Assembly (NCBI GenBank): GCA_965224705.1
Contig: OZ245056.1
Span: forward strand, 1,600,001-1,664,000
Length of the DNA: 64,000 nt
Reading direction: 5' to 3'
Source: Spirochaetaceae bacterium
GTDB lineage: Bacteria; Spirochaetota; Spirochaetia; DSM-2461
The number at the start of each line of letters is the position of its first letter. Position 1 is the first letter of the stretch. Below, piece after piece: positions 1 to 64,000 of this stretch. A model generated the notes under the pieces. That model made no database searches and was not told the origin of the DNA. It saw nothing but the letters and a program-made list of their open reading frames with translations. The translations under genes and the position numbers were made by a program.

Positions 1-1423
1 TGCCTCGTCATCACGGAAACTTCTGGCCGATCCAGCACAGAGCCGCATCCATCTCATTGGTGCCAAGGGTACGGGCATGTGTGCTCTGGCAGAGATACTT
101 GTTGCCCGGGGAGCCCATGTCAGCGGTTCGGATACTTCGGAGACATTCTACACGGATAGAATTCTGGATGAACTGGGAGTGCAGGTCAGCATTTTTGACC
201 AATCACCATTACCTGCCGACATCGATCTGGTTATATGCTCAGCCGCTTACGATGAGAGCAATCCTCATGTGGCTGCCGCAGGAACTCACGGATTGCCCAT
301 CCTCACTTATCCGGAAGCCCTGGGCTGTTTATCCGACTCCTATACGGCCATAGCTGTAACAGGAGTGCATGGAAAAACAACCACAACAGCGATGACTGGT
401 ACTTTGGTTAAGGCGCTGCATTTACCGGCCACAGTCGTGGTGGGCAGTGCTGTAGCAGGTTTTGGCAATCGCTCCACCTGGCAGGAAGGAGAAGAAGTTT
501 TCATCGCTGAAACCTGTGAATATCGCCGACATTTTCTGCACTATCACCCCCAGCGTATTGTTCTTACCAATGTTGAGAGTGATCATCAAGACTATTACCC
601 GGACTATTCATCAATCAAAACGGCATTCATTGAATTTACAGAATCTCTTCCGCCGAATGGGGAACTCATTTACTGCCAGGATGATGGCGGGGCCCGGGAA
701 GTTGCCGAAACTCTTTCCATTGAGCGTCCCGATGTTACCCTGACTCCTTACGGTGAAACCGCTGCCGGCCTCTGGGCTGTTGAATTTCTTGAATCGGCCC
801 CCGGCAGGAATAGATTTCGTCTGGCGGCCTTTGATATTGATTTTAATCTGGCCATTCCAGGGAGGCACATTGCTCTTGATGCCGCTGCTGCTCTGGCTCT
901 GGTGTCGTCATTAACTCCCAATCTGGATGTCTCAACGGCCGCAGATGCCCTCTCTGGTTTTCAAGGGAGTCGCCGCCGAAGTGAAATTATTGGAGAATCC
1001 GACGGCATATTGGTGATGGATGACTATGCCCACCATCCAACGGCCATCATGGCCACATTGAAAGGATTGAAGGAGTTTTATCCGGATCGCCGTCTTGTGG
1101 TGGATTTCATGCCCCATACGTATAGCAGGACGGCAGCATTGATGGATGACTTTGCCGATTGTTTCCAGCATGCGGACATTCTTTGCCTCCACCCCATATA
1201 TGCATCAGCCCGGGAATCAAATACGGGCAATGTCTCTGGAGAGGAATTAGCTCGAAGAACGGCTGAACGGCGCGGCGAGAAAACAACGGTCTACCATTCT
1301 GATTTTGATGAGTCCTGTATTTTCTATAAGAATCAGCTTTCTCCAGGCGATCTTTTCATCACTCTCGGTGCCGGAAATAACTGGTCCATAGGAAGACGGT
1401 TGTTTGGAGCGATGAACAGATGA
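1..1423 (+). CDS. murC: UDP-N-acetylmuramate--L-alanine ligase (5' end truncated by window edge)
   Basis: Frame is open from base 2 (..RIHLIGAKGTGM); motifs GVHGKTTTT, TNVESDHQD, DDYAHHPT. Confidence 0.95.
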   Translation, partial: ASSSRKLLADPAQSRIHLIGAKGTGMCALAEILVARGAHVSGSDTSETFYTDRILDELGVQVSIFDQSPLPADIDLVICSAAYDESNPHVAAAGTHGLPILTYPEALGCLSDSYTAIAVTGVHGKTTTTAMTGTLVKALHLPATVVVGSAVAGFGNRSTWQEGEEVFIAETCEYRRHFLHYHPQRIVLTNVESDHQDYYPDYSSIKTAFIEFTESLPPNGELIYCQDDGGAREVAETLSIERPDVTLTPYGETAAGLWAVEFLESAPGRNRFRLAAFDIDFNLAIPGRHIALDAAAALALVSSLTPNLDVSTAADALSGFQGSRRRSEIIGESDGILVMDDYAHHPTAIMATLKGLKEFYPDRRLVVDFMPHTYSRTAALMDDFADCFQHADILCLHPIYASARESNTGNVSGEELARRTAERRGEKTTVYHSDFDESCIFYKNQLSPGDLFITLGAGNNWSIGRRLFGAMNR

Positions 1424-2286
1424 ACAGTATGACTGGCTTCGGCTATGCCGAGAATGAGGACTCTGGAGTGCATATTTCTGCCGAATTGAAGTCTGTCAAC
1501 ACACGGTATCTGGATATAGCCGTTACCCTGCCCCAGGATCTTGCGATGTTTGAAAGCCGTGTACGCAGTATCCTTCAGGAGAAATTCCAGAGAGGACGAC
1601 TGGAACTTACTGTTCGAGTTCAAGAGATGGAGGATGCTCAGTCTGTCAAAGTTGACGAAAGTGCTGCCCTAAAGTGGAAATCCGCTCTGGAAAAACTTGC
1701 ATTGCTTCTGGACAGGGATGCAGAGATTACTCTGGATATGCTGATCCGCCAGGACGGGATTTTCAAAGTGGAAAGAGAGTGGGTATCCGAATCCTGTTGG
1801 CCTTTGCTGGAATCTTTGCTAGAATCAGCAGGAAAACAGGTACTTGCTGACCGGAAGCGTGAGGGACACCGATTGGCAAAGGATATTGAATGTCAACTTG
1901 TGGTAATTGAAAGTTCTCTGGCTCAGATTACCCGGCGTGCTCCTCAAATAAAAGAAGAGATAGAGTCAATGCTGCGCAATCAATTCCAGAACTTTGTTGG
2001 AAACGGCGCTGATGATGCACGTGTCCTGACTGAAATTGCTGCATGGATCATCAAACTTGACATCAACGAAGAGATAGTGCGGTTGAGTTCTCATATAGAT
2101 GCTTTTCGGAGTATTTCTCATGTTCAGGGTGTTCGTGGGAAAAAACTGGATTTCCTGAGTCAGGAAATAAGCCGCGAAATAAACACTATAGGGTCAAAGT
2201 CACAGCGTGCAGATGTTAGCCGTCTGGTGGTCGATATGAAAGATGCCGTGGAAAAAATACGGGAGCAGTTGCGTAATGTTGAATGA
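1420..2286 (+). CDS. yicC: YicC/YloC family endoribonuclease
   Basis: MNSMTGFG start, ELKSVN.RYLD, GKKLDFLSQE..REINTIGSK, EKIREQL.NVE. Confidence 0.93.
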   Translation: MNSMTGFGYAENEDSGVHISAELKSVNTRYLDIAVTLPQDLAMFESRVRSILQEKFQRGRLELTVRVQEMEDAQSVKVDESAALKWKSALEKLALLLDRDAEITLDMLIRQDGIFKVEREWVSESCWPLLESLLESAGKQVLADRKREGHRLAKDIECQLVVIESSLAQITRRAPQIKEEIESMLRNQFQNFVGNGADDARVLTEIAAWIIKLDINEEIVRLSSHIDAFRSISHVQGVRGKKLDFLSQEISREINTIGSKSQRADVSRLVVDMKDAVEKIREQLRNVE

Positions 2287-2821
2287 TATTCGCATAGCTA
2301 TATCCGGTCGAAGTGGGTGTGGAAATACAACGGTGAGCCGTGCTCTTGCAGATTATTTTGGTCTTCGTTTTATCAATTACACATTCAGAAGTATTGCTGA
2401 GGAGGATGGTCTCACCTTTGAGGAAATAACCCGCAGAGCAGAGCTCAGTGATGATGATGATCTTCGAGTTGATACAACACAGATCGAGTTAGCCCGTCAG
2501 TCACCCTCAGTTCTTGGCTCCCGTCTGGCAATCTGGATGTTGAAGGAAGCTGATCTCAAGGTATTCCTTACAGCTCCTCTTGAAACACGAGCTGGACGAA
2601 TTCGAAAAAGAGAAGGGGGTACTCTGGAACATGCTGTCACCTCCACGATGTCAAGAGATGAACGGGATCATTCTCGATACCTGAGACTTTATGGTATTGA
2701 TAACTACGATCTCAATATGGCGGATCTGGTGGTGAACACGGACAGATTCAATGTTAACCAGGTTGTAGATATCATCAAATCTGCTGCAAATGCCATAATC
2801 TACAATAAAACCTTAGTGTGA
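2276..2821 (+). CDS. cmk: Cytidylate kinase-like protein (archaeal-type Cmk family)
   Basis: IAISGRSGCGNTT P-loop variant, ADLKVFLTA, R..RY..LYGID; start placed at the ATG overlapping the yicC end. Confidence 0.75.
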   Translation: MLNDIRIAISGRSGCGNTTVSRALADYFGLRFINYTFRSIAEEDGLTFEEITRRAELSDDDDLRVDTTQIELARQSPSVLGSRLAIWMLKEADLKVFLTAPLETRAGRIRKREGGTLEHAVTSTMSRDERDHSRYLRLYGIDNYDLNMADLVVNTDRFNVNQVVDIIKSAANAIIYNKTLV

Positions 2822-3095
2822 GTTACCCGGTGCCCGAAAGCCTGTAAAACCCCCTTCAACCCATCCCGGGAGTCAAAATGCTATCCGTAAAGAGCAGCTT
2901 ATGTACAACATGCTTCTGTGTGAGACGAGTTGTGTATCGAAAACCATTTTTTTGCTTCGGGGCACTGAAATTGATACATTTCGGGCTAAGACAGTGAGGG
3001 AATAACATGGTAATTTTTTTATAAGTTGTTTTCTTACTATGGTATAACAAGATTGAAATGGATTCTTACTGCATTAACAAGCTTTCTGACACAGG

Positions 3096-4010
3096 TTAAA
3101 ACAATTCAGGCTGCTTCAGCATCTCCGGATCAAGTTTCGCTTTTTCAGCCAGTCGAAATGGCTCAACTCTGTCATGAATGGCAAAAAGCTCTTCCATTAC
3201 TCTATCCACCACGTATTGCTTGGGATCTGTGCCGTCTGGAGTGCAGGATTCTGCCTTTTTCTTAAACAGCCTGCCATTGAAAATCTCGGAGCAGGTGAAA
3301 ACCATGAGATCACATTTTGGTAAATCCTCTTCCATGTTTTCAGATTCATCGGGCGGCAGGGTGTTTCCATTAATACCCATAAGCACAACATTGTCGAAGG
3401 TCTTCAAATAAGAATGTATCTCCCGAACACCTTTCCGAGTGTTTTCCTTCCAGGGTCTGTATCGAGTACCGGATGGAAAAACGACGATAACCCGTCCATT
3501 ATTCTTATGGTGAATCATTTCCCTCATGGCTGCATGGTTAATTGGGACACTGGTTTTACGAATTTCCCTGAGTTCCTGCGGATCTTCTATACTGTCAAGA
3601 GTTCGACTGGGGTAGATGATGATGGCATCATAAGAACGAGTGAAATTGGCTGTAAGGAAGTTCGTTTCACTTAGTTTCATACCCCGCATTGGAAGAAGTC
3701 TTTCTGCACACTCCAGACCAAGCTCTTCCGTCTTCTCTGTCAGTCGGAAAAGCATTGGAAAATCGAAATTGCTGTAATGCTCGGCTAGAATCAGGCAGGA
3801 TTCCCCGGCTCTGCACCGGCAAAAAAGCTCTACAAGGACCTGAACATTGTCTATTCGGCTTCCTGGCAGAAGAAACAGATCCAATATACTCCCGATAATG
3901 GCGCGACTATTCGCACTTCCAATCTGGAATACGTTTTCCGGGGTTAGATCATAGTTCCCTTTGGTAGAACTTATTTCCAGTATTTTTGTTTTTATTTCTT
4001 TCAGAGTCAT
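3096..4010 (-). CDS. Glycerol-3-phosphate/lysophospholipid acyltransferase
   Basis: HxxxxD motif (EHYSNFD) and VFPSGTR acyltransferase block. Confidence 0.8.
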   Translation of the reverse strand: MTLKEIKTKILEISSTKGNYDLTPENVFQIGSANSRAIIGSILDLFLLPGSRIDNVQVLVELFCRCRAGESCLILAEHYSNFDFPMLFRLTEKTEELGLECAERLLPMRGMKLSETNFLTANFTRSYDAIIIYPSRTLDSIEDPQELREIRKTSVPINHAAMREMIHHKNNGRVIVVFPSGTRYRPWKENTRKGVREIHSYLKTFDNVVLMGINGNTLPPDESENMEEDLPKCDLMVFTCSEIFNGRLFKKKAESCTPDGTDPKQYVVDRVMEELFAIHDRVEPFRLAEKAKLDPEMLKQPELF

Positions 4011-4079
4011 GAATTAATTAACATCCTCTTTTTAGAGACCCATGTAAGGGGAATCTTCCCGGGATGTTTCCATCATTCA

Positions 4080-4781
4080 CTATGGCAGAATAGATGCTGA
4101 TTCGCCCCATCCGTTTATCTGTACCCTCTTATTTGCCGGATCAATGATTTCTTTTCCATCAACAACATAGCGATAAAAACGGGCAGTCTCTGGAATATCA
4201 ACTACTGTAGAATAATAACCAGGTTGGATCAAGGACTCTTCCAGAGGAATAAGAAATGGATCCCAACGATTGAAATCTCCGATTACAGAGACACGGGAAC
4301 CAGAATCCCCTTTATAACCGAATCGAAAAACACTGTCAGAGAGACGGCTCACTCCGGTGGCCGGTGTAATCGAAATTTCCGGGAGACTCAAAAAAGAGAT
4401 TTGAATTCCATGATTATCAGACTCAATATCAGCATATGGGTCAATCGTCCACAAACCATCAACTATTAACCGGTATCGCAAAACTGTCATTCCTTCCGGT
4501 CTGGGAAAGAATAGAACAAATACATCATGTTGATTTTTTTGAAAGGTGTGTAACTGCCGGAATTGGTCATGCTCGAAAGCTATGGACACAGTCCGTGTCT
4601 TTTTTGTTCCAAGGTAGCTGAAAACAATGGTATCCTGAGTTAGAATCGGTTTAAAAGACTTTTCTGTATGAAGAAATCTATAGTTCAATTCAGCATTGAA
4701 GGGAGCAGAATAACCCAACTCTATGAATGAGACGAGAATCACAGCAATGAGAACATTATTTCTGAATCTGTTTCTTCTCAT
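4080..4781 (-). CDS. Secreted protein with two carbohydrate-binding (CBM48/AMPK-beta-like) domains
   Basis: N-terminal signal-like segment; YRLIVDGLW..DP and V.GDFN.W...YRYVVDG...DP.N motifs. Confidence 0.75.
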   Translation of the reverse strand: MRRNRFRNNVLIAVILVSFIELGYSAPFNAELNYRFLHTEKSFKPILTQDTIVFSYLGTKKTRTVSIAFEHDQFRQLHTFQKNQHDVFVLFFPRPEGMTVLRYRLIVDGLWTIDPYADIESDNHGIQISFLSLPEISITPATGVSRLSDSVFRFGYKGDSGSRVSVIGDFNRWDPFLIPLEESLIQPGYYSTVVDIPETARFYRYVVDGKEIIDPANKRVQINGWGESASILP

Positions 4782-4801
4782 GCCCTGCCCATCTCATTAT
4801 A

Positions 4802-4828
4802 TTTTCGGTCAAAACAGAATTGGCTTTA
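4802..4828 (-). promoter_or_regulatory. Candidate sigma28 (FliA) promoter for the 4080-4781 gene
   Basis: Minus strand reads TAAA-N15-ACCGAAAA; consensus is TAAA-N15-GCCGATAA. Confidence 0.4.
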
Positions 4829-4832
4829 ATCC

Positions 4833-4859
4833 TCCAATGCAAAGAATTCCCGCCGATAC
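4833..4859 (+). promoter_or_regulatory. Candidate sigma28 (FliA) promoter for flcA
   Basis: TCCA-N15-GCCGATAC ending 25 nt upstream of the ATG of a flagellar gene. Confidence 0.45.
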
Positions 4860-4884
4860 TATATGGGAATAGGACAGATTACTC

Positions 4885-7623
4885 ATGCCAACTCTTGACG
4901 AATTGAAGAAATTCAAAACTCGAATCGACCAGCTCGGTAATGAGCCTGAAATTCTTGCCAGCCGCGGTGAAAAAATTGCAGATCTGGAAGATATCGCACC
5001 TCCCGCAGTAACGGAAGCACAAACAGCTGAGACACCAACGGATGAGGCAGACAGTGATATCGAAGATATGGATACCCTTCTCAGTTCCTATACGGACGAT
5101 CTGGGAGAACTCGATAAGACTGATAGTTTTGAAGACTTCGATAAGCCTGACGATGAAGAAAAGCCTGATGAAGAACTGGCAGAAGAGCCGCCGGTCGTTG
5201 ATGAATCTCAAGAAAAAACTTCCCCTGTTTCGTCCATTCAATCCTATTCATTGGATATTGAGGAGTCTCCTGAGGATAGTCAGCAGTTTTCACTTGAAGA
5301 CTTTGGGGATGAATTCAGTTCCATTGATGAGGATAAAAGTGTTGATGAAGTTATCAGCCAGGACGACATTGCTCTTCCAAAGGATGATTTTTCAGACTCA
5401 GGTGATGAAGATTCTTCATTTTCTCTTGAAGAAGATGAGTTCCAAAGATTACAGAATGCCATTAACAACTTCCCGCAAAATCTGAAACTGGTTATTGAGA
5501 GCTTTCTGGGTGATGACCGCTGGGAAGTAGACACTGTTAAGGAATTCATTGATGCAATACTTAAAGGTGAAAGTCTCAAGTCCCTTGTTCATCGTTACTA
5601 CAGCATAACGAAAAGAAGAATAATACTTCCAAGAAGATATAAAAAGCAATCAGGTGAATTTTTTGAGAAACGCCGTGCTCTTTACATCTACCAGCTATTC
5701 AATAAGCACTGGCCCCTGTTGCAAAAAACACTCCTGGTTGTGGGTGCTGTCTGGATAATGGGATTATCGCTGTTTACGTGGGTGTATCGTCCTTTAGTAG
5801 CAGAAATCCTGTATACAAGAGGGTTGGATTCTATTGCAATGGACGAAAAGGATGCGGCTGTAGACTCCTTCAATGATGCATGGAATGGATGGCCATTATT
5901 TACTTCATCCGATGATGATATCGGAGAATCTCCAATAGTTGTGAAGGGTTGGAAAAACAAAAATCGATGGCTGGATTATGCACGTGCATTCCGGAAGCGA
6001 AAATACTGGGATGAAGCGGCGGATTTCTACTCGGGTTATCTTGCTGTGAAACCAGACGCCATTGATGAACGTATTGAATTTGGGCGATTTCTTTACGATG
6101 TCCTTGGGAAGCATGAGTCTGCAATACAGGTACTTGAGAGTTCTTCAAAACTTTTCCAGAGACATCCTGAATTAATCCTTGCTGCCGGAGATGTCTACCT
6201 CGATTGGGCCGATACTGACCCATCCAGATATGAAAATGCCCGGCTGAACTATGCCAGAGCACTTGAACGAGCTCGAAAGAATGAACGGGCAATACTATCC
6301 ATGATGCGTTATCATCTGCGGCTGAAAAACCGTAAAGAAGTCTACACACTTCTACCCATTTTCAATGATGAAGTTCCAGGAGATTCATCAGAACCAGAGC
6401 TAGCGGCCGAGGTATTCTCCAACCTGGCTGAATTCCACCTGGAAGAGGAAAACATGGATGAGGCTCATCGCTTCATTACGCTGGCTGAACATGCGGACCC
6501 CGCTGCTCCAGAACCATTTTACGTCAGCGCCCTGTATTGGCGGCTCCAGGGTAATGAGCAGGCAGAGCTGAGCAGTTTGCAGCAAACTCTAATCAATCTT
6601 GACAGAATGGAATCATTGAAGCACAACCACATAAAAATGCAGGTGCTGACTCTGGGCGGTATAGGTATTCTTTATTCTGAACAGGCTTCCCGTCTTAGTC
6701 CAGATTCAAGAGACGCAGGCGAAGTTCGCAGCATGGCATTGGATAATCTCAATAGGGCAGTGAATCTTTACAGCGATGCCCATTCCCGGAAGATCCTGGC
6801 TGCCTCTCCTGAATATGGCAGCATTTTTCTCGGATTCGGGAATTTCTTATATCAAACAAATAAAGGTGAATCAGAATTTTCCCTTGAAACAAATCAGGAA
6901 TCATTAAGAATTCCTGATGACAGCATGAGTAATCTATGGCTGGCTGAGCATTACTACAATCGGGCAGAAGAGCTGTATGACAGGGGAAATGGAAGTTCCA
7001 ATCTACCTGACAGAGCGTTATATAGACGAGCCTATGTGAGACATCTTCTGGGGATGGATGGGGCTGTTGCTGACTTTCATCGCATTTCCAGACGTCGTCC
7101 TGATGATTACAATTCCCGACTTGCCCTGGCAGCAGTTCTTCTGGATTCTGGAGATTATGAGGCATCCCGAATTCAATACCAGCGCTCTATCGAACTTCTG
7201 GATGAGGAACTCAATTCATCAATGGGCATTCTGGACTTTGAGAATAAAAGTGCCCATAGAGAGCTCTTCATTCGTTATGTAGCAGCCTGGAACAATCTTG
7301 GTGTCAGCCAAGCCCGGTCTGCCGCAGGAAGAGGTGGACGCAATGATGACTACGCTGCTGCCCTGAGTGCATTTACCACAGCTTCTGAGTTTCTTGACAG
7401 AGTTACGATAGATCAGACAGCCCTGAACTCTCGAGGTGTTACCGGGCTGCGGGATGATAACAGCCGCAGGATAGTTGAAAGAATTGACGGTTTGAATTTC
7501 TTAAAAGAGAAAGCAACCCTGCCTCATCACAACAGACTCATCCTGCTTGGGAAAAATGAAACAAGTTTTGAAGAAACTGACTACCTTGCTTATTCTGGAA
7601 TACCATCAGATTTTGGCTCCTGA
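4885..7623 (+). CDS. flcA: Periplasmic flagellar collar protein FlcA-like (TPR protein)
   Basis: MP.LDEL..FK start, acidic cytoplasmic N-region, one TM helix (~aa 280-300), TPR-rich C-region; resembles spirochaete FlcA architecture. Confidence 0.7.
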   Translation: MPTLDELKKFKTRIDQLGNEPEILASRGEKIADLEDIAPPAVTEAQTAETPTDEADSDIEDMDTLLSSYTDDLGELDKTDSFEDFDKPDDEEKPDEELAEEPPVVDESQEKTSPVSSIQSYSLDIEESPEDSQQFSLEDFGDEFSSIDEDKSVDEVISQDDIALPKDDFSDSGDEDSSFSLEEDEFQRLQNAINNFPQNLKLVIESFLGDDRWEVDTVKEFIDAILKGESLKSLVHRYYSITKRRIILPRRYKKQSGEFFEKRRALYIYQLFNKHWPLLQKTLLVVGAVWIMGLSLFTWVYRPLVAEILYTRGLDSIAMDEKDAAVDSFNDAWNGWPLFTSSDDDIGESPIVVKGWKNKNRWLDYARAFRKRKYWDEAADFYSGYLAVKPDAIDERIEFGRFLYDVLGKHESAIQVLESSSKLFQRHPELILAAGDVYLDWADTDPSRYENARLNYARALERARKNERAILSMMRYHLRLKNRKEVYTLLPIFNDEVPGDSSEPELAAEVFSNLAEFHLEEENMDEAHRFITLAEHADPAAPEPFYVSALYWRLQGNEQAELSSLQQTLINLDRMESLKHNHIKMQVLTLGGIGILYSEQASRLSPDSRDAGEVRSMALDNLNRAVNLYSDAHSRKILAASPEYGSIFLGFGNFLYQTNKGESEFSLETNQESLRIPDDSMSNLWLAEHYYNRAEELYDRGNGSSNLPDRALYRRAYVRHLLGMDGAVADFHRISRRRPDDYNSRLALAAVLLDSGDYEASRIQYQRSIELLDEELNSSMGILDFENKSAHRELFIRYVAAWNNLGVSQARSAAGRGGRNDDYAAALSAFTTASEFLDRVTIDQTALNSRGVTGLRDDNSRRIVERIDGLNFLKEKATLPHHNRLILLGKNETSFEETDYLAYSGIPSDFGS

Positions 7624-7630
7624 CAGTTTT

Positions 7631-8713
7631 CTAAATCGTCACCATCCAGCCATGATGATCTTCAATTTTACCAAATTGAATCCCCTTGAGCTCCCTGAGT
7701 AACCGGTACGCTGTTGAATCATCGTTCAAACTTGAGAATTGCTTTGTTTCTCCCTTATGAGTAAGAGATTTCAAAGGGGTAACCCCAACTGCGGTTCCTG
7801 TGAAAAAGAATTCTATGGCACTATCAAAAACCTCTGATATGGATAAATCTCTTTCCAAAACATCCATTCCCATTTCCCGGGCCAGTATCATGACAGATTC
7901 CCGAGTTATACCCGGAAGTATGGTGTCTTTCAGCGCTGGTGTTACCAGTGTTCCATTAGAGAACAGGGCAAAACAGTTACATGATGATCCTTCTTCGATG
8001 TTCTTCCCGGTCATGGCATCCATGAACACAGATTCCATATAACCTGCATCTATTGCTTCAGCCTTGGCCAGGGTGGAAGTGACATAGTTTGCGGCTGTTT
8101 TAATCCATCCAGTTCCGCCGGGAGTAGCACGAATTCGTGTTGAAGTGACAGCTTCGTTCTTACCAAGCTGGAAATATGCCGAAACCGTTGTACAGACAGT
8201 GATAACCCAGGGCTTTCTGGAAAGGTTGACCCCAATACCAGGTTCGGAAACAGCAAAGGGCCGAATATAGACAGTATCAGCATTCTGCCAGATATCATCT
8301 TCCCATGCAGCATCATATGCTGGAGTAAAACCCAGATCGTAGTTCCGGCGTACGATTCCGATAATTGTTTTGAGCATGAGATTTTCTGGTACAGGCGGCA
8401 TTCTAAGACCCCGCATGGAGGCTGCCATCCTCTGGCTGTTCTTCTCAGGTCTGAATAACTTGAGGGTGCCGTTCTTTTGGGGATATGCTTTGAGGCCTTC
8501 AAAGCAGCCAAGCCCGTACTGACTTGTATAATTTACCATGGGAAAACCGGGTATGTGGTTCCTTCTGGACATCATTTTATTGTAATCTTCTGGATCCATC
8601 CGGGATTCTTCCGCAGGCGTGAGGTGTTCATGCTCAATGTACCGGTCATCCCAACTCTCCCCATTGAAATAAGCAAAATGGACACATGGGTAAATTGAGA
8701 GTTTGAAATGCAT
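7631..8713 (-). CDS. ilvE: Branched-chain amino acid aminotransferase (class IV)
   Basis: YG.GCFEGLKAY, LFRP..N..RM, K.AANY, ILPGITR, FFTGTA. Confidence 0.92.
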   Translation of the reverse strand: MHFKLSIYPCVHFAYFNGESWDDRYIEHEHLTPAEESRMDPEDYNKMMSRRNHIPGFPMVNYTSQYGLGCFEGLKAYPQKNGTLKLFRPEKNSQRMAASMRGLRMPPVPENLMLKTIIGIVRRNYDLGFTPAYDAAWEDDIWQNADTVYIRPFAVSEPGIGVNLSRKPWVITVCTTVSAYFQLGKNEAVTSTRIRATPGGTGWIKTAANYVTSTLAKAEAIDAGYMESVFMDAMTGKNIEEGSSCNCFALFSNGTLVTPALKDTILPGITRESVMILAREMGMDVLERDLSISEVFDSAIEFFFTGTAVGVTPLKSLTHKGETKQFSSLNDDSTAYRLLRELKGIQFGKIEDHHGWMVTI

Positions 8714-8806
8714 CTTTCCATCCTTGCAATCTATAAACTGAGTATTTATTATATTCTACTACTATAGTAGAGTCGAGCCAGTTTTACAGGAGTTTCTCAT
8801 AACAGA

Positions 8807-9874
8807 ATGGTAAACAATGTCATTATAATGGCAGGGGGCGCAGGAAAACGGCTGTGGCCAGCGTCACTTGGAAAACGTCCCAAGCAGTTCATGAGGGTTG
8901 GGGATAGGGCCAGTTTGTTCAGAAATACTCTGGAAAGAGCCTTCAAACTTGGAATTGATGGCTCAGTGTATGTGATAACCCATCAGGATCATGCGGCCAC
9001 TGCTCTGGAAGATTGCAGGGGGATTGAGGAAGCTTTGAGATCCCGTATAGTTATAATGGCGGAACCTGTTGCACGCAATACAGCCCCGGCCCTGGCTCTG
9101 GCTGCTGCCGGTATGATTCTGGCCGGGAAACTGAGTGAAACCAGTCTTGTTATGGCCGCAGATCACATCATTTCCCCGATAGAAGCTTTTATATCATCGG
9201 TGGAGACCGCCTCTGTTGAAGCCGAAAGAGGGTTTATTGTTCCATACGGCGTTGTCCCGGATCACCCTTCGACTGGATATGGCTACATTGAAGCAGGGAA
9301 GTCTGTCGGCGGAGGATTTGAGGTCAATTCATTTCATGAAAAACCAGACCGGAGATTAGCAGAGAACTATCTGGAATCGGGAAAGCATTACTGGAATGCC
9401 GGTCTTTTTACATACAGGAACAATGTGTTTCTTGATGAATTGAATCAATGGAGCCCAGAGATTGCCAGGGTATTTGCCTCTCCAGAGGAAGAATGGTTTA
9501 ATCGCCGCACTGATAGCGATATCACGGTTCTGGAGCCTACAGAATCATTGGTTAACCGTTATCTACAATGCCAGTCAATCTCTGTGGATTACGCTGTGAT
9601 GGAAAAAACGGACAAAATCCGGATGGTGAAGGCTGAATTTGAGTGGAATGATGTTGGCAGCTGGGATACCGTTTCAGCAATAGGCTCTCCATCTCAAGCT
9701 CCTGTCTATTCACATCAATCAAAGGGAAATTTTGTTTATTCTGATCTTCCGGTCGCTCTTTGTGGAGTTGACAACCTCATTGTCGCTGTTGCCAACGGCA
9801 GAGTGATGATATGCCGCAGGGGTCAAAGCCAACTGGTAAAAGAGGCTGCCGAAGAAGATTTGAAGAATTCCTGA
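8807..9874 (+). CDS. Mannose-1-phosphate guanylyltransferase
   Basis: IMAGG.GKRLWP.S...RPKQF, EP.ARNTAPA, TGYGYI, FHEKP, WNAG.F, SVDYAVMEK, WNDVGSW. Confidence 0.92.
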   Translation: MVNNVIIMAGGAGKRLWPASLGKRPKQFMRVGDRASLFRNTLERAFKLGIDGSVYVITHQDHAATALEDCRGIEEALRSRIVIMAEPVARNTAPALALAAAGMILAGKLSETSLVMAADHIISPIEAFISSVETASVEAERGFIVPYGVVPDHPSTGYGYIEAGKSVGGGFEVNSFHEKPDRRLAENYLESGKHYWNAGLFTYRNNVFLDELNQWSPEIARVFASPEEEWFNRRTDSDITVLEPTESLVNRYLQCQSISVDYAVMEKTDKIRMVKAEFEWNDVGSWDTVSAIGSPSQAPVYSHQSKGNFVYSDLPVALCGVDNLIVAVANGRVMICRRGQSQLVKEAAEEDLKNS

Positions 9875-9955
9875 ATTCTTTTTCAGATTCACGATAAAAA
9901 GCAGTTTGCAGCCAGTCATATAAGGTGACGCTTAACAACAGACAGGAGGCAAGCG

Positions 9956-10360
9956 ATGAACAATTTAAATTCTATTATTCTTGAGGGAAATCTTACAAAA
10001 GATCCTGAACTCAAACAAACCCCCAGGGGAACCCCGGTATGCCGTTTCACGGTGGCCTCGAATCGGTTCTACAAGACCGAGGATGAACGCAGGGAGGAGG
10101 TTAGTTTCTTTGAAGTGGAGGTATGGTCTCGACTGGCGGAAACATGCGGCGAGTATCTTTCCAAGGGCCGGGGGGTGAGAGTCGTTGGACGGCTCAAACA
10201 GGATCGCTGGGCCGCAACTGACGGCTCCCTGAGATCCCGTATTCATATTGTCGGTGAGCATGTAGAGTTTCAGAGCAAAGCATGGTCTGCCCAGTCTCCT
10301 GCTTCCGAAGCCGTAGCAAGTGAATCAGATGTGAGAAAAGAAGCTGTGCCAGCCTATTAG
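9956..10360 (+). CDS. ssb: Single-stranded DNA-binding protein
   Basis: N.IIL.GNLTKDPE, LA..C..YL.KG..V.V.GRL; AGGAGG RBS. Confidence 0.95.
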   Translation: MNNLNSIILEGNLTKDPELKQTPRGTPVCRFTVASNRFYKTEDERREEVSFFEVEVWSRLAETCGEYLSKGRGVRVVGRLKQDRWAATDGSLRSRIHIVGEHVEFQSKAWSAQSPASEAVASESDVRKEAVPAY

Positions 10361-10383
10361 TGGATATTTCTTTTTGAGAATGA

Positions 10384-10467
10384 GGCTGTGTCCGTGATTT
10401 TATGTGGTGCGTGGGAGGTTGAATATGCAGTGTGCATCACAGATAGAAAACGATTACGGATACAGCC
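10384..10467 (+). other. 84-nt long hairpin downstream of ssb (structured RNA or IS-derived mini-element)
   Basis: 15-bp outer stem GGCTGTGTCCGTGAT/ATTACGGATACAGCC and 10-bp inner stem TGTGGTGCGT/GTGCATCACA; all mismatches are G-U pairs on the + strand. Confidence 0.5.
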
Positions 10468-10589
10468 AGCCATAAAAATGTCACAGATGTCAGACAGTAT
10501 AGTACAATGAGTTATCATATCGATAATACAACCTTCCATTTCCAACCGGTGTATCCAGTCGTTTCTTCAGTATCAGACAATCAGATTCC

Positions 10590-10618
10590 TTGATCTTCAG
10601 AATGGTCAGTATTATAAT
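10590..10618 (+). promoter_or_regulatory. Sigma70-type promoter, probably leaderless transcript
   Basis: TTGATC-N17-TATAAT, ATG 6 nt downstream, no SD. Confidence 0.6.
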
Positions 10619-10624
10619 CCGGGA

Positions 10625-11722
10625 ATGGGTCTATATCGCAGGTTATCCATCCTGTCAGCCATTATGATGCTCTTGAGTTTTTCCGCTGCAGCAGAAACTG
10701 TCGGCATAATCACTTTTCTTGAAGGAGCTGTTGAAATAGATCGAGATGGCCAGTCAATTCCGGATCGAGAAATCCAGACGGGCTATACAATACAGGTGTT
10801 CGACACGTTGAGAACCGGAAAGAATGGATTTGTAGAAGTGGACATGTCCGCAACCTCCGGCAAAACCCGGATCAAAATCAAACCTGAAACTTCATTTTAC
10901 TTTGAAGGCCCATCAGGGAAATCCTCTGCCCTGAGAACGACTTTTCAGCTGCTTCGGGGTTCATTGGAGATCTTTGTCAGAAGACTGATGCGTGGAGAGT
11001 CCCGTGCCGTTCGAACAGATTCCGCTGTATTCGCCGTAAGAGGGACAGAATTTTCTGTTGACATCGCTGTGGATAGATCATCTCTGGTTGCCGTTTCAGA
11101 AGGTCTGGTAGAGATTCAAGTTGATTCTCAGACAGGTCATGCAAGGCCCGGAGATGCCGCTTCCATCGATACAAACAATACAATAACTTTTTCGGAAGTC
11201 GATATTGAGGAACTTCCAGTGTATCGGAAAAAATGGAGGGAGTCCCGTCTGGCAGCTCTGCAGGTCAATCCCGATATGGCTATTAATCACCACATCAGAT
11301 TGTGGAAGAAACATTTCCCGGAGTTAGAGAATGCACTGCGTGAATTAGAATCACATAACAGGATTTTCAGGTATTGGAGTTCTGTTATCGACGGGAACGT
11401 TAAAAAGCCTTCCATGAGCAGGACGATAATGGATAAACAGACTGTCAGTTACGGTATGGTGAAATTGCGGTCTGCACTACCCCTGACTGAAAGACTTTTT
11501 TATACTCTGGTCGATCTGGAAAAAATCCGTGAAGATGGAAACTCTCCAGACATTGAACGATTTTACAAATCTTTTGGGCAGGACAGGGTAGAGATAAGAA
11601 GAATGCTCAGCAGAATCCGGTATATGCTCCGCATATTCCAATTCATGGACGAATCTATTGGAAGTTTCTTCAATTCAGGTTCATCAGGTTCAAGTCTCAT
11701 GGATTCGATTCCAGTTTTCTAG
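10625..11722 (+). CDS. FecR-domain secreted protein
   Basis: Signal peptide; D.LRTG..G, L.RG.L, T..AV.AVRGT.F.V, V.V.EG.V FecR pattern. Confidence 0.8.
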   Translation: MGLYRRLSILSAIMMLLSFSAAAETVGIITFLEGAVEIDRDGQSIPDREIQTGYTIQVFDTLRTGKNGFVEVDMSATSGKTRIKIKPETSFYFEGPSGKSSALRTTFQLLRGSLEIFVRRLMRGESRAVRTDSAVFAVRGTEFSVDIAVDRSSLVAVSEGLVEIQVDSQTGHARPGDAASIDTNNTITFSEVDIEELPVYRKKWRESRLAALQVNPDMAINHHIRLWKKHFPELENALRELESHNRIFRYWSSVIDGNVKKPSMSRTIMDKQTVSYGMVKLRSALPLTERLFYTLVDLEKIREDGNSPDIERFYKSFGQDRVEIRRMLSRIRYMLRIFQFMDESIGSFFNSGSSGSSLMDSIPVF

Positions 11723-11865
11723 ATTCATCTACAGTCGCTCTTCTTAATTACATTAATCTCACAAAGATCAATATATTGTTGTAATCTCCATCCTTTTTCT
11801 ATATTATTCTGCGAATCAGGATAAAGTCTCCAGTTATATACTTGGTTTTGAGTCAGGGGAGTAGT

Positions 11866-13290
11866 GTGGTCAAAAAAGAATTTCCTCAAATTCACTATTA
11901 TAATCAGGATTTCGTTGGTATCTATGAACGTTCATGGGCATGGATGCCTGATTTCTGGCACAAGGCAATTCCTTCCGCTGGATTGAAAAATCCATTTTAC
12001 ATCCACAAGGGAGATGAGACCCTCAACCTGTTGGATAGTTGTCTGGCTTCACATCTTCTTGTTTACCTCAATAGGAAGTACCCGGTGAATTTGATGTTAG
12101 ACAATTTTTATTCATTTCAAGAGGAATCAGGTGCTATTCGTGGGAATTACAGTATAAAGACAGGTCAACCCATCTTCACGGAATCCAATCCGGAAGGCTT
12201 ATCACCTCCACTGTTGGCCTGGGTTGAATTCAATCTCTACCATAAAGTTGGAGCAAAAACACGGGTTCGCAATGTGATGCCCATGCTGATGGCCTATCAC
12301 GACTGGATAGCATCGAATTTCAAAGATGAAAATGGACTCTATGCCGTACCCATGGAGGTATCGATATTGCCGGCTGTACACAACGAAAGAATAAAATACT
12401 CTCTGGAATTCAATACGCAGATGGCCATCAATGCCATGTACCTGGCGGCCCTGGCGGATATTCTCAATGACAAGGAATTGAGCTTTCGTTACAAACAACA
12501 GTATTTCTCTCTGAAGACCCGGATAAATTCCCAGATGTGGGATCCCGATGACAAAATATACTATGACCTTGATGCAAGCAGAAAAAGGATCAAAGTGAAG
12601 ACAATCAATGCATTCTGGCCCCTGCTTGCAGAATTCCCCAATGAAGAAAAGGCCGACGGATTGTTTGCACACTTGAAGGATCCCCAATCGTTTGGAACGG
12701 ATAACCCCTTTCCTACTCTGGCCGTCAGTGAAAGAGGTTTCGACGAAAATGGAGAAGGAGCGTCTGGCTCTGTTGTTCCTGCTTTAACGTACATGGTTAT
12801 AAAAGGGCTTGAAAAGTATCAGAAGTATGAATTTGCCCGCGAAGTTGCTATCAGTCATCTGCATTTCATTATTGATACGTTTTATCCCCCAAATAATCAG
12901 AAAGGAACGCTCTGGAAAGCGTACAAGCCGTTCAGTGATGGTCCTGCTGTGTGGGAGCAGAACAAAGAATGGAATAAGCCTCTGAGTATGGCCTATGTGG
13001 GACTCTCCACAATTGCAATGATTATTGAAAACATCGTCGGTCTCTATGTGAGTTTGCCCAAGAAAACGGTTGATTGGTATGTTCCGACACTTGAATTAAT
13101 GGGGATTGAAGATCTTCCACTGAAACGCAACCGGATCACCATCATAAGCAACAAGTCCAGCCGCGGCTGGGAAATCAATCTGGAATCGGAAAAACTCTAT
13201 TACTTCTCCATACATTTGCTGGATGAGGGGAAGAATAAAACACTTCCTATTCCATCAGGTAAGTGTTCCATGCTTATTTCCAAATTATAA
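11866..13290 (+). CDS. Glycoside hydrolase-like protein (GH63/MGH1/trehalase-like (alpha/alpha)6 fold)
   Basis: PPLLAW.E, IN..MWD.....YYD, FWPLLA, L.DP..F....PFPTLA; start uncertain (GTG 11866 or TTG 11842). Confidence 0.7.
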   Translation: MVKKEFPQIHYYNQDFVGIYERSWAWMPDFWHKAIPSAGLKNPFYIHKGDETLNLLDSCLASHLLVYLNRKYPVNLMLDNFYSFQEESGAIRGNYSIKTGQPIFTESNPEGLSPPLLAWVEFNLYHKVGAKTRVRNVMPMLMAYHDWIASNFKDENGLYAVPMEVSILPAVHNERIKYSLEFNTQMAINAMYLAALADILNDKELSFRYKQQYFSLKTRINSQMWDPDDKIYYDLDASRKRIKVKTINAFWPLLAEFPNEEKADGLFAHLKDPQSFGTDNPFPTLAVSERGFDENGEGASGSVVPALTYMVIKGLEKYQKYEFAREVAISHLHFIIDTFYPPNNQKGTLWKAYKPFSDGPAVWEQNKEWNKPLSMAYVGLSTIAMIIENIVGLYVSLPKKTVDWYVPTLELMGIEDLPLKRNRITIISNKSSRGWEINLESEKLYYFSIHLLDEGKNKTLPIPSGKCSMLISKL

Positions 13291-13301
13291 GATCTTAAAA
13301 A

Positions 13302-14021
13302 TCAGCTCTCTACTCCTGCAATGAGCAGGGATTTCGGATCAAGTATGAGCGGTAAATCCGAGGCATCAATCTTATCGTGATCTTTAACAAGTTGAAGGTG
13401 AAGATAATCCTTTTCTGCCTTCAATGTAATGATTATATCAATCATTTTGAGAAAGGGAACCAGATTTGTTGGAATACCATCGTCATTGAGCACAGGTCCA
13501 TCAATATCTTCCCTGTGATAGTCATCTGAAAACCAGAGTTCCACTTTTTTCTCAGCAGCGAAATTTTTGAATGCACTGATATCGGTTTCAGTCGCTTTTG
13601 TGAAATCAAAACCATCGATGATTACAACATCAGTTTCAGCCTGACCATATTCTATCATGGCGGTTACGCTGGCAATAACCTGTGTAACACTCGTTCCAAT
13701 CTGGCTGAAATTCATGATTACCCGATTATGAATGATATCATCATGAACATCCATGACATTTTCCAGATTGCGCTTCTGACTGATTTCTTTGAAGATATCT
13801 TCATACCATCTGATGATATGATCCGTTCGTCTGGCATAGGAGACATGAATAACATGTTTGCCAGCCATGAGTTTGTCGGTGGCAATATGAACGAGGCAGG
13901 CTGTTTTACCAATACCCCGGCGCGAGGCGATAATGCCAATACAGCCAGCACCAACACCACCATGAATGGACTGATCCAGTTTTCTCAGCGGACTTTTCCG
14001 TATCAATTCTTGTCTGACCAT
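13302..14021 (-). CDS. RecA/KaiC/DnaB-like P-loop protein of unknown function
   Basis: GG...G....I.SRRGIGKT Walker A and VVIIDG Walker B; 10 nt downstream of fusA. Confidence 0.65.
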   Translation of the reverse strand: MVRQELIRKSPLRKLDQSIHGGVGAGCIGIIASRRGIGKTACLVHIATDKLMAGKHVIHVSYARRTDHIIRWYEDIFKEISQKRNLENVMDVHDDIIHNRVIMNFSQIGTSVTQVIASVTAMIEYGQAETDVVIIDGFDFTKATETDISAFKNFAAEKKVELWFSDDYHREDIDGPVLNDDGIPTNLVPFLKMIDIIITLKAEKDYLHLQLVKDHDKIDASDLPLILDPKSLLIAGVES

Positions 14022-14031
14022 TGGTCTCTCC

Positions 14032-16122
14032 TTACTTTGCGGTCTTCCTGTCTTCCTCAGCTTTTTTTATCATCTCCTCACTTATTGAGCGAGGAAGTTT
14101 TGAGAATTTTGCGAATTCCATGGTGAATTCAGCCTTTCCCTGGGTAGCGGATCTCAGAACTGTTGAATAACCAAACATTTCGCTCAGCGGAACCTCGGCT
14201 TCAATCACACAGTAAGCACCTTCTTCCTGGGAGGAAATTATCATGCCTCTCCGCTGATTTATACCGGAAAAAATACTTCCCTGGAATTCTGTAGGACCTT
14301 CAACGGCAACCTTCATTATGGGTTCCAGTATGATGGGAGCGGCTTTTCTATAGGCTTCACGGAATCCCATCAATGCAGCAGTCTTGAAGGCAAGATCTGA
14401 GGAATCCACAGCATGCGAAGCTCCATCAACAATGGTCATTTTAACATTCACAATTGGAAATCCCAGAAGAGTTCCTTTGGCCATGGCTTCCTGGAAGCCT
14501 TTATCACAGGATGGAATATACTCTGTTGGTATATTGCCCCCCTTAATCAAGCTGACAAATTCATAATTTTCATCACTTTGTAATGGTTCCATAACACCAT
14601 TGATTTTGGCATATTGACCGGAGCCGCCGGTTTGTTTTTTATGGACGTAATCCCATTCCACCTTCTTTGTGATGGCTTCCCGGTAAGCAACTTGTGGTGC
14701 TCCGGTTTCCACTTCGGCTCTGTACTCCCGGCGCATGCGTTCAATGTAGACATCAAGGTGGAGTTCGCCCATCCCCTGAATGATTGTATCGTTTGTTTCA
14801 TTGTCCACATAGGTCTGGAAGGTTGGATCTTCCTTGGTGAATCGGTTAAGAGCTTTAGCCATCTTGTCTGAGGCCGATTTATCCTTTGGTTTAACCGAAA
14901 GAGATATGACCGGATTGGGAACGAACATGGAAGTCATTGAGTAATTCAGCCTCCCGCCGCAGAAGGTATCGCCGGAGGCACATTCTATTCCAAATAGAGC
15001 GACAATATCACCTGTACCGGCTTCGCTGATATCTTCCATGGAGTTGGAGTGCATTCGCACAAGGCGTCCCACCTTGAATTTTCGCTTATTGCGAACATTG
15101 TAGAGTTCCGAACCTTTTTTCAGAATTCCCTGATATATTCGGATGTAGGTAAGCTGGCCATACTGGCCATCCTCCAACTTAAATGCAAGGGCAATGGGGG
15201 GCAATGCGGGATCAGGAGGAAGTATAACTTCAGATTCATCATTGTCAAGATCCAGGGCCTTATTCTCAACCTCCGATGGAGAGGGCAGGTAATTCGTAAC
15301 CGCATCCAGAAGCGGTTGTACACCTTTGTTCTTATATGCGCTTCCTATAAAAACAGGAACCAGTTCATTGGAGATCGTACCAGTCTGAACAGCCTGATGA
15401 ATGAGTTCCACTGAGGGACTCTCACCTTCCATGAGCTTTTCCATGAGTTCATCACTGAACATGGAAACGGCATCCAGCATGATGGAGCGTTTCTCCTCAG
15501 CCTCATCCCTCAGCTCAGCTGGAATTTCATCCTCTCGGACAGAATGATTCTCATCCCTGTCAAAGTACAGGGCTTTCATGGTGATCAGGTCGATTACACC
15601 TTTATGCTTATCTTCCAGGCCTATGGGAACCTGCATTATAACAGCATTGAGATTCAGCTTTTCCTCAAGCTGATCCCGCACTTTGTATGGATTCGCACCT
15701 GTGCGGTCAGTTTTATTGATAAACGCTATTCTGGGAACATTGTAACGCTTAAGCTGTCTGTCAACAGTGATGGATTGGCTTTGCACGCCGCCCACAGAGC
15801 AGAGTACCAGAATTGCTCCGTCGAGAACACGCAATGCCCTTTCCACTTCTATTGTGAAATCCACATGTCCTGGGGTGTCAATAATGTTGACGGAATAACC
15901 CTTCCAGTCAACATTGGTGGCTGCGGATGCAATGGTGATGCCCCGTTCTCTCTCCAGTTCCATGGAATCCATGGTTGCGCCAACACCGTCTTTGCCGCGT
16001 ACTTCATGTATTGCATGAATCTTCTGGCAAAAAAATAGAATTCGCTCGGACAAAGTTGTTTTACCCGAGTCGATATGGGCACTGATACCGATGTTACGCA
16101 TCTTTTCGATGTCAAAAATCAT
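14032..16122 (-). CDS. fusA: Elongation factor G (stand-alone, spirochaete/mitochondrial EF-G1 type)
   Basis: [38 protein letters not shown]; not in an rpsL-rpsG-tuf operon. Confidence 0.97.
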
Positions 16123-16325
16123 GAGTTACTATCCTCATAGTGATTCCCGTTTCACTTAACGGGGGTAGATTAACTGCATGTGCAGGGGATAAAAAAGTCA
16201 AAGTAGTATAACGATGCCCGAATAACAGGTCTATACCTGAAAACCGGTTATTCAGGGTAATTTTAGAATCCGCGAAGATCCCGTGCTGTCACAGGATTAC
16301 GGCACACAGTGAAGCAGAAAGAAGC

Positions 16326-16724
16326 TCATTCCTGGAAATCCGATGCAATTTCAATGATGTTTCCATCCGGATCGGCAACCATGGCAGAGCGTATTTTCCA
16401 GGGTTCATTCCTCGGACGGTAAATAACTGTTGCCCCCTCCCGTGTAACCTTATCAAAGAATTCATCGACATTTTCAATGTTTCCTACATTGATGGACAGC
16501 TCGAAAGTGCCATTCAGATGTTTCGGGAAATCCGGTTTCTGTCCCAGTAATTCAGGAAGTTTTGAGCGTTCATACATTGAAAATCGAATACCGTCATGCT
16601 TGAACTCCGCATAAGGTCCATCTCCATTCCAGTCCGTTTCCATACCAATAACATCTCTATAGAAAGCAACCATCTTCCCCAGGTCATTGGCAAATATGCC
16701 GATCATATCGAATTTCATTCCCAT
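16326..16724 (-). CDS. VOC/glyoxalase family protein
   Basis: DL.KM.AFYRDV.G, P.NEPW..R...ADPDGN.IEI. Confidence 0.88.
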   Translation of the reverse strand: MGMKFDMIGIFANDLGKMVAFYRDVIGMETDWNGDGPYAEFKHDGIRFSMYERSKLPELLGQKPDFPKHLNGTFELSINVGNIENVDEFFDKVTREGATVIYRPRNEPWKIRSAMVADPDGNIIEIASDFQE

Positions 16725-16807
16725 TGTTTTAACTCCTCTTTTTGAAATTCCATTCTATAGATGAGAAAGATCCTGTACAACCTGTGTATTCAGGAATGAC
16801 TCTGCTG

Positions 16808-18055
16808 TCATAATTGCTTGAGAATGAACTCATCCCAGGCAGATTCAATGTATTCTACGTAATCAGGAGAAATCTCAGGCACGGAATTATTTGTAAGAGT
16901 TTCTAATGACAATGTCGCTGGACCAACGTCTAAATCGGAGAATTTCACTGCATCATCAGAGGGGAGCAGTTGAATGTCCAGAACCGACATATCTCCCCAA
17001 TTCTCAGGACTGGCTTTGGAGAGCTGCATCTCCGGTGAGAGTAGAAAATTTGAAAGAACCATTGCGGCCTCCTTGTTGGGAGAGTTGAATGGAATCGCTG
17101 TAAAATGATGATTGAACAGTGCCAGTCCCTCAGGTACAAATGTGCGTACAGTCTCGGGATATTCACCGGCTGCAATTCTCCTGGAGGCATTGCCTACATT
17201 GTAGTGCATGGAGAAATCAATCTCTCCCTGCAGAAAAAGTGAATCCATCTCCACCCCGTTTGCGGGATAGTATTTTCCCTCCTGCCACAAGTAGGGTGAA
17301 ATCTCCTCGAGCCAGGCCATCAGGGACTGAACACCTGATTCGGCCCGTGACTCATCAAAATCTCCAAGGTATTTATCGGGCCCGCCACTCAAATGATATA
17401 ATGCCAGGCGAAGAAAGGCCGAACCCACAAAATCCGGCGGCTGTGGATAGGTAAACCGGCCTGGATGTTCCAGTATCCATTTATTCAATTCATCGAAATC
17501 AGCCGGTGGAATGGGGATCCTGGATGTATCATATTCAAAGACAAGCCAGGCCTTGCCATAGGGGGCTTCATAACCTTCTGTCGGATAGCCGAAATCTGTG
17601 GCAACGGAATTCTGATCCACAAAGTTATTGAAGTTTGGCAGCCTGTCCACATACGGACCCCAGAGTAACTCGGCTTCCTTCGCATTCTTGAAATTCTCAC
17701 CGTTAATCCACAGTAAATCGATGGAACCCCTGCTGAGGCTGGCCTGTTTCTCCGTCAAAAGTTTATCGATGAAAACCTCGGGATTCATGGATACTCGATT
17801 GAGCTTGATCAGGTATTTTTTCTGCAGTTCCTTCGCAACAATTCCATCTATCCATGCGTTGATTTCGGATGAGCCGCCCCACATGTAGAAATTGACTTCG
17901 CTGTTTCTGGCATTTCGGACAACTCTGTCCCAGCTTAATGAAACCGGGTTGGAGATCTCCGTACTACCCCCCGCGCCAATACGTGGAATCAGGGCAATAC
18001 TGAACATCACAAAAAAGGTCAGTCTGGTCAGTGAAAGCAGTTGTTTATTGTGCAT
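16808..18055 (-). CDS. ABC transporter substrate-binding protein (YnjB-like), no permease/ATPase adjacent
   Basis: V.FYMWGG...IN.W, IDLLWINGENF, GRFTYP.PPDF.GSAF, NFLLSPE.Q. Confidence 0.85.
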   Translation of the reverse strand: MHNKQLLSLTRLTFFVMFSIALIPRIGAGGSTEISNPVSLSWDRVVRNARNSEVNFYMWGGSSEINAWIDGIVAKELQKKYLIKLNRVSMNPEVFIDKLLTEKQASLSRGSIDLLWINGENFKNAKEAELLWGPYVDRLPNFNNFVDQNSVATDFGYPTEGYEAPYGKAWLVFEYDTSRIPIPPADFDELNKWILEHPGRFTYPQPPDFVGSAFLRLALYHLSGGPDKYLGDFDESRAESGVQSLMAWLEEISPYLWQEGKYYPANGVEMDSLFLQGEIDFSMHYNVGNASRRIAAGEYPETVRTFVPEGLALFNHHFTAIPFNSPNKEAAMVLSNFLLSPEMQLSKASPENWGDMSVLDIQLLPSDDAVKFSDLDVGPATLSLETLTNNSVPEISPDYVEYIESAWDEFILKQL

Positions 18056-18261
18056 GAAAACTCCTTAGCATTATTCCCCCGGCATTATGCGGCGGAAAAG
18101 ATCGGGTCAAAATTCTGGCAGAGGTTTTGGAGGTGTCCAAAAAGTACAAATACATCTATTCAAGTGTTGCCACAATTATTATTACACTATATAAAAGAAT
18201 GAAATCAATTGAACAGACGTTCTTGATTCAAAATAATTGCTGATTCTATCAGGAGGATAAT

Positions 18262-18651
18262 ATGGCAAATTTATACAATGTATATAAGTGTAACAAGTGC
18301 AGTAATGTCGTCATGAAAATGAAGACTGATGACAGTACGATGTCCTGTTGTGACCTCAACATGATTCATATGCCGGAACAAACGGCAGATTCAACAAAGG
18401 AGAAGCATGTTCCTGTCATTGAGAAAACTGATGCTGGATACAGGGTAACGGTGGGCAGCACCCCGCATCCCATGCTGGAGAACCACTGGATTCAGTGGAT
18501 TGAGCTTGTTATCAATGGAAGCAGAATGATAACAGAGTTAAATCCTGGTGATGATCCATCGGCATCTTTCAACTGTAAACATGAAAGTGGTGCAAAGGTT
18601 ACAGCTCGGGAATACTGCAATCTTCACGGGTTATGGAAAGGAAACCTTTAA
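18262..18651 (+). CDS. Desulfoferrodoxin (2Fe superoxide reductase)
   Basis: CxxC...CC desulforedoxin domain; EKHVP, HPM...HWI.WI, CNLHG. Confidence 0.93.
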   Translation: MANLYNVYKCNKCSNVVMKMKTDDSTMSCCDLNMIHMPEQTADSTKEKHVPVIEKTDAGYRVTVGSTPHPMLENHWIQWIELVINGSRMITELNPGDDPSASFNCKHESGAKVTAREYCNLHGLWKGNL

Positions 18652-18654
18652 AAT

Positions 18655-19155
18655 ATGGCAATACCGAAAACTATGGCGGCTGCTCTTGGAAAACAATTCA
18701 ATGAAGAACTGATCTCTGCCTATCTCTATGAATCCATGGCCGCAGATTTCTACTGTAAAAAACTTCCCGGTTTTGCGTCATGGATGACTATTCAGGCCAG
18801 TGAGGAGCGGCTTCATGCAGAAAAGATCCACCGTTACCTGGATGAGAATGGTGAAAGAGTCTTCTATGGTGCCATTCCCGAGCCTCAGGCAGAATGGGCC
18901 ACCCCCATTGAGGCGATGAAAGCAGCGCTAGCTCATGAGAAGTATATTTCCAAATGTATACATAAACTTGTTCACATTGCCCGGGAAAAGGATGATATTT
19001 CAACGGAAGTTTTCCTCGGGTGGTTTGTTACAGAACAGGTAGAAGAGGAAGCTTCTGCTCAGGAGCTTATCGACAAACTTGAAATGATTGGAGACAATCA
19101 GTACGGTTTGTATCAGCTTGATAAAGAAGTTTCCACTCGACAGCAGGAAGCATAA
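18655..19155 (+). CDS. Non-heme ferritin
   Basis: Q.NEE..SAYLY, EE..HA, HE..IS, FL.WFV.EQVEEE. Confidence 0.93.
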   Translation: MAIPKTMAAALGKQFNEELISAYLYESMAADFYCKKLPGFASWMTIQASEERLHAEKIHRYLDENGERVFYGAIPEPQAEWATPIEAMKAALAHEKYISKCIHKLVHIAREKDDISTEVFLGWFVTEQVEEEASAQELIDKLEMIGDNQYGLYQLDKEVSTRQQEA

Positions 19156-19185
19156 TCTCTACAGGAGATATGATGGAGGTATTGA

Positions 19186-19350
19186 ATGAAAAAATATGTT
19201 TGTGAGGTTTGCGGCTACATCTACGATCCGGAAGAAGGGGATGAAGACACCAATATCCCTGCCGGAACTGATTTTGACAGCTTACCTGAAGATTGGGTCT
19301 GTCCACTGTGCGGAGCTGAGAAATCAGAGTTTTCACCAGTAGACGAATAG
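19186..19350 (+). CDS. Rubredoxin (54 aa; absent from the ORF track)
   Basis: Manual translation [62 protein letters not shown]. Confidence 0.96.
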
Positions 19351-19504
19351 TCCTGAATCAAATCAGCCAGAGCACCATCAAAGAATTCACCTTTTGATCC
19401 TGGCAGGGAGTATCCGCCCATGCCGTAGAGGAGGATGGTTAAGCCGGAATGAAATGGGTGCTTCTCAGATGTCTTTCAGCCGTTCTGAAATCCAGGGCGG
19501 CTGA

Positions 19505-20575
19505 TTATTCTCCCGGTGGGAATCCGCATTGGGCCTGCTGGGCCAGCCATGCATCCATAAGAACCAATGCGGTCATAGCCTCAACAACTGGAACTATTCG
19601 GGGGCATATTATTGGATCATGTCGGCCTTCTGTCTGGATCTCCACTGCCTGTCCGGCCAGGTTGACAGTACTCTGCCTGAAACTTATGGAACTGGTCGGC
19701 TTCACCGCTGCTCTGAATACAATGGGCTGACCTGTGCTGATGCCTCCGATTACCCCCCCTGCATTATTGGATGTGAATCCAGATTCATCCATACCGTCGT
19801 TGTGTTCGCTCCCTCTCATGTCTGCCGCAGAGAATCCAGCCCCAATTTCAAATCCCCGTATGGCCCCAATAGAAAGGATGGCCTTTCCAAGATCGGCTTC
19901 AAGTTTGTCGAATACTGGATTCCCCAGACCCGGAGGCACTCCTGTTACTCTGCACTCAATGATTCCGCCAGCACTATCCCCAAGCTCCATTAATTCCCGT
20001 ATTCGTTCGGACATTTTACCGGCAGCATCAAGGTCGCATGCTCGCAGGGGATTTCTTTCAATCACAGAGGCATCAAAGCTCTGACAGGTAATTCCGGCGG
20101 CCGCTTTTGTCCAGGCCATTATTTCTACACCCCTGGATTTCATCCATTTACGTGCAATGGCTCCTGCGGCCACACGGGCCGCCGTCTCCCGCCCGGAAGC
20201 CCTGCCGCTCCCGCGCCAATCCCTCAGACCGTACTTTTTCAAATAGGTATAATCCGCATGGCCAGGTCTGAACTTATCGACAATTTCGCCATAGTCGGAT
20301 GAGCGGACATTTGTATTCTGCAGTATCATTGCTAACGGCACACCGGTGGTTCTTCCTTCAAAAACTCCCGACAGGAAGGAGATCCTGTCTGCTTCTTCGC
20401 GGGGTGTGCTGAGTTCCGACTGGCCAGGCCGCCTCCTGTTCAATTCTACTTGAACATCAGCTTCAGATATCTCGAAACCAGGAGGTAAACCATCGACAAC
20501 AACACCAACGGCTGTTCCATGAGATTCTCCGAAAGTACTGATGGTTAAATATCGTCCAAAGATACTACCTGCCAT
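19505..20575 (-). CDS. aroC: Chorismate synthase
   Basis: [40 protein letters not shown]. Confidence 0.97.
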
Positions 20576-21125
20576 TGTGGTTTTCCAGTGATGTAATCAA
20601 ACGCTGAGTATTCATGCTGATAGTGACATCTTCTATCTCATGAATGAAATGAGCAATCTTGCAGTACAGTGAATCACGTCTATGATAGAGCTTCATAAAA
20701 TCCTCCCATGGGTTTTCTTCTGAGAGAAAAGGCGGTATTCCCCCGGCCATTATTCTTCTGAACAGCAAATTGGCATCAGCACGAAGATAAACCATGAATC
20801 CTTTCGTTCCGAAACATTGCATAGCATTCTTGTTTTCTATCGTTCCACCGCCCAGAGAAAGTACAACACCCTTTTCTTGAAGGGACGGCAATGTCCAATC
20901 CATGAAGTATTGGAAGACCTTTCCCTCCCGTACAATGAACTCGTTTTTACCCAGAGTATTCCAGACTTCCCGTATGGTGGTTCCGGTACCTTTTACTGTT
21001 TCAAGAATTAAGCTGTCAAGATCGTAAAAAGGGTATCCATAATGCCGTGCTAAAGCCTTTCCAATTGAGGATTTACCACTGTGTTTCAATCCGCCAACAA
21101 TGTAGAAGTTCATATCCCTGATCAT
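20565..21125 (-). CDS. aroK: Shikimate kinase
   Basis: G.KHSGKS, DLD, SLGGG; overlaps the aroC start. Confidence 0.88.
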   Translation of the reverse strand: MIRDMNFYIVGGLKHSGKSSIGKALARHYGYPFYDLDSLILETVKGTGTTIREVWNTLGKNEFIVREGKVFQYFMDWTLPSLQEKGVVLSLGGGTIENKNAMQCFGTKGFMVYLRADANLLFRRIMAGGIPPFLSEENPWEDFMKLYHRRDSLYCKIAHFIHEIEDVTISMNTQRLITSLENHNGR

Positions 21126-21131
21126 ACAGCT

Positions 21132-21752
21132 CTAATCAACTATAACAGGGGATCCCATGTCGAACCAGCCATTAATAACATTCTGGAGACCATCGATTCC
21201 TTCTTTCTTCAATGATGAAAAGGTTCCAAGACCTGCACGGGGAGCTATTACATCCAGATCCTGCCGCACTTTTTTTAGAATTGAAGCCTTTTGACTCTTT
21301 CTGATTTTGTCAGATTTGTTCAGCAGGAAATGAACAGCTCTATTCCCGGAATAACAGAGTTCAAGCATCTGCGCATCCAGGTCTGACAGCGGATGCCTTA
21401 TGTCCATCACGATGATAACACCCCTGAGACATTCCCGTTTTATAATGTATGAGGTCAGTTCCCTGCCCCAGTGCTTCATCTCCACTCCACTGACTCTGGC
21501 ATATCCATATCCTGGAAGATCAACCAGCCGATGATCTTTTGTTTCATTAAGAGTGAATAGATTGATGTGTCTGGTTTTTCCCGGTTTGGACGATGTTCTG
21601 GCAAGAGACTTCCGGCCTGTCAAAGTATTTAAAATAGAAGACTTGCCTGAATTCGACCGGCCGACCAGGGCCACTTCCACTCCACCATCCTCTGACAGTG
21701 AATCAAATGATGGAGATGATGTAAGGAAGCTTATATTTTCAAGTTTTTTCAA
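21132..21752 (-). CDS. engB: Ribosome biogenesis GTPase YihA/YsxC
   Basis: GRSNSGKSS, SSKPGKT, LVDLPGYGYA, NKSDK. Confidence 0.95.
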   Translation of the reverse strand: MKKLENISFLTSSPSFDSLSEDGGVEVALVGRSNSGKSSILNTLTGRKSLARTSSKPGKTRHINLFTLNETKDHRLVDLPGYGYARVSGVEMKHWGRELTSYIIKRECLRGVIIVMDIRHPLSDLDAQMLELCYSGNRAVHFLLNKSDKIRKSQKASILKKVRQDLDVIAPRAGLGTFSSLKKEGIDGLQNVINGWFDMGSPVIVD

Positions 21753-21809
21753 GTTTTGTACTCCATAGCCATAATAGAGTTAGTGCATCAAATCTTCAAT
21801 TGCTATAAA

Positions 21810-22919
21810 ATGATGCAGGTGAAAATACGAAGTGTAGAAACTATTTGTCTCACTATTCTGACAATTCTTGCTGTAGGAACAACTATCCACTTCATGCAAA
21901 GATTGTTTATTCCCCTGATAATCGCTGGACTCCTTTCTCTCATGCTCACCCCCCTTGTCAATCAGATGGCACTGATCAGGATACCTCGTTTCATCGGTAT
22001 AATCTGTGTGATAGGAGCCCTGTTTGTTGTTCTGTTCATCGTAGGAAGGTTGTTCTACTCAAGTCTTCAGACTTTTACTCAGGTTTTTGGAGACTATCAG
22101 AAACGCTTTGTCAGTATTCTTAGTGAACTGTGGATACGTTTAAAAATACCGCAGGAATACTTCCCAAGACTGGGCTGGACTCGCAGCATGATTGATGGAA
22201 TCGTTCAGATATCCGGCAGTTTTGTGAACCTTGGAACCCAACTGGGATTAGTTTTCTTCTTCCTTATTTTCATGCTTGTCGAAACGCCGCTCTCATGGTT
22301 TAAGTTCAGACGTGCATTCCCTCGTCGTTTAAATCATCAACTGGGCAGTGCTGTTGATGATGTGTTTCGGCAGGTTGCTCGTTATCTTACAGTAAAAACC
22401 ATTATCAGTGCTGTAACCGGTCTCGCCGTATGGTTTTCATTGAGTCTGGTTGGGCAGGATCTTGCGGCTCTCTGGGGGCTTTTAGCCTTTCTGTTCAATT
22501 ACATCCCAAACCTTGGCAGTACAATCATAATGGCTGCCACCATGATCCTGGGACTTGCCCAATTCTATCCGGCATGGGATAGAATAATCATCGTATGGCT
22601 GTTGATGCCGGGGATACAACTCTTGATGGGAAACATTCTGGATCCCATGATTCAAGGTGATCAACTGGATCTCAGTCCCCTGGTGATTCTCGTCTCCCTG
22701 GTTCTCTGGGGCTGGATTCTCGGTCTGACAGGCATGTTTTTAGCCGTTCCCCTTACTGTCGCATTAAGGATTATTTTGAATCACATTGAGGGACTTCGTC
22801 CTGTTGCGGTGATGATGGGTTCGGGTAAGATTGACCGGGCCCTGCATCACAAATTACTGAGAAGAAAAAGAATTCGGTTCAAAATGGGGAAGAAGAATAC
22901 AAACCAGCCAGATACCTGA
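21810..22919 (+). CDS. AI-2E family transporter
   Basis: Multi-TM; YL.VKT.IS, LAF.FNYIPNLGS, LSPLVIL.SL..WGW..G..GMFLAVPLT. Confidence 0.9.
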   Translation: MMQVKIRSVETICLTILTILAVGTTIHFMQRLFIPLIIAGLLSLMLTPLVNQMALIRIPRFIGIICVIGALFVVLFIVGRLFYSSLQTFTQVFGDYQKRFVSILSELWIRLKIPQEYFPRLGWTRSMIDGIVQISGSFVNLGTQLGLVFFFLIFMLVETPLSWFKFRRAFPRRLNHQLGSAVDDVFRQVARYLTVKTIISAVTGLAVWFSLSLVGQDLAALWGLLAFLFNYIPNLGSTIIMAATMILGLAQFYPAWDRIIIVWLLMPGIQLLMGNILDPMIQGDQLDLSPLVILVSLVLWGWILGLTGMFLAVPLTVALRIILNHIEGLRPVAVMMGSGKIDRALHHKLLRRKRIRFKMGKKNTNQPDT

Positions 22920-22931
22920 TCGTTCAAATCT

Positions 22932-24224
22932 ATGAATCAAAAACCAGGCATTTTTATCACGTGGCTCCCCCTTGCTGTGATGTGGATTCTAATGGCCATA
23001 GAACAGCCGGTGATTACAGCCATGATAGCCCGAATGAGCAGCGCCACCGCCCAACTGGCGGCCTTTGGTATCGCCTTCTCCCTGGCTCTGCTCATCGAAG
23101 GCCTTGTCGTACAGATGCTGGCAGCCGGTACAGCTATAGCAGACAACCGTGAGAACTACAGACGTCTTTTGATGATGATGCACATAATCGGTGGAGGAGC
23201 AACAATGGTCCATGCCACTCTTTGCATTCCAGCCGTTTTTGATGCATTCGCAGCCATGGTACTTGGAATTCCCAGGGAACTCATCGTTCCTTCCCGAATG
23301 GCTTTTCTCGCTCTGCTTCCCTGGACTCTGGGCATCGGTTATCGGCGCCTCTGGCAGGGAGTTCTTATCCGGTACAGCCGAACAAAAATGATTCCTGCAG
23401 CAATGCTTTTTCGTATTCTGTTCATCGTTATCACTTTGTTGTGGGCATTTAAATCTCAGCGGATAAGCGGTTCTGTTGCCGGTGGCTTAAGCCTGACTGT
23501 CGGTATTGCAGTCAGTCTGCTGGTTACATGGCTCTGTGTTCGACCCGTTGTTAAAAACTTGCCTTCTGCCATGGATCAATCGGACAAATCCATCATGTCC
23601 TGGAAGGATATCCTTGTATTCTACATACCGTTAGCTCTTACCAATGTTATCAGCTTCGGTGTACGGCCTGCATTGCAGATGGGTCTTGCCCGTGGAGTAT
23701 TACCTTTGGAATCATTGGCTGTCTGGCCAGTTTTTGCAGGCTATATGTTTCTGTTTCACTCGCTTGCACTGGCATCACAGGAAGTGGTGATTTCCCGCCT
23801 TGACAGCCCGGAATCCCAGAGGCAGATTATCCGCTTCAGTATCATTCTGGCTGCAATGCTCTCAACTGCCTGTATTCTGGCGTTTGCCACTCCATTCTGG
23901 AAGATATGGTACTCGGGAATATCAGGTCTGGAAGACTCGCTGACATCACTCTCCCACTCTCCTACAATCCTGATTTCCCCTATGATACCTCTTTCTGTAT
24001 TTGTTTCTCTTTGCCACGGAGCACTGATTCGTCAGAGACGTACCCGGGAAGTTACCTGTAGTATTACCATCAATATCACAGTTCTTATCAGTGCGATGTT
24101 CCTTGGTATCGCCATTTTTCCCTATCCAGCCATCAGTATCGTGGCCGTTTCATATTCCCTCGCCTTTGCCGTTGAGTTGGTGTATCTTGCATCACGACAC
24201 CCTTTATCGAGTCAGATACGATGA
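22932..24224 (+). CDS. MATE/ANKH-like multi-pass membrane transporter
   Basis: About 12 hydrophobic segments in two repeats (W.PLA..W..MA.E.P; FY.PLALT). Confidence 0.6.
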   Translation: MNQKPGIFITWLPLAVMWILMAIEQPVITAMIARMSSATAQLAAFGIAFSLALLIEGLVVQMLAAGTAIADNRENYRRLLMMMHIIGGGATMVHATLCIPAVFDAFAAMVLGIPRELIVPSRMAFLALLPWTLGIGYRRLWQGVLIRYSRTKMIPAAMLFRILFIVITLLWAFKSQRISGSVAGGLSLTVGIAVSLLVTWLCVRPVVKNLPSAMDQSDKSIMSWKDILVFYIPLALTNVISFGVRPALQMGLARGVLPLESLAVWPVFAGYMFLFHSLALASQEVVISRLDSPESQRQIIRFSIILAAMLSTACILAFATPFWKIWYSGISGLEDSLTSLSHSPTILISPMIPLSVFVSLCHGALIRQRRTREVTCSITINITVLISAMFLGIAIFPYPAISIVAVSYSLAFAVELVYLASRHPLSSQIR

Positions 24225-26074
24225 ACACAATGGATAAAAACTCCCTGCCCCATCTTCTTTCTCTTCTCAAGCATGTTTTTGGCTTCACAGAATTTCGCCC
24301 CTTTCAGGAAGCAATTATTACAGCATCTCTGGCGAACCGGGACATCTTCGCCGCCCTTCCCACAGGGGGAGGCAAGAGTCTCTGCTACCAATTACCAGCC
24401 ATGGTAAGAGATGGTCTGACTGTTGTTATCAGCCCTTTAATAGCTCTGATGAAGGATCAGGTTGATGCGGCCCGGGCCTCCGGTGTTGAAGCTGGATGCT
24501 TGAACAGTTCCATGGATTTTTTCGAGCGGTATGCTGTTTACCAGTCGCTTAATTCCGGTTCCTTGAAAATTCTTTACATTGCTCCCGAAAGGCTGGGAAT
24601 GGAGGGAAGTTTTGAAAATCTGGCCAACTGGGGCTGTACGGCCATTGCAGTGGATGAGGCTCATTGTATCTCCGAATGGGGCCATGACTTCCGCCCGGAG
24701 TACCGTCAGCTCAGCAGCATACGGAAACACTTCCCGGAAATCCCGTTGATGGCCCTCACTGCAACGGCTACTCAGCGGGTTCAAACGGATATCATCAGTC
24801 AACTGGGACTTCAAGACCCCTACATTGTACGGGCCAGTTTCAATCGCCCGGAGATTTTTTATCGTGTAGAGCCTGAAAGAAATATTCTGCCCCGCATCAC
24901 CAGTTTTCTGAAATCACGTCATAACCTTTCCGGTATCATCTACAGGTCAACAAGAGCTGATGTAGAAAAAACTGCGGCATACCTCCAGAAAAAGGGCATA
25001 AATGCGGCGCCCTACCATGCAGGGCTTCCCGATGACGTACGCCGACAGAATCAAGATGATTTCAAGGCGGATCGAATAGCGGTTATAGTGGCCACTGTTG
25101 CATTCGGCATGGGTATAGACAAACCGGATATCCGATTCGTCATACATGGCGATCTCCCTGGAAATCTGGAATCCTACTACCAGGAAACTGGACGCTCAGG
25201 TAGAGATGGAGACAATGCGGAAACTCTGCTTCTATGGAACTTTGGGGATATGGCCAAAACACAGTGGCATATCGACCGGATTGAAAACCCGGTCGAGCGG
25301 AGAAGAGCCGGTGATGCTCTCCGGAAAATGCTCCGTTTCGCCGATACATTTGCCTGTCGGCGCCAAATTCTTCTGGCTCATTTTGGTGAGGAGCACCCTG
25401 GGAAATGCGGGGGGTGTGATGTTTGCACAGGAGAGGTTGAAAGTGTGGATGCTACGGAAGATGCCCGAAAGATTCTCTCCGCAGCCTGCCGGACGAAGCA
25501 AATCTTTGGAGTCCATCACCTTGTTGATATAGTGAGAGGAACCCTGACAGACAAAATTTCCAGTCGGGGTCATCAGTTCTTACCCACTTTTGGTGTGGGG
25601 GCTGATTCTCCCAAAAAGTATTGGCTGGCCATTGCAGGTGATCTGGAGACCGGCGGTTTTGTGTTCCGGGATGAAAGCAGGTACAAAGCCCTCACCCTCA
25701 CAGAGAAAGGGAAGGACCTTCTCTTTGGCAGAATTGAATTCCGTACGGTCCGAAGGGCAATGGATAGGAAGGAGACACTTCATGTCCTGGATCTGGGCGC
25801 ATCCGGCAAAGATGGAATAGAGACGGAGCTTTCCGAGGAGGATGGCCGGCTGTATGAGGTGTTGAGAGCTCTCCGCTTTGCCCAGGCAAAGGAAATTGGG
25901 AAGGCACCCTATATGATATTCCCCAATGCGACATTGAGAGCCATGGCGGTTCATCGTCCCCGAAACGATCAGGAGCTTCTGGCCTGTCCGGGTGTCGGTG
26001 AGAGGAAATTGCAGTCCTGGGGAGAATTATTTCTGAATGAAATCGATCGTTTTCTGAAAAACCTTGAATCTTAA
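24221..26074 (+). CDS. recQ: ATP-dependent DNA helicase RecQ
   Basis: PTGGGKSLCYQ, VDEAHCISEWGHDFRPEY, QE.GR.GRDG, Zn-binding Cys, RQC and HRDC domains. Confidence 0.96.
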   Translation: MNTMDKNSLPHLLSLLKHVFGFTEFRPFQEAIITASLANRDIFAALPTGGGKSLCYQLPAMVRDGLTVVISPLIALMKDQVDAARASGVEAGCLNSSMDFFERYAVYQSLNSGSLKILYIAPERLGMEGSFENLANWGCTAIAVDEAHCISEWGHDFRPEYRQLSSIRKHFPEIPLMALTATATQRVQTDIISQLGLQDPYIVRASFNRPEIFYRVEPERNILPRITSFLKSRHNLSGIIYRSTRADVEKTAAYLQKKGINAAPYHAGLPDDVRRQNQDDFKADRIAVIVATVAFGMGIDKPDIRFVIHGDLPGNLESYYQETGRSGRDGDNAETLLLWNFGDMAKTQWHIDRIENPVERRRAGDALRKMLRFADTFACRRQILLAHFGEEHPGKCGGCDVCTGEVESVDATEDARKILSAACRTKQIFGVHHLVDIVRGTLTDKISSRGHQFLPTFGVGADSPKKYWLAIAGDLETGGFVFRDESRYKALTLTEKGKDLLFGRIEFRTVRRAMDRKETLHVLDLGASGKDGIETELSEEDGRLYEVLRALRFAQAKEIGKAPYMIFPNATLRAMAVHRPRNDQELLACPGVGERKLQSWGELFLNEIDRFLKNLES

Positions 26075-26092
26075 ACCGTAAAATGTCAGAAT

Positions 26093-27127
26093 GTGAAAAT
26101 GATAGCCCTCACCGGAGCCACGGGATTTCTTGGCCACTCAATTCTCCGCCAGCTTAAAGCGGCCGATCAGCCAGTTGGTGCTGTACTTCTCAATACGTCC
26201 GATACATCTCGAATAAAACCCTACTGTAAATGGACGGCCGAGGCATCACTGGACAATGTTGGATCCCTGGTTGAAGTATTCAGCGGAAGTGATGTTGTTA
26301 TTCACTCAGCGGCTCTTATTGACATTCGTGCCGGGCATCGGTCTCTCCTTCGCAAAGTTAATTTTGAGGGGACAAAGAATGTTATGAAGGCATGCCGCCA
26401 GACAGGGGTGAAGCGGTTGATCTATCTCAGCAGTATAGAGGCCTTTGATCTTACTTCCAATCGTCGACCCATACGGGAAGATTTTGGTTTTTCCGATGGA
26501 ACAGCCATCATGGATTATGGAGAAAGCAAGGCAGAAGCAAGCCGAATGGTTATGGCGGCTGGATTGAGCGGTCATATGGAAACTGTGATTATCTGTCCAT
26601 CCGGTCTGGTTGGTCCCTGGGACTATCGGATGGGTCTCTTTACGAAGTTGATTGGACTGTTTCTCAGAGGCAAAATGCCTCCTTTTTCAATTCCTGGGGG
26701 GATGGATTTTGTGGATGTCCGGGATGTGGCTGGTGCTGTTATCAGTTCCATTCAAAAAGGCCGTTCAGGAGAATACTATCTTACTTCTGGTGACTATTTA
26801 GAGCTTTCTCACTTCTTTATGATTCTGGAAAAACTCAGCGGCATCAAGCCTCCAAAGTATACACTTCCTCACTCCCTATGCCGCATCGTTGCCCGAAGCA
26901 TGGAAATCTGGGCCAATGCTTTTAACAGGACAACACCTCTTACTCCGGGAGCGTTGAAATTACTTGGGAAGGATGTCCGCATAGATTCAAATAAGGCCAG
27001 AGAGGAATTGAATTTCGCAGCCCGTCCCATCGAAAAAACGTTTGAAGACATGGTGGCCTGGTTTCGCAATCCCGAAACAGAGACTATTGATTCTGCCCCT
27101 GCTGCTTCTCTCGATCCTTCAATATAG
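26093..27127 (+). CDS. NAD-dependent epimerase/dehydratase (dihydroflavonol reductase-like SDR)
   Basis: TGATGFLG, YxxSK, FVDVRDVA. Confidence 0.88.
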   Translation: MKMIALTGATGFLGHSILRQLKAADQPVGAVLLNTSDTSRIKPYCKWTAEASLDNVGSLVEVFSGSDVVIHSAALIDIRAGHRSLLRKVNFEGTKNVMKACRQTGVKRLIYLSSIEAFDLTSNRRPIREDFGFSDGTAIMDYGESKAEASRMVMAAGLSGHMETVIICPSGLVGPWDYRMGLFTKLIGLFLRGKMPPFSIPGGMDFVDVRDVAGAVISSIQKGRSGEYYLTSGDYLELSHFFMILEKLSGIKPPKYTLPHSLCRIVARSMEIWANAFNRTTPLTPGALKLLGKDVRIDSNKAREELNFAARPIEKTFEDMVAWFRNPETETIDSAPAASLDPSI

Positions 27128-27575
27128 CTGCGGCCAGCTCTCTGGCCCAATGATGGACTTCTTCTCCCTCCGGAAGCTGTGTCATCATATCCTGTCTGAG
27201 TCCTGAAATGAGGAGCCTTGCCCCAAGAATACTCAGTCTGGCTTCAAGAATGTCCACAGCCTCTGCAAAGAAGGGATAGCGGCTGTTCCCGGAACCGAAT
27301 ACTGCGGCTTTGCAGCCGGTGAGATCCAGGTCATCCATACCAAGTTCAAATCTCAGAAAATCCTGCTGGAGATCGCCCTGCCCATAGGTTGAACTTCCTA
27401 AAACCACATAGGGATACTCGTTGAGTTCCCCGGGGCTGGTTTCAAAAACGTTTTTTATGACTGCGGATATGCCTGCTTCCTCCAGCGTTTTTCCAAGAAC
27501 GGCTGCAATACGTGCAGTTTTTCTTCTGGTGCTGCCATAGACAATCAAGACTTCCCTCATTGCAGTCCGGTTCAC
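27084..27575 (-). CDS. Flavodoxin
   Basis: IVYGS....T, LGSSTYGQGDLQ, AVFGSG...Y..F..AVD; start overlaps the mvk stop. Confidence 0.9.
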   Translation of the reverse strand: MNRTAMREVLIVYGSTRRKTARIAAVLGKTLEEAGISAVIKNVFETSPGELNEYPYVVLGSSTYGQGDLQQDFLRFELGMDDLDLTGCKAAVFGSGNSRYPFFAEAVDILEARLSILGARLLISGLRQDMMTQLPEGEEVHHWARELAAAILKDREKQQGQNQ

Positions 27576-28543
27576 AGGCCGCCCACGTTTATTGCCTTTA
27601 GAGGTTCTGCGAGGGTTATACCATTCCCTGCCAGTAAATCAGGCAGGCTGTTCATGAGATATCTCTGTGTGGATTCGTCCTGCACAAGCAGGACGAACGC
27701 TCCTCCCATTCCTCCTCCGCTCAATTTCCCGGCCAATGCTCCATTTGATTGTGCTATGGACAGCACCTGATCCAGATCCCTGCTTGAAAGACTTGATTCG
27801 CTGAGTTGAAACTGCATCAGACTGATTGTGTCCGCAGTGAGTCGGAGAAAATCATTTGTATTAATTCCAATTCGTCTGATCCGTTTGATAAATGCGGTTA
27901 TTGCTTCCTGCATTTCCTGGATGATGGACGCATTTTTGCGGTCTCCTGAAACAAGGCTTCGATGTAATTCTTCAACAGAAGAAACTGTTCCCTGTTCACG
28001 GGGCAGAGCACCGTAGATTAAGTGAAGAAGCGGTATTTTCAATTTTCTGCCGACAGGAATATCCCCTCTTTTTGGATACCAGGTATTGAGTCCTGGCATG
28101 GAGGACATTCCAGTATCGATACCGGATGGATTGCCGTGAAATCTCCGTTCCAGTTTGTTGGCCAGCCGGTGAATACTGCGATTATATCCTGTTGAGCTGC
28201 TCCCCATGAGAATCCGGGCAACGGCCACACAAAGAGCTCCCGAAGAACCAAATCCTCCGGCTCGAGGAACATCGCTCAGCACTGTCCACCGTCCATTTAT
28301 ATCTCTTACCGGAAGTTTTTCTTTCTCTGCAGCCCTCAGCAGCTCAAGCATGACAGCCGCATCTTTCTCATCCATTTTTGGAAAGGATGGGGAACCGGAG
28401 TCATCCGGCTGGAAAACAACCCTTGTTCGGCAGGGTAAGTCAAAACCGATGGCCGGGCAGCCATACACGGCGGCATGCTCGCCGAAAAGGATGAGCTTGC
28501 CGGTTGCGGACATTGTAAAGGCGATGTTAGAAGGATTCTTCAC
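27572..28543 (-). CDS. mvk: Mevalonate kinase
   Basis: GKLILFGEHAAVYG.PAI, GHMP motif P...GFGSSGA, HGNPSGID, KLSGGG.GG. Confidence 0.92.
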   Translation of the reverse strand: MKNPSNIAFTMSATGKLILFGEHAAVYGCPAIGFDLPCRTRVVFQPDDSGSPSFPKMDEKDAAVMLELLRAAEKEKLPVRDINGRWTVLSDVPRAGGFGSSGALCVAVARILMGSSSTGYNRSIHRLANKLERRFHGNPSGIDTGMSSMPGLNTWYPKRGDIPVGRKLKIPLLHLIYGALPREQGTVSSVEELHRSLVSGDRKNASIIQEMQEAITAFIKRIRRIGINTNDFLRLTADTISLMQFQLSESSLSSRDLDQVLSIAQSNGALAGKLSGGGMGGAFVLLVQDESTQRYLMNSLPDLLAGNGITLAEPLKAINVGGL

Positions 28544-29459
28544 AGTTCAAACCTTCTTCCTCCAGATGGAAAAATCCAGCCTTTCCCTGATCGACAAGGA
28601 TGTCCAGCACGGCCATTTCCTTTTTCAGGATTGATCCTGTCCGGTAGAGAAGAAGGGTGAGTTCATTCCCTGCCCCGACACATTTCACCGCAGTTCCTGC
28701 GCGGGTTCCCTCCAGAATATCCTGTCCCAACTCATGGGGCAGATGGGGCCGTGCCGGAACGCCAATGGCTTCGCCCAGTTGAATTCCCAATCGGCCGTAC
28801 TCTCCCAGCAGGGAGAATACCCTATCACTATTTCCCTGAGTGTCAAGATAATGGAGGAATTCAATGAGTGTGTGTGTCATCCGGGTACGCAATTTGCCTG
28901 CCTGCTCCTTGAATTGACCGGCCCATCGGGTATAGAGATCCACAGCCACTGGGCTGCTCACCGGTGAAGATCCCCGGAGAAGGCAGCCGCCGATTTCCTC
29001 CGGCCATCTGATTTTTTCCCATGTCGGAGAAATTCCTCCTCTGAAGAGACCTGCTCCACCATGAGCCGAGGTGTAGACATCATAACCGCTTCCGCGGCCT
29101 CCCTGGAAGTGTCGGTGAGCCATCAATGCGTTCTGAAGAACTTCCCTGTCAGAGGAGTCCATCAGGGTGCGAGTCATTAACAGAGCAGCAGCGGCACTGG
29201 ATCCCAATCCCCATTTTAAACCATCTTTAGAATAAAACATCAAAGTGTCCACAAAAATGTTGCTGTATTCCGGCCGCTTCGATAAAACTGTGCATACCGA
29301 ATTGAGAAGTTCCCTGCCGTGCGGATTCCCGGAAGAAATACAATCTCCACGAAGGAGGCGGGCCCTGCCTCCAGCAGCAAGGGCTATTCCCAATCCTCCT
29401 TCTTCTGTTACATGGTATTCGCCAGCCAGCAGAATACTGCCGGGGGCCGTCCACCTCAT
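28527..29459 (-). CDS. Phosphomevalonate kinase
   Basis: APG..LLAGEY, K.GLGSSAA, AH..FQGGRGSGYDV; ATG coupled to the mvaD stop (TGATG). Confidence 0.85.
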   Translation of the reverse strand: MRWTAPGSILLAGEYHVTEEGGLGIALAAGGRARLLRGDCISSGNPHGRELLNSVCTVLSKRPEYSNIFVDTLMFYSKDGLKWGLGSSAAAALLMTRTLMDSSDREVLQNALMAHRHFQGGRGSGYDVYTSAHGGAGLFRGGISPTWEKIRWPEEIGGCLLRGSSPVSSPVAVDLYTRWAGQFKEQAGKLRTRMTHTLIEFLHYLDTQGNSDRVFSLLGEYGRLGIQLGEAIGVPARPHLPHELGQDILEGTRAGTAVKCVGAGNELTLLLYRTGSILKKEMAVLDILVDQGKAGFFHLEEEGLNCEESF

Positions 29460-30460
29460 CACAGGGTCTGTACCTGCGGTTCCCGGGCTGCGGAACACTC
29501 CCTTGTACGAACTCCATGGACGTTCTCTGCGATCTGTTTGATCAGGAATTGCGCATTCTGCTTCTCACAGAATATCTTTACCTGCGGGCCGGCATCCATG
29601 GTTTCCCAGAATTGATAATGCTCCTGCCTGAGTTTGTCAACCAGATCCAGAACCTGTAGACTTCTGGGCGACCAGTACCGAATTGGAACCTCGGCGGCAA
29701 ACATGGTTGAAAACATTCTCATATAGCTGCGGCGAATGATGGGCCCCAGGCGTTCAAGGCTGCAGGAGTTGAGAGCCTCTATGGCTTTCTCGGTGAGTAT
29801 TGGCGCATTTCTGACCCACTCACTGTAGAACGGAGAACTGAGACGGCACTGTTCCATGGCCTCTCTTGAGGATATTTTCTTGGGACCGGGTTCTGTCTCC
29901 ACGACAATTACACGCAGATCGGGCCAGTGACCTGCCACTTCATGGGCCGATTCTCCACCGGCGGGGAGGAGGGTGAAGCCGCCAAAGACAGATCGGGCCG
30001 CCGATGCTGAACCGATGCGGGCCAGAGACGAAATCTCCCGGCTGTTCAGCCCCAGTGAAAGGGCCTGGTTACAGGCCAGTGCCAGGGCGGCGAATCCTGC
30101 CGAGGAGCTGGCAATCCCGGCGGCCAGCGGAAAATTCAACTCACTCTGCGCCTGAACAGCAAATTTCTTCCCCGCCCTTCCGGTTAATTCTCTGAGCTCG
30201 CTGAAAAACTCTTCAAACCGATCCGGATTCTGGAGTTTCCCACCGATAAACACCTGGTCGGAAATGGATGAATCTTCATGTGTTGAAATTATTTCAACCT
30301 CTGTCTTACAGTTGAGTTCCGAAAGGCAGAGTGCCAGGGATGGAGTGGCCGGAATATTTCTCCGCCCATCCGTTTTACCCCAGTATTTTGTGAGGGCTAA
30401 ACTGGGGTGGGTGATGGCCAATGCCTTTCCGAGAATCCTGTCCGTGTCAGCCGGCGGCAT
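29459..30460 (-). CDS. mvaD: Diphosphomevalonate decarboxylase
   Basis: AL.KYWGK, NFP.AAG.ASSSAG.AAL, AR.GS.SA.RS..GGF, TMDAGP.VK. Confidence 0.95.
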   Translation of the reverse strand: MPPADTDRILGKALAITHPSLALTKYWGKTDGRRNIPATPSLALCLSELNCKTEVEIISTHEDSSISDQVFIGGKLQNPDRFEEFFSELRELTGRAGKKFAVQAQSELNFPLAAGIASSSAGFAALALACNQALSLGLNSREISSLARIGSASAARSVFGGFTLLPAGGESAHEVAGHWPDLRVIVVETEPGPKKISSREAMEQCRLSSPFYSEWVRNAPILTEKAIEALNSCSLERLGPIIRRSYMRMFSTMFAAEVPIRYWSPRSLQVLDLVDKLRQEHYQFWETMDAGPQVKIFCEKQNAQFLIKQIAENVHGVRTRECSAAREPQVQTL

Positions 30461-31748
30461 GTTCCTGTTTCCATTTCCGGAATCGAAGAACTGCTTTGGC
30501 CCGGGATCGAATTGTTTCGGATCGAATCACCTGTGTATAGGCGGCAATTTCTTCCGTCCTGGCTCCGGAACTGAAGGCCAGGCGCCGTGCGTGGAGTTCC
30601 ATGTGTCCGGCCTGTATGCCCTCGCACACCAATGCCCGCAAAGCTGCAAGGTTTTGAACAAGACCGACCGCTGCGGCAATGCGGCTCAAGCCCTGAGCGT
30701 CAGGATTCTCAAGCATATCCAGGGCCCAGCGCGATGCGGGATGGAAACCGACAGCACCTCCTGTAACGGCAAATGGGAGGGGTAATTCCAGTGTCCCATG
30801 CAGAATATCCCCTTCAATCCAATACTCGCTCAGCCCGCGGTAAGAGCCGCTGCGGCTGGCCCAGGCATGAATGGCGGCTTCTATGGCCCGCGTATCATTG
30901 CAGGTTGCCAGGGCCAGGGCACTGATTCCATTCATGATTCCCTTGTTGTGGGTAATGGCCCTATCTTCATCTTCCCGGGTTATATTGGCCGCTTTTACAA
31001 TGCGTGCCGCTGTTTGATGGCCATCGAAACCAGATCTCTGTAAACTCTTCACCGGCATACTGAGTTGGGCTCTGGCTGTTCTATCCCTTGATCGGTTGGA
31101 CAATATGGCCATCAGAATCTTCCCCCCTGTGATGTCTTCAAGCAGGGGCTTCACTTTTTCGGCAGCACTGTTGAGCAGATTCGCTCCCAGGGCATCCCGA
31201 ACGTCAATTTTTAGGTTTACAGAAAATGTCCGGGCGGATGCCAGCCAGCGGACGTCCATTCCCCTCCAGCCGCCTCCCCGGTTTTCCATGGAGGTTAGCA
31301 AAGGTTCCAGATGCAGACGCAGATGCATTTCTGCCTCCCGGATTTTGTTGACCCCACTCTCCCGCAGTCCTCCTGTGTCATCGACAAAGATCTGTGCCAC
31401 CATTACAGGATCACTGGCCGATGTGGAAAGCTGCCCATTTCTGGAACAGAGATGCCCGATGTAGGAACAGGCCGCAAGGACCGATGGTTCTTCTGTGGCC
31501 AGCGGAATCATGTACTCCCTGCCGTCAATTGAAAGAGGACCGGCCAGTCCCATCGGCACGGCCATGTAGCCTGCCGCCTGTTCAACCATCACCTCTGAGA
31601 GGTTGAGCATCTCAGCATCATGGCCGCTTGAGTAAAAATCCTGACAGGATTCAGGGTAGTGTTCTTCTATCATCTTCCGTCTCTTCTGGATGGGTCCGAG
31701 GCGGAACTTTTTTCCAGCAAGATGATGTTTTTTCATGAGGATGACCAT
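30447..31748 (-). CDS. mvaA: HMG-CoA reductase, class II
   Basis: PLATEEPSV.AA, DA.GAN..N, RA.THNKGIMNG, NDTRA.EA, EGIQ.GHM.LHAR. Confidence 0.94.
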   Translation of the reverse strand: MVILMKKHHLAGKKFRLGPIQKRRKMIEEHYPESCQDFYSSGHDAEMLNLSEVMVEQAAGYMAVPMGLAGPLSIDGREYMIPLATEEPSVLAACSYIGHLCSRNGQLSTSASDPVMVAQIFVDDTGGLRESGVNKIREAEMHLRLHLEPLLTSMENRGGGWRGMDVRWLASARTFSVNLKIDVRDALGANLLNSAAEKVKPLLEDITGGKILMAILSNRSRDRTARAQLSMPVKSLQRSGFDGHQTAARIVKAANITREDEDRAITHNKGIMNGISALALATCNDTRAIEAAIHAWASRSGSYRGLSEYWIEGDILHGTLELPLPFAVTGGAVGFHPASRWALDMLENPDAQGLSRIAAAVGLVQNLAALRALVCEGIQAGHMELHARRLAFSSGARTEEIAAYTQVIRSETIRSRAKAVLRFRKWKQEHAAG

Positions 31749-32845
31749 CCAGTTTTCAGGGCTTCTTCGGCAAGGACGGCAGCCCGGTGTTCCAGATCCG
31801 CCGGGATGTGCAGGGTGAGGGATTTCAGTTCCTTAAGAGTGCCTGCGCCTGTCAGGGCAATGGCGGCCTGAAGCCCTTCTTCAATGGAAGCCAGGTAGGA
31901 AAAAACTTCTTCAGAGCCGCTATGGGCTTTCCGAATGAATGGGAGGGCCGCGGCGGCCATAGACGCACCACAGGCCAGTGCTCTTGCAAATTCATTGGGT
32001 GTCCGCAAGCCGCCGGATGCAATTATTCTATCCGATACCAGATCTCCGGCCATTCCTCCGTTCATGGCAATCATGCGGTAGGCAAGAAGCAGTACACCTG
32101 TTGGATAACCCCAGCTTCGAAACGATTCACCGGCGATTTGATCCTTTTCTTCTTTTCTGTATGTTTCCACGGTAATCCAATCGGTACCTCCCATGCCTGA
32201 AATGTCCACATAAGCCGCTCCGGCATTGAGGAGTTTCAAACCTTCTCCGGGGGGGATTCCATTGCCCGTTTCTTTCACGAGTACCGGGAAATCAGCCTCA
32301 TCGATCAGGCGGCAGATGCTTTCGAACCATCCGGTATAATTCCTATCCCCATGATGCTGGAAGAATTCCTGTCCGGGATTCAGATGTATGAAAAGCCCAT
32401 CGGCCTGGATCCTTTTTACTGCTTCTGAAATTGTGTGAGAGGAGTATTCTGCAAGTTGAGCTGCCCCGATATTGGCGAGAACCGGTACATCTGGTGCCAG
32501 GGATTTTATTTGAAAATGGGAAGTTGTATCCGGATCTTCCAGCATTATACGAATTGAACCGGTGCCAATGGCAACTCTGCGTTCTTCGGCGATTTCTGCC
32601 AGCCGATTGTTGAGGGTAAAGCCCTCCCTGGAGCCCCCTGTCATGCAGGAAATCAACACCGGCATGGAAAGAGAGCAGCCGATGAAATCGGATTCAAGGG
32701 ATATGGAACCGGCATCAATTTCCGGCATGGAGCAATGGGGCAGATGTATTCGGTTCAGCTCCGTATCACCTGATTCTACAGAGTACGAAGTATCCAGGCA
32801 CAGGTTGAGATGGTGCTGCTTCCTTCTGGATGTACCGGTATCCAT
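31733..32845 (-). CDS. fni: Type 2 (FMN-dependent) isopentenyl-diphosphate isomerase
   Basis: RK..H, MTGG, ANIG..Q, HLNP.QE, KE.G.G, GGT.W..VE, IASGG.R. Confidence 0.94.
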   Translation of the reverse strand: MDTGTSRRKQHHLNLCLDTSYSVESGDTELNRIHLPHCSMPEIDAGSISLESDFIGCSLSMPVLISCMTGGSREGFTLNNRLAEIAEERRVAIGTGSIRIMLEDPDTTSHFQIKSLAPDVPVLANIGAAQLAEYSSHTISEAVKRIQADGLFIHLNPGQEFFQHHGDRNYTGWFESICRLIDEADFPVLVKETGNGIPPGEGLKLLNAGAAYVDISGMGGTDWITVETYRKEEKDQIAGESFRSWGYPTGVLLLAYRMIAMNGGMAGDLVSDRIIASGGLRTPNEFARALACGASMAAAALPFIRKAHSGSEEVFSYLASIEEGLQAAIALTGAGTLKELKSLTLHIPADLEHRAAVLAEEALKTGWSSS

Positions 32846-32846
32846 T

Positions 32847-34121
32847 TTATGCCCTGTCGTATAATCGGAAGCCTGTCGTTGTGAAATCCTTCAGATAGAA
32901 CATTCCTTTTGCAGGCATGGCTCCCTCAAGAAGATTCTTCCAGACAGTAAAATCCTCCGGCCGGGCCAGCCAGTTTAGATATTCGTGAAAATCAGCCTCA
33001 TGGTATGTCTGCAATGCTTCTTTGATTCGCCAGCGTGAAATCATTTCCGGAGCTCCCTCTGCAATGGTCATTGAAAATACAAACATTGTATTTCCCGAAC
33101 CATAGGATGCAACCAGAATTGATTTCCCTGTTATGGCTTCTTTGTGTTTTTTCCATTCCTGCTCAAGAAGGGCGGCCAGATAGGCATAGAGGGATACAGT
33201 GTAGAGATTGCCGGTTTCACGATTCAGGTACATGGCATCCATAAAGCATGTTTTGCTGATGAATTCTTCCATCCTGGAGGTGTTCTTTCCATACACACTG
33301 TCTAGAAGCTGGGTTACGGCCACTTCCGGCATTGTGGGAAAGGGGACATGGAGGGCGATGTAGTCGGTATCGTCCAGTACCTCCTGAGGACTTTTTTGCA
33401 GTCTGTTACAATAATCACTGTATGCGGCAATGAGGGCATCCCTGTAGCATTTCATTGAATAGCCTCCCTTTACTCTGGCTGTGACCGACCCGGGAGGCCG
33501 GAAGAAATCATCCACATCCGACGAGAAATATCCCTGGTTCCTGAGATCAATTTCCAGAAGTCTGGGGTTTTTCTCTATCAGAAGAGCGGCAGAACCAGCA
33601 CCCTGGGTCATTTCAGCCGCACTTGGAGCTTCGTAGCGGGAGATATCACTGCATAGAATCAGGGCTCTGTCATCCGGATTTCCGGAGAACCCAAGCATTG
33701 AACTGCTGCTGAGAAGTGCCGCTGTTCCTCCCGCACAGGCATGTTTCACCTCAAAGGTGGAGAGATTACTGGCAATGTCATAATTGGCGTTTTGCAGCAT
33801 ACCCTGAACATAGGCTGAAACAGGTTTTGAATGATCAACAGCGGTTTCTGTTCCGGTGACGATAGACCGTATTCCCCTCACCTGGGCCGGGGTCATTCTA
33901 TCCAGAACAACGACGGCGGCGTTTCCTGCCAGGGATGCTGTATCTTCCCAGGGTTCAGGAAAGCGGAACGCTGTCAGACCGGTTTTTTTTATTGCCTTTG
34001 AAAGGTGGTTCACGAGCTCAGGATGGGAAACGGCACGGGATTTTACCAGGGTGTCCATGCGCATTCGGGGGGATGGCAGGTAGAGGCCGATGTCTCCAAT
34101 ACCTATTTTAGTTTGATCCAT
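32847..34121 (-). CDS. mvaS: HMG-CoA synthase
   Basis: GTE...D.SKP, E.KHAC.GGTAAL, E.TQGAG..A.L, DF.RP, H.PF, GNLYT.S, SYGSG; start at MDQTK. Confidence 0.93.
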   Translation of the reverse strand: MDQTKIGIGDIGLYLPSPRMRMDTLVKSRAVSHPELVNHLSKAIKKTGLTAFRFPEPWEDTASLAGNAAVVVLDRMTPAQVRGIRSIVTGTETAVDHSKPVSAYVQGMLQNANYDIASNLSTFEVKHACAGGTAALLSSSSMLGFSGNPDDRALILCSDISRYEAPSAAEMTQGAGSAALLIEKNPRLLEIDLRNQGYFSSDVDDFFRPPGSVTARVKGGYSMKCYRDALIAAYSDYCNRLQKSPQEVLDDTDYIALHVPFPTMPEVAVTQLLDSVYGKNTSRMEEFISKTCFMDAMYLNRETGNLYTVSLYAYLAALLEQEWKKHKEAITGKSILVASYGSGNTMFVFSMTIAEGAPEMISRWRIKEALQTYHEADFHEYLNWLARPEDFTVWKNLLEGAMPAKGMFYLKDFTTTGFRLYDRA

Positions 34122-34187
34122 GAATACCTCAATTATACTCTGGTTCATTATTGCGTATCTATCCATCAATAGCCAGTTATGAAGCAT

Positions 34188-34220
34188 AAAAAAGACCGTC
34201 CGGGGAGGGACGGTCTAAAA
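34188..34220 (-). terminator. Rho-independent terminator (possibly bidirectional)
   Basis: 9-bp stem AGACCGTCC/GGACGGTCT followed by a T run on the minus strand. Confidence 0.75.
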
Positions 34221-34275
34221 GGAGGCCAGTGGTTATCCTGGGAGGAGTGTTATTTCAACCACGAGAGACCTTGTT
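34188..34275 (-). ncRNA. Candidate ~90-nt small RNA with CU-rich (anti-SD-like) loop and intrinsic terminator
   Basis: Minus strand: hairpin GTGGTTG/TAACCAC enclosing ACTCCTCCC, then CCTCC, then terminator AGACCGTCC/GGACGGTCT-TTTTT; sigma28-like promoter directly upstream. Confidence 0.55.
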
Positions 34276-34281
34276 GTTTTA

Positions 34282-34308
34282 TATTCGGCATTTGTGCGGC
34301 AATCTTGA
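34282..34308 (-). promoter_or_regulatory. Candidate sigma28 (FliA) promoter
   Basis: TCAA-N15-GCCGAATA on the minus strand. Confidence 0.5.
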
Positions 34309-34333
34309 GGGCGCCTTTGAGGTTCTTTCTGAA

Positions 34334-34496
34334 GGGCACCTCTAAAAAACACCCATTCCGTTTCTGGCTTGATCTTTACCACTGCTACTGCGTTGCCAAA
34401 ATGCTCACGTAGCCCAGCTACACTCCGCTTTTGTCGCCTTGTATCAGTGAAAAATCTCTGCACCAGATTCCGAAAGCGGGTTTTTTAGAGGTGCCC
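34334..34496. mobile_element. 163-bp MITE with 17-bp perfect TIRs and 4-bp target duplication
   Basis: GGGCACCTCTAAAAAAC...GTTTTTTAGAGGTGCCC flanked on both sides by TGAA (34330-34333 and 34497-34500); no transposase. Confidence 0.88.
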
Positions 34497-34538
34497 TGAA
34501 GAATTCATTCCATGGTACCCTTGAAGAGGAGGTGTGAA

Positions 34539-36326
34539 GTGTCAATTCTTCATCGATCAGGCCGACTGCGTCAGGTTATGGCCGATGCCGGTTTCGATGC
34601 CTGCATCATTGTTGGTTCGGATCCGCACGGAAATGAAATCCCATCGAAACGGTGGCAGACCCGGGAATGGATAAGCGGATTTACGGGCAGTTCCGGGACT
34701 GTTGTTGTAACGAAGGACTTTGCAGGACTGTGGACAGATTTCCGCTACTGGACACAGGCTGCACAGGAACTCTCAGGTACGGAGATAAAACTTTTCCGCT
34801 CCTTTGAACCGGGTGTTCCCACGCCTGAGGAATGGCTGGTCAAGAATCTCAAACCAGGTTCTCTTGTTGCTTTCGATGGGCAGACAATCCGTTATGCGGA
34901 TGCCGATAAGTGGGTTGCGGCATTCAGGAACGCCGATATTTCATTCGATTCCTCAAGGGATCTTCTTGAGGATATCTGGCCGGACAGACCATCCATGCCT
35001 GCGAATCCAGTTATTGAGCTGAGTGAGGATGAAAGCGGAGAGTCCCGTCGGCAGCGGATAAAACGATTACGTTTGAAACTTCAGGAGGCCGGTGCCGATA
35101 CCTGGATAGCCGCGGCTCTGAACCTGCAGGCATGGCTTCTCAACATTCGGGGAAGCGATATTCCTCATACACCCGTTGTGTATGGATACATCATTGTCCG
35201 GCCGGATTCAATTCGGTGGTACACCGATCCTGAACGCCTGTCTTCTGAACTCACACTTTCCCTTGAATCGGATTGTATTCAGGTTGTTCCATACGGGAAT
35301 TTCACGCACGAAGCGGCCTCCCTGCCGGAGAGCTGCCGCATTCTTGCTGACCCGGAATTGCTTTCATGGTCGGTGGTGAGTCATCTGTCAGCGAAATCAA
35401 TCCATGCCCCCGATCCCGTCGAATTGATGAAGGCTGAAAGAAATCCAGTGGAATTGGAGTTTACACGGGATGCAATGAAGAAGGATGGAGCGGCCCTGGT
35501 GAAGCTGTTCATCGATCTGGAACGGCGGCTGAGCCAGGGGGAGGATGTTGGGGAAATTCAGGCCATTGAGTTGCTGAGAAAACATCGGGAAACCCTGCCG
35601 GGTTTCCTTGGCGAAAGTTTTTCAACCATCGCTGCGGCGGGAGCCAATGCAGCCCTCTGCCATTACGAAGCAAAACCGGAGAATCAGGGCTATCTCAATT
35701 CAACAGGCAATATTTTTCTTCTTGATTGCGGCTGTCAGTGGAGGGAAGGAACAACGGATATCACCCGTACCGTCTCATTCAATCAGCCCTCGCCGGAGGA
35801 AAAACGGGATTATACAAGGGTCCTCAAGGCCCATATTGCTCTTTCACGGATACGATTTCCTGCCGGTACATGCGGCTACCAGCTTGATGCCATTGCCAGG
35901 GCCGGACTCTGGCAGCAGGGAATCGACTTTGGGCATGGAGCAGGTCATGGAGTTGGCTTTCGTCTTGGCGTTCATGAGGGCCCTCAGAGCATCAGTCCCA
36001 AACCTGTGGATGTGAAACTGGAGCCGGGGATGGTTGTTTCCAACGAACCGGGTATCTACAGGGAAGGATTCTATGGTATACGGATTGAGAATCTCATGGC
36101 ATGCCGCAGGGATGAGAAAACTGAATTCGGACAGTTTCTCTCTTTTGAAACCCTCAGCCTTGCCCCCTATCAAAGAAGCCTCATCGATGCCGATCTTCTG
36201 GATTCAGAGGAAATTCAGTGGATTGATGAATACCATGCCTCTGTACGGGAGAAACTTGCCCCGCTGCTGGAGGCGGATGAGGCGGCATGGCTTGAAAAAG
36301 CTACGGAGTGTCTGGGGAAGGAATAA
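34539..36326 (+). CDS. Xaa-Pro aminopeptidase (aminopeptidase P, M24B)
   Basis: [53 protein letters not shown] start with GAGGAGG. Confidence 0.93.
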
Positions 36327-38142
36327 CTCTGACGGCCCCCCTGTCGGCACTGGATGCCAGGAGGGCATAGGCCCTTAAGGAATCGGGGACATGACGCTCC
36401 CGCTGCGGCTTCCAGGCCGAGGCTCCCTTTGATTCTTCTTCAGACCGCCTTTGCTTCAGTTCGGCCTCTGTCAGCCGTACATTTATTGTTCGACCAGGGA
36501 TATCAATATCGATTGTATCGCCATTGTGTACCAGGGCTATTCCACCGCCTGAAGCCGCCTCTGGTGAGGCATGTCCGATGGACAGGCCCGATGTGCCTCC
36601 GGAGAAACGGCCATCGGTGAGCAGGGCACAGGCCTTGCCAAGATTCATGGATTTCAGGTAGCTTGTCGGGTACAGCATTTCCTGCATTCCAGGACCGCCT
36701 TTCGGCCCTTCATGCCGAATAACGATGACATCACCGGCGGTAATTTTTCCGCCGAGAATAGCATCAACAGCGGCCTCCTGGGAATCGAAAACTCTGGCCG
36801 TACCGGAGAAGGTCAGTATGGATTCATCAACACCTGCTGTTTTGACGACGGCCCCATCGGGAGCAAGATTTCCAAAGAGAACGGCCAATCCTCCGTCCTG
36901 TGAATAGGCATGGGACACCGTGCGGATACAACCGGCCGTTCTATCGGTATCCAGTTTTCTGTACCTGGTAGACTGGCTGCCCATCACAAGATTTCTTCCA
37001 CCGCCGGGGGCGGCCCTATAAAACTCCACGGTTCTGTCCGATGGTTCATCCGCAACATCCCATTGCTTCAATGCCTGGGCCAGATTCTTTGAATCAATCC
37101 GACCGGCCCCTGTATCGAGCAGATTGGCCCGGGCCAGTTCCCCGAGAATCCCCATTATCCCCCCGGCACGATGAACGTCTTCAATGTGATATTTCTCACT
37201 GCTGGGAGCAACTTTGCACAGACAGGGCACCCTGCGGCTCAGGCGGTCGATGTCGGTCAGATTGAAATCCACATCGGCTGACCGGGCGGCGGCCAGAATA
37301 TGCAGTATTGTGTTTGTGGATCCTCCCATGGCAATGTCCAGGGCCATGGCGTTTTCAAAGGCGGCTCTGGCGGCAATGGATCGGGGCAGGACGCTCCGGT
37401 CATCTTCAAAGTAGTAACGGTTGGCCAGTTTAACGATGAGATCGGCGGCTCTGTCAAACAGCCCGGCTCTCTCGGAGTGGGTGGCCAGAACCGTTCCATT
37501 GCCTGGCAGTCCCAGTCCCAGGGCCTCCACCAGGCAGTTCATTGAATTGGCCGTGAACATACCGCTGCACGATCCGCAGGTAGGGCAGGCCAGGTTTTCT
37601 ACCCGATTGAGTTCATCATCATCCACGGATTCATCTCCGGCCATTATCATTGCATCGATGAGATCCAGATTTTTTGTATCGGAGCGTCCGGCTTCCATGG
37701 GGCCGCCTGAAACAAAAACCGTAGGGATGTTGATGCGCAGGGCCGCCATCAGCATCCCCGGAGTTATCTTGTCGCAGTTGGAAATGCAGACAAGGGCATC
37801 GGCACAGTGGGCGTTGACCATGTATTCTGTACTGTCGGCTATTATTTCCCTGGAGGGTAAGGAGTAGAGCATGCCGCCATGTCCCATGGCAATGCCGTCA
37901 TCGACCGCAATAGTGTTAAATTCAGCGGCAAAACAGCCTGATTCCTGGATGCGTTTTTTTATCCGCTGTCCCACATCGTGCAGATGAACATGACCGGGGA
38001 CGAACTGAGTGAAGGAGTTGGCAATGGCAATGAGGGGTTTGTTCATCTGATCATCTGTCATTCCATTTGCCTTCCACAATGATCTTGCTCCAGCCATAAG
38101 CCGTCCATGGCGGCTGACTGCACTTCGTAATTTCCGGGGCAT
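36301..38142 (-). CDS. ilvD: Dihydroxy-acid dehydratase
   Basis: [49 protein letters not shown]. Confidence 0.97.
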
Positions 38143-38241
38143 TTTATATTCCTCCTGAAGGGTAAGTATAGAGCAGGAATGTTTTTTTTGCTATGGGAGG
38201 AAGGATACCTCCCAGGGCAATCGCATCTAAAATCCACTAAA

Positions 38242-38495
38242 CAGAGTGTTCAAGGTAATTATTGATCTGATTTTTTAACCGCAGAGAGCGCAGAGAGCGC
38301 AGAGTGTTCCAGGGAATTATTCCCCATGGTTTTTTAACTGCAAAGGGCGCAGAGAGCGCAGAGTGTTCACGGTAATTATTCACCATGGGTTTTTACCGCA
38401 GAGGATGCAGAGTGTTCAAGGTAATTATTGATCTGATTTTTTAACCGCAGAGGACGCAGAGAGCGCAGAGAGATCACGGTAAATACTCACCAATT
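38242..38495. repeat. Five-unit tandem array (49-59 bp) built on AACCGCAGAG-(NNCGCAGAG)n
   Basis: Units start at 38242, 38300, 38359, 38408 and 38466; units 1 and 4 share CAGAGTGTTCAAGGTAATTATTGATCTGATTTTTTAACCGCAGAG. Confidence 0.85.
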
Positions 38496-38766
38496 TATTT
38501 ATCAATTATGGAAGTGGTGGATCGGAAGTTTCCGTACCGGAACAGGAGGCCAGGATCCAATTCAGCGTTGGTGTTTTGCCCGTTTAACATGAAATGGATT
38601 GATGCTCAAATCCTAATGTTCACAATTTTCTACATCGGGGGACCTCTAAAAAATTCCGGCACAAGGATGAATCAGTCAGAGGATTGGCTACGGTTTAACG
38701 GTGGGAATAGGTTCCTCTGCGGCATCTTCAGGAAGCGATTTTTATACCGCAGAGGGGCAGAGCATC

Positions 38767-38795
38767 CGTCCTCAGCTCCCCTGGAGTTGAGGACG
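38767..38795. terminator. Strong hairpin downstream of the InlB-repeat gene (possible terminator)
   Basis: CGTCCTCAGCTCC-CCT-GGAGTTGAGGACG; no clear U tract. Confidence 0.4.
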
Positions 38796-38821
38796 AACAC
38801 CCGGATAGAGAAAATCAGCTG

Positions 38822-41800
38822 CTAATCCTGTACCCACTTGACATAAATAGTTCTTGATGATTGACTCCAATCCCAATTACCCACCCCATGGCTCTTAGGA
38901 GGATGAGCCCATACTGTTCCCAATCCATCTTTATTTTCGGTATAGCCGGCTATGCTGAATCCGGTTCTAGTTGGAAGAGAAGGGTAAGAGAAATAGCCAT
39001 CAGATTGTATTGTTGTAAGGCCAGAATAATTAGCATCATTCGGATCTTTAATAATTATTTCATGTCCATAGTTAATAATTCCGTAATATGCATAAATTGT
39101 TTTATCCTCAGGGTAGTCCCAAACTCTCTCGCCCTCTTTTACTTTATTGCCGGCTCCTCCTGTATCATAATACCGATGCCCGGAATATAACCTACCGACA
39201 CTACTCAGCCTGAGATCGTCAGTATAGCCTTGAAATTCTTTCGCATTGTCACTAATGGCAGGCGAAAGAATACCACCGGGAAGCGGCAATTTCTCTCCCA
39301 ATGTTGCTACGACAGATGTTGTAGTACCTCCATTGCTGCCGCCGTTTATATCAAGTGTTACGGTGTATGTGGGTTTTTTCCAATGGGCATAAATCGTTGC
39401 CGCGCTGTCCTGGTCCCAATTATTTTTCGGCTCCATATTCTTGTCGTAATACTGAGTTCCTGTTCCATTATTATTCGCAAAATAACCCTGGAATACATAG
39501 GATACTTCAACCTTAGTGTTCGCGAGAGTATCAAAATACTCATAGACAGGCGGTGTCGGCACCGCCTGGTTTGTTGGCAGCAATGCGTCATAGGTAGCCT
39601 GGAGTGTGGGAGTCCCTGATTCTCCGTTATTCTTATTTAAAGAAACGGCATATTTATTGGCTGTCCATTGAGCGTAGAGGGTAGTAGCCGCCGTTATCGT
39701 AGTATCGAAGTCAAACAAAGTCCCGCCGCTTTGAGCAGTGGACCAGCCTGCAAGTGTGTACCCCGTCCGTGAGGGGCTCTCCGAAACGGCCGTTCCTCCA
39801 CCGGGAATGTTCTGGGTAGTGGGAGTTCCCGAGCCATAATTTGGGTCAAAACTCACCGTGTGAAAGGTTTGCGTCCACTGGGCATACAGGGTTATGTTCG
39901 TTGTTACTGATGTTCCTCCATTTCCAAAGTTAAACTCATTACCACCAGATTGGTTATCAAACCAACCAGTAAACGCATAGTTGCTTCGTGTGGGACGGGG
40001 AGGTTCTGTAGCGGTGTAGCCATTGGGAACTGTTTCAGAGGCTGGTGCCGTGCTGTCTCCTCCATTGACATCGTAGCTTACCGTGTATGTTGTGGCAGCC
40101 CACCGGGCATATAGGGTTATGTCCTTTGTTACTGGTGTTCCTCCGCTTCCAAAGTTAAACTCATTGCCGCCTGTTTGGGCATCAAACCAGCCGACGAACG
40201 TCTGTCCGGTACTTGAGGGATCGTTGGGCTCAGTAGCGGTTCCGCCATCGTTAACTGTTTCAGCGGCTGGTTCTGTTGTGCTGTCTCCTCCATTAACATC
40301 GTAGCTTACCGTGTACTGCTTAATCCACTGGGCATACAATTCTATGTCAGCCGTTACCTTTGTTCCAAAGATATACTCACTACCACCTGATTGGGCATCA
40401 GACCAACCAGTAAACGCATAGCCGCTTCGTGTGGGATCGGCGGGTTCAAGAGCGGTTTTATCATGGTCAACTGTTTCAGCGGCTGGTGCTGGGCTGTCTC
40501 CTCCATTAAGATTGTAGGTTACCGTGTATGTAATAGGAGTCCACTGGGCATACAAGAACCATTCAATAGTTACTGTGGTTCCTTCGCTTCCAAATGTGAA
40601 GGAATCTCCGCCCCCATCAGCCTGTTTGTTCCAGGCAGCATTCAGGGTATAGCCGGTTCTGCTTACCGTTGGGGCTGCTGGTATTATATCGCCATCGTTT
40701 ACTTTTTGAGTTGCCGGGACCGGTGTGGCGTCTCCTCCATTGGCATAGTAGGTTACCGTGTACTGTCTGAAAGACCACTGGGCATACAGGGTGATGTCCG
40801 CTGTTACTGGTGTTCCTCCATCTCCAAATAGGAAGTAAGTTCCACTTTTATCAGATTTTGTAGTCCAGCGAGTATCCAGGAAAGCGCCGCCATCTCCACT
40901 TATACCCGTTGGGGCTGAAGCTATTGTTTCGCCATGGTTTACTATTTGAGTTGCCGGATCCGGTGTGCCTATTCCCCCATTAACATCGTAGGTTACCGTG
41001 TACTGTTTGATAGTCCATTGGGCATACAGGGTTATGTCCGCTGTTACCGCTGTTCCTCCGCTTCCAAATAGGAAGGAAGTTCCGGTCCCATCAGCTTTTG
41101 TATTCCAGGCGGTACTCAGGGTAAAACCGGTTTTGCTTATACCCGTTGGGGCTGCTGCTATTATATCGCCATTGTTTACTGCTTGAGTTGCCGGATTCAG
41201 TGTGCCTGTTCCCTCATTAACATGGTAGGTTACCGTGTGCTGGGTGTTAGACCACTGGGCATAGAGGGTGATGTCCTCTGTTACTGGTGTTCCTCCTTTT
41301 CCAAATAGGAAGGCATCTCCACTCCCATCAGCTTTTGTATTCCAGGCAGTACTCAGGGTAAAACCGGTTTTGCTTACCGTTGGGGCGGCTGCTATTATAT
41401 CGCCATCGTTTACTGTTTGAGTTTCCGGGACCGGTGTGTCGTCCCCTCCATTGGCATGGTAGGTTACCGTGTGCTGGGTGTTAGACCACTGGGCATACAG
41501 GGTGATGTCCTCTGTTACTGGTGTTCCTCCTTTTCCAAATAGGAAGGCATCTCCACTCCCATCAGCTTGTGTATTCCAGGCAGTACTCAGGGTAAAACCG
41601 GTTTTGCTTATACCCGTTGGGGCTGCTGCTATTATATCGCCATTGTTTACTGTTTGAGTTGCCGGATCCGGTGTGCCGTCTCCTCCATTGGCATGGTAGG
41701 TTACCGTGTGCTGAATGTCAGACCACTGGGCATACAGGGTGATGTCCTCTGTTACCGGTGTTCCTTCATTTCCAAATAGGAAGGAAGCTCCGGTCCCATT

Positions 41801-42328
41801 AGCGTCTGTATTCCAGGCTGTATCCAGGAAAAAGCCAGTTCTACTTACCGTTGGGGCTGCTGCTATTGTTTCGCCATGGTTTACTGTTTGAGTTGCCGGG
41901 ACCGGTGTGTCGTCTCCTCCATTGGCATGGTAGGTTACCGTGTGCTGCTTAACCCACCGGGCATACAGGGTGATGTCTGCTGTTACGGCTGTGCCAAAGT
42001 TAAATTCATTGCCGCCTGATTGGGCATCAAACCAACCAGTAAACGTATAGCCGTTTCGTGCGGGATCGGCGGGTTTAGCAGCGGTTCCGCCATCGGTCAC
42101 TTTTTCAGCGGCTGGTGCTGTGCTGTCTCCTCCATTGACATTGTAGCTTACCGTGAACTCGTTCGTTACTGGAACCTCGGGGGTAGCTCCAGGACAGGCT
42201 GTTATCACGATAGCGATGACTGCAATCAATGCAGTCCCGACAAATATGGAAATTCCATTCCTTCTTGCGGGTCTTCCCGCATTCCCGCCGCTGTTAAACA
42301 GGCGGTTCCAAAACTCAAACCGTTTCAT
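38822..42328 (-). CDS. Surface lipoprotein made of ~14 InlB B-repeat (Listeria-Bacteroides/Flg_new) domains
   Basis: Hydrophobic signal ending VITA-C; 14 units of TV.Y..NGG...GY.F.GW...ITLYA.W; start at MKRFEF with GAGGAG RBS. Confidence 0.9.
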   Translation of the reverse strand: MKRFEFWNRLFNSGGNAGRPARRNGISIFVGTALIAVIAIVITACPGATPEVPVTNEFTVSYNVNGGDSTAPAAEKVTDGGTAAKPADPARNGYTFTGWFDAQSGGNEFNFGTAVTADITLYARWVKQHTVTYHANGGDDTPVPATQTVNHGETIAAAPTVSRTGFFLDTAWNTDANGTGASFLFGNEGTPVTEDITLYAQWSDIQHTVTYHANGGDGTPDPATQTVNNGDIIAAAPTGISKTGFTLSTAWNTQADGSGDAFLFGKGGTPVTEDITLYAQWSNTQHTVTYHANGGDDTPVPETQTVNDGDIIAAAPTVSKTGFTLSTAWNTKADGSGDAFLFGKGGTPVTEDITLYAQWSNTQHTVTYHVNEGTGTLNPATQAVNNGDIIAAAPTGISKTGFTLSTAWNTKADGTGTSFLFGSGGTAVTADITLYAQWTIKQYTVTYDVNGGIGTPDPATQIVNHGETIASAPTGISGDGGAFLDTRWTTKSDKSGTYFLFGDGGTPVTADITLYAQWSFRQYTVTYYANGGDATPVPATQKVNDGDIIPAAPTVSRTGYTLNAAWNKQADGGGDSFTFGSEGTTVTIEWFLYAQWTPITYTVTYNLNGGDSPAPAAETVDHDKTALEPADPTRSGYAFTGWSDAQSGGSEYIFGTKVTADIELYAQWIKQYTVSYDVNGGDSTTEPAAETVNDGGTATEPNDPSSTGQTFVGWFDAQTGGNEFNFGSGGTPVTKDITLYARWAATTYTVSYDVNGGDSTAPASETVPNGYTATEPPRPTRSNYAFTGWFDNQSGGNEFNFGNGGTSVTTNITLYAQWTQTFHTVSFDPNYGSGTPTTQNIPGGGTAVSESPSRTGYTLAGWSTAQSGGTLFDFDTTITAATTLYAQWTANKYAVSLNKNNGESGTPTLQATYDALLPTNQAVPTPPVYEYFDTLANTKVEVSYVFQGYFANNNGTGTQYYDKNMEPKNNWDQDSAATIYAHWKKPTYTVTLDINGGSNGGTTTSVVATLGEKLPLPGGILSPAISDNAKEFQGYTDDLRLSSVGRLYSGHRYYDTGGAGNKVKEGERVWDYPEDKTIYAYYGIINYGHEIIIKDPNDANYSGLTTIQSDGYFSYPSLPTRTGFSIAGYTENKDGLGTVWAHPPKSHGVGNWDWSQSSRTIYVKWVQD

Positions 42329-42611
42329 AAACACTCCTCTCAGATTTTCGATCAAGATTAATAACGGGAATACATCCCGCATAAGGTAACAGACAAAGTA
42401 ACAATATATTATATACTATAAGAAAATGGGGGAGATTTCAACTTTTTTATGAAATTTCTTGTTTATGCGTGTCCATTTGCGGCTCTTTCAGCAGTTTCCA
42501 GGGATTGTTTGTTGTTTCGAGATTCGTATAGTGCTGGTCAACTGCTGCGGTCTCTTCCGTCCCGGTCGATAAGCATGTAACGCATTCGGGTATGATTGCT
42601 GCTTTGGGGGT

Positions 42612-42890
42612 AGGGCTTGCTGAGAAAGTACTTCTCTCATATTTGCTTGTGAGACTCTGACAATTCGGTCTTTGACCTGCTGAGGATAATCCATCGATTA
42701 TTCTCATACAAACGGCCGCCGAATGGCAGTCCAAAATCTTCCAGTTTCCGTTGCTCTGTGTTTGTGCGTGAGATACATGGTTTCTCCCTGGTACAAGGGT
42801 TTTTTGAGATTTTCCCTCGCACCTGAGGGCATTTTAGATACATTTAATTCTTTCGAAAATAGATTCTTAGTTTTTTATTCAGCAAGCCCT
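42612..42890 (-). mobile_element. Internally deleted IS5-family element (~280 bp)
   Basis: Inverted ends AGGGCTTGCTGA at 42612 and TCAGCAAGCCCT ending 42890; internal transposase N-terminal remnant EDFGLPFGGRL.ENNRWI.LS. Confidence 0.78.
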
Positions 42891-42958
42891 GTCTAGAGAT
42901 ACCCTCTATTCCAAGGGTTACTCCAGCCGAAAGCATATTTGAGGATATGCGGGGAAAG

Positions 42959-43272
42959 CTAGTACATCATAAACCCTAAAACTGCGGATAAAGTCTTTTC
43001 AGTTTTACCCGAGCATCCCTGGTGGTAAACTGCCAATCGACTTTATTTGCAGAGTTATTTCTATCCAGATTCCACATTTCCGTTTCCTGAACCAGCTGTT
43101 CAATGGTTGGTATTCGGCGATTGAGACATTGCCGTTTATAGACACTTAATTCTATTTCCGCTGTATTCAACCAGCTCCCATGCTCTGGTGTATGGTGGAT
43201 TTCCAGGCGGTTTGCAAGACGATGAGCCTGTTCTGCTGGAAAAGCCTGATACAGGCTGCTGATTGAATGTGT
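42959..43272 (-). mobile_element. IS630-family transposase 3' fragment with right end
   Basis: THS.SSLY.AFP.E.A.RL..RLEIHHTPEHGSWLNTAEIELS...RQCL.RRI...W...RN.....DWQFT..DAR.KLKRLYP. Confidence 0.88.
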
Positions 43273-43280
43273 ATAATTAG

Positions 43281-43439
43281 CTATCCTCCATTCATAAGCA
43301 AAACCCTCCCCCTTGGATGGTGCATCTTTAGAATATGCTGTTGCTTATTTTGGCAGACATGAGTGTATATTTGAGTTGTTACAATGGAACTGTGCCCAAG
43401 AAAAGACTGGATGTATTTTATGTCCACCCCCTCCTCCAG
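43281..43439 (-). pseudogene. Tyrosine recombinase (XerD-like) C-terminal fragment
   Basis: Manual translation LEEGVDIKYIQSFLGHSSIVTTQIYTHV...HP: box II LGH motif and catalytic Tyr. Confidence 0.85.
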
Positions 43440-44702
43440 GAAGAGAGTGAAAGCTGGTCCCTATTGGAAAAGGTTCTACGGGAGGGTGCACGAAGAATGT
43501 TGAAGCAGGCGCTGGAGAATGAAATTGAAGAATACCTCATGAAGCATTCTCAGACCGATGAAAACGGTCATCATTTGGTTGTTCGGAATGGCTATCATCC
43601 CCAGCGTAGTATTGTCACGGGAATCGGCCCTATGACAATCAAAGCACCGAGAGTTGATGATCGGAAAATCGATCCGGAGAGGAAAAACCCCTTTACCAGT
43701 GCGATTCTTCCCCGGTATTTGAGAAAGATTCCCAGTATCGATAACCTGCTCCCTGTATTGTACTTGAAAGGAGTCTCGACAAGCGGTTTTCAGGATGCCC
43801 TGGCATCCATACCTGGGGAAGGAGCAAAAGGGCTCTCCGCTGCCAATATCGTCCGTCTGAAGAAAAGCTGGGAAGATGATTTTAACACCTGGAACCACCG
43901 GGATCTGAGAGGCAAGAAATATGCCTGCATCTGGGTGGATGGTATTCATTTCAATGTTCGTCTGGAGGATGACCGATGCTGCATTTTGGTCATTGTCGGA
44001 GCGGATGAGAACGGAAACAAGGAGCTTATTGCCGTTGAATCGGGTTATAGAGAGTCGACGCTTAGCTGGAAAGAGATGCTGCTTTCAATCCGTCATAGGG
44101 GTTTGCAAGAGGCATCCAAGCTGGCGATTGGCGATGGGGGTCCTGGATTCTGGAAGGCTTTGGATGAGGTTTTCCCACAAACAAAGCGACAGCGATGCTG
44201 GGTCCACAAGACGGCCAATATTCTGGATAAGATGCCGAAATCTGTGCAGCCTGGAGCCAAGGCACTGATCCATGATATGTATATGGCTGATACGGAAGAA
44301 AAAGCCCGGAAGGCCTATGAACATTTTATCTCTGTGTATGGGGCCAAGTACCCCAAAGCGACCGAATGCCTGTGGAAGGATCAGGATGATCTGTTTCGAT
44401 TTTATTCTTTTCCTGGTATTCACTGGATTCATATCCGCACGACAAATCCGATTGAATCAACATTCGCGACGGTCCGGCTCAGGACAAAGCGAACAAAAGG
44501 TTGCGGGAGTAGAATTGCGACTCTCACGATGGCTTGGAAGCTATGTTGTGAGGCGGAGAAGACCTGGAAAAAGATGAAGGGTTACAAGCTGATCCCAAAA
44601 GTTATTCAGGGAGTTTTTTGTAAAGATGGAAATTTCATTGGGAAAGTTGCATAAATTGGAGGATTTCGCACTTTTTTCATCCACAACATTTGACAATATC
44701 TC
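43440..44702 (+). mobile_element. IS256-family element, left end missing
   Basis: Transposase motifs VRNGY, PRV.DR, LYLKG.ST, WVDG, IGDG, QRCWVHK, RTTNPIES; stop at 44654; right end CACAACATTTGACAATATCTC at 44682-44702; no matching left end seen. Confidence 0.9.
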
Positions 44703-45044
44703 TTCTTGATGAGGCGAAGGCCAAGAGTTACTTTAACGAGAAGGTGCTTAATTCTGGATAAAATGGGGAAGGTGCTCTCTGATCTGAATGCTGAGCACTC
44801 GAAGAAGATTGAGGCTTTGAAAGGGACGGTGAAGCTGCTCAAGGGTGGGATTAGCCCATTTCTCAGGGAGTGACACTTCTACTGTGGTACAACATACTTA
44901 CTGGAAAAAAAGTAGAAATTCCTTATCTACCATTCATGCAGAAAATACTATCTTCCTGCTTGCTTAGGCCAAATCCAGGGCATCGGGGAAAGGGGGGTTG
45001 TGCCAAGAGCACCTCTGAAACAGATGGGCGGGCTTTGTTCTTCT

Positions 45045-45512
45045 TTACAGGATGAAACTTGTGTAAACCTGCAGCGCGGCGAGCAAGGCGAATCCAAGCA
45101 TAATCATCCATTTCATGAACCCCACCTGATCTTTGAGCCCATTGAATTGTTCTTTGAGAGCATTGAATTCGGGTTTGGTAACCATCTGCTCCTTGAGGCT
45201 TTTGATTTCCCCATTGAATTCGGCTTTAGTAACCATTTGCTCCTTGAGGCTTTTGATTTCCCCATTGAATTCGGCTTTAGTAACCATTTGCTCCTTGAGG
45301 CTCTTGATTTCCCCATTGAACTCGGTTTTGGTAACCATCTGCTCGTCCAAATGGGCGATGTGGTTGTACTGGGATTTGAGCATCAATGGAATGGCGTTTT
45401 CTGTAGACAGCTTACCCTCATCCGCTATCTGCTGCCTGGCCTTTTCCGTCGATTTGGTTAAGAATGCCGATATTAATTCATCTTCAAATGACTGTTTTTT
45501 ATCTTCAGCCAC
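45045..45512 (-). CDS. Bdr-like coiled-coil protein with 17-aa tandem repeats and C-terminal TM anchor
   Basis: GTG start with AAGGAGG; (EQMVTK.EFNGEIKSLK)x3 plus a partial copy; hydrophobic C-terminus. Confidence 0.75.
   Translation of the reverse strand: MAEDKKQSFEDELISAFLTKSTEKARQQIADEGKLSTENAIPLMLKSQYNHIAHLDEQMVTKTEFNGEIKSLKEQMVTKAEFNGEIKSLKEQMVTKAEFNGEIKSLKEQMVTKPEFNALKEQFNGLKDQVGFMKWMIMLGFALLAALQVYTSFIL
45160..45345. repeat. 51-bp in-frame tandem repeat (~3.6 copies)
   Basis: Unit AACCATTTGCTCCTTGAGGCTTTTGATTTCCCCATTGAATTCGGCTTTAGT. Confidence 0.9.
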
Positions 45513-45681
45513 TGACCAGCCTCCTTGAATGCTAACCATTAAATCGTATTGCCGATAACCCGTCAAGGCTTGATAAAAAGTATTCTCGACTCTAAATACC
45601 AGTATAATGAATAAAAACTGCATTATAAGTGAACCAGAATGCAATGATTCGAGAGACCTCAAAGGAATTTTGATTCCTGCT

Positions 45682-45888
45682 GTTACTCAGAGGCCGTGCC
45701 TGCCTCCAGAGCCAGTGCCTTGCCGCGAAATCCCACCCCGTAGATGACAATCTTCTCCGGGCTCCACTTCTCCTGCGCTCCCTTCAGGTATTTTTGCTCC
45801 GCCTGGGAATAGGCCTCCTGCGCCAGTTGTTTTAGCGGCGTGGTTCCGGCGGCAGGTTCCCGTTTGAACTCGAACAGCAGAACATGAG
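45682..45888 (-). pseudogene. Orphan 3' tail of a fourth array AAA/PD-(D/E)XK paralog
   Basis: HVLLFEFKREPAAGTTPLKQLAQEAYSQAEQKYLKGAQEKWSPEKIVIYGVGFRGKALALEAGTASE*, nearly identical to the array gene tails. Confidence 0.88.
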
Positions 45889-45889
45889 G

Positions 45890-45990
45890 CGCTCAGGCCG
45901 CTGGGCCTAAACTTTCTTTTTTTTCGACAAAAAGAAAGTTTAACAAAGAAAAATACGACTCAAGGGGGTGTCCCCCTTGAGAATCCCCCC
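45890..45990. repeat. Array spacer repeat, copy 1 (double hairpin)
   Basis: CGCTC.GGCCGCTGGGCCT, then an AAACTTTCTTTTT/AAAAAGAAAGTTT hairpin, then CTCAAGGGG-GTGTC-CCCCTTGAG-AATCCCCCC. Confidence 0.9.
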
Positions 45991-46082
45991 TCCCCCCGCT
46001 CTGTGTTCCCCCAAAAAAATTTCTGGGGCTTAATTCAGGGCGTAGGATTTGGTTCTTAATGGAACGCCGTATGCGGGCCAAC

Positions 46083-47855
46083 TCAGAACTGGGTGCGAAG
46101 TGCCTCCCCGCCTGCCTCCAAGGCCAGTTCCTTGCCGCGAAAGCCCACCCCGTAGATGATAATCTTTTCCGGGTTCCATTTCTCCTGTGCCCCCTCCAGG
46201 TATTTCCGCTCCGCCTGGGAATAGGCCTCCTGTGCCAGCTGCTTGAGCGGTGTAGTTCCGGCGGCAGGCTCCCGTTTGAACTCGAACAGCAGGACATGGC
46301 CCGGCCGCCCAGGGCCGCGCTGAATCAATATGATGTCGGGGCGGCCCATGCCGCATTCCCGGTTGCTCTCCACCGTGTACTCGCCGCTCAGGTAGGCCAG
46401 CATTCCCAGAACCAGACCGTGGTAGAAGCCCTCCACTCGCTCCATTTCCTCGTCGTCGTCGTCGGTATCAGCGGTGTCGTAATAACTGGCCATGCTCAGG
46501 AGAACCTTCCCCAGACCTCTCTCGATCAGGGTGGCATCCCCTTCCCTGATACCGCGGATGAAGAAATGAAAGGATTCACCGGCCTCCATATCTTCCTCCA
46601 GCCAGTCCCGAATCACCTTTTCGTAGACCACCGTCACTTCCAGATTGGGAATGGAAAGCCGGTGGGTTATGGAGGTGTGGACTTGTTGCCGCTCATCGGC
46701 CTTCAGGTAGCCGCCGTGGAGCAGGAAACTCCACGCCACATCCGGGCGGGTTCGTATCTGCGGGTAAACGATGTTGACCGCAACCTCCCGTCTCACTTCC
46801 TCTCCTCTGAGCAGCCCCTCAATGGTTTCCCGGCTGTCCCTTTTGTTCAGCTGCAGCGTTTCCTTGACCATCCTGTTGGCACTGGTGTGCACCCAGTAGG
46901 GCAGAAGTCCGTCCTTGATGTTTCGGAAATAGCTCACGAGACTCCAGGGATTGTAGATGACCGTGTCGCCGCCGAAGATGTAGCCGTTGTACCATTGACG
47001 AATGCCGTCCAGTCTGGACTCCTGCCCGAAATAGGCGGCCATTTCTTCCACTTCGGGTTCCGTGAAGCCAAAGCAATCCTTCATGGCGTCGCTCAGCACG
47101 GTGGACACCGCCGGGTTATTGAAGTCGCTGAAGATGCTCTCCTGGGCCACTTTGAGTATCCCGATAACCACCGCCTGCTTCAAATTGGGGTTGTCCTTGA
47201 AGCTCTGCACCATGAAGCTGCGGATGAAGGCGATCATCTCATCGTAGAAGTTGTCGGTGTAGGCGGCGTGCAGCGGGGTGTCGTACTCGTCCAGAAGAAT
47301 GTAGACCGGTTTTCCGTAGGCGCGCCTGAGCCAGGTGGAGAGGTGTTTTATGGATTGGGCACAATCCTGATCCGTGCCCTCATCGTACAGAATTTTTTCA
47401 AATTTTGTCCGTTCCCTGTCATCCAACATGCCGGAGTTTTGCAAGTATTGATGTCTACGGAATTCATCGGAAAGCATATCCTTGATAAGTGCCATGCAAT
47501 CTTCATGATTCGATTTTTTTACGTTCTTGAAGCTTAAGTGTATCACCGGATATTGACCCATGTATTCGCGGCATCGGGGGTGTTTTGATATGGACATGTC
47601 ATTGAACAATGAGACATTGGGCGGCTCTTCGGAGGGGGCATCGCCGCTGTTGCCGCCCGGTGGGGGGGCCTCAAAGAAATAGCGGATCATGCTGAGGTTC
47701 AGGGTTTTGCCGAAGCGGCGGGGGCGGGTGATGAGGTGCACCTTGCTGGGGTGATCAATAAGATAGGCGATAAGACGGGTTTTATCAACAAAATAGCAGC
47801 TTTCACTGATGAATTCCTTGAAATCAGTGATGCCCTGTTCCAGTTTCTTTTTCAT
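46083..47855 (-). CDS. AAA-ATPase-like + PD-(D/E)XK nuclease protein, array copy C (590 aa)
   Basis: G..DF..F......VDKT, TRPRRFGKTLNLSM Walker A, LLDEYD Walker B, WYNGY, YNPWS, C-terminal SNRE.G.GR.DI...FEFK; start set by paralog alignment. Confidence 0.9.
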   Translation of the reverse strand: MKKKLEQGITDFKEFISESCYFVDKTRLIAYLIDHPSKVHLITRPRRFGKTLNLSMIRYFFEAPPPGGNSGDAPSEEPPNVSLFNDMSISKHPRCREYMGQYPVIHLSFKNVKKSNHEDCMALIKDMLSDEFRRHQYLQNSGMLDDRERTKFEKILYDEGTDQDCAQSIKHLSTWLRRAYGKPVYILLDEYDTPLHAAYTDNFYDEMIAFIRSFMVQSFKDNPNLKQAVVIGILKVAQESIFSDFNNPAVSTVLSDAMKDCFGFTEPEVEEMAAYFGQESRLDGIRQWYNGYIFGGDTVIYNPWSLVSYFRNIKDGLLPYWVHTSANRMVKETLQLNKRDSRETIEGLLRGEEVRREVAVNIVYPQIRTRPDVAWSFLLHGGYLKADERQQVHTSITHRLSIPNLEVTVVYEKVIRDWLEEDMEAGESFHFFIRGIREGDATLIERGLGKVLLSMASYYDTADTDDDDEEMERVEGFYHGLVLGMLAYLSGEYTVESNRECGMGRPDIILIQRGPGRPGHVLLFEFKREPAAGTTPLKQLAQEAYSQAERKYLEGAQEKWNPEKIIIYGVGFRGKELALEAGGEALRTQF

Positions 47856-47888
47856 GACGTCTTTAGCATAGCATGATTTTGTGGGTGT

Positions 47889-47989
47889 CGCTCGGGCCGC
47901 TGGGCCTAAACTTTCTTTTTTTTCGACAAAAAGAAAGTTTAACAAAGAAAAATACGACTCAAGGGGGTGTCCCCCTTGAGAATCCCCCC
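47889..47989. repeat. Array spacer repeat, copy 2
   Basis: Near-identical to 45890-45990 and 49843-49943. Confidence 0.9.
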
Positions 47990-48035
47990 TGTGTTCCGTG
48001 AAAAGCGGCTTTTTCAACGCCGTATGCGGGCCAAC

Positions 48036-49808
48036 TCAGAACTGGGTGCGAAGTGCCTCCCCGCCTGCCTCCAAGGCCAGTGCCTTGCCGCGAAAGCCTA
48101 CCCCGTAGATGACAATCTTCTCCGGGTTCCACTTCTCCTGCGCCCCCTCCAGGTATTTTTTCTCCGCCTGGGAATAGGCCTCCTGCGCCAGCTGCTTGAG
48201 CGGCGTGGTTCCGGCGGCAGGCTCCCGTTTGAACTCGAACAGCAGGACATGGCCCGGTCGCCCGGAGCCGCGCTGAATCAATACGATGTCGGGGCGGCCC
48301 ATGCCGCATTCCCGGTTGCTCTCCACCGTGTACTCGCCACTCAGGTAGGCCAGCATCCCCAGTACCAGACCGTGGTAGAAGCCCTCCACCCGCTCTATTT
48401 CCTCGTCTTCGCCAGCGGTGTCATAATAACTGGCCATGCTCAAAAGAACCTTCCCCAGACCTCTCTCGATCAAAGCGGCATCCCCTTCGCGAATACCGCG
48501 GATGAAGAAATGAAAGGACTCGCCGGCCTCCACATCCTCCTCCAGCCAGTCCTTGATTGTGGTCATGTAGGAATAGCGCACTTCGCGGTTGGGAATTTCC
48601 AGCCGGTAGTCCTGGCTTATCTCGTGCTGCCGCCTTTCGCTGGCCTTCAGGTAGCCGCCGTGGAGAAGGAAACTCCATGCCACATCCGGGCGGGTTCGGA
48701 TCTGCGGGTAGACGATGTTGACCGCTACTTCCCGCCGCACCTCCTCTCCCCTGAGCAGTCCCTCAATGGTTTCCCGGCTGTCCCTTTTGTTCAACTGCAG
48801 CGTTTCCTTGACCATCCTGTTGGCACTGGTGTGCACCCAGTAGGGCAAAAGTCCGTCCTTGATGTTTCTGAAATAGCTCACGAGACTCCAGGGATTGTAG
48901 ATGACCTTGTCTCCACCGAAAATGTAGCCGTTGTACCATTCCCTAATGCCGTCCAGTCTGGACTCCTGCCCAAAATAGGCTGCCATTTCTTCCACTTCGG
49001 GTTCCGTGAAGCCAAAGCAATCCTTCATGGCGTCGCTCAGCACGGTGGACACCGCCGGGTTATTGAAGTCGCTGAAGATGCTTTCCTGGGCCACTTTGAG
49101 TATGCCGATGACCACCGCCTGCTTCAAATTGGGGTTATCCTTGAAGCTCTGCACCATGAAGCTTCGGATGAAGGCGATCATTTCATCGTAAAAGTTGTCG
49201 GTGTAGGCGGCGTGCAGCGGGGTGTCGTACTCGTCCAGAAGGATGTAAACTGGTTTGTTGTAGGCGCGATGGAGCCAGGCGGAGAGGTGTTTTATGGATT
49301 GGGCACAATCCTGATCCGTGCCCTCATCGTACAGAATTTTTTCAAATTTTGTCCGTTCCCTGTCTTCCAACATGCCGGAGTTTTGCAAGTATTGATGTCT
49401 ACGGAATTCATCGGAGAGCATATCCTTGATGAGTGCCATGCAATCTTCATGATTCGATTTTTTCACATTCTTGAAGCTTAAATATATCACCGGATATTGG
49501 CCCATGTACTCGTGGCATCGGGGGTGTTTTGATATGGACATGTCATTGAACAATGAGGCATTGGGCGGCTCTTCGGTGGGGCCATCGCCGCTAACGCCGC
49601 TGTTGCCGTGCAGTGGCGGGGCCTCAAAGAAGTAGCGGATCATGCTGAGGTTCAGGGTTTTACCGAAGCGGCGGGGGCGGGTGATGAGGTGCACTTCGCT
49701 GGGGTCATTGATAAGATGCGCTATGAGACGGGTTTTATCGACAAAGTAGCAATCATTGTCGATGAATTTCTTGAAATCGGTGATGCCCTGAGTCAGATTC
49801 TTTTTCAT
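48036..49808 (-). CDS. AAA-ATPase-like + PD-(D/E)XK nuclease protein, array copy B (590 aa)
   Basis: Same motifs as copy C. Confidence 0.9.
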   Translation of the reverse strand: MKKNLTQGITDFKKFIDNDCYFVDKTRLIAHLINDPSEVHLITRPRRFGKTLNLSMIRYFFEAPPLHGNSGVSGDGPTEEPPNASLFNDMSISKHPRCHEYMGQYPVIYLSFKNVKKSNHEDCMALIKDMLSDEFRRHQYLQNSGMLEDRERTKFEKILYDEGTDQDCAQSIKHLSAWLHRAYNKPVYILLDEYDTPLHAAYTDNFYDEMIAFIRSFMVQSFKDNPNLKQAVVIGILKVAQESIFSDFNNPAVSTVLSDAMKDCFGFTEPEVEEMAAYFGQESRLDGIREWYNGYIFGGDKVIYNPWSLVSYFRNIKDGLLPYWVHTSANRMVKETLQLNKRDSRETIEGLLRGEEVRREVAVNIVYPQIRTRPDVAWSFLLHGGYLKASERRQHEISQDYRLEIPNREVRYSYMTTIKDWLEEDVEAGESFHFFIRGIREGDAALIERGLGKVLLSMASYYDTAGEDEEIERVEGFYHGLVLGMLAYLSGEYTVESNRECGMGRPDIVLIQRGSGRPGHVLLFEFKREPAAGTTPLKQLAQEAYSQAEKKYLEGAQEKWNPEKIVIYGVGFRGKALALEAGGEALRTQF

Positions 49809-49842
49809 GACGTCTTTAGCATAGCATGGTTTTGTGGGTGGT

Positions 49843-49943
49843 CGCTCGGGCCGCTGGGCCTAAACTTTCTTTTTTTTCGACAAAAAGAAAGTTTAACAAA
49901 GAAAAATACGACTCAAGGGGGTGTCCCCCTTGAGAATCCCCCC
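49843..49943. repeat. Array spacer repeat, copy 3
   Basis: Near-identical to copies 1 and 2. Confidence 0.9.
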
Positions 49944-49989
49944 TGTGTTCCGTGAAAAGCGGCTTTTTTAACGCCGCATGCGGGTCAAC

Positions 49990-51762
49990 TCAGAACTGAC
50001 CGCGAAGCGCCCCTCCCTCTGCCTCCAGAGCCAGTTCCTTTCCGCGAAAGCCCACCCCGTAGATGATAATCTCCTTTGGGTTCCACTTCTCCTGCGCCCC
50101 CTCCAGGTATTTTTTCTCCGCCTGGGAATAGGCCTCCTGCGCCAGCTGCTTGAGCGGCGTGGTTCCGGCGGCAGGCTCCCGTTTGAACTCGAACAGTAGG
50201 ACATGGCCCGGTCGCCCGGAGCCGCGTTGGATCAATACGATGTCGGGGCGCCCCATGCCGTATTCCCGGTTGCTCTCCACCGTGTACTCGCCACTCAGGT
50301 AGGTCAGCATCCCCAGTACCAGTCCGCGGTAGAAGCCTTCCCCCCGCTCCATTTCCTCGTCTTCGCCAGCGGTGTCGTAATAACTGGCCATGCTTAAGAG
50401 AACCTTCCTCAGCCCTCTCCCGATCAAGGCAGCATTCCCTTCCCTGATGCCGCAGATGAAGTAATAAAAGGACTCGCCTGCCTCCACATCCTCCTCCAGC
50501 CAGTCCTTGATTGTGGTTATGTAGGAATAGCACAGCTCGCGGTTGGGAATATCCAGCCGGTAGTCCTGGCTTATCTCGTGCTGCCGCCTTTCGCTGGCAT
50601 TCAGGTAGCCGCCGTGGAGCAGGAAACCCCACACTACTTCCGGGTGGGTTCGTATCTGTGGATAGACGATGTTGATCGCCACTTCCCGCCTGACCTCCTC
50701 TCCCTTAAGCAGCCTCTCCATGGTTTCCTGGCTGTCCCTTTTGTTCAGCTGCAGCATTTCCTTGACCATCCTGTTGGAACTGGTGTGCACCCAGTAGGGG
50801 TGCAGTCCGGCCGATGGCGCGCTTAGGTAGTTGATGATGCTCCAGGGGTTGTAGATGACCGTGTCCCCGCCGAAGATGTAGCCGTTGTACCATTCCCTGA
50901 TGCCGCCCATCTTGTCTCCATGTCCAAAGTAGTCTGCCATGGCCTCCACTTCGGGGTCCGTGAAGCCAAAGCAATCCTTCATGGCGTTGCTCAACACGGT
51001 GGACACTACCGGGTTGTTGGAGTCGCTGAAAATGCTCTCCTGCGCCACCTTGAGTATGCCGATGACCACCGCCTGCTTCAAATTGGGGTTGTCCTTGAAG
51101 CTCTGCACCATGAAGCTGCGGATGAAGGCGATCATCTCATCGTAGAAGTTGTCGGTGTAGGCGGCGTGCAGCGGGGTGTCGTACTCGTCCAGAAGGATGT
51201 AGACCGGTTTGTTGTAGGCGCGATGGAGCCAGGCGGAGAGGTGTTTTATGGATTGGGCACAATCCTGATCGGCACCTTTTCTTTGCAGCATCCTGATAAA
51301 ACATTCTTGATCAGCATCATCCAACATACCGGAGTTTTGCAAGTATTGATGTCTACGGAATTCATCGGAGAGCATATCTTTGATAAGTGCCATGCAATCT
51401 TCATGATTCGATTTTTTTACGTTCTTGAAACTTAAGTATATCACAGGGTATTTCCCCATGTACTCGCGGCATCGGGGGTGTTCCACAATGGACATGCCAT
51501 TGAACAATGAGGTAGTGGGCGGCTCTTCGGTGGGGGCATCGCCGCTAATGCCGCGGTCGCTGTCCGGTAGCGGGGCCTCAAAGAAGTAGCGGATCATGCT
51601 GAGGTTCAGGGTTTTGCCGAAGCGCCGGGGACGGGTAATGAAATACACCTTGCTGGGGTCGTCAATAAGGCAGCCGATGAGATGGGTTTTATCGACAAAA
51701 TAGCAATCATTGTCGATGAATTCCTTGAAATCGGTGATGCCCTGAGTCAGATTCTTTTTCAT
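49990..51762 (-). CDS. AAA-ATPase-like + PD-(D/E)XK nuclease protein, array copy A (590 aa)
   Basis: Same motifs; start at MKKNLTQG by alignment with copy B. Confidence 0.9.
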   Translation of the reverse strand: MKKNLTQGITDFKEFIDNDCYFVDKTHLIGCLIDDPSKVYFITRPRRFGKTLNLSMIRYFFEAPLPDSDRGISGDAPTEEPPTTSLFNGMSIVEHPRCREYMGKYPVIYLSFKNVKKSNHEDCMALIKDMLSDEFRRHQYLQNSGMLDDADQECFIRMLQRKGADQDCAQSIKHLSAWLHRAYNKPVYILLDEYDTPLHAAYTDNFYDEMIAFIRSFMVQSFKDNPNLKQAVVIGILKVAQESIFSDSNNPVVSTVLSNAMKDCFGFTDPEVEAMADYFGHGDKMGGIREWYNGYIFGGDTVIYNPWSIINYLSAPSAGLHPYWVHTSSNRMVKEMLQLNKRDSQETMERLLKGEEVRREVAINIVYPQIRTHPEVVWGFLLHGGYLNASERRQHEISQDYRLDIPNRELCYSYITTIKDWLEEDVEAGESFYYFICGIREGNAALIGRGLRKVLLSMASYYDTAGEDEEMERGEGFYRGLVLGMLTYLSGEYTVESNREYGMGRPDIVLIQRGSGRPGHVLLFEFKREPAAGTTPLKQLAQEAYSQAEKKYLEGAQEKWNPKEIIIYGVGFRGKELALEAEGGALRGQF

Positions 51763-51771
51763 GGTGTCTTT

Positions 51772-51800
51772 AGCATAGCATGGTTTTGTGGGTGAGGCAA
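51772..51800 (-). promoter_or_regulatory. Sigma70-type promoter of array copy A (near-leaderless)
   Basis: TTGCCT-N17-TATGCT with extended TGn, ATG 9 nt downstream, no SD. Confidence 0.55.
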
Positions 51801-51849
51801 TGGCGGGTGAAGTTTGAAGACCATGCCCTGTCATCCTCGTTTGCGTGAG

Positions 51850-51988
51850 CTATTTCGCCAGTACTTTATCTCCAGATGTAAATGCGTTGTAAGTATTGAT
51901 AAACGCATCCGGAAATTCTCCAGTAGGTATACAGCCTTGAGCTCCATAGCATAATTCTTCATAGAAATACATACCATTGAGGCCGCCG
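51850..51988 (-). pseudogene. Possible dihydrodipicolinate synthase-family gene fragment
   Basis: GGLNGMYFYEELCYGAQGCIPTGEFPD...Y..F..GD...A resembles the DapA-family C-terminal barrel segment. Confidence 0.35.
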
Positions 51989-52105
51989 GAGCCGACATGG
52001 AACTCATCATCAAGGCCACAGGCTTGAGCGAGTCGGAGATCCAGAATCTTTGAAAGGCAGGCCAAAATCTGAAAAAGATTCATCAAAATTCACCTCAGTA
52101 AACAA
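51980..52105 (+). repeat. Orphan Rpn 3' tail plus downstream sequence; direct repeat of 57099-57225
   Basis: AGGCCGCCGGAGCCGACATGG.ACTCATCATC.AGGCCACAGGC.TGAGCGA.TCGGAGATCCAGAATCTTTGAAAGGCAGGCCAAAA...CACCTCAGTAAACAA at both sites. Confidence 0.88.
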
Positions 52106-52175
52106 ACACCCCTTGCACTCACTGCCCCAAAAACTCATTGACAACACTCCCTGTTAAAGATACCATTGACCTACC

Positions 52176-52354
52176 GTGAGTCAGTATATTAATCCGATGA
52201 ACGACTTCTTCATGCGTTACCTGCTGGGGAGCAAGGACAGCGAGAACAACTGCCGCGGCTTTGTCAATGCCGTTCTTCAAGACATTGATTTCCCGACGGT
52301 AAGTAGCCTGACTATTCTCAATCCCTTCAACCTGAAAGAATACCTCGGGCACAA
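52176..52354 (+). pseudogene. Rpn family (PD-(D/E)XK nuclease/putative transposase) 5' fragment, cut by a MITE
   Basis: INP.NDFF.RYLLGS.......FVNAVL...LNPFNLK; promoter TTGACA-N17-TACCAT at 52138-52166; frame runs into the MITE end. Confidence 0.8.
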
Positions 52355-52439
52355 GGAGCTTGTCGGACTCACGCCTCACGGTTCGATTTTTGCCCTTCTC
52401 TCCAGAAGCAAGCCTCCTGCTTGCTTCTGGAAAGCCGCC

Positions 52440-54474
52440 ATCGAGTAGGAGGCACCCTGCGAAAGCAGGGATGCCGTCCTCTCACAGAACCGTGCGTACG
52501 GGTCCGTACACGGCTCCTCATGCATGTGTCCAATTTCTTTCAGTCTCAGGCTGAATAAATAAACTGCCCGAGTTCTTCAATGAAATAGCGATTGGGAAAA
52601 GCTTTGTGCATAGCCGGACTCCTTGAAGTCACCCAGATGCCCATATTGTTGATGATACGATTGGCCCCATACTCTGATACTCCCCTTTTTAATAGAGTTC
52701 GTTTAAGATTCCGGGGCCTCTTGTGCTCATACACTATTCGGGATCTCAATCGCCTTCTGGCATGGGCTTCCACTCTTTGAAGCTGGTGCTTATCTTCGGT
52801 CATACCGTAATATCCGCTCCAGCCCCGGTACCAGATATTCAGCTTTTCCACTGTAGCTTCAATAGACTGATTCGTTCGTCTGGGTATCAATTCACAAAGC
52901 CTTTCATTGGCTCTGCTCATTGACATCGACGAAATCGTAATCATTCCGGCCACAATGGTCATACCCAAAAACTTGATAACTTCGGCCTTTCCTGTTTTGC
53001 TCTTCTCCTCGTTGACAACGAGTTTCAGTTTCTTTTCAATGAAGTTTGAAATACTTCCCATCACTCTATCCGCCGCCTTTTGGGACTTAACGAATATGCT
53101 GCAGTCATCAGCAAATCGACAAAACTCCAGTCCTCGTTTTTCCAGTTCCCTGTCTAACTCGTCCAGAATCACATTGCTGAGCAATGGACTTAATGGACTA
53201 CCCTGTGTCGTTCCTACAAAGGTATTTTCTTTCTGTCCATTCACCATCACCCCGCTCCGCAGAGTCAGGCCGGTCAAGCGCAGAATCCGGTTGTCGATTT
53301 TATGGACCGTTCTCAGCTGTCTGATGATTCTATCGTGGCTGACCCTATCAAAGAACTTCGAGAGGTCGATATCCACCACAATATCCTTGCCGCTGCTGAC
53401 TATCGACTGAGCCTTTTCAATAGCCTGTTTCTGACTTCGTCCAGGACGAAAGCCAAAGCTGCTGGCAGAGAAGGTGGGGTCGATAATGGGTTCGAGCAGA
53501 AATTTGATGGATGCCTGGACCACTCTGTCACGCACACACGGCACGCCCAGAAGTCTCACTCCTCCTCCCGGTTTCGGGATCTCCACTCGTCTGACCGGTT
53601 GAGGTTTGTAGCTCCAGTCTTTCAGCTCCGCTGAGAGTTCCCGGATTTCCTGCTCAAGATTGGCTTTGTAATCCTCTACAGTGATCTCGTCGATGCCTGA
53701 TGACCCCCTGTTCTTACTCACCTCTCTAAAGCCTCGCCTCAATACCGGTGGACGGCATAATTCCTCAAAAAGTCTCATGCTGTCCACTTTGAACAGTTCT
53801 CCTTGTTCCAATTTTCTCTCCTTCGGTCACAGACGAGTATTTCTGCGTGTTCCACATCTCTTTTCCTTGTTTACGTCAGGAATGGGTGGAACACTCCCTA
53901 ATGGCTGGTTTCGTCTGATCTGATACTCATCGTTCCAACAGAACGTTTGCATGTTCCCCCCTTCACCTTTAACATCCTTGTCCTTTGATTCCTGTTTTAT
54001 CCTCACATATGTTGCCATATCGTCACAGGCAGAAATCTTTACGGTTACTATGGGTTCTTCTGACTGCCGGTGGAAGATAACCCTACATCCCTGCACGGCT
54101 TAGGAAATCTTATGGCGCTGTTCCACAGTTTCCATTCCACAGGCCCTCCCCGGGTAAGACCAATCTCCATTTCATATCCCGCCTGCCTTCTGCACAATTA
54201 TGGGGTTACGTAAAGGATATGGGACTTCGATAGCCGAAGGTATCTCATCCTCCATAACTGCTTTTCAAAGATTCACTCTCGTTCAGGCGAATATTTTGAC
54301 TTAGACTTCCTTCAGATTCCTCATTGGGAAAGACAATCTCCATCTGGTGAGCAGGCATACTCTCAATGCGTTGTCTATCTTTCTTCGGACACCCTTGTCT
54401 TTGTCTACAAATTCCCTCCTTTCAGGGCTTTGTCGGGATTTTCACCCGCTGGATATTGGCCATGCCGGGCACAC
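52440..54474 (-). mobile_element. Complete group II intron, class IIC (2035 nt)
   Basis: 5' end GTGTGCCCGGCATGG at 54474; short domain V GAGCCGTGTACGGACCCGTACGCACGGTTC; domain VI and 3' end CCTACTCGAT at 52440; internal RT ORF. Confidence 0.92.
52546..53811 (-). CDS. ltrA: Group II intron reverse transcriptase/maturase, no endonuclease domain
   Basis: G..GID, VRRV.IPK..GG.R.LG.P...DR..Q, SFGFRPGRS, VD.DL.KFFD, G..QG.PLSPLLSN, RFADD, maturase RGW..YY. Confidence 0.95.
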   Translation of the reverse strand: MEQGELFKVDSMRLFEELCRPPVLRRGFREVSKNRGSSGIDEITVEDYKANLEQEIRELSAELKDWSYKPQPVRRVEIPKPGGGVRLLGVPCVRDRVVQASIKFLLEPIIDPTFSASSFGFRPGRSQKQAIEKAQSIVSSGKDIVVDIDLSKFFDRVSHDRIIRQLRTVHKIDNRILRLTGLTLRSGVMVNGQKENTFVGTTQGSPLSPLLSNVILDELDRELEKRGLEFCRFADDCSIFVKSQKAADRVMGSISNFIEKKLKLVVNEEKSKTGKAEVIKFLGMTIVAGMITISSMSMSRANERLCELIPRRTNQSIEATVEKLNIWYRGWSGYYGMTEDKHQLQRVEAHARRRLRSRIVYEHKRPRNLKRTLLKRGVSEYGANRIINNMGIWVTSRSPAMHKAFPNRYFIEELGQFIYSA

Positions 54475-54670
54475 TTCGTTCGTTTTCGCCGCCATCCGTG
54501 GCGGCTTTTCCTCGCTATCGCTCGGCACTCTCTCAGGATGCGAGTCTATAGACTCGCATCCCCCCTACTGCGTTGCCAATACTCACTTAAGCTAACTTAA
54601 GTTTTTGCCGCCTTGCATCAGGAAGAAATGATCAAAAATCGCCTTGAAGTCTTAAAGTCCGACAGGCTCC

Positions 54671-54726
54671 TGGAGATGGATTTCAAGGGGAAGGATATTA
54701 AGATTTCCGCCGGGGATGGGACATAA
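54671..54726 (+). pseudogene. Short orphan 3' tail resembling the AAA/PD-(D/E)XK C-terminus
   Basis: EMDFKGKDIKISAGDGT* versus GVGFKEKELKVSA in the downstream gene. Confidence 0.45.
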
Positions 54727-54785
54727 CCCCTTAGCTTGTTAAACCCTCCCGTTCTGTGTAGAATAAGATTATACAGGAGGCCCCG

Positions 54786-56540
54786 TTGAAAAAACGTATC
54801 GGGCTGGGATATTTTGACTTCAAAGAGTTCATCGATGAAAACCTCTACTTTGTGGATAAAACCCCGCTCATCGGGTACCTGATCGATCAGGGGAGCAAGG
54901 TCAACCTGATCACCCGGCCCCGCAGGTTTGGAAAATCCCTCAATATCAGCATGTTGGGCTACTTTTTTGAAACCGATAAACCGGGGAAGGTGGACCCGGA
55001 GGGGCACAGAACTCTCTTTGATGAGTTCAAGATCTGCTCCCATCCCCGGTTTGAGGAATTTCAGGGCCACTACCCGGTGATACACCTCAGCTTTAAGGAA
55101 GCCAAGGACCCCGACTTTGAGACATCTCTTGAGTTTTTGCAGGATGCCATAGCCGGTGAGTACCGGCGTCATAAATATCTGACAGAGCTCCTTGATAAAG
55201 AGGAGAAACTCTATTTTGAGAGCATTCTTCATGGTCGGGGAAACCGGAAAGAGTACTCCTCTGCCATAAAAGAGCTCTCCCGCTGGCTGGAGATGGCCTA
55301 CAAGCAAAAGGTGTTCATCCTGCTGGATGAGTACGACACTCCCTTGCAGGCGGCTTACCTGCACGGTTGTTACAAGGAAATGATCCCCTTTATCCGCAGT
55401 TTTATGCTCCAGACCTTCAAGGACAACCCGGCCCTCAAGCAGGCCGTGGTAATCGGGATCCTTCGGGTGGCTCAGGAATCGATTTTTAGTGATTTTAACA
55501 ACCCCTCGGCTGCCACCATTCTGGATATGAGTATGGATGAATATTTTGGCTTTACCGAAGAGGAGGTAGTGGAGGCGGCCTGCTATTTTGATCTGGAAGA
55601 TAAGCTCCCGGGCATCCGGGAGTGGTACAACGGCTACATCTTTGGACAGAACCGGGTAATCTACAACCCCTGGAGCATTATGAGCTACCTGCGGGAGCCC
55701 CGTAACGGTCTGATTCCCTACTGGGTTAACACCAGCAACAACCTCTTGATCAAAGAGGTACTCCAGTTAGATAAACTGGAGGGGAAAAAGGGGGTTGAAA
55801 CCCTCCTGAAAGGGGAGCCTTTCCGCAAAAATGTAATGAACCATGTGGTCTATACGGATATCAAAAAGAGCCCCGAGGCGGCCTGGAGTTTTCTGCTCCA
55901 TGCGGGGTACCTCAAGGCAAGTGAGCGGGAGCAGGACGGTACCCGCATCACCTACAACCTCTCCATACCCAATCTGGAGGTGGCGTATGTCTATCAGACC
56001 ATGGTGCAGAACTGGTTTAGGGATAATATGGATGTGGATACCTTGCTGCAATCATTCATCGAGGGTATCCAAACCCATAATACTGGAAAGATAGAAGAGA
56101 CTCTGGAGAGCATTCTGCTGCGGAATGTGAGTTACTACGATGCGGCAATCTCTGAGGAGTCCGAAAAAGGGGGGGAGCGAACCAAACGGGAGAACTTCTA
56201 CCACGGCCTTGTGCTGGGACTGCTCCTTCATTTGGGTTCAACCTATAGCGTGGAAAGCAACTCCGAGCATGGTTTAGGGAGACCCGATATTGTTATTATC
56301 AAAAAAACCGACCCCGTGGAAGCGGTGATCATCGAACTGAAACAGGCTCCCAAATCCGCTCCTGACACCCCGGAGACGCTGGCGGAAGCTGCCCTGAACC
56401 AGATTGAAACCCAAAAGTATGACAAGGGGATAAAAGAGAAATGGCTCCCCCAAACCTTCTTTTGTCTGGGAGTGGGTTTCAAGGAGAAGGAGCTAAAGGT
56501 CTCTGCCAAAGACCATGCCCCGCCATCCCCGTTTGCGTGA
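54786..56540 (+). CDS. AAA-ATPase-like + PD-(D/E)XK nuclease protein, divergent paralog D (584 aa)
   Basis: TRPRRFGKSLN, LLDEYD, WYNGY, YNPWS, SN.E.G.GRPDI...IELK; TTG start with AGGAGG and TTGTTA-N17-TAGAAT upstream. Confidence 0.9.
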   Translation: MKKRIGLGYFDFKEFIDENLYFVDKTPLIGYLIDQGSKVNLITRPRRFGKSLNISMLGYFFETDKPGKVDPEGHRTLFDEFKICSHPRFEEFQGHYPVIHLSFKEAKDPDFETSLEFLQDAIAGEYRRHKYLTELLDKEEKLYFESILHGRGNRKEYSSAIKELSRWLEMAYKQKVFILLDEYDTPLQAAYLHGCYKEMIPFIRSFMLQTFKDNPALKQAVVIGILRVAQESIFSDFNNPSAATILDMSMDEYFGFTEEEVVEAACYFDLEDKLPGIREWYNGYIFGQNRVIYNPWSIMSYLREPRNGLIPYWVNTSNNLLIKEVLQLDKLEGKKGVETLLKGEPFRKNVMNHVVYTDIKKSPEAAWSFLLHAGYLKASEREQDGTRITYNLSIPNLEVAYVYQTMVQNWFRDNMDVDTLLQSFIEGIQTHNTGKIEETLESILLRNVSYYDAAISEESEKGGERTKRENFYHGLVLGLLLHLGSTYSVESNSEHGLGRPDIVIIKKTDPVEAVIIELKQAPKSAPDTPETLAEAALNQIETQKYDKGIKEKWLPQTFFCLGVGFKEKELKVSAKDHAPPSPFA

Positions 56541-56656
56541 GCTGTTTCCTTTTGTTAATGCTCATATATACGCATTGTCCAGCGCTTTTAAGCGGGTTTT
56601 CCGCCAAGGCTTGCGAACAAAATCCTTCGTCCTGACTTAAGTCCCAGACACAAAAT

Positions 56657-57172
56657 GGATACAGCGAGCTTTCACCGGTGATCAGCATTAATCTGCTGGA
56701 TTTTGTTTTGTGGCCCAATCTAAAACAGGTACACAGTTGCTTCATGCTCAGGGAGCAGAGAAATCCAGACTGCGTTTTTTCGAATGACATTATTGTTCAT
56801 TGTCTGGAAACTCCCAAACTGGAAGATCATCCGCAGGACTTAAGTGCGGGCCTGAGCGGATGGTTAATCTATTTGAAATTAGAGGGCAAAGTACCGGAGA
56901 CGGAATTGTTAGAAGTAATAAAGGAGGATCCTGTTTTGCAAGAGGTTCATAAGAAGTACAATCAGTTTTTAAGTAATTCTGAATTGATGGAGGCCTATGA
57001 GGGCAGGCAGAAATGGCTGCATGACCAGGCGACAATCAGGGAAGAAAGCTTTAAAGAAGGCAGAAATGAGGAAAAAAAACAGACAGCCAGACGCCTGAAG
57101 GCCGCCGGAGCCGACATGGGACTCATCATCGAGGCCACAGGCCTGAGCGAATCGGAGATCCAGAATCTTTGA
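56657..57172 (+). pseudogene. Rpn family 3' fragment
   Basis: Y..L.PVISINLLDF, H.LE.PK, L..WL.YL, YE.R.K...D, EG..E.K...AR.LK..G.D...I..ATGLS..EI..L; upstream frame closed at 56633. Confidence 0.82.
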
Positions 57173-57236
57173 AAGGCAGGCCAAAAATCTAAAAAAGATC
57201 TACCAAAACCCACCTCAGTAAACAACAATCCAGCGC

Positions 57237-57434
57237 TTAGTGCCAACCCGGCCCTGAGGCCATAGTCATCACCTCGTCCCCCTGCTGTATCCGCCCCGCC
57301 CTGACCGCCTCATGGAAGGCCATGGGAATACAGCCCGAATCCGTGTCGCCATAGCGGTCCATCACGCAGGTTGTATCCTCCATAGGCCGACCGATAAGCC
57401 CCATCACCTCCTGGATAACCTGGCGGACTTGCGC
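57237..57434 (-). pseudogene. 3-oxoacyl-ACP synthase III (FabH-like) C-terminal fragment
   Basis: Manual translation VIQEVMGLIGRPMEDTTCVMDRYGDTDSGCIPMAFHEAVRAGRIQQGDEVMTMASGPG. Confidence 0.65.
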
Positions 57435-57496
57435 TGCTATGCATTTTAGTCAGCATATTGCTAACGTTCTTCTCCGCGATGCCTTGTCAGGCTTGT

Positions 57497-57882
57497 TTTA
57501 AGCTCCATGTATTTGACCGGAATCAATCTGTGTCCAATCATATCAACGGCGGCTCCGCATTACCCCAGAACGATATATCCAGGTAGAGGCTCATACTCAC
57601 CACCATTGGGCTTCATATCAAAAAAAGAACTTCATTGTAAATTGTCCTGAAACCTTCCACTTTTATCTGGACCGGGCCGCACACAGTGCCTTGCACGGCT
57701 TCTTGAGTTGCGGTTTGTAAATCGACCGTTTCTTCTGTGTCGAATGCTCCAAAATCTCTTTTCCAGGCTAGAGGAAGAGTTAAATAACTTGCTCCAGTAT
57801 CAACGAAAATATCTGTTTTCTTCGACTTTCCTTCCGAACTTAGATTTTGAATACTTACAGTGCTGACTATTCTTCCCATCAC
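57497..57882 (-). pseudogene. Clan AA aspartic protease-like gene, frameshifted
   Basis: VDTGAS.LTLP; frameshift in a T run near 57620, continuing DMKPNGGEYEPLPGYIVLG*CGAAVDMIGHRLIPVKYMELK with an internal stop. Confidence 0.7.
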
Positions 57883-57955
57883 CTGTGCTCCTTTTCAAGA
57901 TTGCGCCTGGCAGATCGGCCGACATTCTCTGGGGAACGCAAATAAGATACGGATC

Positions 57956-58567
57956 TTATGATACCGGCTGCCGCAGAATTGTTTTCAAATTCTCCGGGGC
58001 CGCTCGTCTGAAGTCGCTAAGATATATTTCATGGTGACTCCCCCGCTTATGCTTGCCGCATTTTTCAATGAAGGTATGCAGTTTGTCTATTGTTGGTCCC
58101 TCTTCTTCAAACGGACCCCGGTGCATGATTTGCACGGCCTGGGCCTCTTCAAATGCTTCAAACCGAACCTGAGATAGTGCCCTGGGATTCTTCTTGATAC
58201 TCACCTTTTCGATAGCTTCATTGACCATTTCACCAGTAATGAATTCCGGCTGCATAATCATGAGAGTCCATTTCCACTCGTCTTTTCTTTTTTCGATAAA
58301 TGCGGATGAATCGTCAGCCCACCACAGTCCTTCAAGCGGCATTACTCCGTAATCAATGCCAGATGCACCGTTTTTACTCATGAATTTCAATGTGTAGGCA
58401 AGCGGATACAGGGCATTTATAGCTTCTTCAAAGGCTTTGGAAGTGTTTGGATCTCCCTGACCGTCAATCATGAGGAAACTCATCTTCGGTACATCCACAA
58501 ATTCTACCTGTTTCAGAGATGCTCGGTACAAGTGCTTTAACTCTTTCTTAAAATCAATTTTCTCCAT
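57956..58567 (-). CDS. GyrI-like small-molecule-binding domain protein
   Basis: KIDFKKE.K.LY, FLMIDG.GDPN, DY.VMPLEGLWW, W.WT.MI.QP, H.GPF..E, HHEIYLSD.R. Confidence 0.9.
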   Translation of the reverse strand: MEKIDFKKELKHLYRASLKQVEFVDVPKMSFLMIDGQGDPNTSKAFEEAINALYPLAYTLKFMSKNGASGIDYGVMPLEGLWWADDSSAFIEKRKDEWKWTLMIMQPEFITGEMVNEAIEKVSIKKNPRALSQVRFEAFEEAQAVQIMHRGPFEEEGPTIDKLHTFIEKCGKHKRGSHHEIYLSDFRRAAPENLKTILRQPVS

Positions 58568-58917
58568 TGGTATGCCTCCTGGTCATGCGTGCAGACTCCA
58601 CCTGTGTATATGGGGAAGAAGGAATCTAAATGTCATGAGTAAACAATAAACAGAACCCGAATGACTGTCAAAGATTCAGGGCAATCGCATTCAATTTCTA
58701 TCACAAAAGAAATGAAAAAACAATAGTTTTGAGGGTTTGACGGGCATGGATTGCCATGGCAGAACGGGTCAGTTTTTCGCATCGATTCTGTACCGTATCG
58801 GAAGAAACCTCATCCTTGCCGGTAATCTTCACCCACTTATCAGCAGGGTCTATGAGTTATGAATAGAGAAAAAACTCGGTATGGATACATCTCCAAAATC
58901 ATGCTATTCTGTAAACG

Positions 58918-59603
58918 ATGATAAAACCAATTCCCAAAGCCCAGATTACCCTGGACACCTTCTTCAAAAGACAGGCAAGGGAGTTTTTCGGCTCCTGCGG
59001 ATACCTGGTTGAAACAGAACATGAGATGCTTAAAAGCCCCAAGAGGCTGGATGTTCCCTTATCAAGCAAAACACCGCCAGCGTAGAATTCGACATCTTCA
59101 ACTATTTCGCTCCGTACAATCTGGTCAGCTACAAATCATACGGCGATGCCGTAAGAGCACAGGATATCTATGACCTCTCCATATATACAAATCTCTACCT
59201 GAGAGAAAACCCGGGAGCCAATTACGGCAATACCACCATCACACTCATCTGTTCCAGAACCCCGAGGAAATTCATCCAGGAATACAAGAAATCTTTCACC
59301 GAATCATCTCCCGGCCACTTCATCGGCAACTATGAAATGTATAAGATCCACATAATCAACATTGAAATCATCCGGCTATCGGGGCCTGACGGCATGTTTT
59401 TATCCGAATTCTGCCGGAATATCGACCGCTTATCCGGCCAGGCTGCAATCGAAGAGTCTGGTTTCCCAAAACAGATTGTTGACAAGCTGCTTAAGGGGAC
59501 TATAATGAGATTATCAATCTTTGAAGGCAAAGAGGATAACATGGTACCCGTTGCCGATGTAACCGAACTGATGAGGCCTCAACCCTATAAGACCGCCAAT
59601 TGA
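58918..59603 (+). pseudogene. Frameshifted/truncated gene of a probable PD-(D/E)XK-type multicopy family
   Basis: N-part D.FFK....EFF.....VETE.E....P.RLDV, then a frame change to F..YNLVSYKS..D that continues into ORF 59337-59603. Confidence 0.5.
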
Positions 59604-59671
59604 TTCGAACCTAACAAACACACAGGCAAATGCTGAATCAAAGTCGGAAAAATCGGTCATGGAATTGGCTT

Positions 59672-60211
59672 TTACCGGGAGAATTTTAGTTTCCAGGATA
59701 CTGTATATGCTTTCGTTTTCTCCATATTTGGCATTATAACTGAATAGGTTAAGATAACTTTGCCATCTGCAGCAGGTATTTTGTATTTGTCCTGTTTTAG
59801 TATTTTTGTTCCGAAAAGGAATAAATAAAAGTATAATATTTCATCATCTTCAGGGTCTCTTCTCCATTCCATTTTGCATGTTTGTTCTAAAGAGCCATTG
59901 GTTTTATTGACACGTAGAATTTTTTCATCTAGAGAAGATAAATACCATTCCTTTTTTGCATGTATTTCAACTCCATTGAACCATAATCCATGGATTTCTA
60001 AAGAAGTATTTGCATACTCATATACTTCATTCACAGATAATGGTATATTATATGGCAAAGAAATCTCAGGAATATTTCCATCTTTTTTAATATGATAAAT
60101 CCCTAAATCTATTGAGTTTTCAGGTACAGGCGTGTCTGGATCTCCTTCAGCGTATACATGTATAGCAATAAAAATCGATATAAAAATATAGAATAGTAAT
60201 ACTTTTTTCAC
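59672..60211 (-). CDS. Hypothetical secreted protein (AT-rich)
   Basis: MKK + hydrophobic signal peptide; 179 aa; no recognised domain. Confidence 0.65.
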   Translation of the reverse strand: MKKVLLFYIFISIFIAIHVYAEGDPDTPVPENSIDLGIYHIKKDGNIPEISLPYNIPLSVNEVYEYANTSLEIHGLWFNGVEIHAKKEWYLSSLDEKILRVNKTNGSLEQTCKMEWRRDPEDDEILYFYLFLFGTKILKQDKYKIPAADGKVILTYSVIMPNMEKTKAYTVSWKLKFSR

Positions 60212-60486
60212 AGCATTTTTTCCTTGGCTACAACCCGGATACGGCAGGAAAGTTTCGTCTCCGATCTTTCAAATAAATCTTTCATTAATTATTTTCAGAA
60301 CAAGAATATTATAGTCCGGATTTTTTGCTCCGTATATCTCTCTTTGCTTAACCCCAGGATAATTTCCATAATTATCAAATGCGGTTCCAACTTTTTTTCT
60401 CCTATGGGTATTCTCAGGTGCGATTCGTTTGAAAGCTAATAACAGTATGGTTGAAACCAGGAATGTGCGTATTTAAGGGAATCGAA

Positions 60487-60528
60487 AACTGCTGCCTGAG
60501 TCATCATTTGGATTCGAGGCAGCAGTTT
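60487..60528 (-). terminator. Probable intrinsic terminator
   Basis: AAACTGCTGCCT...AGGCAGCAGTTT inverted repeat downstream of the 60553 gene. Confidence 0.55.
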
Positions 60529-60552
60529 AATCCGATCTAAACAATGAAAATA

Positions 60553-61017
60553 CTATTCATTGTCATCCGTTCGGGGTTCTTCTGTGGCATTGGAAACACC
60601 GTCTCCATCCATCCGGGATTCTTCACGCATGCAGTTTTTGATTGCCTTTTTGCGCTTCCTTTCCCGTCGACGGCTTTCACCGGAATTACCAAAATCCTTG
60701 AAAAAGATGCAGGAGAGGAGAAGTAATCCCCAGGCCTGCCAGTATCTGATTCGTCCGAATCCAAAAATGTCGGGCATGAGTGCATTCCACAGCATCATCG
60801 TTACCCAGCCAATAAAAAAAACGAATGCGATTCCAAGAATACCGAAGCCAATCCCGATCAGGATTTTTTCGGCTATCCTCCTGTCCTCCCACCAGTCATT
60901 TCTACTGATATCTCTGCATCTTCCCCTGTCGGAATGCCCGTGATGATGTTCATGGAACCCGTTCCTGTCATTGTTTTCTTGTTCAGTCATATTATACTCC
61001 TCATAACTAAACTTCAT
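60553..61017 (-). CDS. Small membrane protein coupled to the ECF sigma factor
   Basis: M.LWN.LMP.IFG...I.YWQA.GLL.LS.I.F motif; His-rich N-terminus; overlaps the sigma gene end. Confidence 0.75.
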   Translation of the reverse strand: MKFSYEEYNMTEQENNDRNGFHEHHHGHSDRGRCRDISRNDWWEDRRIAEKILIGIGFGILGIAFVFFIGWVTMMLWNALMPDIFGFGRIRYWQAWGLLLLSCIFFKDFGNSGESRRRERKRKKAIKNCMREESRMDGDGVSNATEEPRTDDNE

Positions 61018-61564
61018 CGATCCAATGTCTCAGTGCCCGGGCAAGTTTGCTCAATGCATACCGTTTCCGAGCCTTGAGTGTATCAATGTTTTCTCCTGTG
61101 ACTTCCGAAATCTCCCGGAAGGTTAAACCGCCGAATATCTGAAATTCCACCACCTGCCGCTGAGGTGCGGGCAAGGCCTTAATAGCTGTATTCAAAGCAT
61201 CAACGAGGATGTCCTGAACATAAGCTTCCACAGGATCCAACCCAGCATCATAAACAATCCTCTGCAGTGTTTCCTCAGAGACATTTGTTTTGCCGCGTTC
61301 CACCCGATACCTGTCACGTCGCCATGCATCAATAAGTCGACTTTTGAATATGGTATTGATCCAGGCCGGGAGGTTGCTTATTTGTGCCAGCAGGGGCAGC
61401 TTTTCAAGGGTTTCGGCATAAACATCGTGAATAAGATCTTCCGCCTCTTCCAACGTTCGTCCCATAGCCTTCAAGCGAGACAAGAACCGCGGTTTCTCAC
61501 TCCTGTAGGCATTTTCCAAACGCCGATGATTGTCTTTTTCGGTTGGCTTCAAATCTTTTTTCAT
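61007..61564 (-). CDS. ECF-type RNA polymerase sigma factor
   Basis: EAEDL.HDV, AW.......R.ID..RR, A...LP..QR.V......G.TF.EI...TG....T...RKRYA. Confidence 0.9.
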   Translation of the reverse strand: MKKDLKPTEKDNHRRLENAYRSEKPRFLSRLKAMGRTLEEAEDLIHDVYAETLEKLPLLAQISNLPAWINTIFKSRLIDAWRRDRYRVERGKTNVSEETLQRIVYDAGLDPVEAYVQDILVDALNTAIKALPAPQRQVVEFQIFGGLTFREISEVTGENIDTLKARKRYALSKLARALRHWIDEV

Positions 61565-61656
61565 AATGCTGCCCCTATCGACGAATGGACCGGATTTCAG
61601 GTGTAATTATTTTCAAAAAGTTTTGTTCGTAGTTTGACTGACTGGAAATTGTCTGA

Positions 61657-63183
61657 TCACCGTCGATTAATCGATGACTTCTCAGTCTGTCTTTGAACTG
61701 TCAGATTACCACGCCGGGGCTTCCAACGCAGAGAACGGAGCTTCCCAACCTGCAAAAGAGTGTTGACAGCAGCCTCGGCGTCCTCTAATTCCCATCCGTT
61801 CAGATGACCAAAACCCCATGTGTAATCAAGTCTCAGACGCAGTATTTCTGATGAACGTCGTCCAATGAGTATGCGGGCAGCATGACCTGCTTTGAAACGC
61901 CCCCTGTTCCTCTGGAAGAATTTTATTATAATAGCCTCTTCCGGCGGAGCATTCCAGAATTCTCCACTACAAACATCACAACCGCTGCAATCCTGCACCT
62001 CGATTCCCAGTGATGCCAGTAGAATTACCCGTCGGCATTGATGTTTATTGGAAGCATAATTCATCATGGAGGCCTGTCTGTCAGTTGAGTTTTTTACATC
62101 CTCCGGTGTCCAGATCAGCCATGAGTTTGCCCCCTTACCATCCCTTGATGCTCTACCGGATTCCTGGAGGTAGGCTGCAGTGGAACCAGGTGGAGCAAGA
62201 TGGATTACCGTGCGAACATCGGACTTGTCCACCCCCATTCCGTAAGCACAGGTGGCACAGAGAACACCATCTTTACTGTTTAGATACCATTTTTCCAGGC
62301 GGAGTTTCTCCTCGGTGGACATACCGGCATGGTAATATCGAATCTGATCATCCTGTAATCGAAAACGCAGAACAGAGGCGGCGAGTTGAACGGATGAGCG
62401 AGTTGGTCCGAATACAATAGCTGGTCTCTGTTCGCTTCGAATCAACTTCTCAAGAGAATGAAACCGACTCAGGGAGGGTAGAACACCGTAGCGGATGGTT
62501 GGTCTATCAGGATTGGCAAGAGCTTCCCGCGGTGATTCTCCATTGAACAGCAGTTCTGTAATTCGACCACGAGTATAATCACCAGCCGTGGCCGTGAGAG
62601 CTAAAACGGCCTGAGGATTCCATGCCTTTACCAGACTCCCCAACCCGGCGCAGGCAGGTCTGAAGGTTTCTCCCCACTGACTCACAGTATGAGTTTCATC
62701 CACAACTAGAAATGCCGGTTTAAGAGCTGTCAGACGCCTGGTAACGGCTGGTGACTGCAAAATCTCAGGGTTGGCCAGTACAATTCCTGTCTTTTGTGTT
62801 TCCAGGGCATTCCAGATCTTTTGCCGTTCACCTTTACTCTGTCCTCCCCTCAGACAAACCGATGAGATACTGGAATCCTTGAGTCGGCGTTCCTGGTCGG
62901 TCATGAGTGACAGGAGGGGGAAAACCGCAATGGTCAATCCTTGTATCATCACTGCCGGAAGCATCCAGCACAGACTCTTGCCGGCTCCAGTAGGGAGGAC
63001 AGCAATTTCTCTCAGCGGTTCAGGATTCTCATCGATGTTCGCCAGGGGATGAAAGGCATCCAGAACAGCTGCTATAATCAGTCTCTGCCATGGATAAGGG
63101 TACTTGATTCCAAAGACTTCCTGTGCGGTTTGAACCACGGGGTCATCGGCTGCGGTACATGGGGATTCTTCCTGATCGTCCAC
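61657..63183 (-). CDS. Second RecQ-family helicase (no HRDC)
   Basis: LPTGAGKSLC, VDE.H.VSQWG..FRP, YYHAG, AT.AYGMGVDK, QESGRA.RDG, CRR...C..CD.C. Confidence 0.88.
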   Translation of the reverse strand: MDDQEESPCTAADDPVVQTAQEVFGIKYPYPWQRLIIAAVLDAFHPLANIDENPEPLREIAVLPTGAGKSLCWMLPAVMIQGLTIAVFPLLSLMTDQERRLKDSSISSVCLRGGQSKGERQKIWNALETQKTGIVLANPEILQSPAVTRRLTALKPAFLVVDETHTVSQWGETFRPACAGLGSLVKAWNPQAVLALTATAGDYTRGRITELLFNGESPREALANPDRPTIRYGVLPSLSRFHSLEKLIRSEQRPAIVFGPTRSSVQLAASVLRFRLQDDQIRYYHAGMSTEEKLRLEKWYLNSKDGVLCATCAYGMGVDKSDVRTVIHLAPPGSTAAYLQESGRASRDGKGANSWLIWTPEDVKNSTDRQASMMNYASNKHQCRRVILLASLGIEVQDCSGCDVCSGEFWNAPPEEAIIIKFFQRNRGRFKAGHAARILIGRRSSEILRLRLDYTWGFGHLNGWELEDAEAAVNTLLQVGKLRSLRWKPRRGNLTVQRQTEKSSINRR

Positions 63184-63216
63184 ATAGGTTAAGACGAACT
63201 TGAGTGGTCTTTCTGT

Positions 63217-64000
63217 TCAATCAGTGGATGATTGATCCTGATTCTTAACATGAAGACCGCATTCCCGGAGGGTTTCAGCCTCCCACCACCAGCGGGCCAT
63301 TCTCTCATGTTCACCTGGACGCGATGCCCGGGTACATGGGGCACAGCCAATAGAGATATATCCCCTATCATGCAGTTTGTTATACGGCACATCATTGTTT
63401 CTGATGTAAGACCAGACACGATCCGATGTCCAGTTCAGTAATGGGTTGATTTTGATCAGCGGTTCTCCTGCTTCAGTTCTATGGCCTGTATCCAGTTCAG
63501 CGAGGGTCATATTCCCTCGGGTCGCCGGGCTTTGATCTTTTCGAAGGCCGGTAACCCAGGCCGGACAGCCTGTAAGAGCCCGCGTCAGGGGCTCAAGTTT
63601 CCTTATTCCGCAGCATTCTTCGTGACCGTCCCTGTAAAAACTATTCATCCCTTTCTCCTGGATAAAGGGCTCCAGAAGATGTGGGGAGGGGGTGAACACT
63701 TCCACCGTAATATTGTATTTCTCACGAACGAGGTCAATAAAATCATAGGTTTCCGGATGCAGACGACCGGTATCCAGGCAAAAAACTCTGAAAGGAGCTT
63801 TGTTCCTGACAGCCATATCAATGAGAATCACATCCTCAGCACCACTGAATGCAATGGAGAGTTTATGGTCGAACATGGCTTGAACTTCTGCCAGTATATC
63901 CCACGGTTCAAGGGTTTCATAATACTTCACGGCATTGGAGATGTCAAAATCGGTCGGGGAGTTTGCAGGAATCTGGCTGGTTTCTACCGTCTCAAGTTCC
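63217..64000 (-). CDS. cysH: Adenylyl-sulfate/phosphoadenylyl-sulfate reductase (CysH family, Fe-S type); frame open to the window edge
   Basis: AFSGAED, LDTGRL..ETY, CC..RK..PL, W.TGLR..QS..R, SIGC.PCT, ECGLH. Confidence 0.9.
   Translation of the reverse strand, partial: ELETVETSQIPANSPTDFDISNAVKYYETLEPWDILAEVQAMFDHKLSIAFSGAEDVILIDMAVRNKAPFRVFCLDTGRLHPETYDFIDLVREKYNITVEVFTPSPHLLEPFIQEKGMNSFYRDGHEECCGIRKLEPLTRALTGCPAWVTGLRKDQSPATRGNMTLAELDTGHRTEAGEPLIKINPLLNWTSDRVWSYIRNNDVPYNKLHDRGYISIGCAPCTRASRPGEHERMARWWWEAETLRECGLHVKNQDQSSTD

Follow-up and report, generated by a model that had tools for sequence, protein, structure and literature searches.

DUF1703-family ATPase–nuclease genes exchange segments across a spirochaete genome and concentrate their variation in three fixed modules

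A 64,000-nt stretch of a Spirochaetaceae bacterium chromosome (contig OZ245056.1, positions 1,600,001 to 1,664,000; hereafter the window) carries three neighbouring genes, A, B and C, that read as alternating patchworks of one another, raising the question of whether such a locus reshuffles blocks to generate specificity variants. The first-pass annotation had described three head-to-tail frames of 590 residues and the tail of a fourth copy, and both were confirmed (Table 1). The three frames lie on the minus strand with starts 1954 and 1953 bp apart; the junction between the tail (residues 520-582) and an intergenic repeat recurs at three other places in the genome. The equal length of A, B and C is partly coincidental, with C lacking three codons near residue 70 and gaining three near residue 465. 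All three match both DUF1703 domains, PF09820 at 151-155 bits (cut-off 26.1) and PF08011 at 45 bits (cut-off 25.5), and the distant paralog in the window is the deepest family branch in this genome. Residue numbers refer to gene B.

Table 1. Features of the array and its surroundings, in window coordinates.
Feature	Position	Strand	Details
Gene A, DUF1703-family ATPase-nuclease	49990-51762	(-)	590 aa; PF09820 E 4e-44, PF08011 E 1.2e-11
Gene B, DUF1703-family ATPase-nuclease	48036-49808	(-)	590 aa; AlphaFold2 pLDDT 90.2
Gene C, DUF1703-family ATPase-nuclease	46083-47855	(-)	590 aa; PF09820 and PF08011
3' tail of fourth copy	45683-45889	(-)	residues ~520-582; fused to intergenic repeat
Distant DUF1703 paralog	54786-56540	(+)	584 aa; 49% identical to B
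Intergenic repeat A-B	49809-49989	(-)	two hairpins, 49912-49934 and 49861-49895
Intergenic repeat B-C	47856-48035	(-)	two hairpins, 47958-47980 and 47907-47941; -10-like hexamer
Variant intergenic repeat C-tail	45890-46082	(-)	hairpins 45959-45981 and 45908-45942
Module V1 in B	49269-49472	(-)	residues 113-180; helices between strand 2 and Walker B strand
Module V1 in A	51223-51426	(-)	counterpart of B 113-180
Module V1 in C	47325-47528	(-)	counterpart of B 113-180
Module V2 in B	48843-49058	(-)	residues 251-322; end of nucleotide-binding domain and helical lid
Module V2 in A	50797-51012	(-)	counterpart of B 251-322
Module V2 in C	46899-47114	(-)	counterpart of B 251-322
Module V3 in B	48549-48647	(-)	residues 388-420; winged-helix beta-hairpin wing and following helix
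Module V3 in A	50503-50601	(-)	counterpart of B 388-420
Module V3 in C	46605-46703	(-)	counterpart of B 388-420
494-nt tract of C identical to copy at G000:504972	46699-47192	(-)	1.14 Mb away; 93.8% identical overall

All five blocks on which the patchwork had been proposed were found in A, B and C with the partners assigned to them. Nucleotide identity is 88.0% for A-B, 90.5% for B-C and 84.2% for A-C, and the gap-free informative sites group B with C at 159 positions, A with B at 116 and A with C at 47. The B=C and A=B sites fall into 60 runs, compared with 135 ± 8 in 10,000 shuffles (minimum 107), and counting by codon gives 46 runs against 86 ± 6; the same three-way test on synonymous codons alone was not significant (36 versus 42 ± 4.5, p = 0.11). 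The proposed partner switching of B thus holds as regards the non-random A=B and B=C blocks, but at the 47 remaining sites B is unlike both neighbours.

Exchange had been placed among the array copies, a limit that was not borne out, the exchanging pool being the whole genome. This genome encodes 44 intact genes with both Pfam domains at 23 loci (2.6% of its length), most of them in head-to-tail arrays whose copies all lie on one strand. Walker A residues Arg-46, Arg-47, Gly-49 and Lys-50, Walker B residues Asp-192, Glu-193 and Asp-195, and nuclease residues Asp-507, Glu-525 and Lys-527 do not vary in any of 65 genes drawn from four genomes, and all 65 carry the RPRRFGK(S/T) Walker A, DEYD Walker B and PD-(D/E)XK core by which DUF1703 is defined in the accessible text of PMC1913061. 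The tract that C shares with a copy more than a megabase away is, judged from its sequence, a recent long-range exchange, and other loci supply about 75% of the painted donor sequence. The number and position of painted segments were set aside as evidence because single-tree simulations yielded as many (16.9 versus 15.8), an imperfect null with 200 informative sites against 380 observed.

Among 16 close copies, site incompatibility within 100 nt was 0.330 compared with 0.494 ± 0.008 after shuffling, and r2 dropped from 0.435 to 0.071 with distance. Near and far incompatibility (0.285 and 0.539) differed from 30 single-tree simulations (0.324 and 0.322), as did mosaic identity (0.977 versus 0.934 ± 0.002 in 10 such simulations). 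Six-block haplotypes were distinct in 15 of these copies, and 10 of 15 block pairs, also within V1, exceeded the combinations that one tree permits; coarse allele classes gave 31 distinct combinations in the 44 genes. No single consistent tree along the gene was found, each block rejecting the trees of the others by a delta logL of 373-5630, values biased by fitting each tree to its own block. Recombination tests on A, B, C and the genomic paralogs thus support a mosaic against both shuffled and single-tree controls.

The AlphaFold2 model of B predicts a STAND-like protein, in which a P-loop nucleotide-binding domain is followed by a helical lid and winged helix and then by a PD-(D/E)XK nuclease; the layout includes no distinct sensor domain. 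The closest fold match was 2qen (Z 18.2, rmsd 3.9, 303 aligned), followed by 2fna (Z 16.5) and the NLR 9h2l (Z 15.1), with NLR/Avs and Orc1/TnsC structures at Z 10-15; a sequence search of solved structures returned none below E 0.28. In the model, residues 421-590 comprise two helices and the nuclease, a C-terminal repeat sensor domain being absent. Homodimer prediction for residues 1-455 with ATP scored 0.00, which bears neither way. Mapping of the variable blocks placed V1 before Walker B, V2 in the lid and V3 at the predicted winged-helix wing; V1 is thereby predicted to occupy the position of the initiator-specific motif.

Variation is concentrated in these three fixed modules. pN/pS lies at 0.05-0.08 for three constant blocks, at 0.19 for the nuclease and at 0.31-0.40 for the variable blocks; being below 1 there, it gives no direct sign of positive selection. 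We compared blocks across species for those 37 genes that have two or more mates in their own subfamily. In V1, 36 of the 37 were closer to some gene from another species than to at least one such mate; the count was 37 for V2 and for the N-terminus and 23 for V3, as against 7 for C1, 1 for C2 and none for V4 or the nuclease. The V1, V2 and V3 alleles predate the split of congeneric species while flanking parts have been homogenised, and module alleles are common to different backbone subfamilies and congeneric species. Copies of one allele in different species are 0.12-0.20 apart, like the backbone, which argues for long co-inheritance. In the congener G001, two neighbours are 0.42 apart (nucleotide) in V1 but no more than 0.02 in any downstream block; V1 and the N-terminus account for almost all of their difference. 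The alternative block combinations sought in relatives are found there in a four-gene array (L017) that holds all 2 × 2 combinations of V1 and V3.

In unrelated bacteria, too, V1 diverges more than any other block; V2 and V3 stand out only in some. Across five unrelated genomes V1 ranked first after normalisation in 12 of 22 close pairs (15 of the 22 from one genome), one pair having 27% identity in V1 against 86-100% in the remaining blocks, whereas V2 and V3 were not elevated overall (normalised ratios 0.32 and 0.36 versus 0.30-0.42 in constant blocks). V1 also led among 21 dispersed copies of another subfamily in a further genome (21 of 23 matches; a partial copy and another containing a stop were left out). 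The A/B/C subfamily was matched in 3 of 201 genomes of the phylum, a search that scored at most six candidates per genome and says nothing on copy numbers; DUF1703 as a whole has 14,407 representatives at E ≤ 0.001.

What might such modules do? A, B and C are members of a 44-copy ATPase–nuclease family that swaps segments chromosome-wide. In the account we prefer, RecA-type gene conversion would move the segments, selection would keep several ancient alleles of three predicted surface modules, and these would decide the target of each ATP-switched nuclease, most likely phage or another invader. That selection for diversity maintains the alleles we consider reasonably likely. That the modules form a recognition surface and serve defence is tentative, the idea that they set specificity following from where they are predicted to lie and from the great age of their polymorphism. 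Taken whole, as a selected repertoire of recognition variants, probably defensive, the reading strikes us as nearly an even call, falling slightly short of it. The ligand could be DNA, by analogy with Orc1/Cdc6 and TnsC, or protein, as for STAND sensors; net charge is -5 to +1 in V1, -9 to -2 in V2 and -2 to +2 in V3, and this neutral to acidic character leans to protein. B and the distant paralog matched no PADLOC 2023 or NCBIfam 2026 profile at E ≤ 0.01, PHROG likewise gave no match, an Atlas search returned only clusters of the same family, and read depth in one RNA run could not be separated from copy number or DNA. Array neighbours are mostly transporter and housekeeping genes, and defence genes adjoin only some arrays.

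Ordinary gene conversion in an expanded family could also produce these mosaics, with blocks that carry no selected specificity, an explanation that we find somewhat doubtful. It agrees with pN/pS below 1 in all blocks, with V1 varying most at every distance and being the region of the family that best tolerates substitution, with the capacity of heterology to delay the homogenisation of V1 in the absence of selection, with the presence of MutS and with an earlier report, in the accessible text of PMC6387759, of recombination in the family without a function. The persistence of alleles would then come, with similarly doubtful probability, from divergent blocks that are hard to convert and that enter anew from other subfamilies via conserved anchors; DNA anchors are indeed conserved across subfamilies in the N-terminal half, and V3 of C is 0.12 from a copy of another subfamily but 0.48 from B. 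Against this, V4 and the nuclease diverge between distant paralogs as much as V2 and V3, yet they are homogenised in congener arrays (≤0.11) and follow the backbone; conversion also takes place inside V1, where 6 combinations are seen and a tree allows no more than 5; same-allele distances across species equal those of the backbone; and catalytic residues are kept in 44 of 44 full-length genes.

A selfish DNA-targeting element is improbable. Here the ATPase and winged helix would use V1 and V3 to recognise a DNA site, like TnsC or Orc1, the nuclease would promote spread or recombination of its own cassette, and the hairpin repeat would be its cis site. Folds of TnsC, MuB and Orc1/Cdc6 match at Z 9-11, Cdc6 contacts DNA by its initiator-specific motif and wing hairpin (accessible text of PMC8222357), many of the 23 loci lie between housekeeping genes, all 27 matches of the hairpin repeat have a family gene, or a fragment of one, no more than ~0.9 kb away, and a transposon origin has been described for related NTPase-REase genes (parts of PMC11342252). 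The neutral to acidic modules and the head-to-tail arrangement of most copies speak against it, as do the hairpin repeat, whose edges vary and which accompanies mainly one subfamily, and the rarity of the gene on plasmids (59 of 72,556, 48 of them non-mobilizable) and in phage records (32 of 50,697). The repeat reached no Rfam gathering score, and an Rfam scan of the window found group II intron parts only. The A-B repeat places a -10-like hexamer 9 nt upstream of B, and TAnnnT occurs 6-10 nt before the start in 41 of 44 family genes compared with 214 of 1491 long ORFs; every gene probably has its own leaderless transcript.

Still less probable is a host-directed role, in which an animal-associated bacterium would use the nuclease as an effector and diversify it against factors of its host. 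The nearest solved nuclease folds are Wolbachia CinB and CidB (Z 9.8 and 9.2, rmsd 3.3-3.5), mollusc metagenomes are among the public runs with this stretch, and the accessible text of PMC6387759 reports that 10 of the 25 Cardinium paralogs have predicted signal peptides and that the beetle Medea element carries a homolog. EcoRV, however, comes just below CinB/CidB at Z 7.8, so the nuclease fold shows no function; the modelled N-terminus enters the ATPase domain directly, without a leader, and the V1 pattern also occurs in genomes reached through records labelled Clostridia, gammaproteobacterium and SAR324.

As to the engine, homologous recombination is very strongly favoured; RecA is encoded along with MutS, and since the searches turned up no recombinase dedicated to the task, the likely form is gene conversion of the RecA type. 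A programmed system at the locus (invertase, shufflon, silent cassettes or DGR) is very improbable. It would suit the discrete blocks, the family-linked hairpin repeat and the promoter-less tails, and a DGR cassette adjoins one copy. No resolvase family matched, however, no full-length integrase was found beside arrays, and shared tracts vary in length and ends. A shufflon was rejected, neither an adjacent site-specific recombinase nor inverted cassettes being found, with array copies all on one strand; so was a DGR target, as the three blocks tallied show every type of substitution rather than adenine-specific changes and the DGR repeats match other genes; and so were silent cassettes, there being 44 full-length genes, 41 with their own -10-like motif, rather than one expression site with partial donors. 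The proposal of block reshuffling is thus upheld by the recombination evidence, with the qualification that its unit is the genome-wide family and that no dedicated shuffling enzyme was found. That B was stitched from A and C in assembly can be practically dismissed: public runs offer only short contigs with flanks and single alleles, which cannot link blocks or span A-B-C, but the 47 B-specific sites, the best donors of B at other loci, 44 of 44 open frames and a like mosaic in the separately assembled closed genomes G001 and G009 (the latter with recent exact duplicates of family genes) all contradict it.

DUF1703 (PF09820 AAA-ATPase_like with PF08011 PDDEXK_9; Knizewski 2007, PMC1913061; Siozios 2019, PMC6387759) is a large, repeatedly expanded family, and its expansion and paralog recombination are already known from the latter. 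The genes here share both domains, the motifs, the four-part layout and lineage-specific expansion with paralog recombination, and differ in number (44 copies versus 25 in Cardinium cCpun). The concentration of diversity in fixed modules, which names where that diversity sits, did not turn up in the literature searched: the accessible text of PMC6387759, table S4 aside, contains no fixed variable modules, cross-species alleles, combinatorial arrays or their structural position, and a literature search thin in subscription papers found neither a functional test of the family nor an account of V1-V3. The two G001 neighbours and the 2 × 2 array supply natural near-isogenic material, which makes the recognition question directly testable. 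If the modules set specificity, bacteria would have in them a combinatorial immune repertoire that dispenses with a sensor domain; otherwise, this is a clear case of gene conversion in a known family. The boldest version, in which DUF1703 proteins are sensor-less STAND nucleases with a recognition surface inside the ATPase/winged-helix core, and dozens of copies shuffle two or three ancient allelic modules as an innate repertoire under MHC-like balancing selection, is speculative and on balance unlikely; if true, it would explain the repeated expansions across phyla.

Comparison with STAND antiviral nucleases of the Avs/bNACHT type (PMC13581612, whose seven supplementary files gave no match to six Pfam/DUF terms, though its clades may list the family by accession) and with the archaeal ATPases PAB2304 (2qen) and SSO1545 (2fna) shows that the predicted nucleotide-binding domain, lid and winged helix are shared, with a nuclease coupled as in Avs. 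Known here from genes and a model, the family differs in its C-terminal nuclease, its dozens of copies and its lack of a TPR, LRR or WD40 sensor, the last of which sets it apart from the Avs/NLR type. Antigenic-variation cassettes such as vlsE, pilE/pilS and msp2 likewise yield combinatorial variants by segmental gene conversion, but the copies here are full length, with no single expression site and silent donors, and their product is a predicted cytoplasmic enzyme. A restriction-modification system with mobile target-recognition domains was rejected, the family genes having no methyltransferase domain; the one Pfam-matched methyltransferase among 55 flanking ORFs scanned (of 95 listed) belongs to a type II restriction-modification pair of its own, next to one of the G009 arrays. 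The best working analogy is nonetheless the movement of target-recognition domains among Type III mod genes of Helicobacter pylori, as described in the accessible text of Furuta and Kobayashi 2012 (PMC3467074). The genes here have several modules each; in both, divergent blocks move between loci and leave incongruent trees, in mod by homologous recombination at conserved motif-coding DNA.

The tandem genes A, B and C each matched PF09820 and PF08011 above cut-off, which places them in the DUF1703 family as PMC1913061 defines it. The closed 3.0 Mb genome that contains the window (G000) encodes 44 full-length open DUF1703 copies at 23 loci, plus fragments; the 44 copies occupy 2.6% of its DNA. 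The close subfamily to which A, B and C belong comprises 16 of them, spread over six loci. Matches were found in 4 of 13 congeneric genomes searched, and two closed ones (G001 and G009) hold 10 copies each, largely in tandem arrays. Catalytic residues are invariant in 65/65 family genes from four genomes, and three constant blocks have pN/pS values of 0.05-0.08, the nuclease one of 0.19. By these low ratios the family proteins are under purifying selection.

The first-pass annotation had described A, B and C as patchwork paralogs and proposed that they reshuffle variable blocks for specificity. The sequence contains all three genes at the stated spacing, a fourth copy's tail and all five quoted blocks; the patchwork stands as observed, and its interpretation is partly supported. 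DNA identity among A, B and C is 84-90%. Sites at which B pairs with either A or C cluster strongly, falling into 60 runs versus 135±8 by chance (46 versus 86±6 when counted by codon); the same three-way test on synonymous codons alone gave p=0.11, short of significance. A simple join of A and C to give B is ruled out because 47 sites in B are unlike either neighbour.

Across the 16 subfamily copies, incompatibility of nearby sites was 0.330 versus 0.494±0.008 in shuffles, and linkage fell off with distance. Single-tree simulations with matched rate variation gave near and far incompatibilities of 0.324 and 0.322, without decay, versus the observed 0.285 and 0.539, and a mosaic identity of 0.934, lower than the observed 0.977. 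The count of painted segments did not discriminate the data from these simulations and was excluded as evidence. Painted donors lie mainly elsewhere in the genome (25% inside the array versus 14% expected by chance), and C has 494 identical bases in common with a copy 1.14 Mb distant. The genome encodes RecA and MutS; no resolvase was matched, no full-length integrase adjoins the arrays, and the block differences lack the adenine specificity that is the signature of a DGR. A DGR cassette does lie just upstream of one DUF1703 copy (locus L024), yet its targets are other genes, and it was rejected as the block diversifier. With RecA and MutS present, no resolvase match, no full-length integrase beside the arrays and the DGR aimed elsewhere, the mosaicism probably arises by homologous gene conversion.

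Variation is concentrated in blocks V1 (residues 113-180, numbered as in B), V2 (251-322) and V3 (388-420), and more weakly in the N-terminus and V4 (421-475). Each variable block has two or three discrete alleles within the subfamily, and 15 of the 16 copies carry distinct haplotypes; a four-gene G001 array (L017) holds the complete 2x2 set of V1 and V3 combinations. The largest synonymous distance between alleles is 0.89 for V1 and 0.87 for V3, versus no more than 0.41 for constant blocks C1 and C2 and the nuclease; the module alleles are thus old. Alleles cross subfamily and species lines in 36/37 genes for V1, 37/37 for V2 and 23/37 for V3; the C-terminal backbone does not (C2 1/37, V4 0/37, nuclease 0/37). 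One V1 class is shared by all three species. The same V1 allele in different species (three pairs, matching subfamilies) is 0.12-0.20 apart, similar to the backbone, and two V1 alleles inside one array are 0.42-0.46 apart. Of 22 close pairs from five unrelated genomes, 15 of them from a single genome, 12 were most divergent in V1; V2 and V3 were elevated only in some pairs from two of the five. Another subfamily, analysed in 21 dispersed copies, is likewise most variable in its V1-equivalent region, which correlates least with the remainder.

The AlphaFold2 model (pLDDT 90.2) best matched the archaeal ATPases 2qen and 2fna, followed by NLR/Avs and Orc1/TnsC proteins; its C-terminal part alone matched Wolbachia CinB/CidB nuclease domains and also EcoRV. 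In this model V1 follows strand 2 and precedes the Walker B strand, at the position of the initiator-specific motif in initiator ATPases, and V3 is the predicted wing of a winged-helix domain. Cdc6 binds DNA through its initiator-specific motif and winged-helix wing (excerpts of PMC8222357). The modules are neutral to acidic, a charge no less compatible with a protein ligand than with DNA. A separate sensor domain is absent from the predicted model; the STAND survey PMC13581612, in its available text, centres on proteins with large sensors.

A TAnnnT hexamer lies 6-10 nt upstream of the start in 41/44 genes versus 14% of long ORFs, and only one gene has a ribosome-binding motif; each copy is thus likely to be its own leaderless unit, judging from these upstream signals. 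Every one of the 27 hits of a double-hairpin repeat has a family gene or fragment no more than about 0.9 kb away. Four 3' gene tails represent one deletion subsequently copied between loci, because they share both start base and repeat junction. Array neighbours are mixed, chiefly transporter and housekeeping genes; Rpn genes and a NACHT-Mrr gene flank one array, a G009 array has a type II R-M pair beside it, and an array of another genome (G032) encloses an MNT-HepT pair. The near-exact duplicates at L013 would fit a recent tandem duplication of two genes. Contig ends from two public runs (X1, X2) hint that other strains carry further variants.

Positions of the array genes and of features in the window and at other loci (window coordinates unless a locus or G000 is named)
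Feature	Position	Observation
A	49990-51762 (-)	590 aa
B	48036-49808 (-)	590 aa
C	46083-47855 (-)	590 aa
3' gene tails	45683-45889; G000 506905, 507277, 2215454	identical first base; same junction with hairpin repeat
Contig ends, X1 and X2	49316-49366	B-like flanks next to a variant form of A's V1 allele
Near-exact duplicates	L013:2847-13781	within G009 six-gene array, beside type II R-M pair
DGR cassette	L024:1244-2751 (G000:2211244-2212750)	bAvd (E 6e-16); RT split across reading frames
DGR template-like repeat	G000 ~2210369-2210486	matches 2209768-2209885 and 2205543-2205660; one base type accounts for 78-88% of mismatches
NACHT protein	L025:2-2032 (-)	weak N-terminal Mrr match; adjoins five-gene DUF1703 array
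Group II intron	52440-54333 (RT 52546-53811)	adjoins pieces of Rpn/PDDEXK_2 gene (52176-52448); genome-wide, two more full-length RT matches (one interrupted by a stop) and 13 matches to PDDEXK_2
Repeat ORF	45045-45662 (-)	17-residue (51 bp) tandem repeat; hydrophobic C-terminal end; no Pfam match
1186-aa protein	38822-42382 (-)	11 Listeria-Bacteroides repeat stretches (PF09479)
Intergenic repeat	38242-38492	~58 bp, four copies
Mutator-family (IS256-type) transposase	43335-44654 (+)	~1 kb from array's tail

We lean towards selection for diversity at these modules; the fuller reading of the family as a defence repertoire is more tentative and, on balance, doubtful. The literature searched yielded neither a functional test of the family nor an account of its modules; excerpts of PMC3632139 and PMC8195603 held nothing specific to it, and further literature, likewise in excerpt, comprised PMC10952713 and PMC11342252. 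Family expansion and recombination are not new, because Cardinium was reported to carry 25 DUF1703 paralogs of unknown role that recombine with one another (PMC6387759, in part). What is added here is a set of defined swappable modules whose alleles are older than the species, together with a predicted place in the structure for every module and naturally occurring test pairs. The closest working analogy to module swapping is the movement of target-recognition domains among H. pylori mod genes (PMC3467074, in excerpt), and silent-cassette systems differ from the DUF1703 copies in that each of the latter is probably a leaderless unit of its own.
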